Source of the DNA: Bacteroidota bacterium
GTDB taxonomy: Bacteria; Bacteroidota; Bacteroidia; Cytophagales; UBA9547
Assembly (NCBI GenBank): GCA_033763735.1
Contig: JANRJY010000026.1
Location: 101,343 to 165,342, forward strand
DNA: 64,000 bases
Reading direction: 5' to 3'
The notes beneath the pieces are model-generated. The model searched no databases. It was not told the DNA's origin and saw nothing but the letters and a program-made list of their open reading frames with translations. The translations under genes and the position numbers were made by a program. Below, piece by piece: positions 1 through 64,000 of this stretch (position 1 is the stretch's first letter; each line of letters opens with the position of its first letter).

Positions 1-63
1 AAAATTAAAATATCAATGGCAGCAACTGCAAACTTAGGATTTACATCAAAATAGCTTTTTTAC

Positions 64-1458
64 GTGAAAAAAATTAATTTCATATTATTCATTTTCGTTG
101 CAATAAGCAACTCATTTGCACAAGAATTTGTGATGCAGGGGATGCAACATGTGTATCAATCTTCATATTCAAACCCAGCAGCGATTCCAGATCAAAAAGT
201 TAGCTTTAGCGTAGTTACAGGATCAATTTTACAAGGGAGTTTAATAAGTCCCATAACAATTAAAGATTTGACTGCTGATGGCAAAAGTGAAATTAATCAA
301 AAGTCATTAGAAAGAGCGTTAAGCAGCAGTAACAATTTATTTGGTATTACTAATTCATTTGAATTAATGCATGTTCGTGCCAAATTTAAAACAACATACA
401 TATCATTTGATATTAATTCCATATTAAATTTCTATATGTTTTTGCCTAAAGATTTATCAAAATTAACTTCTGGAAATATAAATCCTGATTTTACTGGTCG
501 TACCATTGATTTGTCTAGTTTCGGTTTGAGTTTTATGCATTACAATCAATATGCATTAGGTTTTGCAAGAGAAGGAAAAAAATTAAATATAGGGGTAAGA
601 GCTAAATTTCTACAAGGTTTAGCTAATGCTAATATTGATGCGAAATCAGCAAAACTTGATTTTAGCGATCCAAGAAACATGTATGATATTTCATTAAATG
701 CGGAAGGTACATTTCAAACTTCTACAGCAAATTTTACCACCGGTGATAATGCAGGATCTGCACTCGCAAAGTATTATGGAAATATGAATAATCTTGGTTT
801 TGCTACTGATTTAGGACTCACATATAAAATCACCAAAGGCCTCCATGTCAATTTGTCTGCAAATAATATTGGCTTTATAACATGGAGAAGCAATACCAAC
901 ACTTATGATTTATCTTCTGGCACCATTAAATTTGGTGGTATAGATATTGGTCGGCAATTATTTGCAGGTAATACACTTGCCGGAAATAATATTACAGATT
1001 CAATCTCTAAAAAATTAACACCTAAAAGCAACAGTAATCAAGCATATACTACTTTTTTGATTCCTAATTTCTATTTATCAGGCAGATATTATATTACACC
1101 AAGGGTAGATATGTCATTAACTTTATTCGCAATGAATTATAGAAAATTGTTTTTTGGCGGTTCTGTTGGGGCACAAGTCAAACTAGGCAGAATATTTAGT
1201 TTATCAGGTAATGTATCATATATGTATAGTTCATTAATGACAGGTGCAGGACTTATGGTTAAATTGGCTTGTTTTCAATTTTATGGAGCACTGGATAATA
1301 TATACTTAAGTGGCGCTCCTTTATCGAATGATTCCAGTAATCCTGCTTCCAATATTTATATTCCGGTTGATCAACGTATGGTAAATATCCGAACAGGTAT
1401 GAATTGGGTATTTGGTAGAAATGCATTGAATCAAAAACAACCATTTGACAAAGATTAA
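64..1458 (+). CDS. Outer-membrane beta-barrel protein, PorP/SprF-like or DUF5723-like (family assignment tentative)
   Basis: 464-aa ORF with GTG start and a signal peptide ending NSFAQ. Alternating beta-strand-like pattern throughout. Lies 26 nt upstream of an OmpA/PorE-like gene. Confidence 0.5.
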   Translation: MKKINFILFIFVAISNSFAQEFVMQGMQHVYQSSYSNPAAIPDQKVSFSVVTGSILQGSLISPITIKDLTADGKSEINQKSLERALSSSNNLFGITNSFELMHVRAKFKTTYISFDINSILNFYMFLPKDLSKLTSGNINPDFTGRTIDLSSFGLSFMHYNQYALGFAREGKKLNIGVRAKFLQGLANANIDAKSAKLDFSDPRNMYDISLNAEGTFQTSTANFTTGDNAGSALAKYYGNMNNLGFATDLGLTYKITKGLHVNLSANNIGFITWRSNTNTYDLSSGTIKFGGIDIGRQLFAGNTLAGNNITDSISKKLTPKSNSNQAYTTFLIPNFYLSGRYYITPRVDMSLTLFAMNYRKLFFGGSVGAQVKLGRIFSLSGNVSYMYSSLMTGAGLMVKLACFQFYGALDNIYLSGAPLSNDSSNPASNIYIPVDQRMVNIRTGMNWVFGRNALNQKQPFDKD

Positions 1459-1484
1459 ACAACTATAAATCAAGAATTTATACA

Positions 1485-3623
1485 ATGAATATCGTTCGTT
1501 TTTTACTTATTTTTTTAGTTTGTAGCGTTTGCTTCAAAGGATTTTCGCAAGCAAGTATTGCAGGGACTAAACTTGAAGAAAAACAAACAAAATCTTCATT
1601 TTTGCCTGTAAATGTAGGGAGTGGAGTGAATTCAGCTTATGATGAAATTAATCCCGTAATCTCTCCTGATGGCAAAACACTTTATTTTATTCGTATCAAC
1701 CATCCGGATAACAATTACGGCAAAAACGATTCACAAGATGTATGGTATTCTGAACTTCAAGCCGATAAAACGTGGGGTCCTGCAAAGCATTTTAATAATT
1801 TCATCAATAATGCACGTTACAATGCCGTATTGTCCATTTCAAATGACGGCAAGCGATTGTTGATATCTGGAGTATACAATGGTTCCAAAAGATGGTATAA
1901 AAATGGACTTTCAGTAGTAAGCAAATTTGGAGACGAATGGGGAATTCCCGAAAAAGTAAAAATTCCTGCATACAAACGATTCAGTGAAGGTCAGGTAAGT
2001 AATGCATTTTTGAGTTATGACGGTCAATACCTATTGTTGGCAATTACCAAAAGATATAATGGTAAAAAACTTGATTTATATGTTTCCAAGTATGAAGATG
2101 GATATTGGAGTAAACCCAAAAGCCTTGGGAAAAGTATTAATACTCGCAAATACAGTGAGGAATCTCCATTTTTGAGTAACAACAACGAAATTCTGTATTT
2201 TGCTTCAAAAAGACCAACCGGCAAAGGAAGTTTTGATTTGTATAAGTCAAATCGTATGAGTGCTAATTGGGAAGAATGGACTACCCCTGTCATACTAAGT
2301 GACACAATTAATTCCGGTGGTTATGAGTCGTACTTTAAATGCACAAAAAGAGGCAATTACGCTTATTTTGTTTCAACTTCTAATTCATTGGGAGGAGCTG
2401 ATATTTTTAAAATTAAGTTGTATGAAGAACAGCCTTATGTTGTTGTTTCAGGTAAAATCAGAAACAAAAAAACAAATGAATTAATGACTTCCAAAAAAGA
2501 ATATTCGATTACCATCAATGATATGAAGGTAGATTCGATTAAAATCAATTTTGACTCAGCTACTTATAAATTTAAAATTCCATACGGCAAAAACTATGTT
2601 GCCAAAGTATTAATGAAAAATTATAAATCCGATCCTGATACTTTGAAATTCAAAGATATTAACGAATATACTGAAGTCACCAAAGATTTGTATGTTGAAC
2701 CCATTCCTTATGTAGTTGTTCGTGGTACTTTTTTAGATCGTAATACAGGTTTGGCAATCCCTCCTGCTGCTTCACCCAAACTTGTGGTGAATGGTGCGGT
2801 GGTCGATTCTGCAAAAATTGAACTTTCTACTTCAAGTTATTCTGTAAAACTACCCTATGGCAAAACATATTCATTGAGTTTGCAGGCCTTTAAATATAAC
2901 CCGGTAATTGACACCTTGAACTTGGAATCAGTTACAGAATACAAAGAAATTTCAAAACCTTTACTTGGTGAAAAAGAGGTAGAGAAAATCGTAACCCGTT
3001 CGATAATAACCGGAAAAGTAATCGATAAGAAAACCGGCAAACCTATTTTAAGTTCAGTTCCCTTCAATATCGTAGTGGATAGTTTGCCAAATTTAGTTCC
3101 TCAAATCAATGCGGTAACATCGGAGTACACTATAGAAGTAACCCCCGGTAGAAAATACACTTTAGGGGCACGAGCGGAAAAATACTACCCAATATTCGAA
3201 ATTGTGGATTTGACTAAAGAAAAAGGTCAAATTAAAGTTATCAAAGATCTTTTAATAGCTCCTGTGGTAATTGGTCAAGCAGTTCGAATGAATAATATTT
3301 TCTTTATAAGTGGTAAGGCTCAATTAACACCTGCATCATATCCGGAACTTGATAAACTTGCCAAATTCTTACTCGAAAATCCATCGCTTCGTGTTGAAAT
3401 TGCAGGACACACAGATAATGTTGGTAAAAAAGACAAAAATTTGCAACTCTCCAGATGGAGAGCTCGTGCGGTAGAATTGTATATTGAGGCAAAAGGAGTA
3501 CCGACTACGCAAGTTTCATTTAATGGTTATGGCGACACCAAACCCGTTGCACCAAACAAAACACCTTGGGGCAAATCTCAAAACAGACGTGTGGAGTTTA
3601 TTATCCGCGAGATAGTGAAATAA
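1485..3623 (+). CDS. OmpA-family peptidoglycan-binding protein with PD40/TolB-like beta-propeller repeats and carboxypeptidase-regulatory-like repeats (PorE-like architecture)
   Basis: Signal peptide. PD40-like motifs (ISPDGKTLYFI, SISNDGKRLLISG, LSYDGQYLLLA, ILYFASKR). Three VVVSGKI/VVVRGTF/IITGKVIDKKTGKP CRD-like starts. C-terminal OmpA_C signature VEIAGHTDNVG...NLQLSRWRARAV...GYGDTKPVAPN...NRRVEFII. Confidence 0.8.
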   Translation: MNIVRFLLIFLVCSVCFKGFSQASIAGTKLEEKQTKSSFLPVNVGSGVNSAYDEINPVISPDGKTLYFIRINHPDNNYGKNDSQDVWYSELQADKTWGPAKHFNNFINNARYNAVLSISNDGKRLLISGVYNGSKRWYKNGLSVVSKFGDEWGIPEKVKIPAYKRFSEGQVSNAFLSYDGQYLLLAITKRYNGKKLDLYVSKYEDGYWSKPKSLGKSINTRKYSEESPFLSNNNEILYFASKRPTGKGSFDLYKSNRMSANWEEWTTPVILSDTINSGGYESYFKCTKRGNYAYFVSTSNSLGGADIFKIKLYEEQPYVVVSGKIRNKKTNELMTSKKEYSITINDMKVDSIKINFDSATYKFKIPYGKNYVAKVLMKNYKSDPDTLKFKDINEYTEVTKDLYVEPIPYVVVRGTFLDRNTGLAIPPAASPKLVVNGAVVDSAKIELSTSSYSVKLPYGKTYSLSLQAFKYNPVIDTLNLESVTEYKEISKPLLGEKEVEKIVTRSIITGKVIDKKTGKPILSSVPFNIVVDSLPNLVPQINAVTSEYTIEVTPGRKYTLGARAEKYYPIFEIVDLTKEKGQIKVIKDLLIAPVVIGQAVRMNNIFFISGKAQLTPASYPELDKLAKFLLENPSLRVEIAGHTDNVGKKDKNLQLSRWRARAVELYIEAKGVPTTQVSFNGYGDTKPVAPNKTPWGKSQNRRVEFIIREIVK

Positions 3624-3632
3624 TTGTTATTT

Positions 3633-3968
3633 TTAAAACAACTTCACTTTATATATCAGACAAATATACCCCGCATATACAATACCGAAAGCAACCAAAA
3701 ACGAAATAACCACACTCAAAGCACCCATTCCGGTGAGTTGTTTGGTGGATTTGATAAATGCTTCTGACAAATTTTTAACATACACTTCCAAAAGTGTAAA
3801 TACCGGGTAGAAAATAATCACTGATGCAAGCATTCTCAAAACCAATGTCATTTGAAGTGATTTGCTTCGCAAATATGGTTCCGTTTTCATCATTATTAAG
3901 TCGATTATAAAATTGCCGATTAATACTGAAATTGCAATTGTCGAAAATTGTGTGATTTTTTTGTTCAT
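3633..3968 (-). CDS. Small integral membrane protein, unknown function
   Basis: 111-aa ORF with about three hydrophobic helices. No recognisable motif. Confidence 0.4.
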   Translation of the reverse strand: MNKKITQFSTIAISVLIGNFIIDLIMMKTEPYLRSKSLQMTLVLRMLASVIIFYPVFTLLEVYVKNLSEAFIKSTKQLTGMGALSVVISFLVAFGIVYAGYICLIYKVKLF

Positions 3969-4294
3969 AAAAAGTGGCTTTGTTTAATTTTAACTTGAGT
4001 TTGTATATTTTTTAATAATAAATTTATAGGATTATTTTCTAAGTGTTTAATTACATATAATTGAATTATTCAATAATTGTTTACTTATAGTCTTTTACTT
4101 TTTGTTTGGTCAAAAAGTAAACAAAAAACCCACCACGAAAGAAAAATATTTGTTTTTTTGCCGCACTACCCACCTTACCATGCCAAAAAACAAATATTTC
4201 ACACCTTTCGTGGACAACCCACCGCACATGGTTTCATATAGAAACTTTAGTTTATCCCAATTTCAAGTTAATTTTAACCAAATTATAAAAATAA

Positions 4295-5365
4295 TTGAAT
4301 AACCACAAATCAAATAAGATTCTTGTAGTTGGTGCCGGAATTGTAGGATGTACGGTAGCTTATGAACTGGATAGATTACATTATAAAGTCCATTTGATGG
4401 ACAATGATCATAAAGATAGTTCATCCACCATTGCTGCCGGCTTGTTTAACCCAATCACCGGAAAAAGGTGGCTCAAAACCTGGATGGCCGATGAGATATT
4501 TCCTTACATGTCAAATTATTACAAGGAATTCGAAAAATCATTTCATGTAAAATTATTTCATCAAATAGGTTTATTCAAACCATTTGATTCCGTACAAGAA
4601 CAAAATAACTGGGCATCTCAATTGACTGACGAAGCTTATCAAAATTGGGTTGAAATAAAATCGGCAAATGAAATAAAAGAAAAAACTGTTGTTGCCCCAT
4701 TTGGAGGATTTTATGTTCCAAAAGCCGGTTGGTTAGATACCAGAATGTATATTTCAAGCATAATCAATTACTTTCAAGAAAAATCAGCATTTGAAATATT
4801 GCACATTGATGCTGTGAAAATCACAGAAGTCTCAAAAAAATATGATTCAATTATATTTTGTGAAGGTTGGAAGGCTACTATGAATCCACTATGGAAATGG
4901 CTGCCATTTAATTTATGTAAAGGTGAATTGATTGAGGTTGAATCAAATGATTATTTTGGTAATTATATCAATAATAAATCAGTATTTGTACTTCCGATTT
5001 CTGAGATTAAATACAAAATTGGGTCCACCTATGAATGGCATAATTTGAATTATGACATAACCCAAGAGGCTAAAGATGAATTGGTTAGTAAGGCAAATAA
5101 GTTCATATTAAGTCCTTTAAAAGTAACCAATCAATGGGCAGGAATTAGACCATCTACCTCAGATAGAAGACCTTTTTTGGGTGTGCATCCGGAACATTCC
5201 AATTTATATATTGTAAATGGTTTTGGATCAAAAGCGGTTTCTTTGACTCCTTATTTTATAAATGAATTTGTAAAATATTATACAGAAGGCAAAGAATTGA
5301 TGCCCGAAATAGATATCAAGCGGTTTTTAGATTATTTTTACAAGCATAAGCACACCAATTCATGA
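4295..5365 (+). CDS. FAD-dependent oxidoreductase (DAO family)
   Basis: TTG start. N-terminal Rossmann dinucleotide motif KILVVGAGIVGCTVAYEL. Length about 356 aa, typical of the DAO family. Confidence 0.7.
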   Translation: MNNHKSNKILVVGAGIVGCTVAYELDRLHYKVHLMDNDHKDSSSTIAAGLFNPITGKRWLKTWMADEIFPYMSNYYKEFEKSFHVKLFHQIGLFKPFDSVQEQNNWASQLTDEAYQNWVEIKSANEIKEKTVVAPFGGFYVPKAGWLDTRMYISSIINYFQEKSAFEILHIDAVKITEVSKKYDSIIFCEGWKATMNPLWKWLPFNLCKGELIEVESNDYFGNYINNKSVFVLPISEIKYKIGSTYEWHNLNYDITQEAKDELVSKANKFILSPLKVTNQWAGIRPSTSDRRPFLGVHPEHSNLYIVNGFGSKAVSLTPYFINEFVKYYTEGKELMPEIDIKRFLDYFYKHKHTNS

Positions 5366-8300
5366 AAAATCCCTTTTTAGGGTACGTATTTATTTTTGTA
5401 ATTTCTATTACTTCTTCAACATTTGGTCAACAAAATTCAGAATCGTTTGGTAAAAACAGAGTTCAGTTTCAACAATTCAGTTGGAGCATAATAAGTACCG
5501 ATAATTTCGATATTTATTATTACCCTCAAAGTAAAGCTGCAGCCTTAATGGCAGCAAAATATGCTGAGTTTGAATTTGATAAAATTACTGATTTGCTCGG
5601 TTATGCACCTTATTCAAGAGTGAAACTTATTGTATATGCCACACATTCTGATTTAATTCAAAGCAATATTGGACTTGCTACGCAGCAAGTGTTTATTGGT
5701 GGTTATGCCGTATTTTTAAAAAATCGGGTTGAAGTTGCCTACACCGGTGTTCAAGTGGACTTTAGAAAAGAAATCAGTAAAGCTGTTTCACAAATGATCC
5801 TTAATGAAATGATGTTTGGTAATGGCTTTTCAGAAGTGCTTAAAAGTTCCTATTTTTTGAGTTTGCCCGAATGGTACTTGAGTGGATTAGTGACTTACAT
5901 AGCTGAAGGTTGGTCAACTGAAATGGATGATAAAATCAGAGATATTTTTAACCATCGAAAATTCCGCAGACCAAATAATTTTACAGGATCCGATGCAACA
6001 ACCATTGGGCACTCTGTATGGAATTATATAGCTGAAAAATATGGGAAGGCAATGATATCCGAAATCATCAATTATACCCGATATTCTAAAAAATATGAAT
6101 CGTCATTTTCGGAAGTGCTATCACTCCCCTATCGAACCATCATGCATGATTGGAGAAATTATTACAAACAACAGGCTGCTGAAGTCAAAGACACACTTAA
6201 AGCACCAACAAAAGATATGTTGCTAGTAAAACAAACAAAAGACGACACCTACTATGGAAGTATAAGAATTAGTCCTGATGGAACCAGAGTGGCTTGGGTT
6301 CAAAACAAAAAAGGGCGTTATAAAGTACTGGTAAAGAACTTAATAACAAATAAAACATATGTAGTTTATAGAGGAGGATACAGATCGTTGGAACAAAAAG
6401 TAGATTATGGAATGCCGGTAGTTGCCTGGAGAAACAACGATAAAGTGGGTGTAATAAGTGTAAAACAAGATAAAATGAAATTGGTTACTTATGACATTAA
6501 AAAGGAAATTGAAAATACTTCCGAAAGATTTCGACTCGAGGTTTCTAACTTTTTGAATATTAAATATGCACAAAAACAAACCTACAGAGGCATATACAAA
6601 CACTTCAAACAACTAAATGATTTTTCATTTTCTGAAGATGGAGCTACTATTTTAATAAGTGGAGAAAATGTATTAGGGCAGTCTGACATATTTTACTATA
6701 ATCTGCGTAATAATAATATAACCCCAATTACTAATGATATATACGATGATAGAAATCCGGTGTTTATGCCCAAATCGGTGAATTCATTTGTATTTAATTC
6801 CAATAGAACTACAGATTCCTTAAATCCAAAGCAAAAAGGTGATTACAGAAAAATACCCCAAGCACACGATATATTTTATTATTCCAGCGATAGTTCCAAA
6901 ATAAAAGCTAAACGACTTACGGATTCAAAATTCAATGAAATAGCTCCAAAGGTGAGTAAAAACGGAGACGTATATTTTTTATCAGACAAAAATGGAATTT
7001 ATGAACTTTACAAATTCGACAGGTCCACACAAAAAACAAAAGTAATGTCGGATTATAGAAAAAGCTTTCAATCGTATGATGTAAATGCAAAACAATCAAG
7101 TTTGGCGTTTATTATGGAAGAACAAGGCAAATATCGATTGTACCTGGACACTAATTTTAAGAGCAAAACATTTAGCGATACTTTGCCAAAAACAACACGC
7201 CAGCAAATGCTTGATAATATGGTAATTACGTATGCAACTTATGCTGAACTAAGCCCACAGGAAACAAAACAAACCCCTGTTATTACCCGAACAGAACTCA
7301 TTAAAAACAGACAAAAAGCACCCATTTTGCTCGATTCCACAGATATTGACGTAGATAATTATGTATTTGAATTTGAAAAAGAAGCAGGAAAATTTGCCCT
7401 AGTTACTGATACTTCAATTAAGAATTCGGGTAAAAGACCCCCAAAAAAAATAGTTGAAATCAAATTAAAATATAATGAAATTTATATTTCATCTCCAGTG
7501 CGATACAGATATGATTTTGGGATTGACAATATTGTTACTTCTCCCAAAATAGAACCCCTTAAATTATGGGGTCTGCAAATGGCTGTGAATATGTCTGACA
7601 TTATGGCTAACCACAGGATCAATGGATATTTTTTTGGAAGTTCTGATTTCAGATCGAGTTATATGAGTGGAGAATATGAGTATTTGAAATTTAGAACTGA
7701 TTTTAAAATTAAGGTGTCAAAAGATGTACTTTTTATTAATCAAAACACCGCACAGCATCGGTATAGTTTGTACAAATATGAAGGTGCCATTTCTTATCCG
7801 CTTAACCCAATGATGAGAGTGAGTGTGACCCCATTTTATGCTAGAACTGTTTTTCAAAATTTGTTTATCCCCCGACAAGGCAATCCCAATTCAAATCAAT
7901 ACGCTGAAACTTATACAGATTATTTAGGCGCAACTATGGAATATAACTATGACAATACGCGTAATATTGGTGTCAATATGATGCTTGGCACCCGAATTAA
8001 AGCCGGAATGACCCAATATCAAGCGGGTATGGCCGGTGATAAATCATTCGGAAAATTTTATTTGGACATCAGAAATTATACCAAAGTACATCGTGAAATT
8101 ATATTTGCACAAAGATTCAACGCAGGTTCATTTGTAGGAAATTATAATGTTAATTTTTTTTTAGGTGGCATGGACAACTGGGCATTTATTGGTTACAACA
8201 GGCTTAGTCCTGAATCTAATTCACTTGTCAATACATCTGCAAACCAAGATAATAGAAGCTTACTTTTTGCCGATTTTGTAACCAATGTTCGGGGCTTTCA

Positions 8301-8679
8301 ATATGGAAAGCAATTCGGCAAGAATTTTTTGATTTATAATGCAGAAATCCGTGTACCTATTATTAGATACTTGGTTCGTAGGCAAATTGGATGGAGTTTT
8401 TTCAGAAATTTTATGCTCACCGGATTTTACGATGTGGGACTTGCATGGACGGGGCGCAATCCTTTGAATTCGGAAACCAACATCAATACCACTACCGTAA
8501 ACCAAAGCCCATTTTCAGCAGTTGTAACTGATTATCGAAACCCTGTACTTTCCGGTTATGGTTTCGGCCTTCGGTCAATGATTGCAGGTTATTATACTAA
8601 AGTTGATTTCGCTTGGGGCACACAAGATTTTGTATTACAACCATTTCTATTATACGTAACTTTAGGCTATGATTTCTAA
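5362..8679 (+). CDS. Large outer-membrane protein: N-terminal globular region, PD40/WD40-like repeats and a C-terminal Omp85/surface-antigen-like beta-barrel
   Basis: 1105 aa with signal peptide. PD40-like motifs (ISPDGTRVAWVQN, FSEDGATILISG, SKNGDVYFLSDKNG). C-terminal third rich in alternating aromatic/hydrophilic strands and ends in ...VTLGYDF, a terminal Phe typical of OMPs. ATGA overlap with the upstream gene. Confidence 0.55.
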   Translation: MKNPFLGYVFIFVISITSSTFGQQNSESFGKNRVQFQQFSWSIISTDNFDIYYYPQSKAAALMAAKYAEFEFDKITDLLGYAPYSRVKLIVYATHSDLIQSNIGLATQQVFIGGYAVFLKNRVEVAYTGVQVDFRKEISKAVSQMILNEMMFGNGFSEVLKSSYFLSLPEWYLSGLVTYIAEGWSTEMDDKIRDIFNHRKFRRPNNFTGSDATTIGHSVWNYIAEKYGKAMISEIINYTRYSKKYESSFSEVLSLPYRTIMHDWRNYYKQQAAEVKDTLKAPTKDMLLVKQTKDDTYYGSIRISPDGTRVAWVQNKKGRYKVLVKNLITNKTYVVYRGGYRSLEQKVDYGMPVVAWRNNDKVGVISVKQDKMKLVTYDIKKEIENTSERFRLEVSNFLNIKYAQKQTYRGIYKHFKQLNDFSFSEDGATILISGENVLGQSDIFYYNLRNNNITPITNDIYDDRNPVFMPKSVNSFVFNSNRTTDSLNPKQKGDYRKIPQAHDIFYYSSDSSKIKAKRLTDSKFNEIAPKVSKNGDVYFLSDKNGIYELYKFDRSTQKTKVMSDYRKSFQSYDVNAKQSSLAFIMEEQGKYRLYLDTNFKSKTFSDTLPKTTRQQMLDNMVITYATYAELSPQETKQTPVITRTELIKNRQKAPILLDSTDIDVDNYVFEFEKEAGKFALVTDTSIKNSGKRPPKKIVEIKLKYNEIYISSPVRYRYDFGIDNIVTSPKIEPLKLWGLQMAVNMSDIMANHRINGYFFGSSDFRSSYMSGEYEYLKFRTDFKIKVSKDVLFINQNTAQHRYSLYKYEGAISYPLNPMMRVSVTPFYARTVFQNLFIPRQGNPNSNQYAETYTDYLGATMEYNYDNTRNIGVNMMLGTRIKAGMTQYQAGMAGDKSFGKFYLDIRNYTKVHREIIFAQRFNAGSFVGNYNVNFFLGGMDNWAFIGYNRLSPESNSLVNTSANQDNRSLLFADFVTNVRGFQYGKQFGKNFLIYNAEIRVPIIRYLVRRQIGWSFFRNFMLTGFYDVGLAWTGRNPLNSETNINTTTVNQSPFSAVVTDYRNPVLSGYGFGLRSMIAGYYTKVDFAWGTQDFVLQPFLLYVTLGYDF

Positions 8680-9841
8680 AATATTCAAAGGGATACTTTT
8701 CCTATTTATTGCGTTTGTGATCGCTTTTAATGCATGGATTTTATTTTCGGGCAAATGGTTTATATACAAGGCTATACGTTACAATTTTGTAAATATTGAT
8801 GATTATAAAATATTCAAAAATAACACTATAACTAAAAGCGATTCTGTTGTAGATTGGCCTTTTGCAACCAAATACAACCAATTCATATTTTCTGATCAAT
8901 TAAATACCACACTAAAAGAAACACAAACTGTTGCTTTTTTGGTAATTAAAAATGATTCTGTTGTCATTGAAAATTATTGGGATGAATATGCTGCAGACAG
9001 TATTTCCAATTCATTTTCAATGGCTAAAACGGCAGTTGCCTTAATGATTGGTGCTGCAATTAAAGATGGATTAATCAAAAACGTAGATCAACCCGTAGGG
9101 GACTTTATTCCTGAGTTTAAGGAAGGAGCAAAATCCAATATTACTATTAAACATCTATTAATGATGTCATCCGGATTGCGTTGGGATGAATCAAAGTCCT
9201 ATGCCAATCCCTTGCAAGTATTTATGTCCGATATTATGGAAGCTTATTATGGGGACGATTTGTATAAAAAAGTAATTGCTTCTCCAGTGGCCTATACTCC
9301 CGGCAAATATTTTGATTACAGCAGTCAAGACTCTCAGATTCTTGCATTTATAATCATGAAAGCCAGTGGCAAAAGCTTAAGTGCATATTTTGAAGAAAAA
9401 ATATGGAAACCCATAGGAGCCAAAAATAATGCCAAATGGTGCCTCGATGAAAAAGGCAACGAACGTTCCTTTTGTTGCCTCAACTCCAATGCAAGAGATT
9501 TTGCCAAATTAGGCAAACTTATGATAAATAAAGGGTTTGCAAATGGAATGCAGGTTATTGATACCACTTATATTAATGAAATGCAAAAACCGATAATGTT
9601 AAAAAACCTAGAAGACACCACCAAAATGGTTGATTTTTACGGTTATCAAACATGGTTAATGAATGACATTCAAAAGAATGTAAGCTATTTTAGAGGCACT
9701 CTTGGTCAAATGATATTGATGTTACCGGAAAAAAATATCATCATCGTTCATTTAGGCAAATGGCAAGGTAGCAAATCAAATAATCATTATACTCAAAGTG
9801 TAGTGTATGTGGAGGAGGTGGGGAAAATCATTGATAATTGA
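8669..9841 (+). CDS. Serine hydrolase, beta-lactamase/PBP4* family
   Basis: N-terminal TM anchor and an S-x-x-K motif (SFSMAKT). 390 aa. Overlaps the upstream gene by 11 nt. Confidence 0.7.
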   Translation: MISKIFKGILFLFIAFVIAFNAWILFSGKWFIYKAIRYNFVNIDDYKIFKNNTITKSDSVVDWPFATKYNQFIFSDQLNTTLKETQTVAFLVIKNDSVVIENYWDEYAADSISNSFSMAKTAVALMIGAAIKDGLIKNVDQPVGDFIPEFKEGAKSNITIKHLLMMSSGLRWDESKSYANPLQVFMSDIMEAYYGDDLYKKVIASPVAYTPGKYFDYSSQDSQILAFIIMKASGKSLSAYFEEKIWKPIGAKNNAKWCLDEKGNERSFCCLNSNARDFAKLGKLMINKGFANGMQVIDTTYINEMQKPIMLKNLEDTTKMVDFYGYQTWLMNDIQKNVSYFRGTLGQMILMLPEKNIIIVHLGKWQGSKSNNHYTQSVVYVEEVGKIIDN

Positions 9842-9885
9842 AATTTATTCTACAATCATAGTATTGATATTCATTAAGTAAAGGG

Positions 9886-10449
9886 ATGTTAAATGACAAA
9901 AGCTTAAATACTGAACAAAGCGAAGAATTAATTGAAATTTTAAAAAATCGGTTTAAAAAGAATCCAAACCGTCATAAAGCAATTGATTGGCTAAACGTGT
10001 TTGAAAATCTAAACAAAAATTCAGAAAAACTATGGTCGTTGTACCAAATGGAAATAACAGGAGGCGAGCCGGATGTTGTTGGTTATAATCAAAGTACCAA
10101 TGAATTCATTTTTTATGATTGCTCTTTGGAAAGTCCTAAAGGCAGAAGAAGCTTGTGTTATGATCGGGAAGCATTAGACTCTCGAAAAGAATTCAAACCA
10201 AAAGATAGCGTTGTAAATATGACAAATGCAATGGGAATAGAACTAATGACTGAAGAAGACTATCGAATGCTTCAAAAATTTGGAAATTTTGACACCAAAA
10301 CATCCAGTTGGTTAAAAACGCCATCAGATATTAGAGCCCTTGGAGGTGCAATATTTGGTGATTTCAGATTTGGACGTATATTCATTTATCACAACGGTGC
10401 CGAATCTTATTATGCAGCCAGAGGATTTAGAGGTGTGTTAAGTGTATGA
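9886..10449 (+). CDS. DUF4256-like protein
   Basis: 187 aa. The N-terminal ...LKNRFKKNPNRHK...W and the EITGGEPDVVG segment match my recollection of DUF4256. Not verifiable here. Confidence 0.45.
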   Translation: MLNDKSLNTEQSEELIEILKNRFKKNPNRHKAIDWLNVFENLNKNSEKLWSLYQMEITGGEPDVVGYNQSTNEFIFYDCSLESPKGRRSLCYDREALDSRKEFKPKDSVVNMTNAMGIELMTEEDYRMLQKFGNFDTKTSSWLKTPSDIRALGGAIFGDFRFGRIFIYHNGAESYYAARGFRGVLSV

Positions 10450-10463
10450 TAATCTGTAATTTG

Positions 10464-11666
10464 CTAAGTTGATTTGACTTTCACTTTGCTCAAAAACATA
10501 GCATAAACTACCACATAACCTACACATATAGCCGGAATACTGTAACTAAGACGTACCCCAAAGTTATCAGCAATATATCCTTGAATTACCGGGAAAAATG
10601 CCCCACCGGCAATAGCCATACTCACCCAAGCTGCACCAAAACTACTAAAGTTACCCAAATTACGAATTGCTAATCCATATACGGTTGGGAACATAATTGA
10701 TAAAAATCCTCCAACACTAACCAATACCATTGGGATATAATCTGATTGCATTGTAATACAGATACTTAGTAATATTATCATTATAATCCCGAAAAGCGCC
10801 AATACACGATTAGCAGGAAAATATTTAATCAATCCTAAGCCAATGAACCCCATTACGGTTGATGCTACATTATAATAAGTCAAGTATAATGTTGCTTTTT
10901 CAATTGAAAAAGAGGCAATATTTTTATCCATAAGATAGTTCATAAAAAATGAGGCAGTACCCGCCTCAGCACCCAAGTAAAAAAACATAGCTATTACGCC
11001 AAAATACAAGTGAGGTATTTGCATCATTTTATTGAATTGTGCTTTGAAAGGTAAATTCTGAATCTCAATGGTGTGAGGATCAGGCAGCTTGAAAGTGAAA
11101 ATTAAAACAAGAATTATCATAAAAAACACCGAAAGCAAAAGATACGGTTTATCCAATCCACCAAAGTTTCCGGGAAGGAAAATTAAATAATTGGCAGCTA
11201 ATGGAGCTGCTGAATAACCAAGTCTTGAAAATACTTGTACTAAATTAGTTCGAAATTGTGCCAGATTTTCATTTCCAATAAGTGCAGTGTAAGGCATTGC
11301 TGCCGTATTCATTACAACGATTCCAAATGATAATAAAAAAAGTGATGCCAAAATGACCAAAAATGTGTGCTCGAAATTAAGTAATCCAAATGTTGCCGAA
11401 CCCAGAAAACAAAACAAAATGCCAATTTTAAGTGAAAATATATAACCAAACTTTGATACAATTTTTTCAATCAATAAGGGAAATGGAATATAAACTGCAT
11501 AAAAAATAAGCTGTATCATTGTCGTTTGAACAAAAGTCAATTGAAATTGCTCTTTTACAATAGGGAAAATGACATCATTCATGCAAAAAAGAGCCCCTAT
11601 TTGAAAAAATAATATGCAAAGTATAAAAATTGAAATGCTAACTTTTTTGTCGGACTTCATTGACAA
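10464..11666 (-). CDS. MFS sugar transporter (FucP / glucose-galactose transporter-like)
   Basis: 400 aa with about 12 TM helices. The N-terminal ...FCMNDVIFPIVKEQFQL...Q.IFY pattern resembles the FucP/GluP family. Confidence 0.65.
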   Translation of the reverse strand: MSMKSDKKVSISIFILCILFFQIGALFCMNDVIFPIVKEQFQLTFVQTTMIQLIFYAVYIPFPLLIEKIVSKFGYIFSLKIGILFCFLGSATFGLLNFEHTFLVILASLFLLSFGIVVMNTAAMPYTALIGNENLAQFRTNLVQVFSRLGYSAAPLAANYLIFLPGNFGGLDKPYLLLSVFFMIILVLIFTFKLPDPHTIEIQNLPFKAQFNKMMQIPHLYFGVIAMFFYLGAEAGTASFFMNYLMDKNIASFSIEKATLYLTYYNVASTVMGFIGLGLIKYFPANRVLALFGIIMIILLSICITMQSDYIPMVLVSVGGFLSIMFPTVYGLAIRNLGNFSSFGAAWVSMAIAGGAFFPVIQGYIADNFGVRLSYSIPAICVGYVVVYAMFLSKVKVKST

Positions 11667-11748
11667 TTTATTTTCTTCAAAGCTAACAAACTATTCGCAG
11701 CTTGTAAATACAAGAGGGACTTAGATTAGAAAAATTCTAATTTTAGTT

Positions 11749-11756
11749 TACATTTG
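11749..11756 (+). promoter_or_regulatory. Candidate Bacteroidota -7 box (TAcaTTTG) for the GH51-like gene
   Basis: Exact match to the TAnnTTTG consensus, 21 nt upstream of the ATG at 11777. A 7-3-7 palindrome (11725-11741) lies just upstream. Confidence 0.3.
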
Positions 11757-11776
11757 CTACATAATGTCTGAAAATA

Positions 11777-13411
11777 ATGCCTAATCGAACTTTTTATTTG
11801 TTTATCATTTTATTTGGGAAAGTACTTTTTTTAATGTCTCAACCAACAACATTGGTATTGAGTGATGAAGTTGTAGCCCAAATTGATGCAAGACTTTTCG
11901 GCCATTTCATCGAAAAGTGCAGTTGGGCAGATGAAATTGGCGGGGATTTACTTATTGATAGTACCACTCATAAACCCATCCCCAAAGCTGTGGAACTTAT
12001 TAAAGAAATGAATATTCCTATGCTTCGATATCCGGGAGGAACCGACTGGGACTATCATAATTGGCTTGAACTAATTGATAATGTACCCGGTAAGCATGTA
12101 AAAAGACCTGCATATTACACTAGAGATAATAAAACTAAGGTAAGTGATCATAGGCTGGGACTTAATGAATTTTTAAGCTTTTGTGAAGATCAAAACATCG
12201 AGCCCATTTTAGTGCTTAATGTAGGCGATCCATATTTCAATAAAATAAGTATTGACTCTTCAGTAAAACATGCCTTGGCTTTATATGAATATGTGAATGG
12301 AAATCCTCAACAACTGAATTCAAAACTTAATTATAATTGGGCTGCACTTCGACAATTCAATGGCAGAGCAAAACCCTTTAATGTAATGTATTTTGAAATT
12401 GGTAATGAACCTTGGGGATTTTCGAAAGAAATGACCATTGACAAAGCCAATAAAGATTCTCTTCTTCATTATATTAATTGTATTAAATCTATAGCTAAAG
12501 CCCTTAAATCAAGAGATTCAAATCTGAAAATATTGCTAGATGTAACTTTTAAGGATTTGAAAGATAGCAAATCTCAGTTTGGCAATTATGCTGATTTTTT
12601 AGTTTTTCATTCCTATGCCCCATGGGATATTTGTTACTATAATAATTCAGGAACAATTATCAAAAACCACAAAATGAAAGCTGAAGAAATTTGGAAAGCC
12701 TGGGTAACAACTCCTTTAATAGATCCGGAAACGGGTATGACATCATACAAAAATGAATGGATAGTGCAAATGCTTGAACAATCAGGATTGCCAATTGCAG
12801 TTACAGAATGGAATTGGAATGGTTGGCATCAGGATAAAGCAGCCTATAACGGCAACGTAGCCAAAGGGGTAGGTGCTGCCGGATATTTGCATGCATTCAT
12901 GCGCAAAGGAAACATATTCAAAATAGCTAACCAATCAATGCTTATAGGTAAACATTGGGGTATAAATTCAATAAGAGTAGATCAAAAAAAACCTTATAAC
13001 ATTTATATGTTTCCCTCAGGAATGGTTACTGCATTATATTCGAAATATCATGGTGATTTTCTTACTAATTCTGAGGTTAAAAACAATATTTATTATAGTC
13101 AACCCTTTGAAGCTCACAGTATAAAACCATCTCCTAAAGTAGCTTTATTTGATATTATTACTACTCAAAGTAAAAATAAAATATTTATCCATGTACTTTC
13201 AAGATCATTTAAAGAGACCATTCCTCTAAATATTGACGCCTCAAAAATAAAGTTTAATGGTAAAGGTGTAATGCACGAATTGGTACCTATCGACAATGAT
13301 GAATTGGTAAAAAAAGTAGACACTAATATATTATACTCCAATGCTAAGTCGTTCACTATCAAAATAAAACCTCGAACAGTTAATATCATCGAATTGGAGA
13401 CCAATGATTAA
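11777..13411 (+). CDS. Glycoside hydrolase, GH51 alpha-L-arabinofuranosidase-like
   Basis: Motifs LFGHFIE, RYPGGTDWDYHNW, acid/base-like FEIGNEPWG and nucleophile-like VTEWNWN all parallel GH51 signatures. Confidence 0.6.
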   Translation: MPNRTFYLFIILFGKVLFLMSQPTTLVLSDEVVAQIDARLFGHFIEKCSWADEIGGDLLIDSTTHKPIPKAVELIKEMNIPMLRYPGGTDWDYHNWLELIDNVPGKHVKRPAYYTRDNKTKVSDHRLGLNEFLSFCEDQNIEPILVLNVGDPYFNKISIDSSVKHALALYEYVNGNPQQLNSKLNYNWAALRQFNGRAKPFNVMYFEIGNEPWGFSKEMTIDKANKDSLLHYINCIKSIAKALKSRDSNLKILLDVTFKDLKDSKSQFGNYADFLVFHSYAPWDICYYNNSGTIIKNHKMKAEEIWKAWVTTPLIDPETGMTSYKNEWIVQMLEQSGLPIAVTEWNWNGWHQDKAAYNGNVAKGVGAAGYLHAFMRKGNIFKIANQSMLIGKHWGINSIRVDQKKPYNIYMFPSGMVTALYSKYHGDFLTNSEVKNNIYYSQPFEAHSIKPSPKVALFDIITTQSKNKIFIHVLSRSFKETIPLNIDASKIKFNGKGVMHELVPIDNDELVKKVDTNILYSNAKSFTIKIKPRTVNIIELETND

Positions 13412-14648
13412 AAAAAGTATTCTTTTTATATTTTTTATACAGATGGTTTATGCAAATCATTGGATACCCTCAGGCGAATTGCCAAGGATATTCCTTAATT
13501 GTGCTACCGGATGTGACGAGAGCTATATTAAGTTTGAGTTAAGCAGTTTTACATTTGCTCGCGACAGATTTGTTTCTGATATTGAAATTTACTTAGTAGC
13601 AAAGCAAAGTGGCAATGGAGGATCTTTACATCAAGTACAATTTATAGGTAGAAATAGGTACGAAGGCATATCAGATACAATCAATTACTTGGTCAATAGT
13701 TTTGATACCGAAGATAATAAACGCACCAAATTTCTGAAAGTAATAGAACTTGGTTTGCTAAAGTTTATTAATAAAGACGATTTGTTAAATCTGGTAAATA
13801 TCTCTTTAAATAAAGTGGACACCACTCGTAAGAAAGCAGCAAATGACGACAAGTGGAATTCCTTTATATTTAATATAGGTAGTGCAATAAAAGCAAATGG
13901 TGAGTCAAATTATCAAAACACAGAACTTTGGCAATGGACCGGAATTGACAGGGTTACCGAAAAAAGCGCATTGGGAATATGGACTGAATTTAATTTCAAA
14001 AATTCCGTAGTCAAAACAGGAGGGGAAACTTATTCAGCAACCACTTATGAAACTAAAGTAAGTAGCAAATATGTAAAGGCAATTAACCAACATTGGTCCT
14101 TTGGAGGCATGTATCGATTTAGAAATTCTGTTTTTTTAAATTTCAAGTCCCTTAATAGAGTTGCTCCGGTAATTGAGTATAATATTTTCCCCTATTCTGA
14201 AAGTTTGCGCAGGCAATTTCGATTTGCCTATCAATCAGGAGTTACACACTATGTTTACAATAAAGAAACGATTTTAAATCAAACTTCGGAGTTGCGTTTC
14301 TACCATAAGGTTAGTGCGCTCATCGATTATAATCAACCTTGGGGCACTATCCGAACAGGGGTGCATGCAAGCAGCTTTGTTCCGGTTATTCAGCAATACC
14401 GATTAACCGTTTCCAACAACATTGAATTAAAATTAATTAAAGGTCTTTACTTGGGATTTTTTGGAAGTGCATCCGTAATCAATGATCAAATATCCTTACC
14501 CAAACAAGAAGCTGATGTTGAAAATGCCTTACTTAAAGGACAACAACTACCAACTTCATTTGCCTACGATGGTTATTTTGAGCTCAACTACACATTTGGT
14601 TCATTGAATAACTCCATCGTAAATCAACGAATGGCAAATGTTGATTAA
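13404..14648 (+). CDS. Hypothetical secreted / outer-membrane protein (beta-rich C-terminal half)
   Basis: 414 aa with signal-like N-terminus. Overlaps the GH51-like gene by 8 nt. The C-terminal half has an alternating strand pattern. Family not recognised. Confidence 0.4.
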   Translation: MIKKSILFIFFIQMVYANHWIPSGELPRIFLNCATGCDESYIKFELSSFTFARDRFVSDIEIYLVAKQSGNGGSLHQVQFIGRNRYEGISDTINYLVNSFDTEDNKRTKFLKVIELGLLKFINKDDLLNLVNISLNKVDTTRKKAANDDKWNSFIFNIGSAIKANGESNYQNTELWQWTGIDRVTEKSALGIWTEFNFKNSVVKTGGETYSATTYETKVSSKYVKAINQHWSFGGMYRFRNSVFLNFKSLNRVAPVIEYNIFPYSESLRRQFRFAYQSGVTHYVYNKETILNQTSELRFYHKVSALIDYNQPWGTIRTGVHASSFVPVIQQYRLTVSNNIELKLIKGLYLGFFGSASVINDQISLPKQEADVENALLKGQQLPTSFAYDGYFELNYTFGSLNNSIVNQRMANVD

Positions 14649-14649
14649 C

Positions 14650-15933
14650 CTACCAATTGGTACTAAAAGGTACATTTTCAACTTTTATAAAACCTTGTTG
14701 TAAAGTGTTTTTGTTAAGATAATAAATGCTAACATTTGCAAAAGGAAATGCCATTTTTTTGCTGTCAAAATCCGATTTCAAAAAAATGTTTTGAATAGGG
14801 GCTTCAAAACTGAATAATCCGGTATTTGAAACTTGCAATTTTATCGAATCAACAATCAATTGATTTTGCTTTGAAGAAATGATTACTTTTTGAATTTCAA
14901 ATGGATATTTGAATTTGGAATACAGTCGAAGTTTAACTTTGGCTTTCGTTACGGAATTGGATTCACTTGATAGTGCTTCAATTTCAAATCCATTATCAAT
15001 ATTAATTTGTACTTTGTTGGCATTTGGGTCAATATTGAATGCAAATTGTGCGATCTCACCGGCAACATCATATGAAATTGATGCCGAAGCATTATCAGTA
15101 TATTTACACATATCACCTTTGTAACTCACTGTATACCTTTTATTTGTTGAGGAATACTTCAATTGTTCAGCACAATTGGATTTTAGTTGAGGCACCATAA
15201 ATGTGCTTAACTTTTTGTTATTAGAAGTCAATTCGAAAATAAAACTTCCCATATTATTTTGAACTTCCACAAGTCTGATATTTTTAATCAATCCATTGAC
15301 TTCTGTCAAAAGTTGATTGCACTTATCCCTCTGATCATTAACTGTTTGATTAATTATAAAATTCAAATCCTGTCGGGCTTTAGCAAAAGTTTCCAAGTAT
15401 GTAGCGGTATCACAAGCAGCACGAGCCAATTTCATTTGTTTGTCAATCTTTTCATTATTTTCGTCAAATTCTTGAATCAATTGATTTAGTGAGGCATTGC
15501 TAAACGGATATAGAATGTGATAGCCATATTTTTCTTTTTTTTCATTTTTGTCAAATACGCGTTCCCAATAATAATCCTTTGCTTTAGATAGACTAATCCC
15601 TTGTAAATAAGGAATGTTTGCGGATTGTGACATCAAACTAAATTTGAATTTTTCATCACTCCTACCATTTTGTTGGGTAATATTAATTTCTGTTTTGCTT
15701 TTAATATTGATTGCAACCGCATTGATGATTTGTTCTCTGATGTTTTGAAGACATTGTTTTTTTGCTTCTTCTATATCATTACCAGAACCATAAGTAATCA
15801 AAAAATTATTTTCGGCACCCCCAACCCATGCAGGTCGCTTACCGCTTTTTTCAATTACCTTATATTGCTTTGATCCAGAGCAGGAAAACAATAATATAAG
15901 GGCGATAATTAAAAGTATTTTCATAAGATTCAA
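14650..15933 (-). CDS. Hypothetical lipoprotein
   Basis: 427 aa with lipoprotein signal and lipobox (LILLFSCSG). No catalytic motifs recognised. Confidence 0.5.
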   Translation of the reverse strand: MNLMKILLIIALILLFSCSGSKQYKVIEKSGKRPAWVGGAENNFLITYGSGNDIEEAKKQCLQNIREQIINAVAINIKSKTEINITQQNGRSDEKFKFSLMSQSANIPYLQGISLSKAKDYYWERVFDKNEKKEKYGYHILYPFSNASLNQLIQEFDENNEKIDKQMKLARAACDTATYLETFAKARQDLNFIINQTVNDQRDKCNQLLTEVNGLIKNIRLVEVQNNMGSFIFELTSNNKKLSTFMVPQLKSNCAEQLKYSSTNKRYTVSYKGDMCKYTDNASASISYDVAGEIAQFAFNIDPNANKVQINIDNGFEIEALSSESNSVTKAKVKLRLYSKFKYPFEIQKVIISSKQNQLIVDSIKLQVSNTGLFSFEAPIQNIFLKSDFDSKKMAFPFANVSIYYLNKNTLQQGFIKVENVPFSTNW

Positions 15934-16048
15934 ATATAATAAATTTTAAAAATAGGTTTGCGAATTAAGTTTTTGTTAAGTAATGATTGTTTAACGAATA
16001 ATCCTTTATTTTAGCATCTTAATCCAATCCATTTACAATAAGATATTT

Positions 16049-17248
16049 ATGAGTAGAGTTTTAATTATAGGTGCAGGAGGTGTAGGTGCTGTAGTAGCAC
16101 ATAAGTGTGCACAAGCTTCAGATGTTTTTACTGAAATTTATTTGGCAAGTCGTACCAAATCAAAATGCGACAAAATAGCCGCAGATATAGGTGGAAACAA
16201 AGTTAAAACCGCACAAGTTGATGCCGACAATACCAAAGAACTGGTAGCACTTATAAAAGAAATTAAACCTAAAATGATTATCAATGTGGCACTTCCTTAT
16301 CAGGATTTGACTATTATGGATGCATGCCTCGAAACTGGTGTACATTATTTAGACACTGCCAATTATGAGCCTAAAGATGTCGCTAAATTTGAATACAAAT
16401 GGCAGTGGGCATACAAAGAAAAATTCAAAAATGCCGGATTAATGGCTGTATTAGGCTGTGGTTTTGACCCTGGGGTTACCAATATTTTTACAAAATATGC
16501 CTCCGTGCATCATTTTGACAGTATTGAATATTTAGACATAGTTGATTGTAATGCCGGCAGCCACGGAAAAGCTTTTGCAACTAATTTTAATCCTGAAATC
16601 AACATTAGAGAAATCACGCAAAAAGGTAAATATTGGGAAAATGGGAAATGGATTGAAATTGAACCTATGAGCATCCATCAGCCTGTAGATTACCCTCATA
16701 TCGGACCAAAAGAATCTTATTTACTTTTTCACGAGGAATTAGAATCATTGACAAAAAACTTTCCTTCGCTTAAAAGGGCTCGCTTTTGGATGACCTTCGG
16801 ACAAGCATATCTTACCCATTTGGAAGTATTGCAAAATGTAGGCATGACTCGAATAGATCCTGTAAAGTTTCAAGGAATTGACATTGTACCTCTTGAATTT
16901 TTGAAAGCAGTATTGCCTGACCCGGGAAGTTTGGGTGAAAATTATTCGGGTTGGACTTCTATAGGTTGCCAAATCAAAGGAACCAAAGATGGAAAACCTA
17001 AAACTTATTTTATTTACAATAATTGCGACCACGCAGCTTGTTATAAAGAAATTAAGGCCCAAGCAGTGTCATATACTACGGGAGTACCAGCCATGATTGG
17101 TGCAATGATGATGTTAACCGGTAAATGGCAAGGAACAGGTGTATTCAATGTGGAGGAATTCAACCCTGATCCATTTTTGGAAGTATTAGGCAAATATGGT
17201 TTGCCTTGGCATGAAGAGATTAATGGAAAATTGGCATTTGAGTATTAG
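16049..17248 (+). CDS. Saccharopine dehydrogenase family enzyme, probably carboxy(nor)spermidine dehydrogenase
   Basis: N-terminal VLIIGAGGVGAVVAHK NAD(P) fold. About 399 aa, and overall resemblance to Bacteroidota carboxynorspermidine synthase. Confidence 0.75.
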   Translation: MSRVLIIGAGGVGAVVAHKCAQASDVFTEIYLASRTKSKCDKIAADIGGNKVKTAQVDADNTKELVALIKEIKPKMIINVALPYQDLTIMDACLETGVHYLDTANYEPKDVAKFEYKWQWAYKEKFKNAGLMAVLGCGFDPGVTNIFTKYASVHHFDSIEYLDIVDCNAGSHGKAFATNFNPEINIREITQKGKYWENGKWIEIEPMSIHQPVDYPHIGPKESYLLFHEELESLTKNFPSLKRARFWMTFGQAYLTHLEVLQNVGMTRIDPVKFQGIDIVPLEFLKAVLPDPGSLGENYSGWTSIGCQIKGTKDGKPKTYFIYNNCDHAACYKEIKAQAVSYTTGVPAMIGAMMMLTGKWQGTGVFNVEEFNPDPFLEVLGKYGLPWHEEINGKLAFEY

Positions 17249-17314
17249 TAAAAGTTTAACCAAAACGATTTAAAAAAAGATTATTTTTGATCTCTTTCAA
17301 TTGCTTCTGAAATT

Positions 17315-18085
17315 TTAATGATTAGAATATATTCGGTTGGTAAGTGTCACAAATTCTTGCCAACTAAGTTCTTCCGCTCTTTGGTCAAATACCTTATCTT
17401 GAGTGAGTTCAGCAGGCAAATTCATCCCTTTGAATGCATTACGCATGGTTTTTCTTCGCATACTAAAAGCTTGCTTTACTACCTTACGAAACAACATTTC
17501 GTTACATCCGATGTCAGAATTTGCTTTGCGAGTGAGCCTTATTACCCCTGACTTGACTTTTGGTGGTGGGTCAAATACATGTTCAGAAACGGTAAAAAGA
17601 TATTCGGTTTCGTACCAAGCTTGAGTAAAAATAGTGAGTATGCCATATTCTTTACTTCTTGGCTTGCCACACATCCGTTCCGCCACTTCCTTCTGGAGCA
17701 TACAAACAACTTCTGCAACCAAATCCTTGTTATCCAATATCTTAAAAAATATTTGTGATGAAATATTATATGGAAAATTACCAATAATACCTATTGGACT
17801 TCTAAATAATTCATTGATTTTCAACTCTAAAAAGTCTCCGTCTATCAAATTAAGGTTGGGGTATTTAATTTTCAAGAACTTAATGGACTCCTTATCAATT
17901 TCAGTACAAACCAGGTTAATTTTTTCGCTTTTCACTAAAAAATCCGTTAACACACCGGTACCAGGCCCAATTTCAAGAACTGTTTTATACCCATTATGAT
18001 ATGTTAATCCATTTACAATATCTTCTGCAATTGTAAGGTCGCGAAGAAAATGTTGACCAAGGTGTTTTTTTGGGGTTACGTACAT
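17315..18085 (-). CDS. rsmA: 16S rRNA (adenine1518/1519-N6)-dimethyltransferase
   Basis: KKHLGQHFL, LEIGPGTGVLT and GNFPYNISSQI motifs. 256 aa. Confidence 0.9.
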   Translation of the reverse strand: MYVTPKKHLGQHFLRDLTIAEDIVNGLTYHNGYKTVLEIGPGTGVLTDFLVKSEKINLVCTEIDKESIKFLKIKYPNLNLIDGDFLELKINELFRSPIGIIGNFPYNISSQIFFKILDNKDLVAEVVCMLQKEVAERMCGKPRSKEYGILTIFTQAWYETEYLFTVSEHVFDPPPKVKSGVIRLTRKANSDIGCNEMLFRKVVKQAFSMRRKTMRNAFKGMNLPAELTQDKVFDQRAEELSWQEFVTLTNRIYSNH

Positions 18086-18088
18086 TAT

Positions 18089-18301
18089 TTAATTTGCAAA
18101 AACAATAAATTCATCAATATCTAATTCGGCTCTTTCTAAACCTTGAGAGATCTCAAAAAATGTTACTGTTTCTAATACCGATACGAAAATAATAATATTT
18201 CCTTTCCGCCAAATGCCATTTTCTATTGTAAAAGGCTCAAATTTAAAACCATTTTTTTCCAAAAAAGAAGTGTAAATTGCTAATGAATAAAACTCCTTCA
18301 T
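18089..18301 (-). CDS. Hypothetical small protein (70 aa)
   Basis: ORF packed 3 nt upstream of rsmA and 6 nt downstream of the 113-aa ORF. Only a weak LEKNGF resemblance to HicA-type proteins, and no catalytic His seen. Confidence 0.35.
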   Translation of the reverse strand: MKEFYSLAIYTSFLEKNGFKFEPFTIENGIWRKGNIIIFVSVLETVTFFEISQGLERAELDIDEFIVFAN

Positions 18302-18307
18302 TAGTTA

Positions 18308-18649
18308 TTATGCTGCAATTGGCAAAGCAAACTCTATTTTTTGCATATTAAATTTGCTGTAAAGAAACTCAACAGGAATGGTAACCGTTTCAGGTGGATT
18401 GAGATTTTTCCAACCTAAACGTTCAAGTTCACTTTGTAACGTTTGCTCATTTATTGATATTACCTCAAAATATTTCTTTAGAATATTTTTCATTTGAATC
18501 AATGCATCTTCTTCGGACAATATTGATTTCGAAGTAATTTTAAGTGAAGGGACAAAACCAATATAAAAATCATCTTTCTTATATACATTACAATTAATGA
18601 ATATATTTAGATAATTATTTTGTATTAATATTTGATCTCTCTTTTTCAT
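18308..18649 (-). CDS. Hypothetical small protein with HicB/UPF0150-like N-terminal pattern
   Basis: 113 aa. The segment DDFYIGFVPSLKITSKSILSEEDALIQMKNIL follows the strand-turn-helix pattern of HicB-fold proteins. Confidence 0.35.
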   Translation of the reverse strand: MKKRDQILIQNNYLNIFINCNVYKKDDFYIGFVPSLKITSKSILSEEDALIQMKNILKKYFEVISINEQTLQSELERLGWKNLNPPETVTIPVEFLYSKFNMQKIEFALPIAA

Positions 18650-18809
18650 TTTATCCAGAATGTGAATTATACAAAGTTAAATAAATAATATTTGAGAAAT
18701 TAGAGATATTTTATCCCTTGCTGATTGGTTCAAAAACTCAAACACATTTTAATTTTTACATAAAAATAAAATTTACAAAACTTCAAGGGTTTAGCTATTT
18801 TTGTGATAC

Positions 18810-20141
18810 ATGAATGCCTTAGAGCGACTGCTAACCAAGCATATTTTTAAACGAATTACCGGACGCGATGATTTACACTTGATATTTGCTAACATTGGAT
18901 GGCAGTCCTTTGACCAATTATTCAGAATGGGTGTTGGACTTTTGGTGGGTTTTAGAGTAACCAAATATTTAGGTCCGGAGCAAAATGGGATTTTTTATTT
19001 GGTTATCACCTTAAGTATGTTGATTGCCCCCATTGCTAACGCAGGCATAGATGCAATTCTATCAAGAGATCTGGCAAACAAAAATGAAAACAAGGGCAAA
19101 TTACTTGGTACTGCTTTAATAATGAAAATGTTGTATAGCATTGCCTCATATACAGCTTTAAGTATTTATGCCTATTTTTCATATGGAAATACCCCTTTGA
19201 TATTTACAGCAATTCTTATCGTTTCACTCAACCTATTTTCAAATAATATTATCCTGATTTTTGATCAATATTTTCAATCAATCATAAAATCGAAATATAC
19301 GGTATATGCAAAAACAACCGTTTTTGCCATTTTTGTTATTTTAAAGTTGTACTTTGTTTTTATACAAGCGCCTTTACTATGGTTTGTATCACTTTTTGTT
19401 CTTGAAAGTGTTGCATCTGCTATTGGAGTAGGTGTTTTATATTTGTTTCAAACTAATAGAACGAGCCATTGGAGCTTTGATATCGAAGTATTCAAATCAT
19501 ATTTTACAAATGGATATTTATTGATTTTTCAAGGTTTGTTATTAGGCATTCAAAGTTACATTGACCAAGTGATGTTGGCTGAGTTTATTAATTTTAAAGA
19601 ACTGGGATGGTATAGTGTAGCATACAGGTTTGTAACGGTATTTTCGTTTTTATCTATATCCATATGTGGTTCACTTACAACAACTTTGGCTCAGGCAAAA
19701 ATAAATTCTACAGAGTTGTTTCATAAAAAAATGCAAAACCTGTATCGAACTATGTTTTTATTGTTTGCCTTTATTTTTATACTAATAACAGCAAGTAATG
19801 GTATTATAATTGACATGTTTTTGGGCGAAAAATTCGAACCTTGCAAACATTTAATATTATTAATGGCAGGGCGATTGTTTTTTACACACTTTGGCTTGGC
19901 CCGCTCACAATATATCACCAATACCAATCAGTTTTCTTTTTTAATGATTACTACACTTACCGGAACTATTTCTTCAATTGCACTTAACTATGCTTTGATA
20001 CCAATACTGGGAGTCAATGGAGCAATTGTTTCTTTTTATGTATCGTACTTTATCTCTACTTTCGCAATTGATATTTTTCATCCAACGATGCGCACTAATT
20101 TACAGCTCATGGTTAATGGATGTATGTTTTGGAAAAAATGA
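18810..20141 (+). CDS. Polysaccharide/oligosaccharide flippase (Wzx-like, MOP superfamily)
   Basis: 443 aa with about 12 TM helices. Typical Wzx N-terminus. Followed by glycan-modifying genes. Confidence 0.7.
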   Translation: MNALERLLTKHIFKRITGRDDLHLIFANIGWQSFDQLFRMGVGLLVGFRVTKYLGPEQNGIFYLVITLSMLIAPIANAGIDAILSRDLANKNENKGKLLGTALIMKMLYSIASYTALSIYAYFSYGNTPLIFTAILIVSLNLFSNNIILIFDQYFQSIIKSKYTVYAKTTVFAIFVILKLYFVFIQAPLLWFVSLFVLESVASAIGVGVLYLFQTNRTSHWSFDIEVFKSYFTNGYLLIFQGLLLGIQSYIDQVMLAEFINFKELGWYSVAYRFVTVFSFLSISICGSLTTTLAQAKINSTELFHKKMQNLYRTMFLLFAFIFILITASNGIIIDMFLGEKFEPCKHLILLMAGRLFFTHFGLARSQYITNTNQFSFLMITTLTGTISSIALNYALIPILGVNGAIVSFYVSYFISTFAIDIFHPTMRTNLQLMVNGCMFWKK

Positions 20142-20896
20142 AGCTAAAAACTGTATTTCGATTTATTACCTCTTTTGCAATACTCAATTTTCAATTTGAG
20201 CGAACTATTTTTAAAATTATTCCAAGATACTTTTCATTAATGGTTGATTACTTAAAATTTATACGAAAGGGAACTAATGCTTCAATTAATTATGCTGAAA
20301 CTTCTATTTTACCAGAATTATTCGACAAAACAAGCACCACTCCAATAGAACCCATTTATTTTTACCAGAGTTCCTGGCTTGCTGAAATGCTTGCCAAAAC
20401 TAAACCAAAAATGCATTATGATGTTGGATCTTCGGTGAATGCACTAGGCGTTACTTCACAATTTGTACCAATTACCATGATTGATATTCGCCCACCTGAA
20501 GTGCAATTACCTGAATTACAATTCATTAAAGGTTCGATTATTGAATTGCCATTTGCAAACAATTCAATCGAAAGTTTATCATCGATTTGTGTAATAGAAC
20601 ATATAGGATTAGGTAGATATGGCGACCCGATTGACCCGTTTGGGAGCGAAAAAGCAGCAAAAGAATTATCAAGAGTATTGGCTGAAAAAGGCAATTTGTA
20701 CATTACAGTACCCGTTTTCAAAATCAATAAATTGTATTACAATGCACACAGAGCATTTACCAGACAAGGGGTATTGGATATTTTTAAAGGACTAACACTA
20801 GTTGAAGAGCGTTATCAATATGGTAATGCTACCTTTAGTAATTATGACCCTGATAAAGGTTTTGGAACGGGTTATTTTTATTTTACCAAAATATGA
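20138..20896 (+). CDS. Class I SAM-dependent methyltransferase (DUF268-like)
   Basis: The ATG at 20138 forms an ATGA overlap with the flippase stop (the track start of 20120 is also possible). Motifs HYDVGSS..., LPFANNSIESLSSICVIEHIGLGRYGD. Confidence 0.6.
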   Translation: MKLKTVFRFITSFAILNFQFERTIFKIIPRYFSLMVDYLKFIRKGTNASINYAETSILPELFDKTSTTPIEPIYFYQSSWLAEMLAKTKPKMHYDVGSSVNALGVTSQFVPITMIDIRPPEVQLPELQFIKGSIIELPFANNSIESLSSICVIEHIGLGRYGDPIDPFGSEKAAKELSRVLAEKGNLYITVPVFKINKLYYNAHRAFTRQGVLDIFKGLTLVEERYQYGNATFSNYDPDKGFGTGYFYFTKI

Positions 20897-21864
20897 ATAA
20901 TAGGAAAATTATAATTTACTGGAATGGTGGTGGAAGACTTGGAAATCAACTAATTACACATGCACATTTATTGGCTTTTATTTTAGAATATCCAAATCAA
21001 TTCCTATTGATAAATACTAAATTTTGGTATTTCAATGATTTGTTTCCGTTTAGTCATATTTACCCTAAACCAAATGCTGTCTATTTAAAAACACTTGATT
21101 TTCTTTTAAAAATTTGTCAATTATTCCCTCGTAAAATATTTAGATTTTTTACGGATATTATTAAAATGATAAGTTTTAAAAGGTCTAATATCAATATTAT
21201 TAAGATAAAAAATGATAATGACTCAATTAAACTAACGCCTAAAATATTTGAATCAGATAATACATTTTTAGAAGGATTTAGATTTAGAAACTGGAATTTA
21301 CTACATAAACATAAAAGTCAAATATTGGCTAAAATACAACCTAACCAAAAATTCAAATTGATTAGCACCAATTTTATTAACAAATTACACCTGAAATCTA
21401 ATTTTATCATTGGTGTGTACATCCGACAACAAGATTACAAGGTATGGCTAAATGGCAAATACCATTTTGAACTCACAACTTATATAAAGTGGATTAATGA
21501 ATGTGAAAAAGTATTTGAATCGGAAAATCCTTTATTTATTATTGTTGGTGATGATGCTGAAGTTTGTATTCAAGTAAAAAATGAAGTAAAAAATGTAGCA
21601 ATTTCAAATGGGGACCCACTAGGAAAGGAAAACTATGTCGTTAACATGATAAACTTATCCAAATGCAATTTAATTATTACGCCTCCAAGTACATTTTCAG
21701 GTTGGGCATCTTTTATGAATAACACCCCAATGATTATTCTTAAATCAGAAAACCAAATAATACAGAAAGAAGACATTGTTTATAACTCCATATTTGATTT
21801 GCATGCATTCGATGAGTTTACAGATGAAGTGTTTCAATCACAAAAAACTACTTTGATGCTATAA
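20893..21864 (+). CDS. Glycosyltransferase, GT11 (alpha-1,2-fucosyltransferase)-like
   Basis: N-terminal GGGRLGNQL resembles the GT11 GGLGNQ motif. C-terminal PPSTFSGWASFM resembles the GT11 S-TFSWWAA motif. ATGA overlap with the upstream gene. Confidence 0.5.
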   Translation: MNNRKIIIYWNGGGRLGNQLITHAHLLAFILEYPNQFLLINTKFWYFNDLFPFSHIYPKPNAVYLKTLDFLLKICQLFPRKIFRFFTDIIKMISFKRSNINIIKIKNDNDSIKLTPKIFESDNTFLEGFRFRNWNLLHKHKSQILAKIQPNQKFKLISTNFINKLHLKSNFIIGVYIRQQDYKVWLNGKYHFELTTYIKWINECEKVFESENPLFIIVGDDAEVCIQVKNEVKNVAISNGDPLGKENYVVNMINLSKCNLIITPPSTFSGWASFMNNTPMIILKSENQIIQKEDIVYNSIFDLHAFDEFTDEVFQSQKTTLML

Positions 21865-21865
21865 T

Positions 21866-22675
21866 ATGAGATCCATTCTTTCAATTATTTATGTGCTTTT
21901 AGATAAAGTATATTCCGCAATTCTTATTAGGAAAAGTCTATATAACTTCAATAAATTTTTTTATAAATTATTTCTTAAAGGCATGGGAATCAACAATTTC
22001 CAAAATGAATATATAAGCGGTGAAAAATATTATATCAAAAAATATATTAGTCCTCTTAACAGTCCAATTGTTTTTGACGTTGGTGCCAATGTAGGTGATT
22101 TTACGAGTTTAATATTGAAAAGCAACAACAGTTCAATTTGTTATTTGTTTGAACCTCACCCGGTTACTTTTAAAACTTTGGATGCTAAATTCAATCAAAG
22201 CAATGTATTTAAGTATAATATAGGAATGGGAAAACAAGCCGATACTTTACAAATATTTGATTATGAAGGTACTAATAATGAACATGCTTCCATGATTCAA
22301 GAAGTGATAACGCAATTTCATAAAGAATCCTCTATTTCTCATTCTGTTAAAATTACGACCATAGACGATTTTTGCACTGCCAACAATATCCAAAAAATTG
22401 ATTTGTTAAAGATTGATACTGAAGGATTTGAATACAATGTATTGCTAGGTGCAACCGAAATGCTAAACCAAAACAAAATTAAATTTATCCATTTCGAATT
22501 TAATGCTATGAATGTGTATGCCGGTGTATTTTTCAAGCGCTTTTATGACTTACTGAGTGCTAATTATTTGATATACAGACTGATGCCTGATGGGTTACTA
22601 CCCATTATTAAGTACGAACCTGTATTACATGAGATTTTTTCGTTTCAGAATATTTTGGCTGTTTCTAAAAAATAA
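21866..22675 (+). CDS. FkbM-family methyltransferase
   Basis: VFDVGANVGDFT and KIDTEGFEYNVLLGA motifs. 269 aa. Confidence 0.8.
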   Translation: MRSILSIIYVLLDKVYSAILIRKSLYNFNKFFYKLFLKGMGINNFQNEYISGEKYYIKKYISPLNSPIVFDVGANVGDFTSLILKSNNSSICYLFEPHPVTFKTLDAKFNQSNVFKYNIGMGKQADTLQIFDYEGTNNEHASMIQEVITQFHKESSISHSVKITTIDDFCTANNIQKIDLLKIDTEGFEYNVLLGATEMLNQNKIKFIHFEFNAMNVYAGVFFKRFYDLLSANYLIYRLMPDGLLPIIKYEPVLHEIFSFQNILAVSKK

Positions 22676-22677
22676 TT

Positions 22678-23136
22678 TCAAGATAAACCATTTTCATACC
22701 CCGAGTCAATAAGCAATTTCGGATTTTGAATACTTTTTACTGCCAGTTGATCGCATCGTTCGTTTTCAGCATGCCCTGCATGTCCTTTAATCCATTTGAA
22801 AGTGACTTTTTGTTTGCGATAAACTTTTAAAAATTGCATCCATAAGTCGGCATTGGCTTTGTCTTTGAAGTTTTTCTTTTCCCAACCCAATACCCATTTA
22901 TTATTTACAGCATTAACCACATAAGCAGAATCAGAAACCACCAATACATCCATCCCCTCCTTTGTTAATGCTTCAAGTCCTTTAATTACTGCCATTAATT
23001 CCATACGGTTGTTGGTAGTAAGCCGGAAGCCTTCACTCAACTCTTTTTCATGCTTTCCATAACGCAAAATGGCGCCATATCCACCCGGACCCGGGTTACC
23101 GGAACAAGCTCCATCAGTAAATAATTCTATTATCAC
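22678..23136 (-). CDS. rnhA: Ribonuclease HI
   Basis: LFTDGACSGNPGPGGYG, NNRMEL, SDSAYV and GHAGHAENERCDQLA motifs. Confidence 0.9.
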   Translation of the reverse strand: MIIELFTDGACSGNPGPGGYGAILRYGKHEKELSEGFRLTTNNRMELMAVIKGLEALTKEGMDVLVVSDSAYVVNAVNNKWVLGWEKKNFKDKANADLWMQFLKVYRKQKVTFKWIKGHAGHAENERCDQLAVKSIQNPKLLIDSGYENGLS

Positions 23137-23155
23137 AAAAATCCTCGATTGATTA

Positions 23156-24910
23156 TTACATGAAATGTTTTAAGGTTAGCACCTCCTTTTCAGTCAAATG
23201 CCTCCAATGCCCACGGGGTAGGTCTTTTTTAGTCAGGCCTGCATACATTACTCTATCGAGTTTAACTACATCGTATCCAACAGTTTCAAACAATCTGCGA
23301 ACTATCCTATTCCATCCAATATGGATTTCAATGCCTACATTTTGACGTGTTTCGTCCAATATTGCAATGCTATCTACCACTGCTTTTCCTTCATCTAAAT
23401 ACAATCCATCTAATATTTTTTGTGCATCTTCCGGACTAATTGGTCTGTTTAGCTCCACTGCATATATTTTCTTGATGTTGAATGATGGGTGCGTAAGTTT
23501 TTGAGTAAGCTCCCCATCGTTAGTCAACAATAGCAATCCTGTTGTATTTCTATCAAGCCTTCCAACCGGATATATGCGCTCTTTACAAGCATTTTTTACA
23601 AGTTCAAGTACGGTTTTACGTTCTTCTGGATCTTCTGTAGTAGTGATAAAATCTTTAGGTTTATTGAGCAATACATACATCATTTTCTCACGACTCAGTA
23701 TGCGTTTGCCATATTTAACCACATCTCCGGGCTGCACTTTATAACCCATTTCTGTTACTTTCTTTCCATTCACCGAAATATCTCCTGCAAAAATCAACTC
23801 ATCAGCTTCTCTTCTGGAACAAATTCCTGAATTAGCAATATATTTATTTAATCGGGTTTCAGTTTCTGCTATTTCGACGTCAGGATTAGGTGCTTTAAAA
23901 TTACGTCTTCGTGTACTTTCAGGTAATCTATCTTCCTTTAATTTGAAATATTTTCCCAAATAAGTATCCTCCCCACCTTTACTTTCATAAGGTTTTTTAG
24001 GTCCTCTTTCTTTACTTTTATAATCTCTTTTGAAAGATGTAAATGGTTTTTCTGGATCCGAATTTCTTAAAAAAGGTTTTTTATCAGATGTATCTTTTCT
24101 TTGGTAAGGTCGTTTTTCTCTCCCTTCGCCTCTATCGTCTTTATTAAATGTTTTTCTTGGTTTGTGGTCGCTTCCACTTTCTTCTCTTTTAGGGAAATCG
24201 CTTCGCGTGTTCCGGGTAAATGGTCGTTTTTCTCTCCCCTCACCTCTTTCGTCTTTATTAAATGTTCTTCTTGGTTTGTAGTCGCTTATGCCTTCTTCTC
24301 TTTTAGGGAAATCGCTTCGCGTGTTTCGGGTAAATGGTCGTTTTTCTCTCCCTTCGCCTTTATCGTCTTTATTAAATGTTCTTCTTGGTTTGTAATCGCT
24401 TCCACCTTCTTCTCTTTTTGGGAAATCGCTTCGCGTGTTTCGGGTAAATGGTCGTTTTTCTCTCCCTTCGCCTCTTTCGTCTTTATTAAATGTTCTTCTT
24501 GGTTCGTAATCGCTTCCGCCTTCTTCTCTTTTCGGAAAATCATTGCGCGTGTTTCGGGTATATGGTCGTTTTTCTCTCCCCTCGCCTCTATCGTCTTTAT
24601 TAAAAGTTCTTCTTGGTTTGTAATCGCTTCCGCCTTCAGATGACCTTCCTTTTCCGGAATTTCTTTCGTATGGTTTTTTGGAAAAAACTGAATCTCTGGA
24701 ACTTTCTGAACCAAAAGTTCTTTTTTTATATCCGCCATCTTTTGAAGGTCGGTCAGAGTTATCAGTATTTCTTGATTTATAAGGTTTTACATCACTATTT
24801 TTAGATGAACCTCCTTTACGGTCGCTTCTGAAAGGTCTTTCAGAGCCTTCTTTTTTGAATGCACCAGAGGGTCTGGCACTTTTACGCGGTTTGCTATTTC
24901 TACTATTCAT
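23156..24910 (-). CDS. rluB: 23S rRNA pseudouridine synthase (RluB/RsuA family) with a roughly 330-aa basic repeat-containing N-terminal extension
   Basis: S4 domain (RLNKYIANSGICSRREADELI) and catalytic region (YPVGRLDRNTTGLLLLTNDGEL) in the C-terminal 250 aa. The N-terminus is low-complexity, rich in R/K/E/G. Confidence 0.85.
   Translation of the reverse strand: MNSRNSKPRKSARPSGAFKKEGSERPFRSDRKGGSSKNSDVKPYKSRNTDNSDRPSKDGGYKKRTFGSESSRDSVFSKKPYERNSGKGRSSEGGSDYKPRRTFNKDDRGEGREKRPYTRNTRNDFPKREEGGSDYEPRRTFNKDERGEGREKRPFTRNTRSDFPKREEGGSDYKPRRTFNKDDKGEGREKRPFTRNTRSDFPKREEGISDYKPRRTFNKDERGEGREKRPFTRNTRSDFPKREESGSDHKPRKTFNKDDRGEGREKRPYQRKDTSDKKPFLRNSDPEKPFTSFKRDYKSKERGPKKPYESKGGEDTYLGKYFKLKEDRLPESTRRRNFKAPNPDVEIAETETRLNKYIANSGICSRREADELIFAGDISVNGKKVTEMGYKVQPGDVVKYGKRILSREKMMYVLLNKPKDFITTTEDPEERKTVLELVKNACKERIYPVGRLDRNTTGLLLLTNDGELTQKLTHPSFNIKKIYAVELNRPISPEDAQKILDGLYLDEGKAVVDSIAILDETRQNVGIEIHIGWNRIVRRLFETVGYDVVKLDRVMYAGLTKKDLPRGHWRHLTEKEVLTLKHFM
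24108..24650. repeat. In-frame 114-bp tandem repeat, about 4.7 copies, inside the rluB-like gene
   Basis: The string ggtcgtttttctc recurs at 24108, 24222, 24336, 24450 and 24564, exactly 114 nt apart. Each unit encodes 38 aa: GGSDYKPRRTFNKD[DE][RK]GEGREKRP[YF]TRNTR[NS]DFPKREE. Confidence 0.9.
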
Positions 24911-24951
24911 GGTTATTGCAGTATCACTACTGTATTTAAAGTTAAACTTAT

Positions 24952-25521
24952 TTATTCTTCGTTTGGAGCCGCTGTTCCAATTTCATTTTGATCTTGTATT
25001 ACATCCTTTGGTGTAGGCAAGTCACTTATGGAATTAATTCCAAAATAATCCATAAACTTGTCGGTAGTGCCATACAAAACCGGTTTTCCCGGTGTGTCTG
25101 CTTTACCTTTGATTTCGATCAACTCTTTTTCGAGCAATTTCTGTACCGCATAGTCACAATTGACTCCGCGAATTTGTTCTACGTTCCCTTTGGAAATGGG
25201 TTGTTTGTAAGCAATTATTGTGAGCGTTTCCATTGCTGTAGTACTTAACCTTTTTTTCGATTTTTGCTTCAAATATATGCCAATACTTGCCTGATAAGCT
25301 GCTTTAGTCAAAAAACGATAACCTCCACCAGTTTTATAAACACCAAATGGCAAATCATCATCTGCATATTTTTGTACTATATGATCAAGTAAAGATTTAA
25401 TTTTTTCAAGAGCTATTTCTGCTCCATACACTTCGTTTAGTGTATGTTGTAAGTCTAATTCTGTTACAGGATTAGTGGAACAAAAAATAATTGCCTCCAT
25501 ATGGAGTTGTAAAGGATCCAT
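24952..25521 (-). CDS. scpB: Segregation and condensation protein B
   Basis: 189 aa. ...EAIIF..., ETLTIIAYKQPISKGNVEQIRGV and KPVLYGTTDKFMDYFG motifs. Confidence 0.85.
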   Translation of the reverse strand: MDPLQLHMEAIIFCSTNPVTELDLQHTLNEVYGAEIALEKIKSLLDHIVQKYADDDLPFGVYKTGGGYRFLTKAAYQASIGIYLKQKSKKRLSTTAMETLTIIAYKQPISKGNVEQIRGVNCDYAVQKLLEKELIEIKGKADTPGKPVLYGTTDKFMDYFGINSISDLPTPKDVIQDQNEIGTAAPNEE

Positions 25522-25532
25522 TGTATTGCTAA

Positions 25533-25913
25533 TTAGCGTTTTGCCAATTTTGCTTCTATGGTATGCATAGTGTGAGGTACAGCGCGCAATCTTTCTTTTG
25601 GAATTAATTTACCGGTATCTACACATATACCGTAAGTACCGTTTTTGATACGAATAAGAGCAAGTTCCAATTGAGAAATGAATTTTTGTTGACGACCAAC
25701 TAATTGAGTTATATTTTCTTTTTCAGAAGTATCTGCCCCATCTTCAAGAAGCTTGGAAGTAGTGGTAGTTCCATCGGTTCCTTGATCATTTTTTCGAGTC
25801 ATCCCTTCTTTCATGTAGACGTACTCCTTACGAGCTTTATCTAATTTTTCATTAATAATTTGTTCAAATTCCTTTAATTCAACTTCAGAATAGCGTATTC
25901 TTTCTTCTGCCAT
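25533..25913 (-). CDS. DksA/TraR-family regulator (degenerate zinc finger)
   Basis: 126 aa with a coiled-coil N-terminus. C-terminal ...NGTYGICVDTGKLIPKERLRAVPH... is typical of Bacteroidota DksA-like proteins. Confidence 0.7.
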   Translation of the reverse strand: MAEERIRYSEVELKEFEQIINEKLDKARKEYVYMKEGMTRKNDQGTDGTTTTSKLLEDGADTSEKENITQLVGRQQKFISQLELALIRIKNGTYGICVDTGKLIPKERLRAVPHTMHTIEAKLAKR

Positions 25914-26043
25914 AACACCTAAATTTGCGCAAAGTTAATTTAATTTTATCGAAAATTAATTCACTTAAAAATAAAATAGTGAATTTATTTATATCTCAAT
26001 AAATAAATTCAAAAAACAATATCGGATTTTAATAAAAAACTAC

Positions 26044-26889
26044 TTATTTTATTAATCTCCATACCTCCAAAATACCAATTACAATTAAGCCAATTGTAAT
26101 CATTGAACCGATACTTATAGATATTGTAGTTAATAATTTGGGACTAGCAGGTTTATTATATTTAATAAAATTTTGTATAACCAACACTTCATTTAACAAT
26201 GAGAGTGCATTTTCAAAATTGGATTTCCTTTCTTGAAGAGACACTATGGAATTATTAATATCACTAGGTTCCATAACAATAAATTTTGAATCGATTGATT
26301 TTTTATAAGACTTTCCTATATCATTTCTTGTTGTATCAAGTTTTAATATTTCAGAGTTAATTTTTGAAATCATTGTTTGATAAAGATTTCTTTGCAATTC
26401 GACTTTTTTGCGAACAAATTCATTGTTTTGAATATAATAAATAATTCCTTTTTGAATCGAGTCCAAATATTTAGTTTCTTCAACCATTACTTCAATTTGA
26501 AAAGTATTTGTCAGTGTTTGACTTGAATTTTCAACTTTAAGTTCTTTCAATTCAACTTTAGTAGCTTGTATTTTGGCAATTGATTTAGCTTCTTCTTTAC
26601 TGATATGTAAATATGAAGCCAATTGGTCCGAATTATCTTCTTTAATCAATTCATTTAAATTATTAAATAGAATTGTAACATATTCATTTCGAAGCACTTC
26701 CGAGTTAGCAATTAATGTAGATTTATACAAAGGCGTGGCTATTGTGTAATAAAAAAAGCCTTCAGCAATGCCTAAAAAAACAAATAACAATAAAAGTTTA
26801 TATCGCCTTTTAAATAAATCAATTGCTTTCTTGAATAGTTCAAGTAAATCAATTTCATCTCTTTCAATTGTCTTATTCTCCTGACTCAT
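26044..26889 (-). CDS. Wzz-like (chain-length-determinant topology) membrane protein, tentative
   Basis: 281 aa. N-terminal EIDLLELFKK...RYKLLLLFVFLG TM, a long coiled-coil middle section and a C-terminal TM. Confidence 0.4.
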   Translation of the reverse strand: MSQENKTIERDEIDLLELFKKAIDLFKRRYKLLLLFVFLGIAEGFFYYTIATPLYKSTLIANSEVLRNEYVTILFNNLNELIKEDNSDQLASYLHISKEEAKSIAKIQATKVELKELKVENSSQTLTNTFQIEVMVEETKYLDSIQKGIIYYIQNNEFVRKKVELQRNLYQTMISKINSEILKLDTTRNDIGKSYKKSIDSKFIVMEPSDINNSIVSLQERKSNFENALSLLNEVLVIQNFIKYNKPASPKLLTTISISIGSMITIGLIVIGILEVWRLIK

Positions 26890-26916
26890 AATTGGTTTTA
26901 AAAATATTGTGCAAAC

Positions 26917-27687
26917 TTAATTGATTTCTTCTGAAACAAGTTGCGCATTCAAATAGTCACGATTCATTCGAGCAATATGAGTTAATGATATTTCCTTTGG
27001 GCATTCCGCAGAACAAGCGCCTGTGTTTGTGCATGCACCAAATCCTTCTTTATCCATTTGAGCTACCATTCTTTGAACTCTCTGATGCCTTTCTGCCTGT
27101 CCCTGAGGCAATAAAGCAAGTTGTGAAACCTTTGCAGAAACAAACAACATTGCCGATGAATTTTTACAAGCAGCTACACAAGCCCCACATCCGATACAAG
27201 CCGCACCCAAAAAAGCTTCGTCTGCATTTGTCTTTGGAATTGGAATTGCATTGGCATCAGGAGCTGCTCCGGTATTAATTGAAATATACCCCCCAGCTTG
27301 TTGAATTCTTTCAAAAGCCATTCTGTCAACAACCAAATCCTTAATTACAGGAAATGCTTTAGCTCTCCAAGGTTCTATAACAATAGTGTCTCCATCTTTA
27401 AAAGTCCGCATGTGCAGTTGACAAGTTGTAACACCTTTGAGTGGACCATGAGGACGTCCATTTATATACATACTACAAGTTCCGCATATTCCCTCTCTAC
27501 AGTCATGGTCAAAAGCCACAGGATCTTTTCCGGTTTTAATGAGTTGCTCATTTAAAACATCTATCATTTCCAAAAAAGACATATCTGCAATGATGTCTTC
27601 AATTTGATATGTTTCAAATGCGCCTTTGTCATTTGCATTTTTTTGGCGCCAAACTTTAAGAGTTAGTTTCATTTTATTTTCGCTCAT
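26917..27687 (-). CDS. sdhB: Succinate dehydrogenase/fumarate reductase iron-sulfur subunit
   Basis: 2Fe-2S motif [11 protein letters not shown] and Cys clusters [11 protein letters not shown] / [12 protein letters not shown]. Confidence 0.9.
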
Positions 27688-27719
27688 GATATGAATGTTC
27701 GAAATGATAATTAAATTTA

Positions 27720-29708
27720 TTATTTATATGAACGTTGACTTGGTTTTACAAATTCATAGTTCAATGCATCTTTGTGTAATTCTTGAGGTTGATTTTCACC
27801 TTTGTACTCCCAAGCAGACACATACATATAATTCTGGTCGTCTCTAAGTGCCTCACCTTCCGGTGTTTGAAATTCTTCTCTAAAATGTCCGCCACACGAT
27901 TCGTTTCTGCTCAGTGCATCACGCATCATGAGTTCACCAAGTTCTATAAAATCAGCCAATCTGCCTGCTTTTTCAAGGTTTTGGTTCAATTCTTCGTTTT
28001 TACCGGGCACTTTTACATTTTTCCAAAACTCTGCTTTTAATGCTTGAATTTTAGTGATTCCTTCTTCAAGTCCTTTAGAATTGCGACCCATGCCACAATG
28101 ATCCCACATTATTAATCCTAATTCACGTTGTAACTCGTGAATAGTAGCTTTACCATTAATTGAGAGCAATTTATTAATACCTTCTTTCACTTCTTTTTCA
28201 GCTTGCAAAAATTCAGGAGCATCATTTGGAATAGGCTTACGTTCCACACCTGCCAAGTAATCGCCAATTGTATACGGAATTACAAAATATCCATCTGCCA
28301 AACCCTGCATTAAAGCACTTGCACCCAATCGGTTAGCTCCATGATCGGAGAAATTGGCTTCACCCAATGCAAACAAACCAGGAATGGTTGTCATGAGGTT
28401 ATAATCAACCCAAAGTCCACCCATAGTATAGTGAACTGCTGGGTAAATTCGCATAGGCACTTTGTAAGGATTTTCGCCCGTAATTTGGGTATACATATCA
28501 AACAAGTTGCCATATTTTTCTTTGACAACTTCCGCACCTAATTCATATATTTTATCGGCTGAAGCATTAGTCAAGCCTAATTTATTTGCCTCAATTTTAC
28601 CATATCGATTAATTGCATCGGCATAATCCAAGTATACTGCTAATTTAGATGCTCCAACACCATATCCTGCGTCACATCTTTCTTTGGCCGCCCTTGAGGC
28701 AATATCGCGAGGAACTAAATTTCCAAATGCAGGGTATCTGCGTTCCAAATAATAATCTCTTTCATCTTCCGGAATTTCATTAGCAGGGCGATTGTCGCCT
28801 TGTTTTTTGGGAGCCCATATTCTACCATCGTTTCTTAATGACTCTGACATTAAAGTCAATTTCGACTGATGATCCCCTGATACAGGTATACAAGTTGGGT
28901 GAATTTGAGTGTAGCAAGGATTTCCAAAAAATGCACCTTTTTTGTGTGCCCTCCAAATTGCTGATGTATTTGAACCTCTGGCATAAGTAGTTAAGTAAAA
29001 AACATTTCCATAACCTCCAGTACAAAGCAATACAGCATGAGCGCTGTGTCTTTCTATTTCACCTGTAACCATATCACGCACAATCACTCCCCTTGCCTGT
29101 CCATCAATTTGTACAATATCAAGCACTTCGTGACGAGTATAAGATTTAATACCACCAGCATTGATCATTTTATTCATAGCACTGTATGCACCTAATAAAA
29201 GTTGTTGCCCTGTTTGACCTTTTGCATAAAAAGTTCTGGAAACTTGTGCGCCACCAAATGAACGATTGTCTAACAAACCGCCATATTCACGGGCAAAAGG
29301 CACCCCTTGAGCAACACATTGGTCAATAATATTTACTGATACTTCTGCTAAACGATAAACATTTGCTTCTCTTGCTCTATAATCACCGCCTTTTATTGTG
29401 TCATAAAACAAACGATACACACTGTCACCATCATTTCTATAATTTTTTGCTGCATTTATACCTCCTTGAGCAGCAATTGAGTGCGCTCTGCGTGGGCTAT
29501 CTTGAAAACAAAAAGTTTTTACATTATAACCTAGTTCAGCGAGTGAGGCAGCTGCAGAAGCTCCAGCCAAACCTGTACCTACGACAATAATATCATATTT
29601 TCTTTTGTTAGCAGGATTTACAAGTTTCATATTGAACTTATGACTTGTCCATTTGTCTTCTAAAGGTCCTGCAGGAATTTTTGAATTGAGTGTTGCCATG
29701 CTACACAA
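27720..29708 (-). CDS. sdhA: Succinate dehydrogenase/fumarate reductase flavoprotein subunit
   Basis: [19 protein letters not shown] fold, [11 protein letters not shown] and HYTMGG motifs. The start may be the second Met, at 29699. Confidence 0.9.
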
Positions 29709-29720
29709 AAATTATTTACG

Positions 29721-30386
29721 TTATTGAATGATTTTGAAATACATAACTATAGGCATTAAAGCGAATAGAGTTGGTACCACAATTGAAAATGCTTTACCAG
29801 TAAACTTAATTAATGGAGAATATTTTGCATGATTAAATCCTAAACTTTGAAATGCCGATTGAAAACCGTGCAATAGATGATATCCTAAAGAAAACTGTGC
29901 TAGCACATATACAACAACAACTAATGGATTTTCGAAAACTTCTTTCATTTCATCAAATAAAGTTTCTTCTCCACTAGTTATATGATCGGTAAACCGGCTT
30001 ACTACCCAAAAATGTTTTAAATGAATGATTAAAAAAATCAATAAAAGTGTTCCTAACAAAGCCATTGACCTAGAATACCAAGTACTTTGATTTTTAATCA
30101 CAGAGTATGCAATTGGTCGCGCTTTTTTATTTTCAAAATACAACATTAAAGTCTGTACAATATGCGTTATTAATCCTAAAAACAACACAATTTCCATTGT
30201 TCTAATAATCCAGTTGGTACCCATAAATTCAGCTCCCATGTTAAATAAGTAGCCACCGTCATTAAAGAAAATCAAAGAGTTGATACCGCAATGCACCACC
30301 AAAAAAGAGCATAAAAATAATCCGGTAATACCTACTACGTATTTTTTACCAAGTGAACTTGTAAATGCTGAACTAGCCCAGGACAT
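29721..30386 (-). CDS. sdhC: Succinate dehydrogenase cytochrome b subunit (b558 family)
   Basis: 221 aa with five hydrophobic helices and conserved His residues. First gene of the sdhCAB order. Confidence 0.8.
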   Translation of the reverse strand: MSWASSAFTSSLGKKYVVGITGLFLCSFLVVHCGINSLIFFNDGGYLFNMGAEFMGTNWIIRTMEIVLFLGLITHIVQTLMLYFENKKARPIAYSVIKNQSTWYSRSMALLGTLLLIFLIIHLKHFWVVSRFTDHITSGEETLFDEMKEVFENPLVVVVYVLAQFSLGYHLLHGFQSAFQSLGFNHAKYSPLIKFTGKAFSIVVPTLFALMPIVMYFKIIQ

Positions 30387-30438
30387 ATTATATAATTTAG
30401 ATTATCAGGTTAATTTAATACAATCAATTCAAACCTTC

Positions 30439-30446
30439 CAAAATTA
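30439..30446 (-). promoter_or_regulatory. Candidate -7 box (TAatTTTG on the minus strand) for sdhCAB
   Basis: The plus-strand string caaaatta is the reverse complement of TAATTTTG. It lies about 53 nt upstream of the sdhC start. Confidence 0.3.
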
Positions 30447-30506
30447 TATGCATTGCATGTATTATTCAATGAAATAGAATAGTTTAAATCCAATCTAAAT
30501 AACAGA

Positions 30507-31790
30507 TTATGCAAGAATTTGTTTCCGATTTGCGTCTAAATTTAGAAAAATAAATAACAAAAATGTAAATGATAGTAGTGAAGAGCCCCCATAGCTAAAA
30601 AAAGGCAACGGAATACCTATAACTGGAAACAAGCCTATTGTCATTCCAATATTAACTGAGAAATGAAAAAACAGGATGGATGCTACACAATATCCGTAAA
30701 TTCGAGCAAATTTTGAACGCTGTCTTTCAGCAAGCATAATAATACGAAAAATGAGTCCCACAAATGTTAAAATTAAAACAAAACTACCCAACCAACCCCA
30801 TTCTTCGCCAATAGTGCAAAAAATGAAATCAGTATGCTGCTCAGGTACAAAGTCGAATTTGGTTTGAGTCCCTTCTAAAAATCCTTTTCCTAAAAACCCT
30901 CCTGAACCAATTGCAATTTTTGATTGTGTCACATTCCATCCAAATCCTAATGGATCTGCATCCGGATTAATAAGTGCTTTAATCCTGTTTTGTTGATGTG
31001 GTTGCAAGACATTAGAAACAATAAAACTTACGGAATAAATAAATCCTGATACAAATCCATAAATAAGTAAAACTCCAAATACATTGCTGACTTTTCTGCG
31101 CAAGTCTTTGAAAAATATAATTAAGAATATTGTAATAACTCCAAAAACCGCAATTAAAATCAACTTATCGACCATCAATGATAGAATAAATAAAAATGCA
31201 CAACTAATACCCAAAATCAAAGGAGCAGGATTCATCCCTTCTCTGAATAGTACAATGATAAAGGCACTAAATACCATAGTGGACCCCGTATCATTTTGTA
31301 AAAGAATTAAAATAGCTGGAATCGCAAATATGATTCCTGCACGAATCAAATCACGTATATTATCCATTTTTATATTTGATTTGGACAAATAAAAAGACAG
31401 CGCAAGAGAAGTTGCAAACTTTGCAAATTCAGATGGCTGTAATGAAAAACTACCAATTTCAATCCATGAGCGAGAGCCGGCAACTACTTTTCCAAAAAGT
31501 AATACCACAATGAGAACAAACATGACAAATACATAAATAAAATTGGCAAAAGACTCAAAAAATCGGTGATCAATTAACATTATAAATGCAGCTAAGCACA
31601 AAGCCACCATAATCCACATCAATTGTTTACCACTATTGATTGAAAAGTCAAATATACTTTGCTCTAATTCAGGGTCGTAAACGGCAGCAAAAATATTGAG
31701 CCATCCCCAAGTCACTAAAAGTAAATAAATTATCAAAGTCAGCCAATCAATGTCAGCGTTTGTCCTTTGGTTTAGGCTTCGCAGGGTCAC
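30507..31790 (-). CDS. rodA: Rod shape-determining protein RodA (SEDS family)
   Basis: 427 aa, polytopic, with the LQPSEFAKF motif. Directly downstream of PBP2 with a 38-nt overlap. Confidence 0.85.
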   Translation of the reverse strand: MTLRSLNQRTNADIDWLTLIIYLLLVTWGWLNIFAAVYDPELEQSIFDFSINSGKQLMWIMVALCLAAFIMLIDHRFFESFANFIYVFVMFVLIVVLLFGKVVAGSRSWIEIGSFSLQPSEFAKFATSLALSFYLSKSNIKMDNIRDLIRAGIIFAIPAILILLQNDTGSTMVFSAFIIVLFREGMNPAPLILGISCAFLFILSLMVDKLILIAVFGVITIFLIIFFKDLRRKVSNVFGVLLIYGFVSGFIYSVSFIVSNVLQPHQQNRIKALINPDADPLGFGWNVTQSKIAIGSGGFLGKGFLEGTQTKFDFVPEQHTDFIFCTIGEEWGWLGSFVLILTFVGLIFRIIMLAERQRSKFARIYGYCVASILFFHFSVNIGMTIGLFPVIGIPLPFFSYGGSSLLSFTFLLFIFLNLDANRKQILA

Positions 31791-33591
31791 GGATAAAATC
31801 TCGATTTAAGATATAATTTTCAATCCAATTTTTTTCGACTTGCTTGTCCATATATTTTGCAAATATCAATCCTGCCATAGGCGCAGCCCATTCTGCTCCA
31901 AATCCTGAATTTTCAATAATAACGGCTACGGCAATTTGAGGATTTTCTTTAGGTGCAAAACCAATAAAAACAGAATGATCGGCACCATGTGGATTCTCTA
32001 CTGTACCTGTTTTCCCGCATGCCTCATAGTCTTTAGAGCGTGCTAAAAAGCCTGTCCCTGCTCTTACAACCAATCCCATTCCATTGACAATAGCATTATA
32101 ATACTTACGGTCAAATCCTGTTTCATGCTTTACCAAATATTCAGGTTTAACTTTATCATTATCCCCAATTTTTTTTACTAAATGAGGCGCATAATAAAAC
32201 CCACGATTGGCAAATATACAAGCAATATTAGCCATTTGAATGGGTGTTGTACTTACTTCACCTTGACCAATACCCAAGGAGTAAATGGTACTGAATTGCC
32301 AACGGTTTTCACCATATATTTTGTTGTAATAATTGCTAGAGGGCAAAATACCCTTTTTTTCATTTGGCAAGTCTATTCCCGTTTTAGCACCAATACCGAA
32401 TAGCATTGCTTGGGTTCTCCAGTCATCATAGCACAACCGAGCATCTACAAATGCATTTTTTGATAGTCCTTGGCTTAATATTTTACGATACACCTGCCAA
32501 TAATAAGGGTTGCATGAAAATTGAATAGAAGTTGTAAAATTAGCTGAAGTGTGTTTCCCATGACAAGGTATGATGTTTCTATTGCAAGGAAATATTGTAT
32601 TCGTATCAATTAATTTACGTTTCAAAGCATATAAACCATTTATTGTTTTAAACACCGAACCCGGAGGATATTGCGCCATTAGCGCTCTGTTGAACAATGG
32701 TTTTAATGAATCTCTAACAAGAGCATTGTAATTTTGCGAAAAGTTTTCACCTGTTAATGAATTGGGATCATAATAAGGGGAAGACACAAATGCAAGTACC
32801 TCACCGGTGGAAGGTTGTATTGCTACAATACTGCCTATTTTATTCTTAATTAAACGTTCACAGTATTTCTGCAAATTAAGATCTAAGGTTGTAATAATGT
32901 CATTCCCCGGAAATGAAGCTGTATCATAAAGTCCATTTTTAAATTTACCTTTTTCAACGCCTCTTACATTTACCATTACATATTTAACGCCCCGCTTTCC
33001 TCTAAGTTCTTTTTCATAATAGGCTTCAATTCCGCTAATACCTATATAATCACCTGAACGATAATTATCTTTACCTACCATTTCTATTTTCTCCTTACTT
33101 ATTTCACCTATATAACCCAGCGCATTAGCTGCCACTGATTCAGGATAATTTCTTACGGTACGTGCTTGAATATAAAAACCAGGAAAATCTGACAATAAAT
33201 CTTGAATCCTTGCAAATTTTAATTCTGACATTTGATCAAAAAAAATAGATGGTTTGACTGAAGAATATTTTCTGGCTGCTTTTAATCTGGTTTCGAATTC
33301 TTCCATCGAAATTCCTAAAAGCGTACAGAACCTACCTAAATCTCCCTGAATTTTTAGCTTTTTTGGTATCACCATCAAATCATACACTCCTGTATTGGCA
33401 ACTAATAAATGTTGATTTCTATCCTTAATAACTCCTCTATAAGGATATTCAATAATACGCTGAATTACATTATTGGCAGCTTCTTCTTCATAGGATTTGT
33501 CAATTACTTGAATGATAAAAAGTTTGATCAAAAATACTAAACCAACAAACATTACCAAGAATTGAATAATGATGACGCGGTTCTGGTTCAA
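31753..33591 (-). CDS. mrdA: Penicillin-binding protein 2 (transpeptidase)
   Basis: N-terminal TM, SxxK (GSVFKT) and KTGT motifs. 612 aa. Confidence 0.85.
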   Translation of the reverse strand: MNQNRVIIIQFLVMFVGLVFLIKLFIIQVIDKSYEEEAANNVIQRIIEYPYRGVIKDRNQHLLVANTGVYDLMVIPKKLKIQGDLGRFCTLLGISMEEFETRLKAARKYSSVKPSIFFDQMSELKFARIQDLLSDFPGFYIQARTVRNYPESVAANALGYIGEISKEKIEMVGKDNYRSGDYIGISGIEAYYEKELRGKRGVKYVMVNVRGVEKGKFKNGLYDTASFPGNDIITTLDLNLQKYCERLIKNKIGSIVAIQPSTGEVLAFVSSPYYDPNSLTGENFSQNYNALVRDSLKPLFNRALMAQYPPGSVFKTINGLYALKRKLIDTNTIFPCNRNIIPCHGKHTSANFTTSIQFSCNPYYWQVYRKILSQGLSKNAFVDARLCYDDWRTQAMLFGIGAKTGIDLPNEKKGILPSSNYYNKIYGENRWQFSTIYSLGIGQGEVSTTPIQMANIACIFANRGFYYAPHLVKKIGDNDKVKPEYLVKHETGFDRKYYNAIVNGMGLVVRAGTGFLARSKDYEACGKTGTVENPHGADHSVFIGFAPKENPQIAVAVIIENSGFGAEWAAPMAGLIFAKYMDKQVEKNWIENYILNRDFIRDPAKPKPKDKR

Positions 33592-33667
33592 AGTGTAGAG
33601 TGGGTATTAAATCAATAACAAAAGTACGATAATTCAATTGAATATCAACAGTAGACGCATGCTTGAT

Positions 33668-34498
33668 TTAAAATGTTATTTGTTCTTTCCAAACCAAGTA
33701 ATTGTCACTTATAAAATCATCAATATTAGGTTCAAATTCAAAGACGCCAAACATTGTTGACCCCGAACCTGACATACTCGCATAAATGGCTCCTTTTTTA
33801 TATAGTTCATTTTTTATGTTCTGCAATACTGGATATTTCAGAAGTATAGTTTTCTCAAAATCATTCTGAATCAAATTTCTCCATTCTGAAATTGGTTGCA
33901 ATATATTTAAACTCAAATTGTAAGAATTCCCTCTAGGTTCACAGCCTTTATATGCTTCAGGAGTAGAAATGTGAAAATTTGGATAAATCAAAGTCAAATA
34001 CTTTTTTCCTACATTTACTGACAAGTCGGAAAAATCATCTCCTTTTCCAGTAGCAAATTGTAGTTTGTTCTTTACAAAAAATGCGCAATCACTTCCCATA
34101 GTACTTGCATATTCAATAAGTTGTGGTTCTTTAATGCCCAATTCAAACATTTGATTTAAACCTTTCAAAACAAAAGCTGCATTTGAAGACCCACCTCCTA
34201 AGCCGGCACCTATTGGAACTATTTTATGCAAATGAATTTTAACAGGTGGAATTTTGTAATTTCTTGCAATAATATAGTATGCCTTGAGGCATAAGTTTTC
34301 ATTAGTATTCCCCGGAATTGGGATCCCAGTTGTGCTAAAAATTAGTTTATCAGAAGGAATAATTTCCAGTATATCAGACCATCCGATGGGTGCAAAACAA
34401 GTTTCAATATTATGATAACCATCCTCTCTTTTGTTAATTATATTGAGCCCAATATTTATTTTAGAATTTGAAAACAGTATCATTATTGTACTTGTCAA
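33668..34498 (-). CDS. ispE: 4-(cytidine 5'-diphospho)-2-C-methyl-D-erythritol kinase
   Basis: KINIGLNIINKREDGYHNIET and the GHMP motif PIGAGLGGGSSNAA. Confidence 0.85.
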   Translation of the reverse strand: MTSTIMILFSNSKINIGLNIINKREDGYHNIETCFAPIGWSDILEIIPSDKLIFSTTGIPIPGNTNENLCLKAYYIIARNYKIPPVKIHLHKIVPIGAGLGGGSSNAAFVLKGLNQMFELGIKEPQLIEYASTMGSDCAFFVKNKLQFATGKGDDFSDLSVNVGKKYLTLIYPNFHISTPEAYKGCEPRGNSYNLSLNILQPISEWRNLIQNDFEKTILLKYPVLQNIKNELYKKGAIYASMSGSGSTMFGVFEFEPNIDDFISDNYLVWKEQITF

Positions 34499-34506
34499 TT
34501 ATAAAA

Positions 34507-34565
34507 CCATAGAGGACACTAAGCTTTCTAGGATTTATCTCTGTGTCTCTTAATACCTCTATGGT
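34507..34565 (-). terminator. Long imperfect hairpin downstream of dnaJ (possible terminator or structured spacer)
   Basis: ACCATAGAGG (34507-34516) pairs with CCTCTATGGT (34556-34565). The inner gaggacac/gtgtctc pairing extends the stem. Confidence 0.35.
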
Positions 34566-34574
34566 AATATTATA

Positions 34575-35720
34575 TTAATTAAAAAACTCCTTCATTCTTT
34601 CAAAGAAAGACTTGTCGTTTTTACTAGGATTGGGCAGGAAATTAGGAGAAGTTCTTAATTTTTCCAAAATAGTTCTTTCCTCATTAGATAATACTTTAGG
34701 TGTCCAAATGTTAACGTAAATCAATTGATCACCTCTTCCATATCCATTCACGTCCCTTACCCCTTTGTCTTTAAGCCTTAATATTTTACCACTTTGTGTG
34801 CCTGGTTCAATTTTTATCTTCACTTTACCATCAATAGTTGGCACTTCGATGGCAGGATTTCCAAGAGCTGCATCTGCAAAACTGATATGCAAATCGTAAA
34901 TAATGTTATTCCCGTCTCTTTTTAAAAGTTCATTTTCCTCTTCTTCAATTACAATTAACAAATCACCTGGAATACCTCCTCTTTGTGGCACATTGCCTTT
35001 GTTTGCCATTGAGAGTTGCATACCTTCAGCAACACCTGCTGGTATTTTAATTGCAATTACCTCTTCTTCAAGCGTTCGTCCTTCTCCTCCACAAGTTTCG
35101 CATCTTTGAGTTACCATTTTACCTTCTCCATTGCAAGTTGGGCAAGTACTAGTTGTCATCATTTGACCTAACATGGTATTAGCAACTCTTCGAACTTGTC
35201 CAGTGCCCCCGCAGGTGCCGCAATTTTGTAATGAAACACCATTTTTAGAACCATTTCCACCACACGATTTACAGGCTACATATCTTTTTACTTTAATTTT
35301 TTTCTCTACACCACTGGTAACTTCTTCTAGATTAAGCTTTAATTTTATTCTTAAATCTGAACCTTTGCGTTGACGAGTGCCTCCTCTTCCGCCTCCAAAA
35401 AAACTCCCAAATGGACTTTCATCCCCGAAAATATCTCCAAAATGTGAAAAAATATCCTCCATATTATTAAATCCTCCTCCATTACCTGATGCGCCTCCGA
35501 CACCTGCATGTCCAAACTGATCGTATTTAGCTTTTTTATTTGGATCGCTCAACACATCATAGGCTTCTGCTGCCTCTTTAAATTTTTCTTCTGCAGCTTT
35601 ATCACCCGGATTTTTGTCTGGGTGATATTGAATTGCCATCTTTCGATATGCCTTTTTTATATCATCAGCTGAAGAGCTTTTGGTCACTCCTAATACATCA
35701 TAATAATCTCTCTTTGCCAT
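34575..35720 (-). CDS. dnaJ: Molecular chaperone DnaJ
   Basis: J domain (DYYDVLGV...HPDKNP), G/F region and four CxxCxGxG zinc motifs. Confidence 0.95.
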
Positions 35721-35758
35721 TTTAATATAATATGCTTTCTAATTTTAATCTTTTTCAA

Positions 35759-36313
35759 TTAATTGCCAATAACCACTTTCGCAACTCTAATCAGTTTTTC
35801 ATGCAAATAGTAACCTTTTTCAATTTCATCAACCACTTTGCCTTTTAAAGATTCTTCTGGTGCAGGAATTTGCGTTATGGCTTCATGCAAATCAGGATTA
35901 AAAGGAACACCCTTGCTCTCAAGTGGTTTTAATCCTTTGGTTTCTAAGGTTTTTTTAAATTTATTGAAGATCAAATCAAGTCCTTCTATTAATGCTTTTT
36001 TATCTTCGGCTGCATCAATGGATATTTTTGCCCTATCCATATCATCAATTATTGGCAATAAGGCCAACATCAGTTGTTCATTTGCAGTGGCAATCAATTC
36101 TATTTTTTCTTTGGATGTTCTTCTTCTGAAATTTTCAAAATCAGCATATAATCTTAAATATTTATCTTTTGACTCCAGTAAAGCGGCCTCCAACTGTGTA
36201 GTAGAATCTATCTCAGAGGGTTCATTATCCGGTTCTTTTTCAGAGGTTTGTTGACTATCAACATCAGCAACTGCTTCTTCTTCAGTGTTTTTAGTGTTTT
36301 CCTGAGTATTCAT
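35759..36313 (-). CDS. grpE: Nucleotide exchange factor GrpE
   Basis: DKYLRLYADFENFRRR motif. 184 aa, immediately upstream of dnaJ. Confidence 0.9.
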   Translation of the reverse strand: MNTQENTKNTEEEAVADVDSQQTSEKEPDNEPSEIDSTTQLEAALLESKDKYLRLYADFENFRRRTSKEKIELIATANEQLMLALLPIIDDMDRAKISIDAAEDKKALIEGLDLIFNKFKKTLETKGLKPLESKGVPFNPDLHEAITQIPAPEESLKGKVVDEIEKGYYLHEKLIRVAKVVIGN

Positions 36314-36402
36314 TGAAATATACTTTATTAGGTTTAATATCTTTCGTTAGTCGTAAAATATGCTACACAATAATATTGCCATTGATTATTGCTGTCATAT
36401 TG

Positions 36403-37446
36403 TCATTTATGAAATTTAGCAATCATCGATTGAAAAATCTCTTTTGTTACTACCCAATTCAACGGGAATTCGGCAATTACGTGCAAAATACTTAGAAAGA
36501 ATAAACTAGCCAGACCAATTTTGTAATTATAATAATAAAGAGCGACTGAACCCACCCATATTATTGCAATGATTACCCAATTAGTAACCTTTGTATCGTG
36601 CCATTTAATAATTGTAGTTTTAGAAAACCAATTTAAATAGTGGTATGTATAAGCAAAAGCTATAAATGCCTGAATTTTGAGTCCCATTTTTGAGTTTAAC
36701 AACATTGGTTTTGAAATATCACCGCCAAACAAATAATGATTTAACCATATATTTAACTGGTTAAAATTACTTTGAATAAATGTATCTTTTACATAGCCGG
36801 AAGGTTTGTAAGCATAGGTATCAAAATCCATTATAAAAAAATAAACACTACATAATATATATACAATAATTGAAAGCCAAGCACTTGAACTTTTACTTTT
36901 GATTGCTCCGGCAACAACAAACAATCCAGTAAATAACCAAACATGAATAATTGTAGGCAAAAACAAGGAAAACAAAATTATAAATGGTTGGGAAAAATAT
37001 TTATATAACAAAGTCCCAAAAACAATTAAAAATGCTGTTAAAATTATTCTTGCTAATCCTTTTTGAGCCAAAACCAAAACACTGGCAAGGCCTAATAAAA
37101 TATACAAATAGAAATTATTCGATTCTCCACAAAATTGAAGTACCAATTTTAAAAAATCGTAAGCTCCTAAAAATTTTAAAAAAGGCGTATACAAAAAAAT
37201 CACCAAGAAAGTTGAAAATGAAACTGCAATGAGGGCTGCTATAATCATTAAATAATAAAAAAAAGGCTTTAGCGGAGGTACATAAAAAGCTCTTTTTTGC
37301 AACCAATTAATTTCTGTTAAATAATGCAAAGGCCCAAGAACTGCATATGAAAACAAAAAAGTCTCAAATGGTAAATTAACAGCCAGAATAGTAGCCGAAA
37401 TCATAAACAATATATTCAAATAATTGACTGAACTTGTGTGAGTCAT
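36403..37446 (-). CDS. Polytopic membrane protein, unknown function
   Basis: 347 aa with about 9-10 hydrophobic helices. No motif recognised. Confidence 0.45.
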   Translation of the reverse strand: MTHTSSVNYLNILFMISATILAVNLPFETFLFSYAVLGPLHYLTEINWLQKRAFYVPPLKPFFYYLMIIAALIAVSFSTFLVIFLYTPFLKFLGAYDFLKLVLQFCGESNNFYLYILLGLASVLVLAQKGLARIILTAFLIVFGTLLYKYFSQPFIILFSLFLPTIIHVWLFTGLFVVAGAIKSKSSSAWLSIIVYILCSVYFFIMDFDTYAYKPSGYVKDTFIQSNFNQLNIWLNHYLFGGDISKPMLLNSKMGLKIQAFIAFAYTYHYLNWFSKTTIIKWHDTKVTNWVIIAIIWVGSVALYYYNYKIGLASLFFLSILHVIAEFPLNWVVTKEIFQSMIAKFHK

Positions 37447-37496
37447 TTTTCCGATTTGACTACAATTTACATTTGGTTATATTAATTTTGCATTTC

Positions 37497-37970
37497 ATGG
37501 AGCACAAATCAACAAAAAAACACACACCAAAAGAAGCTTTTCCAAAAATATGCCGTTTTTGTGCTTATCAGGAACGCACACAACAACAAGTAAGGGACAA
37601 GTTATACGAGCTTGGATTAAATGGAGATGATGTTGAAAATATCATTTCAACATTAATCACAGAAAACTTTATAAATGAAGAAAGATTTGCCAAATCATAC
37701 GCTTCAGGAAAATTTCGTAATAATCATTGGGGTAGGATTAAAATAAAACAAGGCTTAAAAGCAGAGAAAATATCTGAATATTGCATTAAAAAAGGCCTTT
37801 TGGAAATATCCAATGAAGATTATAGTCAAACCTTAAGAAAATTGATTTCGAAAAAATCGAAAGAATTCTCCGATAAAAATCCCTTGATCAAGAAACATAA
37901 AGTTGCAAACTATTTGATAGGAAAAGGTTATGAGCAAGATTTGGTTTGGGATTTTTTGAATCAACAATAA
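37497..37970 (+). CDS. recX: Regulatory protein RecX
   Basis: From the internal ATG at 37497: MEHKSTKK...CRFCAYQERTQQQVRDKLYELGL, typical of Bacteroidota RecX, and about 157 aa. The track start at 37434 would overlap the divergent gene. Confidence 0.65.
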   Translation: MEHKSTKKHTPKEAFPKICRFCAYQERTQQQVRDKLYELGLNGDDVENIISTLITENFINEERFAKSYASGKFRNNHWGRIKIKQGLKAEKISEYCIKKGLLEISNEDYSQTLRKLISKKSKEFSDKNPLIKKHKVANYLIGKGYEQDLVWDFLNQQ

Positions 37971-38027
37971 TTTTATTTGATAACAATTGTATTTTTGAGC
38001 CGCATTTTTTAAAATAACAAAATAGAT

Positions 38028-39332
38028 ATGATAAAATGTACTGCCGTTTTTGACATTGGAAAAACCAACAAAAAACTACTACTATTTGACGAAAAATTCA
38101 ATATCGTTCACGAAATACAATCCAAATTTGAAGAAATAAAAGATGAAGATGGTTACTCTTGTGAGGACCTCAAAGCGCTTACAATTTGGATGAAAGATTC
38201 ATGGGCTAAATTGGAGTCAAACACCCAATTTGATGTTAAAGCTTTGAATTTTGCCACCTATGGCGCTTCTTTTGTTCATCTTGATTCCGATTTCAAACCT
38301 GTTACCCCTTTATACAACTACCTTAAACCACTTCCTCAGGTCATAGAAACTAAGTTTTTTGTTAGTTATGGTGACAAAATGGACTTTGCAACTACTACTG
38401 CTTCTCCTTATTTGGGCATGCTCAACTCAGGATTGCAGATTTATTGGCTTAAATACACAAAACCGAATGTGTTTAAAAATATAAAACATTCACTTCATTT
38501 TCCTCAATATTGCTCTTTTCTTTTCACCAATCAATTAAGTACCGAATTTACAAGTATTGGCTGTCATACAGGTCTTTGGGACATGAGCAAAAATGATTAT
38601 CATGAATTTGTATATAATGAAGGGTTCGATACATTATTTCCAAAAATTTCTAAAAAACATTTTAATGGGACAACCTCATACAGAGGACAAGCAATTCCGG
38701 TTGGCACCGGACTTCACGATAGTTCGGCTGCATTAATTCCTTATTTGCAAAAATTTAGCGAGCCATTTGTGTTACTTTCAACAGGCACTTGGTGTATAGC
38801 TTTAAACCCATTTGCAAAAAAACTTTTAGCAAAAAGCGAATTACTTAATGATTGCCTTAATTATATGACTTTTGAAGGAAATCAAGTAAAAGCCTCTAGA
38901 TTATTCTTAGGTAATTTTCATGAAATTTTTACCAAACTATTTGCAAGCCAATTTAACAAACCATTGGATTATTATAAAGGGATAAAATTCAATCCAATTG
39001 TTTTAGAAACAATTAAATCAAGTGATGTTTTGTTGAGCGATAGATTTAACCCTGAACCAAAAGTTTCAGATTCAATTTTGAAAATGTATAATTCTTATGA
39101 AGAGGCCTATCATAAACTGCTTGATGAAATGACCGATTTTCAAATGGACGCACTTCGAATGGCAGGTGAAAACTTCGAACATATTAAATATGTATATGTA
39201 GATGGAGGGTTTAACAAAAATAACTTGTTTATGACTTTACTACAGCAAAAACTTCCAGAAGTTAAAGTTCAAGCATTTGAAATTTCGCAAGGAACTTCTT
39301 TAGGAGCCGCGAGAGTAATGAGTAATGTGTAA
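38028..39332 (+). CDS. FGGY-family carbohydrate kinase
   Basis: N-terminal FDIGKTNKK actin-fold phosphate-1 motif, the internal GTGLHDSSAA and the C-terminal VDGGF. Confidence 0.7.
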   Translation: MIKCTAVFDIGKTNKKLLLFDEKFNIVHEIQSKFEEIKDEDGYSCEDLKALTIWMKDSWAKLESNTQFDVKALNFATYGASFVHLDSDFKPVTPLYNYLKPLPQVIETKFFVSYGDKMDFATTTASPYLGMLNSGLQIYWLKYTKPNVFKNIKHSLHFPQYCSFLFTNQLSTEFTSIGCHTGLWDMSKNDYHEFVYNEGFDTLFPKISKKHFNGTTSYRGQAIPVGTGLHDSSAALIPYLQKFSEPFVLLSTGTWCIALNPFAKKLLAKSELLNDCLNYMTFEGNQVKASRLFLGNFHEIFTKLFASQFNKPLDYYKGIKFNPIVLETIKSSDVLLSDRFNPEPKVSDSILKMYNSYEEAYHKLLDEMTDFQMDALRMAGENFEHIKYVYVDGGFNKNNLFMTLLQQKLPEVKVQAFEISQGTSLGAARVMSNV

Positions 39333-39452
39333 TGAGTAATGTGTAATTTATTACTCTCATGCTCAACTCAAAAACTTTAAACTCAACAACTCACTAACTT
39401 ATTAACTCAATAACTTTAATACGTGAGCAATTCAAAACTTCAATACATCAAT

Positions 39453-39632
39453 ATGACCTGCGGATATGTATGTCCTGTATGTGAAGGAAAGGGATTTGAT
39501 GAAAATACGCTTGAAAACTGCGATTATTGTAACAAAACAGACAATATTGTTAAAAAACAACCGTTAATAATTTCAGACGAACAATGGATTGATGCTGTAC
39601 ATAACAACTGCCCATGTGGAAATTATGAATAA
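39453..39632 (+). CDS. Small Cys-rich (zinc-ribbon-like) protein, hypothetical
   Basis: 59 aa from the ATG at 39453 (the track uses GTG at 39423). CPVC...CDYC plus CPCG. Flanked on both sides by short tandem repeats, so coding status is uncertain. Confidence 0.3.
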   Translation: MTCGYVCPVCEGKGFDENTLENCDYCNKTDNIVKKQPLIISDEQWIDAVHNNCPCGNYE

Positions 39633-39745
39633 GTAAATGAATAGAAGCGCAAATGATTGAATGATTGATTTTAGAATGATTGAATATAAAAAAATAATAA
39701 GTTTAGTCTTTCAATTTTAACACCTGAACACATTGAAATTGAACA

Positions 39746-39790
39746 CTTTAAACTCAACAACTTTAAACTCCAAAACTTTAAACTCAGTAA
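39746..39790 (+). repeat. Three perfect-period 15-nt tandem units (CTTTAAACTCnnnAA), ending 14 nt before the DUF1573 start codon
   Basis: ctttaaactcaacaa / ctttaaactccaaaa / ctttaaactcagtaa at 39746, 39761 and 39776. Almost G-free on the coding strand. Confidence 0.85.
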
Positions 39791-39803
39791 CCCAAAATCT
39801 GCC

Positions 39804-40190
39804 ATGTCTCACAAACTCACAATCTCACTTCTTACAATCTTACTCACCACACTCTTCTCTTCTGCCCAAGCCGATTTCAAATTCGAAAAAATGGAATATG
39901 ACTTTGGAAGCACTGTTGAAAAAGACGACACCCTTTGGTACGAATTCAAATTTAAGAACATTGGCTCCGATCCTTTGGTGATCAACGATATTAAAACAGC
40001 TTGTGAATGCACACTTGCGGATTATTCAAAAAAACCAGTAATGCCGGGTAAAGAAGGTGTTATTAGAGCTGGGTATAAGTATAAAGGCAAGCAAGGAACT
40101 TATAATAAAACATTGACAATCATTGCAAATACAATGCCTGCAGTTACTCAGCTTACCATTAAAGGAGTTATACTTGAATCTAAAAAGTAG
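39804..40190 (+). CDS. DUF1573 domain protein
   Basis: Signal peptide followed by FKFEKMEYDFGS...W.EFKFKNIGSDPLVINDIKTACECT, the classic DUF1573 pattern. Confidence 0.8.
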   Translation: MSHKLTISLLTILLTTLFSSAQADFKFEKMEYDFGSTVEKDDTLWYEFKFKNIGSDPLVINDIKTACECTLADYSKKPVMPGKEGVIRAGYKYKGKQGTYNKTLTIIANTMPAVTQLTIKGVILESKK

Positions 40191-40234
40191 ATATATTAAG
40201 AAAAAATAACATTGAAAAAATGAAAACAAAGTTT

Positions 40235-40262
40235 TTGGTTTTCAAATCAAATAATATATTTG
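40235..40262 (+). promoter_or_regulatory. Candidate Bacteroidota promoter for the exbB operon (TTG ... TAtaTTTG)
   Basis: TATATTTG at 40255-40262 matches TAnnTTTG. A TTG lies at 40235-40237, 17 nt upstream. The site is about 105 nt before the exbB ATG. Confidence 0.35.
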
Positions 40263-40367
40263 CGCTTCTTCCATTATAAAGATTATTAAAAAAATATTTA
40301 AAATTTAACATTGAATTAATATAAAACTAATTCTTTTGCTTCTATAACCAGTTAACTAAATCTCCAA

Positions 40368-41180
40368 ATGAACAAAACAAGTAAAAAAAGCTCTTCTAAT
40401 TTCAGTGGTATGTTTGCAGGTGCTGCCATTTTGATATGTTTAATCGTAGGACACCTAATTTTCCATTTGATTATGGGTAATGGTGCAAACTTTGAAGGTG
40501 GCACCAATGAAGGTCATCCCCTACCTGGAAATTATTTGGGTATAGTATACAAAGGAGGCTTTATCGTTCCTGTATTAATGTCATTTTTTTTAATAGTATT
40601 TGTAGTTTCAATTGAGCGTTTTCTAACACTTGGCAAAGCCAGTGGTGCTGGTTCCATTGAATCATTTGTATTTAAAGTTCGTGACTTGTTAAGCGCTAAT
40701 AATATTGATGGAGCTATTGCTGAGTGCGATAAACAAAAAGGTTCTGTAGGAAATGTAGTAAGAGCTACCTTAGAAAAATATCGTGAAATGACTACTGCTA
40801 CCAATTTTGACAAAGACCAAAAAATAGCTGCAATTCAAAAACAAACAGAAGAAGCTACATCTTTAGAATTGCCAATGTTAGAAAAAAATCTTTCTATCCT
40901 TTCAACTTTAGCCTCAGTTGCTACTCTAGTAGCACTTTTGGGAACTGTACTTGGTATGATTCGTGCATTTGCTGCAATGTCATCGGCAGGTGCTCCTGAT
41001 GCTACTGCTCTTGCAACCGGTATTTCTGAAGCCTTGATTAACACTGCTATTGGTATCGGTACTTCTGCTATTTCAATTATTTGCTACAATTTCTTCACTA
41101 CAAAAATTGATGGATTGTCGTACACAATTGATGAAGCCGGATTATCAATCGCTTCTACATTCAATACCAACTACAAATAG
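40368..41180 (+). CDS. exbB: MotA/TolQ/ExbB proton-channel protein
   Basis: 270 aa with three TM helices. C-terminal LGTVLGMIRAF...TGISEALINTAIGI motif. Confidence 0.9.
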   Translation: MNKTSKKSSSNFSGMFAGAAILICLIVGHLIFHLIMGNGANFEGGTNEGHPLPGNYLGIVYKGGFIVPVLMSFFLIVFVVSIERFLTLGKASGAGSIESFVFKVRDLLSANNIDGAIAECDKQKGSVGNVVRATLEKYREMTTATNFDKDQKIAAIQKQTEEATSLELPMLEKNLSILSTLASVATLVALLGTVLGMIRAFAAMSSAGAPDATALATGISEALINTAIGIGTSAISIICYNFFTTKIDGLSYTIDEAGLSIASTFNTNYK

Positions 41181-41205
41181 TTATTGTTTATAGGTTTCGA
41201 ACTTA

Positions 41206-41260
41206 TTATGAGTATTTAACTCATAAACTTTATAACTCATAAACTTTAAACTCATAAACC
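41206..41260 (+). repeat. Hairpin plus about 2.7 tandem units of AACTCATAAACTTTA, abutting the exbD start codon
   Basis: TTATGAGT (41206-41213) pairs with ACTCATAA (41219-41226). Units start at 41218, 41234 and 41249. The ATG is at 41261. Confidence 0.8.
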
Positions 41261-41884
41261 ATGCCAAAAGTTAAAGTAAAACGCAAAGGAGTAGCACTTG
41301 ACATGACCGCCATGTGCGATGTTGCTTTCCTCTTGCTTACATTCTTCATTCTTACCACCAAGTTCAAACCGAACGAACCACTTACCGTTGATACACCCAC
41401 ATCCATATCAACTACAAAGGTTCCGGAATCAGACATTATGCTTATATCTATAGGAAATGATGGTCGAATATTCTTTGGTATTGATGGTCAGTATGATAGA
41501 ATTACCATGCTTGACAGAATAGCAAAAGAAAAAGGCATTACGTTTTCTGATAAACAGAAAAAAGCTTTTTCATTGATGGATAGCTTTGGTTGCCCAATCA
41601 ACCAGCTACCCGGTTTCTTGAATTTGGATGGACCAGATATGCAACGATTTGAACAAAAAGGTATTCCATGTGATTCATTAACCAATGAATTATACACTTG
41701 GGTATTGAACGCACGATATACTAATCCTAAAATTCGTATTGCAATTAAAGGTGATCGTAAAGCAGATTATAAAATTGTTAAAAATATCATTGCTACGTTA
41801 CAAGATCAAAACATCAATCGTTTTAATCTGGTAACCGGTATGGAAGGACGACCCACAGTTGAAGCTCCAACAGCACCAATATAA
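41261..41884 (+). CDS. exbD: Biopolymer transporter ExbD/TolR
   Basis: N-terminal ...LDMTAMCDVAFLLLTFFILTT motif. 207 aa. Confidence 0.85.
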   Translation: MPKVKVKRKGVALDMTAMCDVAFLLLTFFILTTKFKPNEPLTVDTPTSISTTKVPESDIMLISIGNDGRIFFGIDGQYDRITMLDRIAKEKGITFSDKQKKAFSLMDSFGCPINQLPGFLNLDGPDMQRFEQKGIPCDSLTNELYTWVLNARYTNPKIRIAIKGDRKADYKIVKNIIATLQDQNINRFNLVTGMEGRPTVEAPTAPI

Positions 41885-41923
41885 ATAATTGTTTCACAAA
41901 ACTAACGCTAAAAAGATAAGAAT

Positions 41924-42514
41924 ATGGCAGATATGGGCGAAGGTGGCGGAGGCCATGATGATAAGAAAGGAAAGAAAAAGAAGAAAGGCTCCCCAAGAGT
42001 AGATATGACACCTATGGTGGATTTGGGCTTTTTATTAATTACGTTCTTTATGCTTACTACTACTATGAGTAAGCCACAAGCAATGGAATTAAATATGCCT
42101 GACAAAACTGAAAAACCTGATGAAACTCAAAAAATCAAGGAATCACACTCTCTTACAGTTATATTGGGTGAAGATGATAAAATTTATTGGTTTCAAGGTT
42201 TGGCTAAAGACGCGACCATTGGTGATAATGGAGGAATTACAGACTATTCTTCTACCGGAATTAGAAAAGTAATTTTGGACAAAACCAAAGAAGTGGGTTA
42301 TAATTATGAGAAAAAGCTTTGGAACTTAATAATTGTCATTAAAGCAAAAGACGAATCGAAATACAAAAATATTGTTGATATTTTGGATGAAATGGCAATA
42401 ACAGGTTCTAAAAGATATGCAATTGTAGCATTTACGGATGAAGATAAAGCTGTAATTGCCAAATTTGATGGAAATGGAAGTACAGAAGCAGCCGCACCTG
42501 CTCCAACTAATTAA
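41924..42514 (+). CDS. exbD: Biopolymer transporter ExbD/TolR (second copy)
   Basis: VDMTPMVDLGFLLITFFMLTT motif. 196 aa. Confidence 0.85.
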   Translation: MADMGEGGGGHDDKKGKKKKKGSPRVDMTPMVDLGFLLITFFMLTTTMSKPQAMELNMPDKTEKPDETQKIKESHSLTVILGEDDKIYWFQGLAKDATIGDNGGITDYSSTGIRKVILDKTKEVGYNYEKKLWNLIIVIKAKDESKYKNIVDILDEMAITGSKRYAIVAFTDEDKAVIAKFDGNGSTEAAAPAPTN

Positions 42515-42529
42515 AGAAAACAAACAGAT

Positions 42530-43327
42530 ATGGCTGATATTATTTTAAAAGATTCCTGGACTGAAATAATTTTCAGGGACAAAAACCAAAAATATGGGGC
42601 TTATGAATTGAGGCATTTGTATACTCAGTATACCAATCGTGCTTTAATTATTGCAATAATCGTTTTTTCGGCTGCAATTGCTGCTCCTCTGCTTTTGTCT
42701 TTTATTGATTTTGGTAAAGACAAAGAAAATGAAATGATTGATGTGAACTTGGAGTTATTACCACCTCCTCCTATCGATCCTAACACACCTCCGCCACCGC
42801 CCCCACCCAAAATTGAATTGCCTAAGTTGGTAGCTTCTGTGAAGTTTTTGCCTCCTAAAGTGGAAGAAGACGAAAAAGTACAAGACGAAGAACCTCCAAC
42901 TGTTGATGATATGAAGGACAAGCAAATAGCTACCGTCAACCAGGAAGGTGAAAAATCATCGGTGGATGTAATTGAAGAAACGCCCCATGTAATTGAAGAA
43001 CCTAAAGCGGAAGAAGTGTTTCTAGTAGTTGAGGAAATGCCTGAATTTGAAGGCGGACAAGCAGGAATGATGAAATACATTCAAAAAAACATTTCATATC
43101 CTAAACAAGCATCTGCAATGGGGCTTGAAGGAAGAGTAATTGTTTCGTTTGTAATTAATGGAAATGGCGAAGTTGCTGATGTGCAAGTACTTAAAGGTAT
43201 TGGAGGCGGATGCGATGAAGAAGCCATGCGAGTGATAAAATCACTTCCAAAATGGAAACCAGGCAAACAAAACGGTAGAGCTGTATCTGTGAAGTTTACA
43301 GTTCCTATTAAGTTTGCTTTACAATAA
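42530..43327 (+). CDS. tonB: Energy transducer TonB
   Basis: N-terminal TM, a Pro-rich spacer (PPPPIDPNTPPPPPPPK) and the C-terminal TonB_C pattern (EEMPEFEGG...YP..A...G.EGRV.VSF...G.V). Confidence 0.85.
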   Translation: MADIILKDSWTEIIFRDKNQKYGAYELRHLYTQYTNRALIIAIIVFSAAIAAPLLLSFIDFGKDKENEMIDVNLELLPPPPIDPNTPPPPPPPKIELPKLVASVKFLPPKVEEDEKVQDEEPPTVDDMKDKQIATVNQEGEKSSVDVIEETPHVIEEPKAEEVFLVVEEMPEFEGGQAGMMKYIQKNISYPKQASAMGLEGRVIVSFVINGNGEVADVQVLKGIGGGCDEEAMRVIKSLPKWKPGKQNGRAVSVKFTVPIKFALQ

Positions 43328-43344
43328 TAATTTCTAAATTTTTG

Positions 43345-43380
43345 AAACAGCCCATTCGAAAGTTTGGGCTGTTTTGTTTA
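43345..43380 (+). terminator. Rho-independent terminator after tonB
   Basis: Perfect 10-bp stem, AAACAGCCCA (43345-43354) with TGGGCTGTTT (43365-43374), a 10-nt loop and a following T-rich tract. Confidence 0.65.
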
Positions 43381-43389
43381 GAGCTGAAT

Positions 43390-43835
43390 ACAAGCACTTC
43401 GACATGATAAGTGCGACATCAAAGTTTGTCATTAAAAAAAATAAAGTAGAAAACTATTTACAGAACAAATAACGGATTGCTTCGTGCCTCGCAATGACAT
43501 GTCAAGAACGTCATTGCGAATCCAGCGAAAAGCGGGAATGAAGCAATCTGCAGTAATACATAGGAGTTTCTTTCAGGGAGCTAGTAGAAGGAGAATAAAA
43601 TATTCTGTATTATAAAGGGCGCAGAATGCACTTCGACAAGCTCAGCGAGATAGCGTGGGTTGTCTTCCAAAGCCTGTCGAAGGACAACATAACCTTCATT
43701 GTCACCCCGAAGCATGAGGGGTCTAAAAAAATTAGATGCTTCGTTCCTCAGCATGACAATTGAGGCATAGGTTATATAAAGAAATGAAGATATAGATCCT
43801 AAGCATTATTTTGAGTTAAAAAAAGCAGGCTGTCG
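43390..43835. repeat. Cluster of GC-rich palindromic / REP-like short elements in an otherwise AT-rich genome
   Basis: Nested palindrome: GATTGCTTC (43475-43483) with GAAGCAATC (43540-43548), and TCGCAATGAC (43489-43498) with GTCATTGCGA (43510-43519). A related copy, GATGCTTCGTTCCTCAGCATGAC, lies at about 43735-43757. GCACTTCGACA occurs at 43394 and 43627, with inverted CTGTCGAA copies at about 43674 and 43820. A CACCCC...GGGGT hairpin lies at about 43701-43723. Confidence 0.75.
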
Positions 43836-43875
43836 AACGACAAAAACATTAAATTAAAAACAAAAACATTATAAA

Positions 43876-44058
43876 ATGACATTTCTAAAATACCTTGGGC
43901 TCGCATTTGCATTTGTTTACATCTTATTTGGAGCATATTTTTTATTATCTCCATTTATTTTTCCAAGTGCAGCTACCATTCCAAATGCAAATATATTTGG
44001 TATACTTTTGGTAGCTTATGGAGCTTTCAGGATATATCGCCATTTTACAAAAAAATGA
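43876..44058 (+). CDS. Small two-helix membrane protein, hypothetical
   Basis: 60 aa with two hydrophobic helices. ATGA overlap with the next ORF suggests translational coupling. Confidence 0.4.
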   Translation: MTFLKYLGLAFAFVYILFGAYFLLSPFIFPSAATIPNANIFGILLVAYGAFRIYRHFTKK

Positions 44059-44309
44059 CAAAGGAGTACATCAAAGAAAAGTGCAGTAACTTGAGGTTGA
44101 AAATGGGATTGACTGCAAACATCCTAATTGCAACTATTTCTGCATCAATATTGAAAATTACAAGTTTCAGTTTTGGTCAATCATATTTTGATGGAATTGT
44201 TATAACTGTAGCAGGTATTTTGTCTTTAGTATTAATGAAATATTTTTTGGATAAAAATGCAGAATTAGATAAATTAACAGAAAATTTGAAAGAAAATGAA
44301 CCCAATTGA
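44055..44309 (+). CDS. Small membrane protein, hypothetical
   Basis: 84 aa with two hydrophobic helices and a charged C-terminal tail. Confidence 0.4.
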   Translation: MTKEYIKEKCSNLRLKMGLTANILIATISASILKITSFSFGQSYFDGIVITVAGILSLVLMKYFLDKNAELDKLTENLKENEPN

Positions 44310-44435
44310 AATATTTAGAATTGTAATGATACTATTTTTCGCATCATTAATAATCTATTGGGTTTATAGTATGGATACTGTAAAATCAAATAGTAAACAA
44401 TAGTGCCTTACAAAGTCTTTTCAGTTTATTCTTTC

Positions 44436-45383
44436 ATGAAATCATTCACTATTGCTTTTATTTCATTCATTATTCTTTCTTGTGGTCACGATGCCTCCAA
44501 AAGTGGTCAGGATACTGCAACTTATGGCACTGCCAAAATAGCTTCTGATGAATCATTCCAAAATTTGGTTGATGCGGAACTTATGGTGTTTCATGCGCAA
44601 TATACTAGCGCAGATCTTAAGGTAATTTATAAACCGGAAGAAGAAGCATTTTTGGATTTTTTCAAAGATAGTGTTCGGTTGATAGTAACCTCCAAAAGAC
44701 TAGCTCCTGCTGATTCTGAATCTTTAGTAAAATCTAAAATAATTCCAAAAACATTAAAAATCGCTACAGATGGCGTAGCCTTGGTTGTGAATAACAGTAA
44801 TCCGGATAGTATGCTCACTATGAAGCAATTAAAACAAATATTTGATGGAAGTATTACTCATTGGAAAGATTTAGGGAAGAGATCATTGAACGAAAAAATC
44901 CAAATTATTTTTGACAATAACAATTCCAGCAATTTGCGATTCGTTCGTAATGCATTTGAACTAAATACCATATCTTCAAACATCTATGTAGCAGGTTCGA
45001 ATAAAAAAGTAGTGGAATATGTATCTCAAAACAAAAACACAATTGGTGTCATAGGTTCAAACTGGATAAGCGATACAGACGACAGTACATCAAAGTCTTT
45101 TTTGAAATCTGTAAAAGTTGTAGCAATTTCATCCCTTGATATTCCAACAAGTGCCAACGATTATTACCAGCCATATCAGGCATACGTTGCCACAGGTGAT
45201 TATCCACTCAGTAGGAATGTATACATAATCAGTAGAGAAACCCGAACAGGACTTGGGACAGGATTTACTGCATTTTGTGCAAGTGAAATAGGACAAAGAA
45301 TTATATTAAAAATGGGTTTAGTGCCCGCCACAGCCCCTGTAAGAATTATAAAAACCAAAAACAAACCTTTAAGTGAACTTTAA
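44436..45383 (+). CDS. PstS-family (PBP-like) substrate-binding lipoprotein
   Basis: From the ATG at 44436: MKSFTIAFISFIILSCG lipobox. IFDGSITHWKDLG and GVIGSNW motifs of phosphate-binding-like PBP_like_2 domains. The track start (GTG at 44403) is less likely. Confidence 0.7.
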   Translation: MKSFTIAFISFIILSCGHDASKSGQDTATYGTAKIASDESFQNLVDAELMVFHAQYTSADLKVIYKPEEEAFLDFFKDSVRLIVTSKRLAPADSESLVKSKIIPKTLKIATDGVALVVNNSNPDSMLTMKQLKQIFDGSITHWKDLGKRSLNEKIQIIFDNNNSSNLRFVRNAFELNTISSNIYVAGSNKKVVEYVSQNKNTIGVIGSNWISDTDDSTSKSFLKSVKVVAISSLDIPTSANDYYQPYQAYVATGDYPLSRNVYIISRETRTGLGTGFTAFCASEIGQRIILKMGLVPATAPVRIIKTKNKPLSEL

Positions 45384-45393
45384 TACCAATCTA

Positions 45394-47040
45394 ATGAAAA
45401 CGCATATTATAAAAATAGTACTATTGAGCACACTTTTGTTGCCGTTTACCATAATGAGTCAATCCATTTCTGATGGCTTAAAATATATGGAAATGGAGCA
45501 ATTCGGCAATGCACGTAAAGTGTTTACACAGTTAGCAAATTCGGCTCCACAAAACGCTGAAAATCAATATTATTTAGGAGATTTTTATATCAAAATGTCA
45601 TTGCTCGACACCAGCGATGATCGCAGTATTGACTCTGCAACCGTTTGTTTTAATAAAGGAATAACAGCAGACCCAAAGTTTGCACTCAACTATGTGGGGT
45701 TAGGTACCGTTGCCTATATCAAAAATAATTGGGACGAATCGGCACGTAACTTTCAGAAAGCGGTTGATAATGGTCGCAAAAATGCTCAGGTATATGCCAA
45801 CATAGGTGAAGCTTACTTAATTAAAGGCAAAAGAGACGTAAAAGTAGCTGTACCCCAACTTGAAAAGGCTGCTCAGTTGGATGCAAAAAACACAGACATC
45901 ATGCTTTTGTTAGGGGATGCCTATTTACTTGCGGATGAAGGAAGTGGTTCAAGAGCCATTAAACAATATGAAATGGCACTTAAAGCAAATCCAAAACTAG
46001 CAAAAGCACACATGAAAGGTGGTAGAATATACTTACAAGCACGCAATTTTGAAGAAGCATTGAAATACTATGACCGTGCAATTGAAGCTGATCCTACTTT
46101 TTCACCAGCCTACAGAGAAAGGGCTGAGTTGTATTTCAAGTTGAGAGGTTATCGCGAAAAAGCACCAGCGGAATACAAAAAATATTTGAGTATGTCGGAT
46201 GGAAATTATCGTTCCAAATTTCGTTTTGCATTTTTTTGCTTCATTAGTGGCGATTATTCCGATGCAGTAGAAATGCTTCAAACCTTATTTAAAGAAAATC
46301 CTAATGATAGAATATTGTTAAGGCTTTCGGCTTATTGCAGTTACGAAACCGGTGCCGGTATGAAAGATACCGTTGCAGCAAAACCATATTTCAAATCAGG
46401 GTTGGAGCAAATGAACAAATTTATTACGCTTACAACTGATACTAACAAACTATTGCCTTCAGATTATGAATATTTAGGCAAACTGTTAATTAAATCAGGC
46501 AATGATAGCCTTGGAGCAAAAAACTTAATTAAAGTAGTTAAAAAAGATTCGACTAAGTATGAAATATACAACGACTTAGCTAAGCTTGCAACGGACAAAA
46601 AGAAATATAAAAACGCAGCAGCGTATTATACTGCTTATTACAAATTCAAAAAACCGGGTTTGAACGATTACCTGACTTGGGGTCGTGCCTATTATAATGC
46701 GGGAGATTTTGTAAATGCAGACACCGTTTTTAACCAAATCATTAAAGCCAAGCCTGAAGAAATGCTAGGTTACAAATGGAGAGCATTAGCAAATGAATCG
46801 ATGGATAAGAATTATAAATCAGGAAAGGCAGTGCCACATTTTCAAAAATTTATTGAGATGGCTATAGCAAAAGATCCGGCAAAATACAAAAGTGATATTA
46901 TTAGAGGCTACACTTATATGGGATTGTATGCGCTTAATCAAAAAGACCAAAAGAAATCAATTGATTATTGGAAAAAGATATTAGAACTTGACCCTAATGA
47001 TGCTAATGGATTGATGATGAAGCAGAATTTGAAGTTTTAA
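45394..47040 (+). CDS. Tetratricopeptide-repeat protein
   Basis: Signal peptide from the ATG at 45394. Multiple TPR-like A..Y...G....A...F..A...P repeats. Confidence 0.8.
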   Translation: MKTHIIKIVLLSTLLLPFTIMSQSISDGLKYMEMEQFGNARKVFTQLANSAPQNAENQYYLGDFYIKMSLLDTSDDRSIDSATVCFNKGITADPKFALNYVGLGTVAYIKNNWDESARNFQKAVDNGRKNAQVYANIGEAYLIKGKRDVKVAVPQLEKAAQLDAKNTDIMLLLGDAYLLADEGSGSRAIKQYEMALKANPKLAKAHMKGGRIYLQARNFEEALKYYDRAIEADPTFSPAYRERAELYFKLRGYREKAPAEYKKYLSMSDGNYRSKFRFAFFCFISGDYSDAVEMLQTLFKENPNDRILLRLSAYCSYETGAGMKDTVAAKPYFKSGLEQMNKFITLTTDTNKLLPSDYEYLGKLLIKSGNDSLGAKNLIKVVKKDSTKYEIYNDLAKLATDKKKYKNAAAYYTAYYKFKKPGLNDYLTWGRAYYNAGDFVNADTVFNQIIKAKPEEMLGYKWRALANESMDKNYKSGKAVPHFQKFIEMAIAKDPAKYKSDIIRGYTYMGLYALNQKDQKKSIDYWKKILELDPNDANGLMMKQNLKF

Positions 47041-47175
47041 ATTTTTATTTACCCACACAACCTTATTTATTTTTAATAATTTCTATACAAAAATAGCACC
47101 TATCATTGTAATATATGATTGGCTTGCTTATTTTTAGCATCCTTTACTGAATTTTTAATTCAACGACCCAACTAA

Positions 47176-50100
47176 ATGAATCAAATATTACGCAACGCTA
47201 GAATTGTATTGTTTATCTGTATCAATACTTTATTTGCACAAATACCCACTACAAATTTAAGCCTTTGGCTAAGGGCAGATGCGGGATTAACAACCACTAC
47301 AGGAAGTGTAATTAATTCCAATTGGACAGATCAATCTCCTAACGGATTAATTATGACTAGAAATGGAAGTCCAACTTTAGTTACCATTTCAACTCTTAAT
47401 GGTCAAAGATTTGTTCGAAGTGCTGGAGCATATTTTACACTAAATAGTGGCGTTTTTAATTTTAATAAACTTACATTTTTTGCGGTTGCAAATATATCTG
47501 CAGGTGATATTTTTTATAGAGCAGGTGAATATGGATTTGGAATTGAATCAGGTAGTAGTGGTCGATTTTACATTAATTCAAGTGCGTCTAACAAAGTGAT
47601 ATACCCCAATTATTTCAATAATACATCAATATTTTTTGGTTCATACAATCTAAATTCAATCACTGGCTCAATTAATACAACTACGTTATCACCATTTGTA
47701 TATAATGGTGCTATGTCTTCAAGTGGGTTGCTGTATATAGGAAATGGATATGGAACTTTAACTGGAGATTTAGCAGAATTAATAATGTATAATGGGGAAC
47801 TTACTCCAAGTGAAAGAACTCAAGTGTACAATTATCTTTCAACCAAATATAATATTGGCATTCTTCCAAACGCCCCACAAATAAGTGCAATTGGAACTCA
47901 ATCGAGTTCTGAACCTACTTATGTGGGTACAAGAGTATCACTCGGAGGTTGCTTTGGCACCGGTGATATTATTACCGTTAGAGGAATTAATTTCAGTTCC
48001 GTAACCGGAGTTAGTTTGAATGGCAATTCTATATCGGGGATTACATTCTACAGTTCAAGTTTGATTGGTTTTACTTTACCTGATGCATCCACTTATCCCA
48101 CGGGAACAGATTTTACAGGGAATGTATCCATAACCAATCCATTTGGCACAGGTGTTTCTCCTTTACCTTTACAAGTAATTTATTGCCCTACCTCACCAGC
48201 AAGTGTTATTTCTGCTGCAAGGAGTGGTTCATTTGCTGTTTCAGGATCTGATTTAAGCCAAATTTCTTCTGTAACCATTGGGGGCTTTACTACTACCGGT
48301 TTTTATGACTCTTTTTCAAAAACATATCGAGTTACTATTCCTCCAACAATGCCACTTGGTAACCAAACGGTTACACTTATTCAGAATACGGTATTAGGTC
48401 CACAACCTTACGACTTGTTCAATCAAGTAAATATTGTCACTTCATTGCCATCTCCCATCATCACCAACATAGCCCCTCAAAAAGCCGCTGCAGGTAGCTT
48501 AATAACGATTAACGGATCCAACTTTGGCTCAAGTGTAGGCGATAATATTGTGAACTTTGGAGCGGTGAAAGGGTTAATAAATTCGGCTTCCTCAACACAA
48601 ATTACTGCAATAGCACCTGTTGGATTGACTCATGAAAACACCAACCTTTTAAATCAAAACTCAGGGTTGAGCACACAATACAACATTCCGTATTACAACA
48701 CTTTCACCGGAGGCGGAGGCATTACAACCAATACATTTGCTCCATATGTGTCATTTACTGAAGGATACTACTATGGGTATTTTAGTGCCATTGGAGACTT
48801 AAATAATGATGGAAGACCTGAAATAATTACCTCGCATTTTTCCAATAATGTGATTACTATTTTACAAAATGCAAGCACCGGCAATACCATTAATGGATCA
48901 TCTTTTCAAAGTTACTTTACACTGAATACCTCATCGAATTGTGGTCAAGTAATAATTAAAGATTTTGACAATGACAGTAGGTTGGATATTGGAGTATTTA
49001 ATTTTGGTGGGCAAATAAATATATTTAGAAATATCAGTAATGGCGGCAACCTTTCTGCTGCAAGTTTTGCTACACCTGTGGTTATAACTGTACCTGTTGG
49101 AGGATATGCATTTGATGCCGGGGATATGGATGCAGATGGTAAATTAGACTTAGTTGTGGCCGCATATGGCATCAACAATAATTTATATCTCTATAAAAAT
49201 CAATTTATTGCAGGTACCATTACCGGTAGTTCTTTTGCCAGTGCCGTTACGATTGGGTTTGGAACGGGAGCTTATCCATTTGAACTAAAAGTAGTAGATG
49301 TAGATAATGATGGCAAACCGGATATAACTACCATTAATAAGAACAATTCAGGAAATTCAACCATTTCTGTATTCCGAAACATTGCCACTACCGGAGTCAT
49401 CAATACCTCTTCATTGAATACACCGGTTACGTTTACCCTGCCTAATACAGCAAGTACGGCAGCTCCTGATCCGGTGCTGGGATTGGAATTTGCGGATTTT
49501 GACTCAGACGGTAAACTGGATATTGTAGCAAGTAACCCTACACAAAATTCCATTTCTATATTCAAAAACAAAACATCTGTGGGAACGATAAATAGTAGCT
49601 CTTTTAATGAAAGATACGACTATTCAACGGCTCTGAATCCTTACGGTGTAGCCGTAGGTGACTTAACGGGCGATGGCAAAATTGATATCGCTGTTGCAAG
49701 CTATAACGAAGCCAAAATAAGCTTACTTAGGAATATCTCAACACAGGGAACGCTTACAGGCAGCAGTTTTTCATCAAAAACCGACATCGCTTCTATTGGA
49801 ACAACCAACCTACAACCCCAAATTGTAGATATGGACGGAGATTCAAAACCGGAGGTGGTTGTTTCGAATTACAATAATTTTACTTCATTAGTTTTCAGAA
49901 ATTTGATTGATAATCCTGCATCCATTACAGGATTTAGCCCTAGTTCAGGATTGCCGCTGAGTCAGGTTACACTTACGGGTAACAACTTTAACAATGTCAC
50001 TCAAGTGCGCATGGGTACCATTACAGGAGGATCCATTTTGGCTGTGAGTAGCAATTATATTGTGGTTCGCATACCAGCAGGTGCTGCATCAAACAATATT

Positions 50101-53100
50101 TACTTGGTGAACAATTCAGGTTCGGAAGCAGGTACTTCCGGAATTTTTACTATTACAGGTGCTACCCCTTATGCCGTCATTACAAGTGTAAGCCCTATCA
50201 ACGCAAGTTTGGGCAGTAGTGTCGTTATTCAAGGAAGTGGATTTGACGCTATCCCAAGTTTGAATAATGTATGGTTTGGTGCAACTAAAATGCCTGTGAC
50301 CAGTGCTACCCTTAATCAAATGGTGGTTTCAGTAGTGGGTGGTGCATCAAGTTCCAAAATAACCTACCAAAATGCATACGGATTGAATGACCAATGGAAA
50401 TTGCCTTTTGGGTATTCGTTTAATGGAGGGAACATTGCAAGTGGGTCGTTTACAAACAATGCTACTCTAAATACTGGAAGTCTACCTTATAATGTAATTT
50501 CAAATGATTTGGATAGTGATGGAAAACCTGACTTGATTGCAACTAATTGGAATACGAGCTCTAATCATTTATCTGTTTATAGAAACAATAGTATAAATGG
50601 TACAATAACGGCTAGTTCATTTGCATTACCGTTCAACTTGAGTGGTTACACGGCTAGTAATCCGTTTCAAGCAGCTGTAGGCGATTTGGATGGTGATGGA
50701 AAACCTGAAATAGTATTACCATTTTACAATACTGGGTATTTCACTATTTTCAAGAATAACAGTTCCCCAACTACTCTAACAGCAGCTTCATTTTCTAAAA
50801 ATGACATTCAAGTTTTACCAACCGGATATGGTTCTTATGGGTCTGCGATTGCTGATATAGATAATGATGGGTTTAACGACATAGTGTTTAGTTCATATTT
50901 AAATAGTGGTATATTTATATATAGAAATCTAGGAAATGGACGCCTAGATGCCGGAGGTTTTCAATTTACAAATTTTTGGACTACAGGTGGCAACCCTTCC
51001 AATATTCAAATAAGTGATATTGATAGTGATGGCAAGCTGGATATTTTGGTAGGAAATACCAGTACAACTTACTTTTCTATTTTTAGAAATATTAGCACTG
51101 TTGGTGGAATTAGTGCCTCATCTTTAGCTACTAGAATTGATTTACAAACACCTAACAATCCATATGGGGTAACTTTTGCAGACCTCAATTCGGATGGCAA
51201 ACCTGAGATTATCAATACTAATTATTCCACTAATCAAATATCCATCTTTCAGAACAATTGCAGTACCTCAACAATAACAGCTTCGAATTTCAGCAGAATA
51301 GATTTGCCTTGTATTGCAAGTTCAGGTCCTTACGGTTTGCATTCAGGTGATTTGGATGGTGATGGTAAGCCGGAAATTGTTGTTACAAGTCAAAGTGTTA
51401 CTCAATACTCTGTTTTTAAAAACAATTTTACTGCGGGTAATATATCATCTTCTCAATTTTCAAGATATGATTTTAATAATTCCCAATTTTTGTCAGGAGT
51501 AGAGTTGGTAGATTTGGATTTAGACGGCAAACAAGAAATTGTGACCGCCAATACTAATGCCAATACAATTAATATCTTTAAGAATCAAATAGGAAATGGA
51601 CAAGTTCCCACGATTACCGGATTTAATCCTTCAAGTGGGTTGGCATTGTCAACTTTTGTTACGGTTACGGGAAATGGCTTTTCAAGCGCAAGTGGAGTTA
51701 CTTTGGCTAATGTTCCAGTGGCAAGTTTTAATGTAATTAATGCAAATACAATGGTATTCAGGGTACCAAATAGTACCATTTCAGGTAAAATTGGCATTGC
51801 GAATCAATTCGGAACGGTTGGGCTTTCAACAGCTGATTTTACAGTTACAGGTGCAGCCCCTATTCCGAATATTACCAACATAATTCCTTACAGTGGTAAT
51901 ACAGGTTCATCCGTAGTAATATCAGGAAGTGGGTTTGATTTAACCCCCAACAATAACATTGTTTTTTTTGGAGCCATGAGTGCTAATGTAGTTAGTGCGA
52001 GTGCTAACTCATTAACGGTAACTGTTCCTAATGGAGCGACTAATGAAAATGTGAGAGTCAGTAATATTTCATCGGGATTAATTGGTGAAAGCTACAAGCC
52101 ATTTGTTACAACATTCCCAAATTCGGGTACCATTACCGGTGCTACTTTTGCCCCTAGAGTAGATATTCCTTCGGAAGTAAATGTTATAGCTACTATATTA
52201 GCTGACCTTGATGGTGATGGAAAAAATGACTTAATCGCTTCAAATTATAATTACAACACCATTTGGGTTTATAGAAATACCGGAACAGGAGCCAACTTAG
52301 CTACTCAATTTGCCCCTAAACAAATATTTACAACCGGTTCATATGCATATAAAATGACCACCGGTGATATAGATGGAGATGGTAAAATAGACTTGGTAGT
52401 ATCAAACTATAATAACGCTTCTGTTTCAATATTTAAAAACACCTCATCGATTGGCGGAATTTCTCTTGCTCCTAAAGTTGATTTTATAACGGGTACCAAT
52501 CCTACAGGGGTTAAGTTGGCAGACCTTGACAAAGATGGAGCACTTGATTTGATTGTAGCTAATTACAATACTTCCGGTTTCTTTTCGGTATTTAAAAACA
52601 CTAATATTTTAGGAACCATTACTGGAAACACATTTGCCAGCAGGCAGGATTTCACATGCGATTACTATGCGTACGATATTACCGTTGGGGACATTGACAA
52701 GGACGGACTTCAAGATATTGCCATTGGCACTCAAAACACCAATATCATTGGCGTTTTTAAGAATATTAGCTCTTCTGGTTCTATTTCATTCAATCCAAAA
52801 GTTTCAGTTATTTCTCAGTTTTATCCATGGGATGTAAAATTATCAGATATTGATGGAGATGATTTCCTTGATTTGGTTGTTTCAAATTCAAGCTACAGTA
52901 CTATTTCTGTATTAAGAAATACAGGAACAATAGGTACAATAACAGCTTCCAATTTTGCTGCCCGACAAGATTATAATAGTACTTCAAGTAATTATTCTCT
53001 TGCCTTGTGTGATATTGATGGCGATGGTAAAATTGATATAACCAATGCAAGTAACGGCATTCAAACTGTATCTGTGTTGAGAAATGTATCAACTTCAGGA

Positions 53101-56100
53101 GGAATAAATGTCAACTCATTATCACCTAAAATTGATTTTCAAACAAACATTGGAAATTCATATTACCACACATTTGGAGATATTACCGGAGATGGACTAC
53201 CGGAAATGATTGTGCCACAATACAGTTCAGGGACTATTTCTATTTTCAAAAACATGACTGCTCCTAATCCTACAATCACCGGGTTTAGTCCACAAACGGG
53301 TACAATAAACGTAGATATAATTACTGTTTCCGGCTTTGGGCTTAATGGTGTAACAAAAATTCAAGTAGGTTCCGGTTTAACCTCAAATGTAACATCATTA
53401 GGATCAAATACTTTAATTTTCAAAGTGCCATTATTGGCAACTACCGGGTTGATAACAGCAACTAATTCATTTAACGCTTCAAGCATTTCTATAGCCACAT
53501 TTACAGTTTTAGGGCTCTCTCCATTGCCAATTGTAACTTCGGTTTCGCCAATTAATACCTCTAATTCTGATATAATTACCTTATCAGGAAGTGGATTCGG
53601 TACTGTATTGGGTCAAAATGTGGTATATATTGGTGCTGAAAGAGTTGTAGTTCAATCAGTAAATCAAAATCAGATTACCGTTCAAAACCAAATCGGTACC
53701 AATAATGGCGCAATTTCAGTAATTAATACAATCAGTGGTTTGCAAGGCATTGCCAATCAGTTTGTAAACAACACATTTTCGGGACCCAATACCATTGTAG
53801 GAGCCAGTTTTGCCCCTTATGTGTCAACCACTACCAATTGGAATTCTTATATAAGTGAAATAGCTGACCTGGATGGAGATGGGAAAAACGATTTGATTTC
53901 GGCTGGATATGGAAATAATAGCATTTCTGTTTTCAGAAATGTAAGTTCCGTAGGTGGCTTTTCATTTGCTACCAGGCAAGATTTTACAGTCGGTACTAAT
54001 CCATTTGGATTGGCTGTTGCTGATTTTGATAATGATGGACGTAAAGATATAGCAGTTGGCAACTATTCAAGTGGCAATATTTCATTATTTAAGAATATTT
54101 CAACAATAGGCAATATTGCTTTTGCAACACGAGTAGATATAATAACTACCAGTTTTAGTCCTTATGGTTTTATTAGTTCAGGAGACTTAGATGGTGATGG
54201 TTTTTTGGATTTAGCCATTTCAGGTTATTACAACAGTTCGATAGTTTTACTTAAAAACCAAGGAATCGTAGGAACGATTACCGGTGCGAGTTTTGGAAAT
54301 AGATTTGACATTACTGGCTACTCAAATATGTATGACGCTCAGATTGTGGATGTGGATGGCGACAATAAAAACGACTTGGTATTTGTGGCTACAGGAAGCA
54401 ATATATTAGCCATAAGAAAAAACATAGGCATTCAAGGCGATTTCAGTCTTTCAATGTTTGCACCTGCAATTACTTTTGGTACATCTACGGCTCCTACAAA
54501 GATGACAATCAGAGATTTGGATAGAGATGGAAAGCTCGATGTTATAGTTACAAATCAATCAACCAGTTTCTTATCTGTTTTCAAAAATAATACCGTCGGA
54601 AATACAATCACAGGAAGTTCATTTAGTTCTTTCACTATAGGTTCACAAGGTAATCCATTTGGAGTAACAAGTGCAGACATTGATGGAGATGGCAGGTTGG
54701 ATATTTTATATGGCAGTTACAATAATGCTAAACTATCGGTAAATCGAAACATAAGTACTATTGGTGGGTTATCAGCAGCATCATTCGCACCACGTGTTGA
54801 TTATACCTCTCAAGGAGGTATATATGGCGTAACAGAAGGCGACATAGATGGAGATGGAAAAACTGATATATTAGCTTCAATCTATAATACTAACACCCTA
54901 AACATTTTTAGAAATTTATCTGGACCAACGCCATCCATTACAGGATTTTCACCTCTTACCGGTACTGCCGGAATTACAATTGTTTCCATTTCCGGTTTTG
55001 GTTTTAACAATATTACCAGTGTTGGAATTGCCGGATTCATTTCTCCAAATTATACAATTTTAGGCAATAATGTGATATTAGCAAAAGTACCCATTTCTGC
55101 ATCATCAGGATTAATCACTGTAACTAATGTATTTTTTGCATCAGGAGTTAGTAATCAGTCATTTACAGTAACTGGTGCTTATCCTTATCCTAGTATTAGC
55201 GGAATTGTTCCAAATGTGGCTGCTGTTGGTGAAACTATCCAAATCAACGGTTCAAATTTTGGAGCTTTAACCTCATTAAATGATGTATTTTTTGGGAATA
55301 TAAAAGCCAATGTATCATTTGCTTCACCAAGCAGTTTGCAAGTTACAGTCCCTGTTTCAAGTGAATATAAAAACATACGTATCACCAATAAATTCAACCA
55401 ACTAGCATCTGAATATAATTACCCTTTCAATCCCACATTTGCCGGTATGAATACCATAACGGGAGCAACTTATGCTCCAAAAGTAGATCAAGCCATGGGA
55501 ATTGGCGCAGCATACAGATTGGCCGTAGGTGATATTGATGGAGATGGTAAACTTGATGTAATTACTGGAACCTACAATTCAAGTTATATTAGTATTTTTA
55601 GAAATATTTCATCGCCAGGAACTTGGACAGGCACCTCCTTTGCCCCTAGAGTGGATATTAATATTGGATACACTTATTTCCATGAAATTGAATTGGCGGA
55701 TGTTGATTTGGATGGAAAACTGGATATTGTTGTAGCACAATACAATAACAGTAACATATTTATTATAAAAAATAATTCAAGTCCTGGTAACCTATCAAAC
55801 GCCTCATTTTCAACTCCTGTCCAAATTGCAGGACCAACAAACACATATGCAGTTGAGGTAGCCGATTTTAATAATGATGGTTTTCTTGACTTAGCTGCCG
55901 CAGGTATAAGTGCTTCAGTCGTATCCGTATACCTTCACAATGGAGTTACAGGTACTATTACAGGCCAGACATATGCTTCAAAAATTGATTTCAATAATTA
56001 TTCCAATGTATATGATTTGGAAGCAGCTGATTTTAATGGTGATGGATTAATTGATTTAGCATCCGCAAATTATACCAATAACAATGTAAGTATCCTTCAA

Positions 56101-59100
56101 AACAGTTCTGTAAACAATAATATTTCATTTAGATCATCCGTGCCGTATTTTGTAAATCAACCGCTTTCAATTAAGGCCGTGGATATTGATAGAGATGGAA
56201 AATTGGATTTTGTTACAAATAGCTATAATACTTCTAATGTCTATATTTTTAAAAATAACCTTGCTACTAATACCATTACTTCAACATCTTTTGGAAATGC
56301 AGGTAACGGAATCACATTTGCAACAGGTGGAGCTAACTATGGTGTTGATGTATTTGACATGGATGGCGATGGCAAATTAGATGTTCTCAGCGGTAATTAT
56401 GCTGCAAATACGGTGTCTATTTTAAGAAATATAGGCAATGTTGGCACAATAACTTCAAGTACGCTTGCTACAAAAGTTGATTTAACCACAGCAGCATATC
56501 CATGCTATGTATTGGCAGCTGATTTGGATGGAGATACCAAACCCGACATCATAGTTCCAAATGCCAGTGCTAGTAATTTTTCAATAATCAGGAATAATTT
56601 ATCATTTAATCCTACAGCAACCGGAATGAATCCGAATCAAGGTTCCGTTTTTTCAATTGTTTCAATTAGTGGTTTTAATTTAAATTCAATCAATCAAGTT
56701 TCGATTGGAGGAGGCATTACTAATCAAATAACCATATTAGGTTCAAATGCGCTTCTTGCAATGATACCAATTAATGCTCAAAGTGGTAGTGTAATTGTAA
56801 CCAATTCCCAAGGAAGTACTTCAACTGTACCGGGTATATTTACAGTAAATCCGGTTATTTACCCAAGTGTAACTGGGATTTCACCTATTAATGCAGGGGT
56901 AGGCAATTCAATTATTATAAATGGTTTAAATTTTAGCACAATCGCAGGTAATAACATAGTTTATTTTGGTCCAGTGAGGGCTACTGTTACAGGAAGCACA
57001 ACTAACTTACTGAATATTAATGTGCCTTCAGGCGCAAATTATTCACAATTGGATTTATTAGTCACAGATAAAAATATGCGAGCCCAATCGAATGATAGAT
57101 TTAGCCCAACATTTGGTGGTAGTGGTACCATAGTAGGTTCTTCATTTGCAACACCCGTAACTAATAATGCTGGTTCAAGTCCATTTACAACCCATTTGGC
57201 TGATTTGGATAATGATGGCAAACCGGAAATAATAGTGACAAATTATAGTAGTGCAACTATAGGCATTTATAAAAATAATACAACCGGCAATACCATCACA
57301 GGAACCTCATTTTCAAACGTTTTGAATTTAAGTGGCTCATATTCCTCACCTGCTGATATTAAAGCAGTAGATGTAGATCATGATGGTCGCTTGGATTTGA
57401 TTATTTCGGATAATTCGCTTCAATCCATCTTTGTTTGCAAAAATACCTCATCTGGAGGTTCAATATCTTTTGCAGCCCCTCAATCATATGCAGTGCCAAG
57501 TGTTGGTTATGTTTATAGTCAAGGAATAGATGTAGCTGATATTGATTATGATGGATTTATGGATATAGTTGTTGCTTGTGGAAGTGCGAATAAAGTCTCA
57601 GTTTTTAAACATAATGCCGTACCAGGCATAATCAATGCAGCTACTTATAGTAATCGTACCGATTATAATACTTCAACAAATCCCATTTATGTAAAAACAG
57701 GTGATTTTGATAAAGATGGAAAAACAGACATTATAGTATCAAATTATGGAGCCAATAATGTTCAAATTTTCAGAAATACAGCAATCCAAGGTATTATTAA
57801 TGCCAGTTCATTAGCTGTGCCAATAACGATAACAGTGAGTACAAATCCTGCACAAATTACCGTTGGAGATATTGATGGTGATGGCTGGCTAGATTTTGTA
57901 GTTGGTCATTATACCACTAATCAGATAAATGTTTATAGAAATAACAATATTGCAAACACGATTACCGGAGGTTCATTTACACCAACCGTACTTACAACAA
58001 ATGCTCGACCTGCCGGTGTATTGCTTACCGATCTCGATGGTGATTCAAAAGTTGAAATCATCAATGGAGGCAGCGATAATGTTACTATTAGTGTTTTCAG
58101 GAATTTATCAAGTCCCGGCACTATAACTGCAAGTTCATTTGCCACTCGACTACCAATCAATGCAGGAATTACTGGGGCAACTTATTTTGCTTCTGGGGAC
58201 TTGGATGCTGATGGCAAACCGGAACTTATATTTCCAGGATATTTTAGTGCTCAATTAAGTATTCTTAAAAACCTTCAAACCAACTCCAACCTACCTACTA
58301 TTACTTCATTTACTCCAAATGCCGAACGCAAAGGCAGAACAATGACAATTGGAGGAAACAATTTTGTGGGTGTTACATCTGTGTCACTGAATGGCACAAC
58401 AATCCCTTATTTTGTCCAAAATACCAATACCATCTTAACAACCCTTACCGGCAATGCATCGAGTGGCTTGGTTTCAATTGTTGGTTTTGGAGGCAGTGGT
58501 CTTTCTGCTTTTGTTTTCACTGTTTTGGGAACTCCTGCTCCTTCTGTGGTGGGAATTAATCCTAATCCGGTATTGCAAGGGGGAGTTATTACAATCACTG
58601 GTGCGGAAGTAGAATTTTTGTTAAATCCGATTACCATTTCAAGTAATGTAATAAGCAATTATTTGTATAATTCTGCTGCAGGAACAATTATTGCTACTGT
58701 ACCAGGAAACGCCATTTCAGGTGACGTGAGACTTGCAACTTCTTTTGGAGGAATTTCTGTTATAAACACTAACTCATATTTAAATGTAACTCCTTTCTTG
58801 TTGCCTACAATTACCGGTTTCAATCCAACATCTGCATTGCCTGGAAGTTTGGTTTCTGCTTTAGGAAATAATTTGGTAAGCATTACCGGTTTTTCAATCA
58901 GTGGTGTTTCTATCTCTTTCAATGTTGTTAATTCAAGTTTGATAACATTCACGGTTCCTAGCGCATTAACAGGAAGGGCAAATGTTATCAATTACAGTGG
59001 TCAAACACAATCCTCTTCATTATTACAAATACTTACCGCACCTAATCCAAACTTTGGGAATATGTTATTGATGGATGGTAATAATAATCAAATAAATATT

Positions 59101-62100
59101 CCGGATAATAATGCAATAGATTTCACAAATAGCTTTACAGCTGAAGCTTATGTTAAATTCAACCAGATAACGAGAGCAACGGCTGGTTTTGATTGGCAAG
59201 CAATATTTACAAAAAACAACTATTCTGTTGGATATGGATTAATGTTGCAAACAGGAACTGCGCAAAAGAACTTAAGATTTTATCTAAACGGATGTACGCC
59301 ATCATTCGTAACGTATGACTGGACATCCAGTTTAAATCCTAATGTTTGGTATCATGTAACGGTGACATATGATGGATCAAGCGCCAAAATTTACATAAAT
59401 GGCAATTTGGTTTTAAACACTCCTGTATCCGGAAATGTGGCAACTAACAATAATGCCTTGACTTTAGGAGCAAGCCCAACAAATGGTCCTTATCCTTTGG
59501 ATGGTAGTTTGGATGAAGTTCGTTTCTGGAATATTCCTGTTTCAATTTCCGGAATTTCGAATAATAGATGTTCGGAAATCATTGGAAACGAACCCGGATT
59601 AGTGGCTTATTACCGCTTCAATGAGGCAACCAATTCTTTAACAGCATTGGATGCTGGTCCACTGGCTATTAATGGAACGCTTGCCAACTTTACTTTGCCT
59701 ACTCAAAGAATCAATTCTACTGCACTGTGCTATCCGATAAGTACAGTCACATCCATCAATCCAAATCCCGCAATTGGTGGACAAACAATTGTGACGCTTA
59801 ATGGATTAGCTTTCAATGCGATTACATCGGTTAAAGTTGGAAATGTTAACATGCCTAATTATACAGTTGCAGGAAATAATATTTATGTTTCAGTTCCGGT
59901 TACAATTACTTCCGGTAATATTATTCTGGATAATGGAGGGACATTAAGCACATCTACAGGAATTCTTTCTGTTGTAGGCTTAAATCCAACTATTTCTTCT
60001 ATATCCCCTTCTTCTGAACGACAAGGAAGAATTGTTTCAATTATTGGTACTAATCTGAATAATGCTACTCAAGTTTCTTTTGCAAATAATGTAAATGCAA
60101 CTTACGCAATAATTAATTCAACATTAATTGTAACAACCGTTCCCGGTGGGGCAATATCCGGATTAATAACCGTAACAAATATTGCAGGTATAGGAACAGG
60201 CACTTTCAATGTGCTTTCAACACCATCACCTATAGTTACAACCATTTCGCCTTCATTTGCTGTGAATGGTACTTTAGTAAATGTAACCGTTCTTGAACAA
60301 GAATATTTACAATCTCCTATTACTATTGGTGGCACTACAATCTCATCTTATACGCTTACCGGAAACAATTTAAGTTTCACTGTACCAGTTTCTGCTATTT
60401 CAGGTCATGTACGGGTTCGAACGCTTTATGGAGGTATATCATCTACTACAACAGGCTCATTATTAACTATATTACCACCTCCTACTATAACTGATTTCGG
60501 GCATGTTAACACAGGTGTAAAGCTTGCTTCAGGAGGATGCGGTTCTGGAAATCCGGATATAATTACTATTACAGGAAATGGATTTGCTCCCGGTAGCACT
60601 AGTGTTACGGTTAACAACTTTAATGTTGTCAATTATACAGTATCATCATCCAATTTAATTTATGCTGCAGTTCCTGATTTAGTGAACTTCCCCGGTCAAG
60701 ATATCACAGGAAAAATTAGAATTACCACACCTGCCGGAAACATTGCATCCATTGCTAATCTTACTGGTAAATTTTGTGTAATTACACCAACAACAACAGT
60801 TGGAGCAAGTTATGGAACCCAAATTGCAATCACTGGAAATGACCTTGCGAATGTAACCGGGGCAACCATAGGAGGAATAAATGCTACATATACTTACAAT
60901 AGCAGTCAACAAAAATTATATGTTACTGTTCCAACTAATGCACCTTCTGGAAACGTTTCTTTTGGATTAAGTCAAGGAAGTTATGTATATAATTTCCCTT
61001 TCCCTCTTTATATTTATCCAAAACCAACTGTTTCAGGTATCATTCCTAATCCGGCACCTATTGGTTCGATTATTTCAATCACTGGTATTCACTTGTTTAG
61101 TACCACTTCGGTTTCGTTTAATAATGCCGTACAAACTGTGATCAGCAATATAAATGACAACTTAATAACCCTGCAGGTTCCTACCGGTGCTAGAAATGGT
61201 GCATTAACCATATTTGCTATTGGAGGAAATGCAATAAGCCCGGTTTCGTTAACTATTGCACCTACCGTGACTTCTATTAATCCTAATGCAGCCGGGGTTG
61301 GTCAGCAAGTTGACATATTTGGCGAATCATTATCTGATATTACACAAGTACAGATAAATGGAATAAATGCACCGATTAATTTCAAAAATGCTACAAATGT
61401 GAACATAAATGTTCCTTTTGGTGCAACAAGTGGCAATTTGGTAGTTTTTACAGCTGGTTACACTTCTCCAGGAATATTCTTTACTGTAATACCTCCGCCT
61501 GTTATCAATAACATTTTACCTGCCAGTGCAGGCATCGGAGCATTTGTTACTATCATTGGTGACAATTTCTCATTATCCGGTACGAATACGGTTAACTTTA
61601 ATGGTTCAGGTACGGCAACCGCTACTATTTTAGGTCCAAACACTTTGATTGTGCAAGTACCAGGTACCGCTAGTACCGGATTTATTACTGTAACCAACAA
61701 TGGTGGAAGTACCCAAAGCAATATTCAGTTTGTCGTATTGCCAAGCTTAAGTGGGTCATTCTCCCCTATTACTGCCGGTTTGGGAACACAAATAAGTTTA
61801 TTTGGAAACAATTTGTTTAATCCTTCTTTAATCAGATTCAATGGTGTTGCTGCAACAAACTTTACATCTGTATCTTCATCCAGAATAGATGTAGTTATTC
61901 CTCCGGCAGCAGGAACCGGACCAGTTTCTGTCGATGTAACAACAGATGGTGGAACCTCTAATGCGGTCACTTATACAATATTAGGCATTCCTACAATTTC
62001 GAGCCACACTCCTTTAAGTGGCATTGCAGGAACGGTGGTAACAGTAAATGGAACGAATTTCTTGGCATCTAACAATGTATTGGTGAATGGGGCCACAGCA

Positions 62101-64000
62101 AATGTCCAATTCATTTCATCCAATCAATTGTTGGTTACAGTTCCATCTAATGTAAATGTTGGTGTAGGAAACATTCAAGTTCAAAATGCAGGAAATGTCA
62201 ATTTACAATCACCTGCCAATTATTCTAATAGTCCAAGCAGCTTCACTGCAATTCCGACAATTACACTTATTAAACAACCTTGCAATAACAATCAGATTTC
62301 AATAGGTATTTGGGGTCAATTGGTAAAAATAGAAGGTACTAATTTCTTGTCAGGCATGCAAATTTCCTTCAATGGGGTCACTTCATCATATAGTTCCGGA
62401 TATTTTATTTGTTTTGGCACTTACACTTCTTTTGGAAGTAATTCTCTATACACATTTATTCCTAATGGTGCCACATCCGGAAATGTTACAGTAATTACGC
62501 AAGGTGGCACTTCTAATACCATTCCTTTTACAATTATTCCACCTCCTACTGTAGGTTCATTTAGTCCAATTACAGGAATTGCAGGCACTTCTGTTACGAT
62601 CAATGGTACTGATTTCACTTCTGTAACTTCAGTTAATTTTAATGGTGCAAATGCATCGTTCACCCCTGTTAGTAGTACGCAACTAATTGCCTTAGTTCCA
62701 AACAACGCAGCCGCAGGCAAAATATCTGTATCAGCTTTTGGTGGCACCGGTCAAAGCTCAGTTAATTTTACACCTGTTCCGGTTATCACTTCAATTAACT
62801 ATTCCGAAGCACCTATTGGGTCTACAGTTAGAATATTTGGAACCAATTTATATGCTCCTACCGATATAGATTTTTCAAATAGTAATAATGCCAGTTCATC
62901 AAACAACAATATTACTTATTTGGATGTAGTGGTTCCTGCTAATGCGAATAATGGAGTGATATCGTTTACTAATGTGGGTGGAACCTCTGTATCACCATTT
63001 AACTTTATAGTAAGTACAATTACGGGCCTTAGCGCCAATACAGGAGTAGCAGGTACAATCGTTTCATTGACCGGTGTTGGAATCACTTCAGCAACTTCAT
63101 TCCAATTTGCTTCAACAAGTTCATTTTCAATAATATCTACTGCTACAGGAGTAGTAGTTGTATCGATACCCGGTACAGCTGAAAGTGGAGCAATAAGGTT
63201 GAATTTCCCTAATGGAGGTTTCACTACTATTGGTGGATTCAATCCAACACCTGTTATAACAGATGTAAGTCCATATACACATGGTACCAGTCAGTCAATT
63301 AATTTGATTGGAACCAATTTAAGACAAGTAATTGCAGCCAATTTTGGAGGTGTATTAACACAATCCAATTTAGGCGTTGCCAGTGGAAGTAATAGAAATG
63401 GAGTAAGAGTACCTAACAATGCACTATCCGGTATAATTAACATTACTGTTACAGGTGGGGGTACCGCTTCAAGTCCTTTATCATTTACTGTAATATCCAT
63501 TACCAGCATACTACCGACAACAGTACTTGGAGGAACCCAAATTTCAATTTTGGGTGCAAATCTTGACAATACTAGCTCAGTTGTAATTGGAGGAACAACT
63601 GTTGCCGGCATCAATGCAGCCAGCACTTCTAATTTGTTGATTACCACTGTTCCAAGTAATATTTCAAGTGGTGTTGTAGTTGTAAATAAAGGCGGTGGGT
63701 ATAACGATTCATATTCATTGAATTTGCCTAATGCCACCATTACTAGTGTCAATCCATTATATGGTCCTGTTGGAACAGTAATTACTATTATTGGAAATAA
63801 TTTTACGGCTTCAAGAAATGTTTATTTATACAATTCAAACCATAATCCGTTTAGCTATTCCATTCCTTATCAAGTTGTTACCAACCAACTTATTTTAGCA
63901 ACAATTACTTCAAATGTGATAAATGGGAATGTGTATGTAACAGGTCAAAACAACAATAATGCTGCTGGACCATTCTTTACCCTACCTCCAACATTAAATA
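47176..64000 (+). CDS. Giant secreted multi-domain protein (partial, 3' end beyond window): LamG / IPT-TIG / six FG-GAP-VCBS propellers / LamG / IPT-TIG array
   Basis: The ATG at 47176 directly follows an in-frame TAA (47173-47175). Frame 1 stayed open in every stretch I translated by hand. The track lists no frame-1 ORF after 47040, as expected if no stop occurs. The only plus-strand track ORFs in the region are four frame-2 ORFs of 67 aa or fewer. The N-terminus MNQILRNARIVLFICINTLFAQ is a signal peptide. Confidence 0.88.
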   Translation, partial: MNQILRNARIVLFICINTLFAQIPTTNLSLWLRADAGLTTTTGSVINSNWTDQSPNGLIMTRNGSPTLVTISTLNGQRFVRSAGAYFTLNSGVFNFNKLTFFAVANISAGDIFYRAGEYGFGIESGSSGRFYINSSASNKVIYPNYFNNTSIFFGSYNLNSITGSINTTTLSPFVYNGAMSSSGLLYIGNGYGTLTGDLAELIMYNGELTPSERTQVYNYLSTKYNIGILPNAPQISAIGTQSSSEPTYVGTRVSLGGCFGTGDIITVRGINFSSVTGVSLNGNSISGITFYSSSLIGFTLPDASTYPTGTDFTGNVSITNPFGTGVSPLPLQVIYCPTSPASVISAARSGSFAVSGSDLSQISSVTIGGFTTTGFYDSFSKTYRVTIPPTMPLGNQTVTLIQNTVLGPQPYDLFNQVNIVTSLPSPIITNIAPQKAAAGSLITINGSNFGSSVGDNIVNFGAVKGLINSASSTQITAIAPVGLTHENTNLLNQNSGLSTQYNIPYYNTFTGGGGITTNTFAPYVSFTEGYYYGYFSAIGDLNNDGRPEIITSHFSNNVITILQNASTGNTINGSSFQSYFTLNTSSNCGQVIIKDFDNDSRLDIGVFNFGGQINIFRNISNGGNLSAASFATPVVITVPVGGYAFDAGDMDADGKLDLVVAAYGINNNLYLYKNQFIAGTITGSSFASAVTIGFGTGAYPFELKVVDVDNDGKPDITTINKNNSGNSTISVFRNIATTGVINTSSLNTPVTFTLPNTASTAAPDPVLGLEFADFDSDGKLDIVASNPTQNSISIFKNKTSVGTINSSSFNERYDYSTALNPYGVAVGDLTGDGKIDIAVASYNEAKISLLRNISTQGTLTGSSFSSKTDIASIGTTNLQPQIVDMDGDSKPEVVVSNYNNFTSLVFRNLIDNPASITGFSPSSGLPLSQVTLTGNNFNNVTQVRMGTITGGSILAVSSNYIVVRIPAGAASNNIYLVNNSGSEAGTSGIFTITGATPYAVITSVSPINASLGSSVVIQGSGFDAIPSLNNVWFGATKMPVTSATLNQMVVSVVGGASSSKITYQNAYGLNDQWKLPFGYSFNGGNIASGSFTNNATLNTGSLPYNVISNDLDSDGKPDLIATNWNTSSNHLSVYRNNSINGTITASSFALPFNLSGYTASNPFQAAVGDLDGDGKPEIVLPFYNTGYFTIFKNNSSPTTLTAASFSKNDIQVLPTGYGSYGSAIADIDNDGFNDIVFSSYLNSGIFIYRNLGNGRLDAGGFQFTNFWTTGGNPSNIQISDIDSDGKLDILVGNTSTTYFSIFRNISTVGGISASSLATRIDLQTPNNPYGVTFADLNSDGKPEIINTNYSTNQISIFQNNCSTSTITASNFSRIDLPCIASSGPYGLHSGDLDGDGKPEIVVTSQSVTQYSVFKNNFTAGNISSSQFSRYDFNNSQFLSGVELVDLDLDGKQEIVTANTNANTINIFKNQIGNGQVPTITGFNPSSGLALSTFVTVTGNGFSSASGVTLANVPVASFNVINANTMVFRVPNSTISGKIGIANQFGTVGLSTADFTVTGAAPIPNITNIIPYSGNTGSSVVISGSGFDLTPNNNIVFFGAMSANVVSASANSLTVTVPNGATNENVRVSNISSGLIGESYKPFVTTFPNSGTITGATFAPRVDIPSEVNVIATILADLDGDGKNDLIASNYNYNTIWVYRNTGTGANLATQFAPKQIFTTGSYAYKMTTGDIDGDGKIDLVVSNYNNASVSIFKNTSSIGGISLAPKVDFITGTNPTGVKLADLDKDGALDLIVANYNTSGFFSVFKNTNILGTITGNTFASRQDFTCDYYAYDITVGDIDKDGLQDIAIGTQNTNIIGVFKNISSSGSISFNPKVSVISQFYPWDVKLSDIDGDDFLDLVVSNSSYSTISVLRNTGTIGTITASNFAARQDYNSTSSNYSLALCDIDGDGKIDITNASNGIQTVSVLRNVSTSGGINVNSLSPKIDFQTNIGNSYYHTFGDITGDGLPEMIVPQYSSGTISIFKNMTAPNPTITGFSPQTGTINVDIITVSGFGLNGVTKIQVGSGLTSNVTSLGSNTLIFKVPLLATTGLITATNSFNASSISIATFTVLGLSPLPIVTSVSPINTSNSDIITLSGSGFGTVLGQNVVYIGAERVVVQSVNQNQITVQNQIGTNNGAISVINTISGLQGIANQFVNNTFSGPNTIVGASFAPYVSTTTNWNSYISEIADLDGDGKNDLISAGYGNNSISVFRNVSSVGGFSFATRQDFTVGTNPFGLAVADFDNDGRKDIAVGNYSSGNISLFKNISTIGNIAFATRVDIITTSFSPYGFISSGDLDGDGFLDLAISGYYNSSIVLLKNQGIVGTITGASFGNRFDITGYSNMYDAQIVDVDGDNKNDLVFVATGSNILAIRKNIGIQGDFSLSMFAPAITFGTSTAPTKMTIRDLDRDGKLDVIVTNQSTSFLSVFKNNTVGNTITGSSFSSFTIGSQGNPFGVTSADIDGDGRLDILYGSYNNAKLSVNRNISTIGGLSAASFAPRVDYTSQGGIYGVTEGDIDGDGKTDILASIYNTNTLNIFRNLSGPTPSITGFSPLTGTAGITIVSISGFGFNNITSVGIAGFISPNYTILGNNVILAKVPISASSGLITVTNVFFASGVSNQSFTVTGAYPYPSISGIVPNVAAVGETIQINGSNFGALTSLNDVFFGNIKANVSFASPSSLQVTVPVSSEYKNIRITNKFNQLASEYNYPFNPTFAGMNTITGATYAPKVDQAMGIGAAYRLAVGDIDGDGKLDVITGTYNSSYISIFRNISSPGTWTGTSFAPRVDINIGYTYFHEIELADVDLDGKLDIVVAQYNNSNIFIIKNNSSPGNLSNASFSTPVQIAGPTNTYAVEVADFNNDGFLDLAAAGISASVVSVYLHNGVTGTITGQTYASKIDFNNYSNVYDLEAADFNGDGLIDLASANYTNNNVSILQNSSVNNNISFRSSVPYFVNQPLSIKAVDIDRDGKLDFVTNSYNTSNVYIFKNNLATNTITSTSFGNAGNGITFATGGANYGVDVFDMDGDGKLDVLSGNYAANTVSILRNIGNVGTITSSTLATKVDLTTAAYPCYVLAADLDGDTKPDIIVPNASASNFSIIRNNLSFNPTATGMNPNQGSVFSIVSISGFNLNSINQVSIGGGITNQITILGSNALLAMIPINAQSGSVIVTNSQGSTSTVPGIFTVNPVIYPSVTGISPINAGVGNSIIINGLNFSTIAGNNIVYFGPVRATVTGSTTNLLNINVPSGANYSQLDLLVTDKNMRAQSNDRFSPTFGGSGTIVGSSFATPVTNNAGSSPFTTHLADLDNDGKPEIIVTNYSSATIGIYKNNTTGNTITGTSFSNVLNLSGSYSSPADIKAVDVDHDGRLDLIISDNSLQSIFVCKNTSSGGSISFAAPQSYAVPSVGYVYSQGIDVADIDYDGFMDIVVACGSANKVSVFKHNAVPGIINAATYSNRTDYNTSTNPIYVKTGDFDKDGKTDIIVSNYGANNVQIFRNTAIQGIINASSLAVPITITVSTNPAQITVGDIDGDGWLDFVVGHYTTNQINVYRNNNIANTITGGSFTPTVLTTNARPAGVLLTDLDGDSKVEIINGGSDNVTISVFRNLSSPGTITASSFATRLPINAGITGATYFASGDLDADGKPELIFPGYFSAQLSILKNLQTNSNLPTITSFTPNAERKGRTMTIGGNNFVGVTSVSLNGTTIPYFVQNTNTILTTLTGNASSGLVSIVGFGGSGLSAFVFTVLGTPAPSVVGINPNPVLQGGVITITGAEVEFLLNPITISSNVISNYLYNSAAGTIIATVPGNAISGDVRLATSFGGISVINTNSYLNVTPFLLPTITGFNPTSALPGSLVSALGNNLVSITGFSISGVSISFNVVNSSLITFTVPSALTGRANVINYSGQTQSSSLLQILTAPNPNFGNMLLMDGNNNQINIPDNNAIDFTNSFTAEAYVKFNQITRATAGFDWQAIFTKNNYSVGYGLMLQTGTAQKNLRFYLNGCTPSFVTYDWTSSLNPNVWYHVTVTYDGSSAKIYINGNLVLNTPVSGNVATNNNALTLGASPTNGPYPLDGSLDEVRFWNIPVSISGISNNRCSEIIGNEPGLVAYYRFNEATNSLTALDAGPLAINGTLANFTLPTQRINSTALCYPISTVTSINPNPAIGGQTIVTLNGLAFNAITSVKVGNVNMPNYTVAGNNIYVSVPVTITSGNIILDNGGTLSTSTGILSVVGLNPTISSISPSSERQGRIVSIIGTNLNNATQVSFANNVNATYAIINSTLIVTTVPGGAISGLITVTNIAGIGTGTFNVLSTPSPIVTTISPSFAVNGTLVNVTVLEQEYLQSPITIGGTTISSYTLTGNNLSFTVPVSAISGHVRVRTLYGGISSTTTGSLLTILPPPTITDFGHVNTGVKLASGGCGSGNPDIITITGNGFAPGSTSVTVNNFNVVNYTVSSSNLIYAAVPDLVNFPGQDITGKIRITTPAGNIASIANLTGKFCVITPTTTVGASYGTQIAITGNDLANVTGATIGGINATYTYNSSQQKLYVTVPTNAPSGNVSFGLSQGSYVYNFPFPLYIYPKPTVSGIIPNPAPIGSIISITGIHLFSTTSVSFNNAVQTVISNINDNLITLQVPTGARNGALTIFAIGGNAISPVSLTIAPTVTSINPNAAGVGQQVDIFGESLSDITQVQINGINAPINFKNATNVNINVPFGATSGNLVVFTAGYTSPGIFFTVIPPPVINNILPASAGIGAFVTIIGDNFSLSGTNTVNFNGSGTATATILGPNTLIVQVPGTASTGFITVTNNGGSTQSNIQFVVLPSLSGSFSPITAGLGTQISLFGNNLFNPSLIRFNGVAATNFTSVSSSRIDVVIPPAAGTGPVSVDVTTDGGTSNAVTYTILGIPTISSHTPLSGIAGTVVTVNGTNFLASNNVLVNGATANVQFISSNQLLVTVPSNVNVGVGNIQVQNAGNVNLQSPANYSNSPSSFTAIPTITLIKQPCNNNQISIGIWGQLVKIEGTNFLSGMQISFNGVTSSYSSGYFICFGTYTSFGSNSLYTFIPNGATSGNVTVITQGGTSNTIPFTIIPPPTVGSFSPITGIAGTSVTINGTDFTSVTSVNFNGANASFTPVSSTQLIALVPNNAAAGKISVSAFGGTGQSSVNFTPVPVITSINYSEAPIGSTVRIFGTNLYAPTDIDFSNSNNASSSNNNITYLDVVVPANANNGVISFTNVGGTSVSPFNFIVSTITGLSANTGVAGTIVSLTGVGITSATSFQFASTSSFSIISTATGVVVVSIPGTAESGAIRLNFPNGGFTTIGGFNPTPVITDVSPYTHGTSQSINLIGTNLRQVIAANFGGVLTQSNLGVASGSNRNGVRVPNNALSGIINITVTGGGTASSPLSFTVISITSILPTTVLGGTQISILGANLDNTSSVVIGGTTVAGINAASTSNLLITTVPSNISSGVVVVNKGGGYNDSYSLNLPNATITSVNPLYGPVGTVITIIGNNFTASRNVYLYNSNHNPFSYSIPYQVVTNQLILATITSNVINGNVYVTGQNNNNAAGPFFTLPPTLN
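47245..47870 (+). other. N-terminal LamG/concanavalin-like jellyroll domain of the giant protein
   Basis: LSLWLRADAGL...NWTDQSPNG...NGQRFVRS...GDLAELIMYNGELTPSERTQVYNYLSTKY, the pattern seen at the start of many giant LamG-led surface proteins. Confidence 0.6.
47872..48705 (+). other. Three IPT/TIG-like domains
   Basis: Units start at about 47872, 48181 and 48460. An example is IITNIAPQKAAAGSLITINGSNFGSSVGDNIVNFGAVKG...SSTQITAIAP. Confidence 0.7.
48706..49905 (+). repeat. FG-GAP/VCBS propeller 1 (7 blades)
   Basis: Blade Ca-loop motifs GDLNNDGRPE, KDFDNDSRLD, GDMDADGKLD, VDVDNDGKPD, ADFDSDGKLD, GDLTGDGKID and VDMDGDSKPE. Each is followed by ...[IVL][FLY][RKQ]N. Confidence 0.8.
50430..51585 (+). 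repeat. FG-GAP/VCBS propeller 2 (7 blades)
   Basis: NDLDSDGKPD, GDLDGDGKPE, ADIDNDGFND, SDIDSDGKLD, ADLNSDGKPE, GDLDGDGKPE, VDLDLDGKQE. Confidence 0.8.
52125..53253 (+). repeat. FG-GAP/VCBS propeller 3 (7 blades)
   Basis: ADLDGDGKND, GDIDGDGKID, ADLDKDGALD, GDIDKDGLQD, SDIDGDDFLD, CDIDGDGKID, GDITGDGLPE. All seven were re-translated codon by codon. Confidence 0.85.
53790..54915 (+). repeat. FG-GAP/VCBS propeller 4 (7 blades)
   Basis: ADLDGDGKND, ADFDNDGRKD, GDLDGDGFLD, VDVDGDNKND, RDLDRDGKLD, ADIDGDGRLD, GDIDGDGKTD. Confidence 0.8.
55452..56595 (+). repeat. FG-GAP/VCBS propeller 5 (7 blades)
   Basis: GDIDGDGKLD, ADVDLDGKLD, ADFNNDGFLD, ADFNGDGLID, VDIDRDGKLD, FDMDGDGKLD, ADLDGDTKPD (re-translated). 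Confidence 0.85.
57125..58272 (+). repeat. FG-GAP/VCBS propeller 6 (7 blades)
   Basis: ADLDNDGKPE, VDVDHDGRLD, ADIDYDGFMD, GDFDKDGKTD, GDIDGDGWLD, TDLDGDSKVE, GDLDADGKPE (re-translated). Confidence 0.85.
58290..59030 (+). other. Three IPT/TIG domains after the last propeller
   Basis: ITSFTPNAERKGRTMTIGGNNFVGVTSVSLNG..., PSVVGINPNPVLQGGVITITG... and PTITGFNPTSALPGSLVSALGNNL... Confidence 0.75.
59035..59745 (+). other. Internal LamG (Laminin_G_3-like) jellyroll domain
   Basis: LLMDGNNNQINIPDNNAIDFTNSFTAEAYVKF...WQAIFTK...WYHVTVTYDGSSAKIYINGNLV...LTLGA...LDGSLDEVRFWN...GLVAYYRFNE. Confidence 0.8.
59746..64000 (+). repeat. Array of at least 17 IPT/TIG modules (about 81 aa / 245 nt each), continuing past the window edge
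   Basis: Module starts are at about 59750, 59980, 60228, 60480, 60780, 61020, 61260, 61497, 61740, 61985, 62250, 62535, 62775, 63010, 63245, 63490 and 63735. Each has the form [IV].[ST][IFV].P..[GA]..G..[IV].I.G.N[FL] ... and ends with a G-rich strand. Confidence 0.8.

Follow-up and report, generated by a model that had tools for sequence, protein, structure and literature searches.

Introduction

Giant, repetitive proteins secreted by the T9SS form surface filaments in Bacteroidota, and SprB of F. johnsoniae (6,497 aa) is one such protein. RemA of the same organism is found on the surface and partly released. Giant RTX/T1SS adhesins of the LapA and MpIBP type hold Ca2+-dependent ligand-binding modules off the cell on a long Ig-like extender; they are secreted by the T1SS, are retained at their N-terminus, and carry the binding modules at the C-terminal end. 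FG-GAP propellers are found in RbmC and Bap1, which cross-link exopolysaccharide and cells in Vibrio biofilms. GhpA of Aureispira, a T9SS substrate of 5,898 aa, makes a 240-nm surface fibre; its N-terminal part is a binding module, its stem is Ig-like, and its last part is a C-terminal sorting domain (CTD) (bioRxiv 10.1101/2024.01.29.577165). Cargo with a type A CTD depends on PorV and is either statically anchored or released, without the CTD type telling which; in F. johnsoniae, fusions of SprB to such CTDs proved immobile or released (PMC12618676).

The DNA analysed here, referred to as the window, is a stretch of 64,000 nucleotides from a Bacteroidota contig that ends inside a giant open reading frame. 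The initial annotation regarded this frame as the largest and least conventional feature of the window. In this study, the frame was translated computationally, its full-length product was recovered, and its modules, relatives, and candidate function were compared with the systems above.

Results and discussion

The open frame and its full-length product

Frame 1, read on the plus strand from the ATG at 47176 to 63999, encodes 5,608 residues with 0 stops, and the earlier expectation that it stays open to the window edge is thereby confirmed. The five other frames over the same interval hold 203-569 stops each, and the chance of 5,608 stop-free codons is about 10^-182, as estimated from the window base composition (G+C 34%, per-codon stop probability 0.072). 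The GC3 of the gene (0.24) is similar to that of housekeeping genes. An in-frame TAA stands immediately 5' of the ATG, as had been seen in the sequence, at the end of an AT-rich intergenic leader of 135 nt (47041..47175, +) between the gene for a TPR protein and the giant gene. No match to TAnnTTTG, the Bacteroidota -7 box, was present in 46900-47180, and an Rfam scan of the window returned no family. The frame is indeed missing from the mechanical ORF list, which has no plus-strand entry beyond 47040; however, the omission has no biological meaning, because the list excludes ORFs that run off the source. Among the neighbouring genes is one for ExbD, and a search with it matched only one 1.1-kb Logan contig; the read set DRR729084 contains the ExbD gene of the same organism. 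Look-ups of the TPR protein, with either of two start codons, and of the full-length protein P0117 described below returned no entry.

An exhaustive search of representative sequences recovered the full-length protein, P0117: each of the 5,608 residues of the window protein is the same (100% identity) in GenBank MDX2189123.1, a 7,398-aa protein encoded on a 176,298-bp contig of a Bacteroidota MAG, with the product name 'FG-GAP-like repeat-containing protein'. By this match, the ORF (47176..64000, +) holds the first 5,608 of 7,398 codons, or 76% of a single predicted 22.2-kb gene counted from its 5' end. The true protein is thus longer than 5,600 aa, as had been claimed, and it is large; it is less unconventional than the initial annotation held, being already deposited and automatically annotated. 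The full protein has a mass of 767 kDa, a pI of ~4.7, and an acidic composition; it contains 28 cysteines and hardly any copy of the periplasmic O-glycosylation sequon, D-(S/T)-(A/I/L/V/M/T).

Sorting signals at the two ends

A Sec signal peptide, read from the sequence, occupies aa 1-21 (47176..47238, +): MNQILRNARIVLFICINTLFA, followed by QIP after the predicted cut (LFA/QIP). By eye, it has a basic n-region (MNQILRNAR), a hydrophobic core, and a small residue at -1, and the mature N-terminus QIPTTNL is kept in the homologs P0118 and P0045, all of which agrees with the Sec-type signal originally proposed. At the other end, a T9SS CTD had been foreseen outside the window, and one was found at aa 7321-7396 of MDX2189123.1, with matches to PF18962 (50.9 bits, cut-off 27) and TIGR04183 (50.6 bits, cut-off 23). 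It is assigned to the window gene because of the 100% identity over 5,608 aa. The CTD is of type A: the C-terminus of the full protein is matched by the type A model only and gives no match to the type B model (TIGR04131). Genes for the T9SS machinery (SprA/Sov, PorV, PorK-N/GldK-N, PorU) were not found within the 64-kb window.

Modules of the mature protein

All modules within the window lie on the plus strand. The signal peptide is followed by a ConA/LamG-like domain, three TIG domains, and six propellers with two to three TIG domains after each; then come a Laminin_G_3 domain, 24 TIG domains, ~1,150 aa without a family match, and the CTD. The N-terminal ConA/LamG-like lectin jelly-roll (aa 22-240, 47239..47895) was recognised by fold only. 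It matched no Pfam family even at E<=1, and BLASTP against the internal LamG domain gave no significant match, while it is 32% identical to repeated N-terminal modules of the T9SS cargo protein P0045. Its AF2 model (pLDDT 73.8, pTM 0.76) has lectin-type jelly rolls as best Foldseek matches in the PDB (TMq 0.5-0.64), namely BoNT/TeNT HCN, the trans-sialidase lectin domain, the PilC lectin module, and a phage tailspike. The modelled domain is classed here as ConA-like by predicted fold rather than as a Laminin_G_3 member. The internal Laminin_G_3/ConA-like lectin (aa 3967-4123, 59074..59544) matches PF13385 with E 8e-28 and 97.9 bits against a cut-off of 27.6 (Laminin_G_3 matches overall, 92-98 bits). 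The LamG modules first proposed are therefore upheld for the internal domain, which exceeds the Pfam cut-off, but not at family level for the N-terminal one, which has fold support only.

The FG-GAP/VCBS modules of the initial annotation were borne out at scores well over the Pfam cut-off (FG-GAP_3, PF13517, 494 and 218 bits; PF01839, 337 bits). Propeller 1 is seven-bladed (aa 494-915, 48655..49920; seven FG-GAP_3 stretches, E 1.7e-43, and a propeller HMM). Each of the other five forms a super-repeat with two preceding TIG domains: super-repeat 2 at aa 916-1477 (49921..51606; HMMs, 7 Ca2+ motifs), 3 at aa 1478-2031 (51607..53268; AF2 model, Foldseek), 4 at aa 2032-2585 (53269..54930; HMMs, Ca2+ motifs), 5 at aa 2586-3145 (54931..56610; HMMs, 6 Ca2+ motifs), and 6 at aa 3146-3706 (56611..58293; HMMs, 7 Ca2+ motifs). 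The AF2 model of super-repeat 3 (pLDDT 92.2, pTM 0.90) shows two Ig-like domains and seven four-stranded blades; its Foldseek matches are the propellers of ITFG2/KICSTOR, CRTAC1, integrin alphaV, and PVL lectin, as well as surface proteins of Bacteroides that combine TIG and propeller modules. CRTAC1 and integrin alphaV were also PDB sequence matches. A DxDxDG-type Ca2+ motif is present in 41 of the 42 blades (7, 7, 7, 7, 6, and 7 in propellers 1-6), and the homolog P0118 has 40 such motifs; at motif level, the blades carry putative Ca2+-binding loops.

An iterative HMM trained on the TIG repeats of the protein itself counts 40 copies in the full-length chain, 33 of them in the window. The IPT/TIG modules named at the outset are also recognised by Pfam well over the cut-off (PF01833, 133 and 244 bits). 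Three of these Ig-like domains precede propeller 1 (aa 260-493, 47953..48654; self-built TIG HMM, PF01833) and three follow propeller 6 (aa 3707-3939, 58294..58992; self-built TIG HMM). The first 17 of the 24 consecutive C-terminal copies lie at aa 4190-5608 (59743..64000; TIG HMM, NF058597), and the array runs past the window end to aa 6162. In this array, seven stretches match NCBIfam NF058597, the 'choice-of-anchor Z repeating domain', at 137.8 bits against a cut-off of 30. NCBIfam matches to FusH esterase, TafC, and LIC10067 were rejected, as they score far under the respective cut-offs and stem from repeat folds that these families have in common with the protein. The ~1,150 aa before the CTD (aa 6163-7320) had no Pfam, NCBIfam, or PDB sequence match; this region is a predicted repetitive fold without a family match, and a function could be hidden there for that reason.

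Relatives of the giant protein

P0118, a 7,376-aa protein from an independent assembly, aligns end to end with the full protein at 43% identity and has the same module order. A third lineage, represented by the contig L001, has the same module order and a Por_Secre_tail, and this contig carries two frameshifts. Propeller 2 of the window protein and its counterpart in P0118, also propeller 2, share 68% identity, while propeller 4 has its 68% match in propeller 3 of P0118, not in its propeller 4. The propeller number is constant at six despite this turnover of units.

Relatives with two or three propellers and PF18962 are common in Bacteroidota. Homolog searches with short queries returned matches within ~0.55-1.75x the query length, so that giants fell outside. 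A scan of genome contigs with the last 600 aa of the window protein found only a 30% Microscillaceae relative, and an exact 60-mer from the window end was absent from the metagenome contigs searched. Five further giants from the search of representative sequences (P0119, P0127, P0126, P0120, and P0121) were rejected as family members on account of their different architecture, multi-LamG or TIG-only. The gene after that of P0118 encodes a metallophosphoesterase.

Proposed export and function

The reading we favour, with a probability of roughly 0.65, is that of a giant Ca2+-dependent surface adhesin, exported by Sec and the T9SS and either anchored or released. From established T9SS biology, Sec would export the protein, after which the CTD would be recognised, the chain would pass through the SprA/Sov translocon and be handed over to the PorV shuttle, and finally the C-terminus would be covalently anchored to the cell surface or the protein would be released. 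Judging from the anatomy, C-terminal anchoring would make the TIG array a stalk adjoining the cell, and all six propellers, with the lectin at the tip, could be held up to ~200 nm off the cell, an extended chain being assumed. In that position, they may bind glycans, particles, or other cells in a multivalent, Ca2+-dependent way.

A different outcome of the same export route would be that the CTD is cleaved and the protein shed, so that propellers and lectins cross-link exopolysaccharide and cells in a matrix or biofilm scaffold, much like RbmC and Bap1. Release is an end that type A CTDs can have too (PMC12618676), and the several lectin-type and propeller modules, the acidic protein with its predicted Ca2+ binding, and the P0118 locus, where no dedicated anchoring partner gene was found adjoining the P0118 gene, are all consistent with it. 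However, the 24-TIG stalk by the CTD fits a spacer that leads off the cell, for which a soluble cross-linker has no obvious need, and we consider a released scaffold unlikely as the main role.

Somewhat more doubtful is the proposal that the ~7,400-aa proteins (the window protein, P0118, and the L001 relative) constitute a distinct T9SS surface fibre, which would capture cells, flagella, or polysaccharide particles over a long range and by multivalent contacts. Such a fibre would have the ~1,150-aa repetitive fold and the CTD as its base, followed by the 24-TIG stalk, the six Ca2+ propellers, and the lectin tip. In this proposal, the near-purged periplasmic O-glycosylation sequon possibly helps the 767-kDa chain to pass the T9SS, or keeps the binding faces free.

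That the protein is an adhesin of the SprB/RemA type, moved over the cell surface by the gliding machinery, appears improbable. Giant size like that of SprB, Ig-like repeats, and T9SS dependence would suit this role, and RemA is itself an adhesin with a type A CTD and a lectin domain that is involved in gliding; but the CTD here is of type A and not of the gliding-track type B, Pfam scans revealed no SprB-repeat family, and the P0118 gene has no adjoining PorP/SprF-like gene. The search for neighbours of this kind, PorE included, covers the homolog's locus only.

The same locus, with no PorP/PorE genes after the P0118 gene, speaks against an oligomeric, rigid T9SS fibre that catches prey or partner cells, or flagella, in the manner of a grappling hook, and so do the propellers and lectins in place of the AgI/II-like hook of GhpA and the 28 cysteines in 7,398 aa, where GhpA is stabilised by many disulfides. 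The logic of the two proteins is alike in the signal peptide, the distal N-terminal binding part, the Ig-like stem, and the C-terminal T9SS domain, and the predicted ~200 nm is near the 240 nm of GhpA; even so, we rate a hook-like fibre as slightly more improbable still than a gliding adhesin.

Lastly, an artefact is very unlikely as the source of the giant frame, be it an assembly that is chimeric or has collapsed at repeats, or a pseudogene in decay that is still open by chance. The repetitive sequence, its origin from a metagenome assembly, and the two frameshifts in the related contig L001 would favour one. Against it, no exact internal DNA repeat is longer than 20 nt, repeat copies are only 60-80% identical as DNA and repeat units 33-40% as protein, 5,608 codons contain no stop, and the independently assembled P0118 runs collinear and unbroken through its 7,376 aa.

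Comparison with known systems

At 7,398 aa, the full protein exceeds the characterised giant T9SS substrates SprB and GhpA and so extends the predicted size range of the Sec/T9SS route. With six integrin-like propellers in one chain and end-to-end conservation in a second lineage, it offers an example of a modular, length-conserved adhesin, and it could guide the study of attachment by uncultured Bacteroidota, be it to particles, to hosts, or to prey.

The surface adhesin proposed here is best read as a putative functional analog of GhpA, SprB, and RemA that is built from different modules. It resembles GhpA in its Bacteroidota origin, giant size, Sec signal peptide, C-terminal T9SS domain, distal N-terminal binding region, Ig-like stem (52 repeats in GhpA, 40 TIG here), and fibre length of ~200 nm or more, which is a predicted value for the present protein. 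Compared by description, GhpA differs in its AgI/II-adhesin-like hook tip, its disulfide-rich, glycosylated heptamer, and the PorP/PorE homologs that follow it, whereas the present protein has six FG-GAP propellers, a type A CTD, few cysteines, and a near-absent sequon. SprB is likewise a giant, repetitive, T9SS-secreted surface filament of Bacteroidota, but it has a type B CTD (TIGR04131), the cognate shuttle SprF, and its own repeat type instead of a type A CTD and TIG, FG-GAP, and LamG modules. RemA shares the type A CTD and the combination of a lectin domain with Ig-like repeats; by description, it is much shorter and lacks FG-GAP propellers.

Proteins that are true homologs, with 28-35% identity, occur among the T9SS cargo of Chitinophaga, Pedobacter, Mucilaginibacter, and others (P0002-P0031), named 'IPT/TIG domain-containing' or 'FG-GAP-like repeat-containing'. 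They share the TIG-propeller-TIG module grammar and the PF18962 tail but have only 1,000-1,900 aa and one to three propellers, and most of them have no N-terminal lectin, internal LamG, 24-TIG array, or 1,150-aa C-terminal region. The FG-GAP propellers of integrin alpha, CRTAC1, ITFG2, and PVL lectin, which belong to the VCBS superfamily, are seven-bladed with DxDxDG Ca2+ loops as well (PMC8023676), with one propeller in each protein as against six in tandem in one chain here. With adhesins of the LapA/MpIBP type, the protein has the design principle in common, while its polarity is reversed and its predicted export is by Sec and the T9SS. It does not represent a new kind of system, since its modules are all known, as are its secretion signal and its general design; it is a large but recognisable representative of a known class.

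Identity and integrity of the giant gene

Frame 1 of the window, from the ATG at 47176 to 63999, stays open for 5,608 residues with no stop, as the initial annotation had proposed, and the remaining five frames of this interval contain 203-569 stops each. An in-frame TAA lies directly 5' of the ATG, which makes 47176 the earliest possible start. At the window composition (34% G+C, per-codon stop probability 0.072), the probability of such an open frame arising by chance is ~10^-182, and its third-position G+C (0.24) is the same as that of one housekeeping gene of the window. The absence of the frame from the mechanical ORF list had been noted correctly, with plus-strand entries ending at 47040; its cause is a listing rule, since ORFs running off the source are excluded. 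A 153-aa ORF on the minus strand within the gene (63291-63752) is most likely spurious; the antisense frame with the most open stretches still has 203 stops, as is typical of a codon-biased gene.

Neighbours of the giant protein in the window match GenBank entries MDX2189112-MDX2189117 exactly; these come from a MAG labelled 'Bacteroidota bacterium'. When residues 3707-4906 were used as query in an exhaustive search, a 7,398-aa protein (P0117, MDX2189123.1, named 'FG-GAP-like repeat-containing protein' in GenBank) was retrieved at identical coordinates, and its residues 1-5,608 are identical to the window translation. The window therefore carries 76% of a 22.2-kb gene that has already been deposited and automatically annotated, and the protein is, as expected, longer than 5,600 aa.

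Repeat-driven misassembly, a concern raised with the initial annotation, was assessed from the repeats themselves. Direct DNA repeats in the gene show 60-80% identity over at most 83 nt, the longest exact repeat in 47176-64000 is 20 nt, and pairwise identity among the six super-repeats is 33-40% at the protein level. These copies are too diverged for collapse or mis-joining to be anything but very unlikely. Moreover, a separately assembled 7,376-aa homolog (P0118) is intact and collinear, so that an artefactual origin of the giant ORF deserves next to no weight.

Domain architecture and structure models

The full protein (767 kDa, pI ~4.7, i.e., acidic, and cysteine-poor with 28 residues) contains all of the FG-GAP/VCBS, IPT/TIG, and LamG modules that had been recognized from the sequence. 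It starts with a Sec-type signal peptide (residues 1-21, predicted cleavage LFA|QIP), whose mature start is conserved in the homologs, followed by an N-terminal domain (residues 22-240) without a Pfam match even at E<=1. Three TIG domains (residues 260-493) precede six FG-GAP/VCBS propellers of ~400 aa each (residues 494-3706), which are separated by two TIG domains each, resulting in a super-repeat period of ~555 aa. A DxDxDG-type Ca2+ loop was matched in 41 of the 42 propeller blades. Three further TIG domains (residues 3707-3939), a Laminin_G_3 domain (residues 3967-4123, 97.9 bits), and 24 consecutive TIG domains (residues 4190-6162, 17 of them inside the window) come next; the TIG array also matches the NCBIfam 'choice-of-anchor Z' repeat (137.8 bits, cut-off 30). 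Outside the window, a region of ~1,150 residues (~6163-7320) with weak internal repeats and R[IV]RGNF motifs gave no match in Pfam, NCBIfam, or PDB sequence searches; it is 42% identical to P0118, and a beta-helix would be a guess at its fold. The T9SS tail predicted to lie beyond the window edge was indeed found, as a type A sorting domain at residues 7321-7396 (PF18962, 50.9 bits, cut-off 27; TIGR04183, 50.6 bits, cut-off 23).

The N-terminal domain shares 32% identity with modules that are repeated in other T9SS cargo proteins. Its AF2 model (pLDDT 73.8, pTM 0.76) resembles lectin-type ConA-like jelly rolls, e.g., the clostridial neurotoxin HCN, the trans-sialidase lectin domain, and the PilC lectin module. 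One super-repeat unit was modelled very confidently (pLDDT 92.2, pTM 0.90) as a pair of Ig-like domains and seven blades, each of four strands. Its highest-ranked matches overall are Bacteroides TIG+propeller surface proteins, and the top propeller matches are ITFG2 (KICSTOR complex), CRTAC1, integrin alphaV, and PVL lectin. These propellers fall within the VCBS/FG-GAP supercluster, which takes in integrins (PMC8023676).

Only one copy of the sequon for O-glycosylation in Bacteroidota, D-(S/T)-(A/I/L/V/M/T), is present in the 7,398 aa, against ~26-27 expected and 10 for a mirror-motif control. With the propellers removed, 1 sequon is found against 8.2 expected. P0118 has 4 against 27 expected, and the shorter relatives 175 against 256, whereas the sequon is enriched in the other 36 window proteins (53 against 28). 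The shortage is partly structural because Asp is locked in the Ca2+ loops, but this does not fully account for it.

Relatives and genomic context

P0118 (from Logan SRR15359035; 38 TIG domains, six propellers, one LamG, and a Por_Secre_tail) aligns over residues 1-7375 with residues 1-7398 of P0117 in a single HSP at 43.4% identity. Module order is also the same in a third lineage (L001, SRR14117737), where two frameshifts split the architecture (contig positions 8064-22428) into ORFs of 1,454, 940, and 4,910 aa, the last bearing a Por_Secre_tail. One of the frameshifts falls in an A-run (TTTAAAATAAT, where FKNN would be the expected reading); either the copy was recently inactivated, or sequencing/assembly error is responsible. 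Homologs of only 1,000-1,900 aa, with one to three propellers, TIG runs between them, and a PF18962 tail, are frequent in Chitinophaga, Pedobacter, Mucilaginibacter, and numerous metagenomes, and the giant thus represents an enlarged form within a widely distributed family of cargo proteins.

Propeller 2 of P0117 (propeller region at window 48655-58293) is 68% identical to propeller 2 of P0118, and propeller 4 pairs best with propeller 3 of P0118, also at 68%; all remaining pairs show 38-46%. Propeller orthology is thus only partly collinear and not one-to-one, so units have been both gained and lost with the total held at six in both giants.

The gene neighbourhoods of the three loci are entirely different, so there is no conserved operon, and no PorP/PorE-type genes were found downstream of the P0118 gene. 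Upstream of the giant gene, window 40368-47040 encodes ExbB, two ExbD, a TonB-like protein, a PstS-like PBP_like_2 protein, and a 555-aa TPR protein; this cluster is not kept beside the P0118 and L001 homologs and is therefore probably unrelated to the giant protein. The TonB-like gene is directly followed by a likely intrinsic terminator (43345-43374), which consists of a perfect hairpin of 10 bp (AAACAGCCCA / TGGGCTGTTT) and, after it, a T-run. The adjoining ~450-nt intergenic stretch (43390-43850), with G+C above its surroundings and dense in short hairpins, contains the 21-nt motif GCTTCGTNCCTCRSMATGACA twice (0.01 expected by chance) and looks like REP/MITE-type elements; no Rfam families were found anywhere in the window. 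At 64-3623, 43 kb away from the giant gene, a DUF5723 protein (197 bits) and, after it, a 712-aa protein combining PD40 repeats with OmpA possibly form an outer-membrane anchoring pair. The latter scores ~155-160 bits against the PorE (T9SS) and CHU_0125 families, far under the cut-offs of 600-620. For several ORFs of 280-540 aa in 11777-15933, 26044-26889, and 36403-37446, Pfam gave no match at E<=1e-5 and NCBIfam none, or a weak one, at E<=0.001.

Proposed role and comparison with known systems

From its signal-peptide features, sorting domain, and extracellular-type modules, the giant protein is very probably an extracellular protein exported via the T9SS. Cargo proteins whose CTD is of type A undergo Sec export, cross the outer membrane via the T9SS, are collected by the PorV shuttle, and then either remain on the surface as static, anchored proteins or are released (PMC12618676). 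Attachment at the C-terminus would place the C-terminal ~1,150-aa region and the 24-TIG array nearest the cell and would display the six propellers, with their Ca2+ motifs, and the tip lectin distally. Scaled from GhpA of Aureispira at ~4 nm per Ig-like domain, an extended chain is predicted to measure on the order of 200 nm; GhpA reportedly has 52 Ig-like repeats and forms a 240-nm fibre. The anatomy points to a multivalent Ca2+-dependent adhesin acting in this way (probability about 0.65). A released form serving as a shed matrix cross-linker is a lesser possibility, and a gliding adhesin is improbable given that the CTD is type A. A grappling-hook-like capture fibre is about as improbable.

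The nearest characterized analogues of the proposed adhesin are GhpA and, from F. johnsoniae, SprB and RemA, which resemble it in how they are secreted, in size class, and in the logic of a binding head on an Ig stalk. SprB and GhpA differ from it in that its modules are FG-GAP propellers, TIG, and LamG, and the CTD type also differs. Its true homologs are uncharacterized T9SS proteins with two or three propellers, annotated as 'IPT/TIG' and 'FG-GAP-like'. The giant protein is thus a real, very large, and recognizable member of the giant T9SS-secreted repeat adhesins, unusual for a high propeller number that is conserved.

Follow-up and report, generated by a model that had tools for sequence, protein, structure and literature searches.

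In integrin α subunits the FG-GAP propeller has seven blades and hairpin loops of the Ca2+ type on strands 1-2, the cation motif being present only on blades 4-7. Other seven-bladed FG-GAP propellers, secreted and Ca2+-containing, are found as one propeller per chain in CRTAC1 and in the fungal lectins PVL and AAL-2, both of which bind GlcNAc-type glycans (title of the AAL-2 entry). [quoted passage not shown] Bap1 and RbmC of Vibrio cholerae have one eight-bladed propeller, an inserted β-prism and fewer than 1000 aa, and use type II secretion. In PMC10102183 they are described as secreted modular adhesins, in which a VCBS/FG-GAP-type β-propeller is combined with glycan-targeting and nonspecific surface-binding domains. 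Bacterial integrin-type propellers are more regular and sometimes occur in two tandem copies, according to a 2011 survey (PMC3192720).

We analysed a 64-kb stretch of a metagenome-assembled genome (the window), in which a stop-free frame on the + strand runs from an ATG at 47176 to the window end and makes at least 5608 aa visible. The full-length protein in NCBI, P0121 (MDX2189123.1), has 7398 aa and is automatically annotated as an "FG-GAP-like repeat-containing protein". The first-pass annotation had described six TIG-TIG-propeller units in one polypeptide; the six units stand, but they make up only the N-proximal half of a T9SS cargo protein. The features of the visible part are as follows.

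47176..63999, + strand: giant ORF, truncated by the window end (100% identity to P0121 over all 5608 visible residues)
47176..47238, + strand: signal-peptide-like N-terminus, MNQILRNARIVLFICINTLFA followed by QIPTT (sequence read by eye)
47239..47958, + strand: N-terminal domain of ~240 aa (no match in Pfam and PDB sequence searches)
47959..48714, + strand: two to three TIG-like Ig domains ahead of propeller 1 (the last one confirmed by Pfam TIG)
48709..49947, + strand: propeller 1, closure strand (48709-48756) and seven blades (48763-49947) (blade HMM)
49957..50430, + strand: TIG pair of unit 2 (TIG HMM)
50470..51636, + strand: propeller 2, seven blades (blade HMM)
51637..52137, + strand: TIG pair of unit 3 (TIG HMM)
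52123..53298, + strand: propeller 3, closure strand and seven blades (blade HMM)
53299..53796, + strand: TIG pair of unit 4 (TIG HMM, AF2)
53779..54957, + strand: propeller 4, closure strand and seven blades, in the unit modelled with AF2 (blade HMM, AF2, Foldseek)
54961..55455, + strand: TIG pair of unit 5 (TIG HMM)
55450..56640, + strand: propeller 5, closure strand and seven blades (blade HMM)
56644..57120, + strand: TIG pair of unit 6 (TIG HMM)
57118..58320, + strand: propeller 6, closure strand and seven blades (blade HMM)
58333..59019, + strand: three weak TIG-like domains behind propeller 6 (self-built HMM only, not called by Pfam)
59074..59544, + strand: Laminin_G_3 (concanavalin A-like lectin/glucanase) domain (E 9e-28)
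59785..63960, + strand: stalk of ~17 TIG-like domains in a row (HMM scans)

Past the window, P0121 has ~7 further TIG-like domains and a β-helix-like repeat region of ~750 aa, and it closes with a T9SS type A CTD; over its full length, Pfam scans returned only FG-GAP, TIG, Laminin_G_3 and Por_Secre_tail. The N-terminus, read by eye, combines a basic n-region with a hydrophobic core and LFA followed by Q, and the Gln at +1 of the putative cleavage site is consistent with the Q-rule of Bacteroidetes signal peptides (PMC5837995). The N-terminal domain behind it would form the distal tip, if the C-terminus anchors the protein.

The repeated blocks belong to the FG-GAP/VCBS β-propeller superfamily by the Pfam models FG-GAP_3 (PF13517; E 8e-86 and 5e-132, 283 and 431 bits, cutoff 26.9) and FG-GAP (PF01839; E 5e-59 and 6e-84, 196 and 275 bits, cutoff 22.1), and Pfam TIG was matched with E 2e-29 and 2e-18. 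A blade HMM derived from this protein's own sequence found 42 full-length blades (each with E 1e-14 to 1e-26) at nt 48763-58320, grouped exactly seven per block into six blocks (aa 530-924, 1099-1487, 1667-2041, 2219-2594, 2777-3155 and 3332-3715). The five linkers between the blocks (159-174 aa) contain two TIG domains apiece (E 1e-23 to 1e-29, self-built HMM), and the mean period of the units is 1673-1675 nt. Self-built HMM, Pfam and, for unit 4, AF2 and Foldseek agree with the first-pass annotation on six blocks of seven blades, 42 in total, as do the linkers with its IPT/TIG pairs and the measured period with its ~1.67 kb. The boundaries it proposed (unit starts at 49924, 51610, 53275, 54935 and 56615, end at 58289) lie 4-8 residues upstream of an ITGF-type motif, and its overall start, 48706, falls at the closure strand of propeller 1.

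In every blade (42/42), strands 1 and 2 are joined by a DxDxDG-type cation loop, predicted to be a Ca2+ site. Positions 1 and 5 of the loop are D in all 42 blades, position 3 is D and position 6 is G in 36 blades each, and position 9 is D in 32 and E in others, as in DLNNDGRPE and DLDGDGKPE; N follows strand 3 in 40 of the 42. The tighter patterns given earlier hold for most blades: D-x-[DN]-x-D-[GDS]-x-x-[DE] fits 38 of 42, failing on four with T at position 3 or N/T at position 6, and the strand end [IVL][FLY][RKQ]N fits 35 of 42. As judged from per-column conservation, variability within the blade is highest in the 2-3 loop and in the 4-1 loop with strand 1, which in integrins make up the face that binds the ligand.

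The AF2 model of unit 4 (pLDDT 92.6, pTM 0.89) has two Ig-like β-sandwich domains followed by 28 strands, predicted to form seven four-stranded blades in a closed toroid, as the first-pass annotation had expected of a structure prediction of one unit. Foldseek matched the model to seven-bladed FG-GAP-type propellers (ITFG2, BBS9/BBS1, CRTAC1, PVL, AAL-2, integrin α-V and TcB), with E values down to 3e-11 and target-normalised TM of ~0.7 over ~400 aligned columns. In five of the six blocks, a partial match to the C-terminal strand of a blade directly precedes blade 1. All six seventh blades are without this strand and adjoin the ITGF-type motif that opens the next TIG and reads P.ITGFSP in most units. 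Both observations, together with the AF2 strand pattern, suggest that the rings are closed velcro-style, in which case the strand after the second TIG would supply the fourth strand that blade 7 lacks. AF2 of a two-propeller construct (pLDDT 85) gave confident domains with a pTM of 0.56, suggesting loosely coupled heads, though the low pTM may merely reflect an alignment of 9 sequences.

The closest solved structure by sequence is CRTAC1 (PDB 9etn; 1.6e-18); the PDB sequence search also matched integrin α-IIb and PVL. Bap1 and RbmC were absent from the PDB matches. PVL (2bwr) and AAL-2 (4tqm) are likewise close and good structural matches, although identity to these three propellers is just 11-16% in structural alignments. 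The likeness to integrins extends to α-IIb in sequence and to α-V in structure, yet the giant protein has the cation motif on seven of seven blades in each propeller, does not conserve the 'GAP' half of the motif (its top Pfam model being FG-GAP_3/VCBS), and has six propeller copies instead of one, without thigh/calf legs, transmembrane helix or β-subunit context. It is not an integrin α subunit, since Pfam scans gave no leg domains and its C-terminus is a T9SS sorting domain.

The protein is probably a giant T9SS-exported multivalent adhesin of an uncultured, probably freshwater Bacteroidota, with six TIG-TIG-propeller modules in its N-proximal half. The type A CTD of P0121 scores 50.6 bits with TIGR04183 (cutoff 23) and 51.6 bits with PF18962 (cutoff 27), and ends two residues short of the C-terminus (residue 1217 of a 1219-aa segment); it lies outside the window and is tied to the window protein through the 100% identity over 5608 aa. 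The SdhA of the organism shares 79-80% identity with lake Bacteroidetes MAGs and ~75% with Chitinophagaceae, placing it in the Bacteroidota near Chitinophagaceae, a group that commonly possesses a T9SS. No T9SS core genes were identified within the 64-kb window, where a PorE/CHU_0125-like OmpA protein (1485-3623) reaches ~155-160 bits against cutoffs of 600-620. By what is established for these families, Sec would export the protein, the T9SS would then move it over the outer membrane, and the CTD would be cleaved off, leaving the protein fixed to the cell surface or released; surface anchoring is uncertain because type A CTD cargo may be released instead. The β-helix and a stalk of ~25 TIG domains would keep the six propellers, two lectin-like domains and the tip domain far from the cell. 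As loosely coupled heads, the Ca2+-stabilised propellers of the array would provide multivalent binding through the variable face of the 4-1 and 2-3 loops, the most likely targets being glycans or surface polymers. VCBS-type propellers mostly recognise carbohydrates (PMC9218822). It is plausible that the six propellers bind ligands independently, each with a specificity of its own, which is consistent with the pTM of the two-propeller model, the positions of the variable loops and the unequal conservation of units in an orthologue (below). The ligands of the propellers would inform on how these bacteria attach, be it to particles, to polymers or to other cells.

The size of the protein, its repetitive Ig-like stalk and its dependence on the T9SS also recall the giant gliding adhesins of the SprB/RemA kind, exported filaments that are propelled along the cell surface and draw the cell across substrata, and one eight-propeller relative (P0123) bears the JGI name 'gliding motility-associated-like protein' and a type B CTD (TIGR04131). 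A role as such a track adhesin is, however, unlikely: SprB-type adhesins use the type B CTD, while type A (TIGR04183) alone was detected in P0121, Pfam scans were without any SprB-type repeat family, the repeats of the giant protein being FG-GAP propellers, and no gliding gene was seen adjoining the giant ORF, whose orthologue lies in an unrelated neighbourhood.

Still less likely, to the point of being very improbable, is a catalytic or toxin-associated, rather than adhesive, role of the propellers. Foldseek matches do include the PL11 rhamnogalacturonan lyase (4cag), aldos-2-ulose dehydratase (4a7k) and a Tc holotoxin (6sue), but non-catalytic FG-GAP propellers were matched more strongly. 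The Pfam model TcdB_toxin_midN reaches 44-48 bits (cutoff 24.8), but with zero independently significant stretches and over FG-GAP blades. Domain scans across the 7398 aa turned up neither RHS/YD or SpvB domains nor any lyase or hydrolase domain, and the neighbours of the repeated module are all Ig-like or lectin-like domains. A Tc toxin TcB/Rhs protein was rejected on the absence of RHS and SpvB matches.

Pairs of units share 31-37% protein identity, 45-50% codon-aligned DNA identity and 34-41% identity at third codon positions, and the longest exact runs common to units are 12-20 nt. A 21-mer quoted earlier as a shared run occurs exactly once, and with one mismatch in two further places. Tandem Repeats Finder (TRF) and a repeat finder gave only stretches of 24-83 nt, at 60-80% identity, over Ca-loop codons. 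Blades at equal positions are more alike between propellers (35.2% versus 31.7%, p = 6.5e-7). The units are old, diverged duplicates of the whole TIG-TIG-propeller module; the identities at protein and DNA level speak for old duplication, as the first-pass annotation had argued, and against an artefact. Although repetitive genes of metagenome-assembled genomes are prone to mis-assembly, an assembly artefact or very recent slippage expansion is extremely improbable, because such low DNA identity and short exact runs leave an assembler nothing to collapse or expand, the frame stays open across 16.8 kb, and the independently assembled P0122 likewise has six propellers.

This orthologue (7376 aa, 43% identical) is collinear with the giant protein from end to end. 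Units 2 and 4 have 65-68% identity in P0122; propeller 2 is the best-conserved unit, at 55-85% identity in windows, and propeller 4 matches the third propeller of P0122 (68% identity) with a shift of exactly one unit. In the unit-by-unit comparison propellers 3 and 6 had no specific counterpart in P0122, unit 3 being 46% identical to propellers of unrelated proteins versus 38% to any P0122 propeller. One possible, though doubtful, reading of this pattern is a cassette system, in which TIG-TIG-propeller units may be gained, lost or swapped among lineages or paralogous adhesin genes while selection would keep six. If so, the protein would be a multi-specific adhesin with single heads turning over like variable domains of other surface proteins; the apparent turnover of units while their number stays fixed is a minor evolutionary question, open to testing and of modest interest.

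The first-pass annotation considered the architecture unusual, and this did not hold. In an exhaustive profile search, 125 of the 150 best cluster representatives had three or more propellers in which 6-7 blades were detected; five or more propellers were present in at least 30 of the 150 and six or more in 12, among them one with seven (P0127) and one with eight (P0123), the most that these arrays reach. Six-propeller metagenomic relatives include P0125, P0126, P0131 and P0135, and the cultured Hymenobacter canadensis encodes a 2350-aa protein with four TIG-propeller units (WP_269562411.1). Freshwater and soil metagenomes contain many multi-propeller proteins, single-unit proteins of TIG, propeller and CTD are abundant in Bacteroidota, and the searched literature contained no experimental study of multi-propeller TIG-FG-GAP cargo. 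The six-propeller TIG architecture is real, but common to many related bacteria and already annotated in databases; it opens no new category and touches no long-standing open problem, and is a clean example of Bacteroidota building very large surface proteins by stringing a common single-unit cargo of TIG, Ca2+ propeller and T9SS tail into arrays. The multi-propeller cargo proteins of Bacteroidota and allies have a signal peptide, which is putative in the giant protein, and share with it a seven-bladed FG-GAP_3 propeller preceded by one or two TIG domains, the Ca-loop consensus and, in most, a terminal type A CTD (eight of ten relatives tested, the other two, P0123 and P0129, having type B). 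Compared with these relatives the giant protein is among the longest and has TIG pairs throughout, and it adds the N-terminal domain, Laminin_G_3, the ~25-TIG stalk and the β-helix-like region.

On the + strand of the window, a giant open frame starts with an ATG at position 47176 and is still open at 63999, leaving at least 5608 codons visible. Pfam models matched over the region are FG-GAP_3 (283 and 431 bits), FG-GAP (196 and 275 bits) and TIG. The first-pass annotation had counted 42 propeller blades here, seven in each of six blocks. An HMM built from the protein's own blade motif matches, and then run over the whole visible protein, returned the same 42 full-length blades, 7 per block in 6 blocks, and no further full blade outside these blocks across the 5608 aa:

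Propeller blocks 1-3: aa 530-924, 1099-1487 and 1667-2041, + strand, seven blades each by the blade HMM
Propeller blocks 4-6: aa 2219-2594, 2777-3155 and 3332-3715, + strand, seven blades each by the blade HMM

All five linkers between consecutive blocks (159-174 aa) split into two TIG domains, as had been proposed, and the mean period of the resulting TIG-TIG-propeller unit is 1673-1675 nt. The proposed unit boundaries lie 4-8 residues upstream of a conserved ITGF-type motif, P.ITGFSP in most units, with which each first TIG begins. The motif patterns offered for the Ca loop and for the strand that ends each blade match 38 and 35 of the 42 blades, respectively, but both are slightly too strict, the misses being single-residue variants. 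The six-propeller observation is thereby confirmed.

Homology searches used a single unit and a profile of the six aligned units as queries, the latter being searched exhaustively against 1.84 billion cluster representatives. The top match of the six-unit profile was P0121, a protein of 7398 aa that is 100% identical to the window protein across all 5608 visible residues. It is NCBI MDX2189123.1 ('MAG: FG-GAP-like repeat-containing protein [Bacteroidota bacterium]'), encoded on a 176-kb contig, and provides the full-length domain order:

Domain 1: N-terminus, putative signal-peptide-like segment (LFA|Q fits the Bacteroidetes Q-rule)
Domain 2: about 240 aa without family assignment (window 47239-47958)
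Domain 3: two to three TIG domains
Domain 4: propeller 1, then (TIG-TIG-propeller) x5
Domain 5: three TIG-like domains, weak
Domain 6: Laminin_G_3
Domain 7: about 24 TIG-like domains
Domain 8: beta-helix-like repeats recognized by eye only, about 750 aa (P0121 aa ~6300-7050, beyond the window end)
[quoted passage not shown]

The N-terminal domain, which would form the molecule's distal tip, was also considered as a 'LamG-like tip'. This reading is unsupported: its 241 aa matched no Pfam model at E values of up to 5 and no sequence in the PDB, and did not significantly resemble the Laminin_G_3 domain further along the protein. The ~750-aa stretch that follows the TIG stalk and precedes the T9SS C-terminal domain contains repeats such as 'VRIRGNFVNNG...' and resembles a parallel beta-helix; it received no Pfam or NCBIfam call.

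We modelled unit 4 with AlphaFold2 from an alignment of 103 sequences. The prediction (mean pLDDT 92.6, pTM 0.89) comprises two beta-sandwich domains and, after them, exactly 28 strands. Foldseek searches of the PDB with this model returned seven-bladed FG-GAP-type propellers (ITFG2, BBS9/BBS1, CRTAC1, the lectins PVL and AAL-2, integrin alpha-V and the TcB propeller), with E down to 3e-11 and a target-normalised TM of ~0.7 over ~400 columns; a profile search against PDB sequences found CRTAC1 (1.6e-18), integrin alpha-IIb and PVL. The structural interpretation of the blocks as propellers is thus supported, ring closure and metal geometry being predictions. A 3+1 velcro closure of each propeller is suggested by two sequence features. 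The fourth strand ('SFAxRVDF') is missing from all six seventh blades, which run straight into the next TIG, and in five of the six blocks a strand that partially matches it directly precedes blade 1. Every blade of the six propellers carries the cation motif, with D1 and D5 found in 42/42. Since the 'GAP' half of the integrin motif shows no conservation in these blades, the family is best described as FG-GAP_3/VCBS.

The first-pass annotation had also claimed that the units are strongly diverged and arose by old duplication, not recent slippage. Pairwise comparison bears this out: units are 31-37% identical as protein, 45-50% as codon-aligned DNA and 34-41% at third codon positions, and their longest common exact runs are 12-20 nt. 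Tandem Repeats Finder reported nothing relevant, and a repeat finder only stretches of 24-83 nt with 60-80% identity over Ca-loop codons. Blades that occupy the same position in two propellers resemble each other more than blades from unlike positions do (35.2% versus 31.7%, p = 6.5e-7), a slight but significant difference that is compatible with an ancient duplication of the seven-blade module as a whole. An assembly artefact, with near-identical copies as its mark, had been named as an alternative. Against it stand the divergence of the units and P0122, an orthologue of 7376 aa from the independently assembled Logan assembly of SRR15359035, which is collinear with P0121 over the full length and also has six propellers.

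The two orthologues are 43% identical and collinear end to end, and their arrays are conserved unevenly. Unit 2 is 55-85% identical to P0122 in 120-aa windows, and unit 4 of P0121 corresponds to the third unit of P0122, offset by exactly one unit (-568 aa), at 62-72% identity. For unit 3 and propeller 6, P0122 offers no specific counterpart, only a paralogue background of 33-45%; propeller 3 resembles propellers from other proteins (46%) more closely than any part of P0122. In the fragment P0235, a third relative, propellers 1 and 2 are retained in order (58% and 66%). Synonymous sites between orthologous units are clearly saturated at these distances. This pattern suggests that whole units may be gained, lost or replaced while the total stays at six, no more than a lead given the two and a half sequences.

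The architecture had been called unusual, which the database does not bear out. At E <= 1e-3 the unit profile matches 221,636 cluster representatives, and at E <= 1e-30 it still matches 33,721; single-unit proteins of 550-950 aa with TIG, propeller and T9SS tail abound in Bacteroidota, Ignavibacteria and related groups. Of the 150 representatives with the best scores, 125 carry at least three propellers (6-7 detected blades each), at least 30 carry five or more, and 12 carry six or more; two metagenomic relatives, P0127 and P0123, have seven propellers and eight (56 blades), respectively. Spacers in the multi-propeller representatives are one or two TIG domains, and the ten relatives whose tails were tested end in T9SS sorting domains of type A (eight) or type B (two). 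A cultured, RefSeq-annotated example, Hymenobacter canadensis WP_269562411.1 (2350 aa), has four propellers in the order (TIG-propeller)x4, two TIG and a type A-like tail. Its gene (7579-14631 of the 38.7-kb plasmid NZ_CP114770.1) lies between an IS3 and a Tn3 transposase, showing that multi-propeller adhesin genes can be plasmid-borne and are potentially mobile. The giant protein is a new and large representative of a family of T9SS-exported multi-propeller surface proteins that is widespread and already annotated. Bacterial integrin-type propellers are described as occurring in 'sometimes two tandem copies' (PMC3192720), and the searchable literature held nothing on longer arrays, so that multi-propeller arrays are deposited and automatically annotated yet unstudied.

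From the module structure, predicted fold, cation motifs and sorting signal, together with what is established for these families, we propose that the giant protein would be exported by Sec and then translocated by the T9SS, that its C-terminal domain would be removed after translocation, and that it would then be either covalently attached to the cell surface or released. A long Ig-like stalk would present the six propellers, presumably Ca2+-stabilised, as multivalent binding heads, a functional interpretation that we regard as plausible. In a two-propeller model the domains are confident (pLDDT 85) but the pTM is only 0.56; built from an alignment of just 9 sequences, this model is weakly consistent with loosely coupled, diversified heads. 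Variation among blade columns is greatest in the 4-1 loop/strand 1 and the 2-3 loop, regions that make up the ligand face in integrins; it is lowest in the nearly invariant Ca loop and strand 3. These variable columns, and the strongly unequal conservation of units against the orthologue, are likewise consistent with such heads. VCBS-type propellers are typically carbohydrate-binding (PMC9218822), and the bacterial adhesins Bap1 and RbmC are reported to combine a propeller of this kind with glycan-targeting and surface-binding domains (PMC10102183); on these grounds a glycan or polymer ligand is our best guess, and only a guess.

An ExbB-ExbD-ExbD-TonB-PstS-like-TPR cluster (40368-47040) immediately precedes the giant gene and shares its strand. 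This cluster is not conserved beside P0122, whose neighbourhood is unrelated; we therefore dropped a functional link and regard the giant gene as standing alone, the adjacency probably being incidental. Exact look-ups of P0121 and of the TPR protein of this cluster in the contig index gave no entry. Neither Rfam nor tRNA scanning of the window gave a hit. The remainder of the window is ordinary chromosome (SdhA, PBP2, RodA, DnaJ), with an SdhA 79-80% identical to those of lake Bacteroidetes MAGs and ~75% to those of Chitinophagaceae. Species-representative genomes scanned with the final 400 aa encoded in the window yielded no match, so that collection lacks the source species. An ORF of 128 aa (39804-40190) has a weak match (51 bits, cutoff 100) to NF041425, the model for the OS_HP2 family (seleno)protein, and an ORF of 1105 aa (5362-8679) has a weak TolB-like propeller repeat as its sole NCBIfam match and is otherwise unassigned. 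A 712-aa OmpA-domain protein (1485-3623) resembles the CHU_0125 and PorE (T9SS) families at ~155-160 bits (cutoffs 600-620), only a faint hint of T9SS-related envelope proteins.
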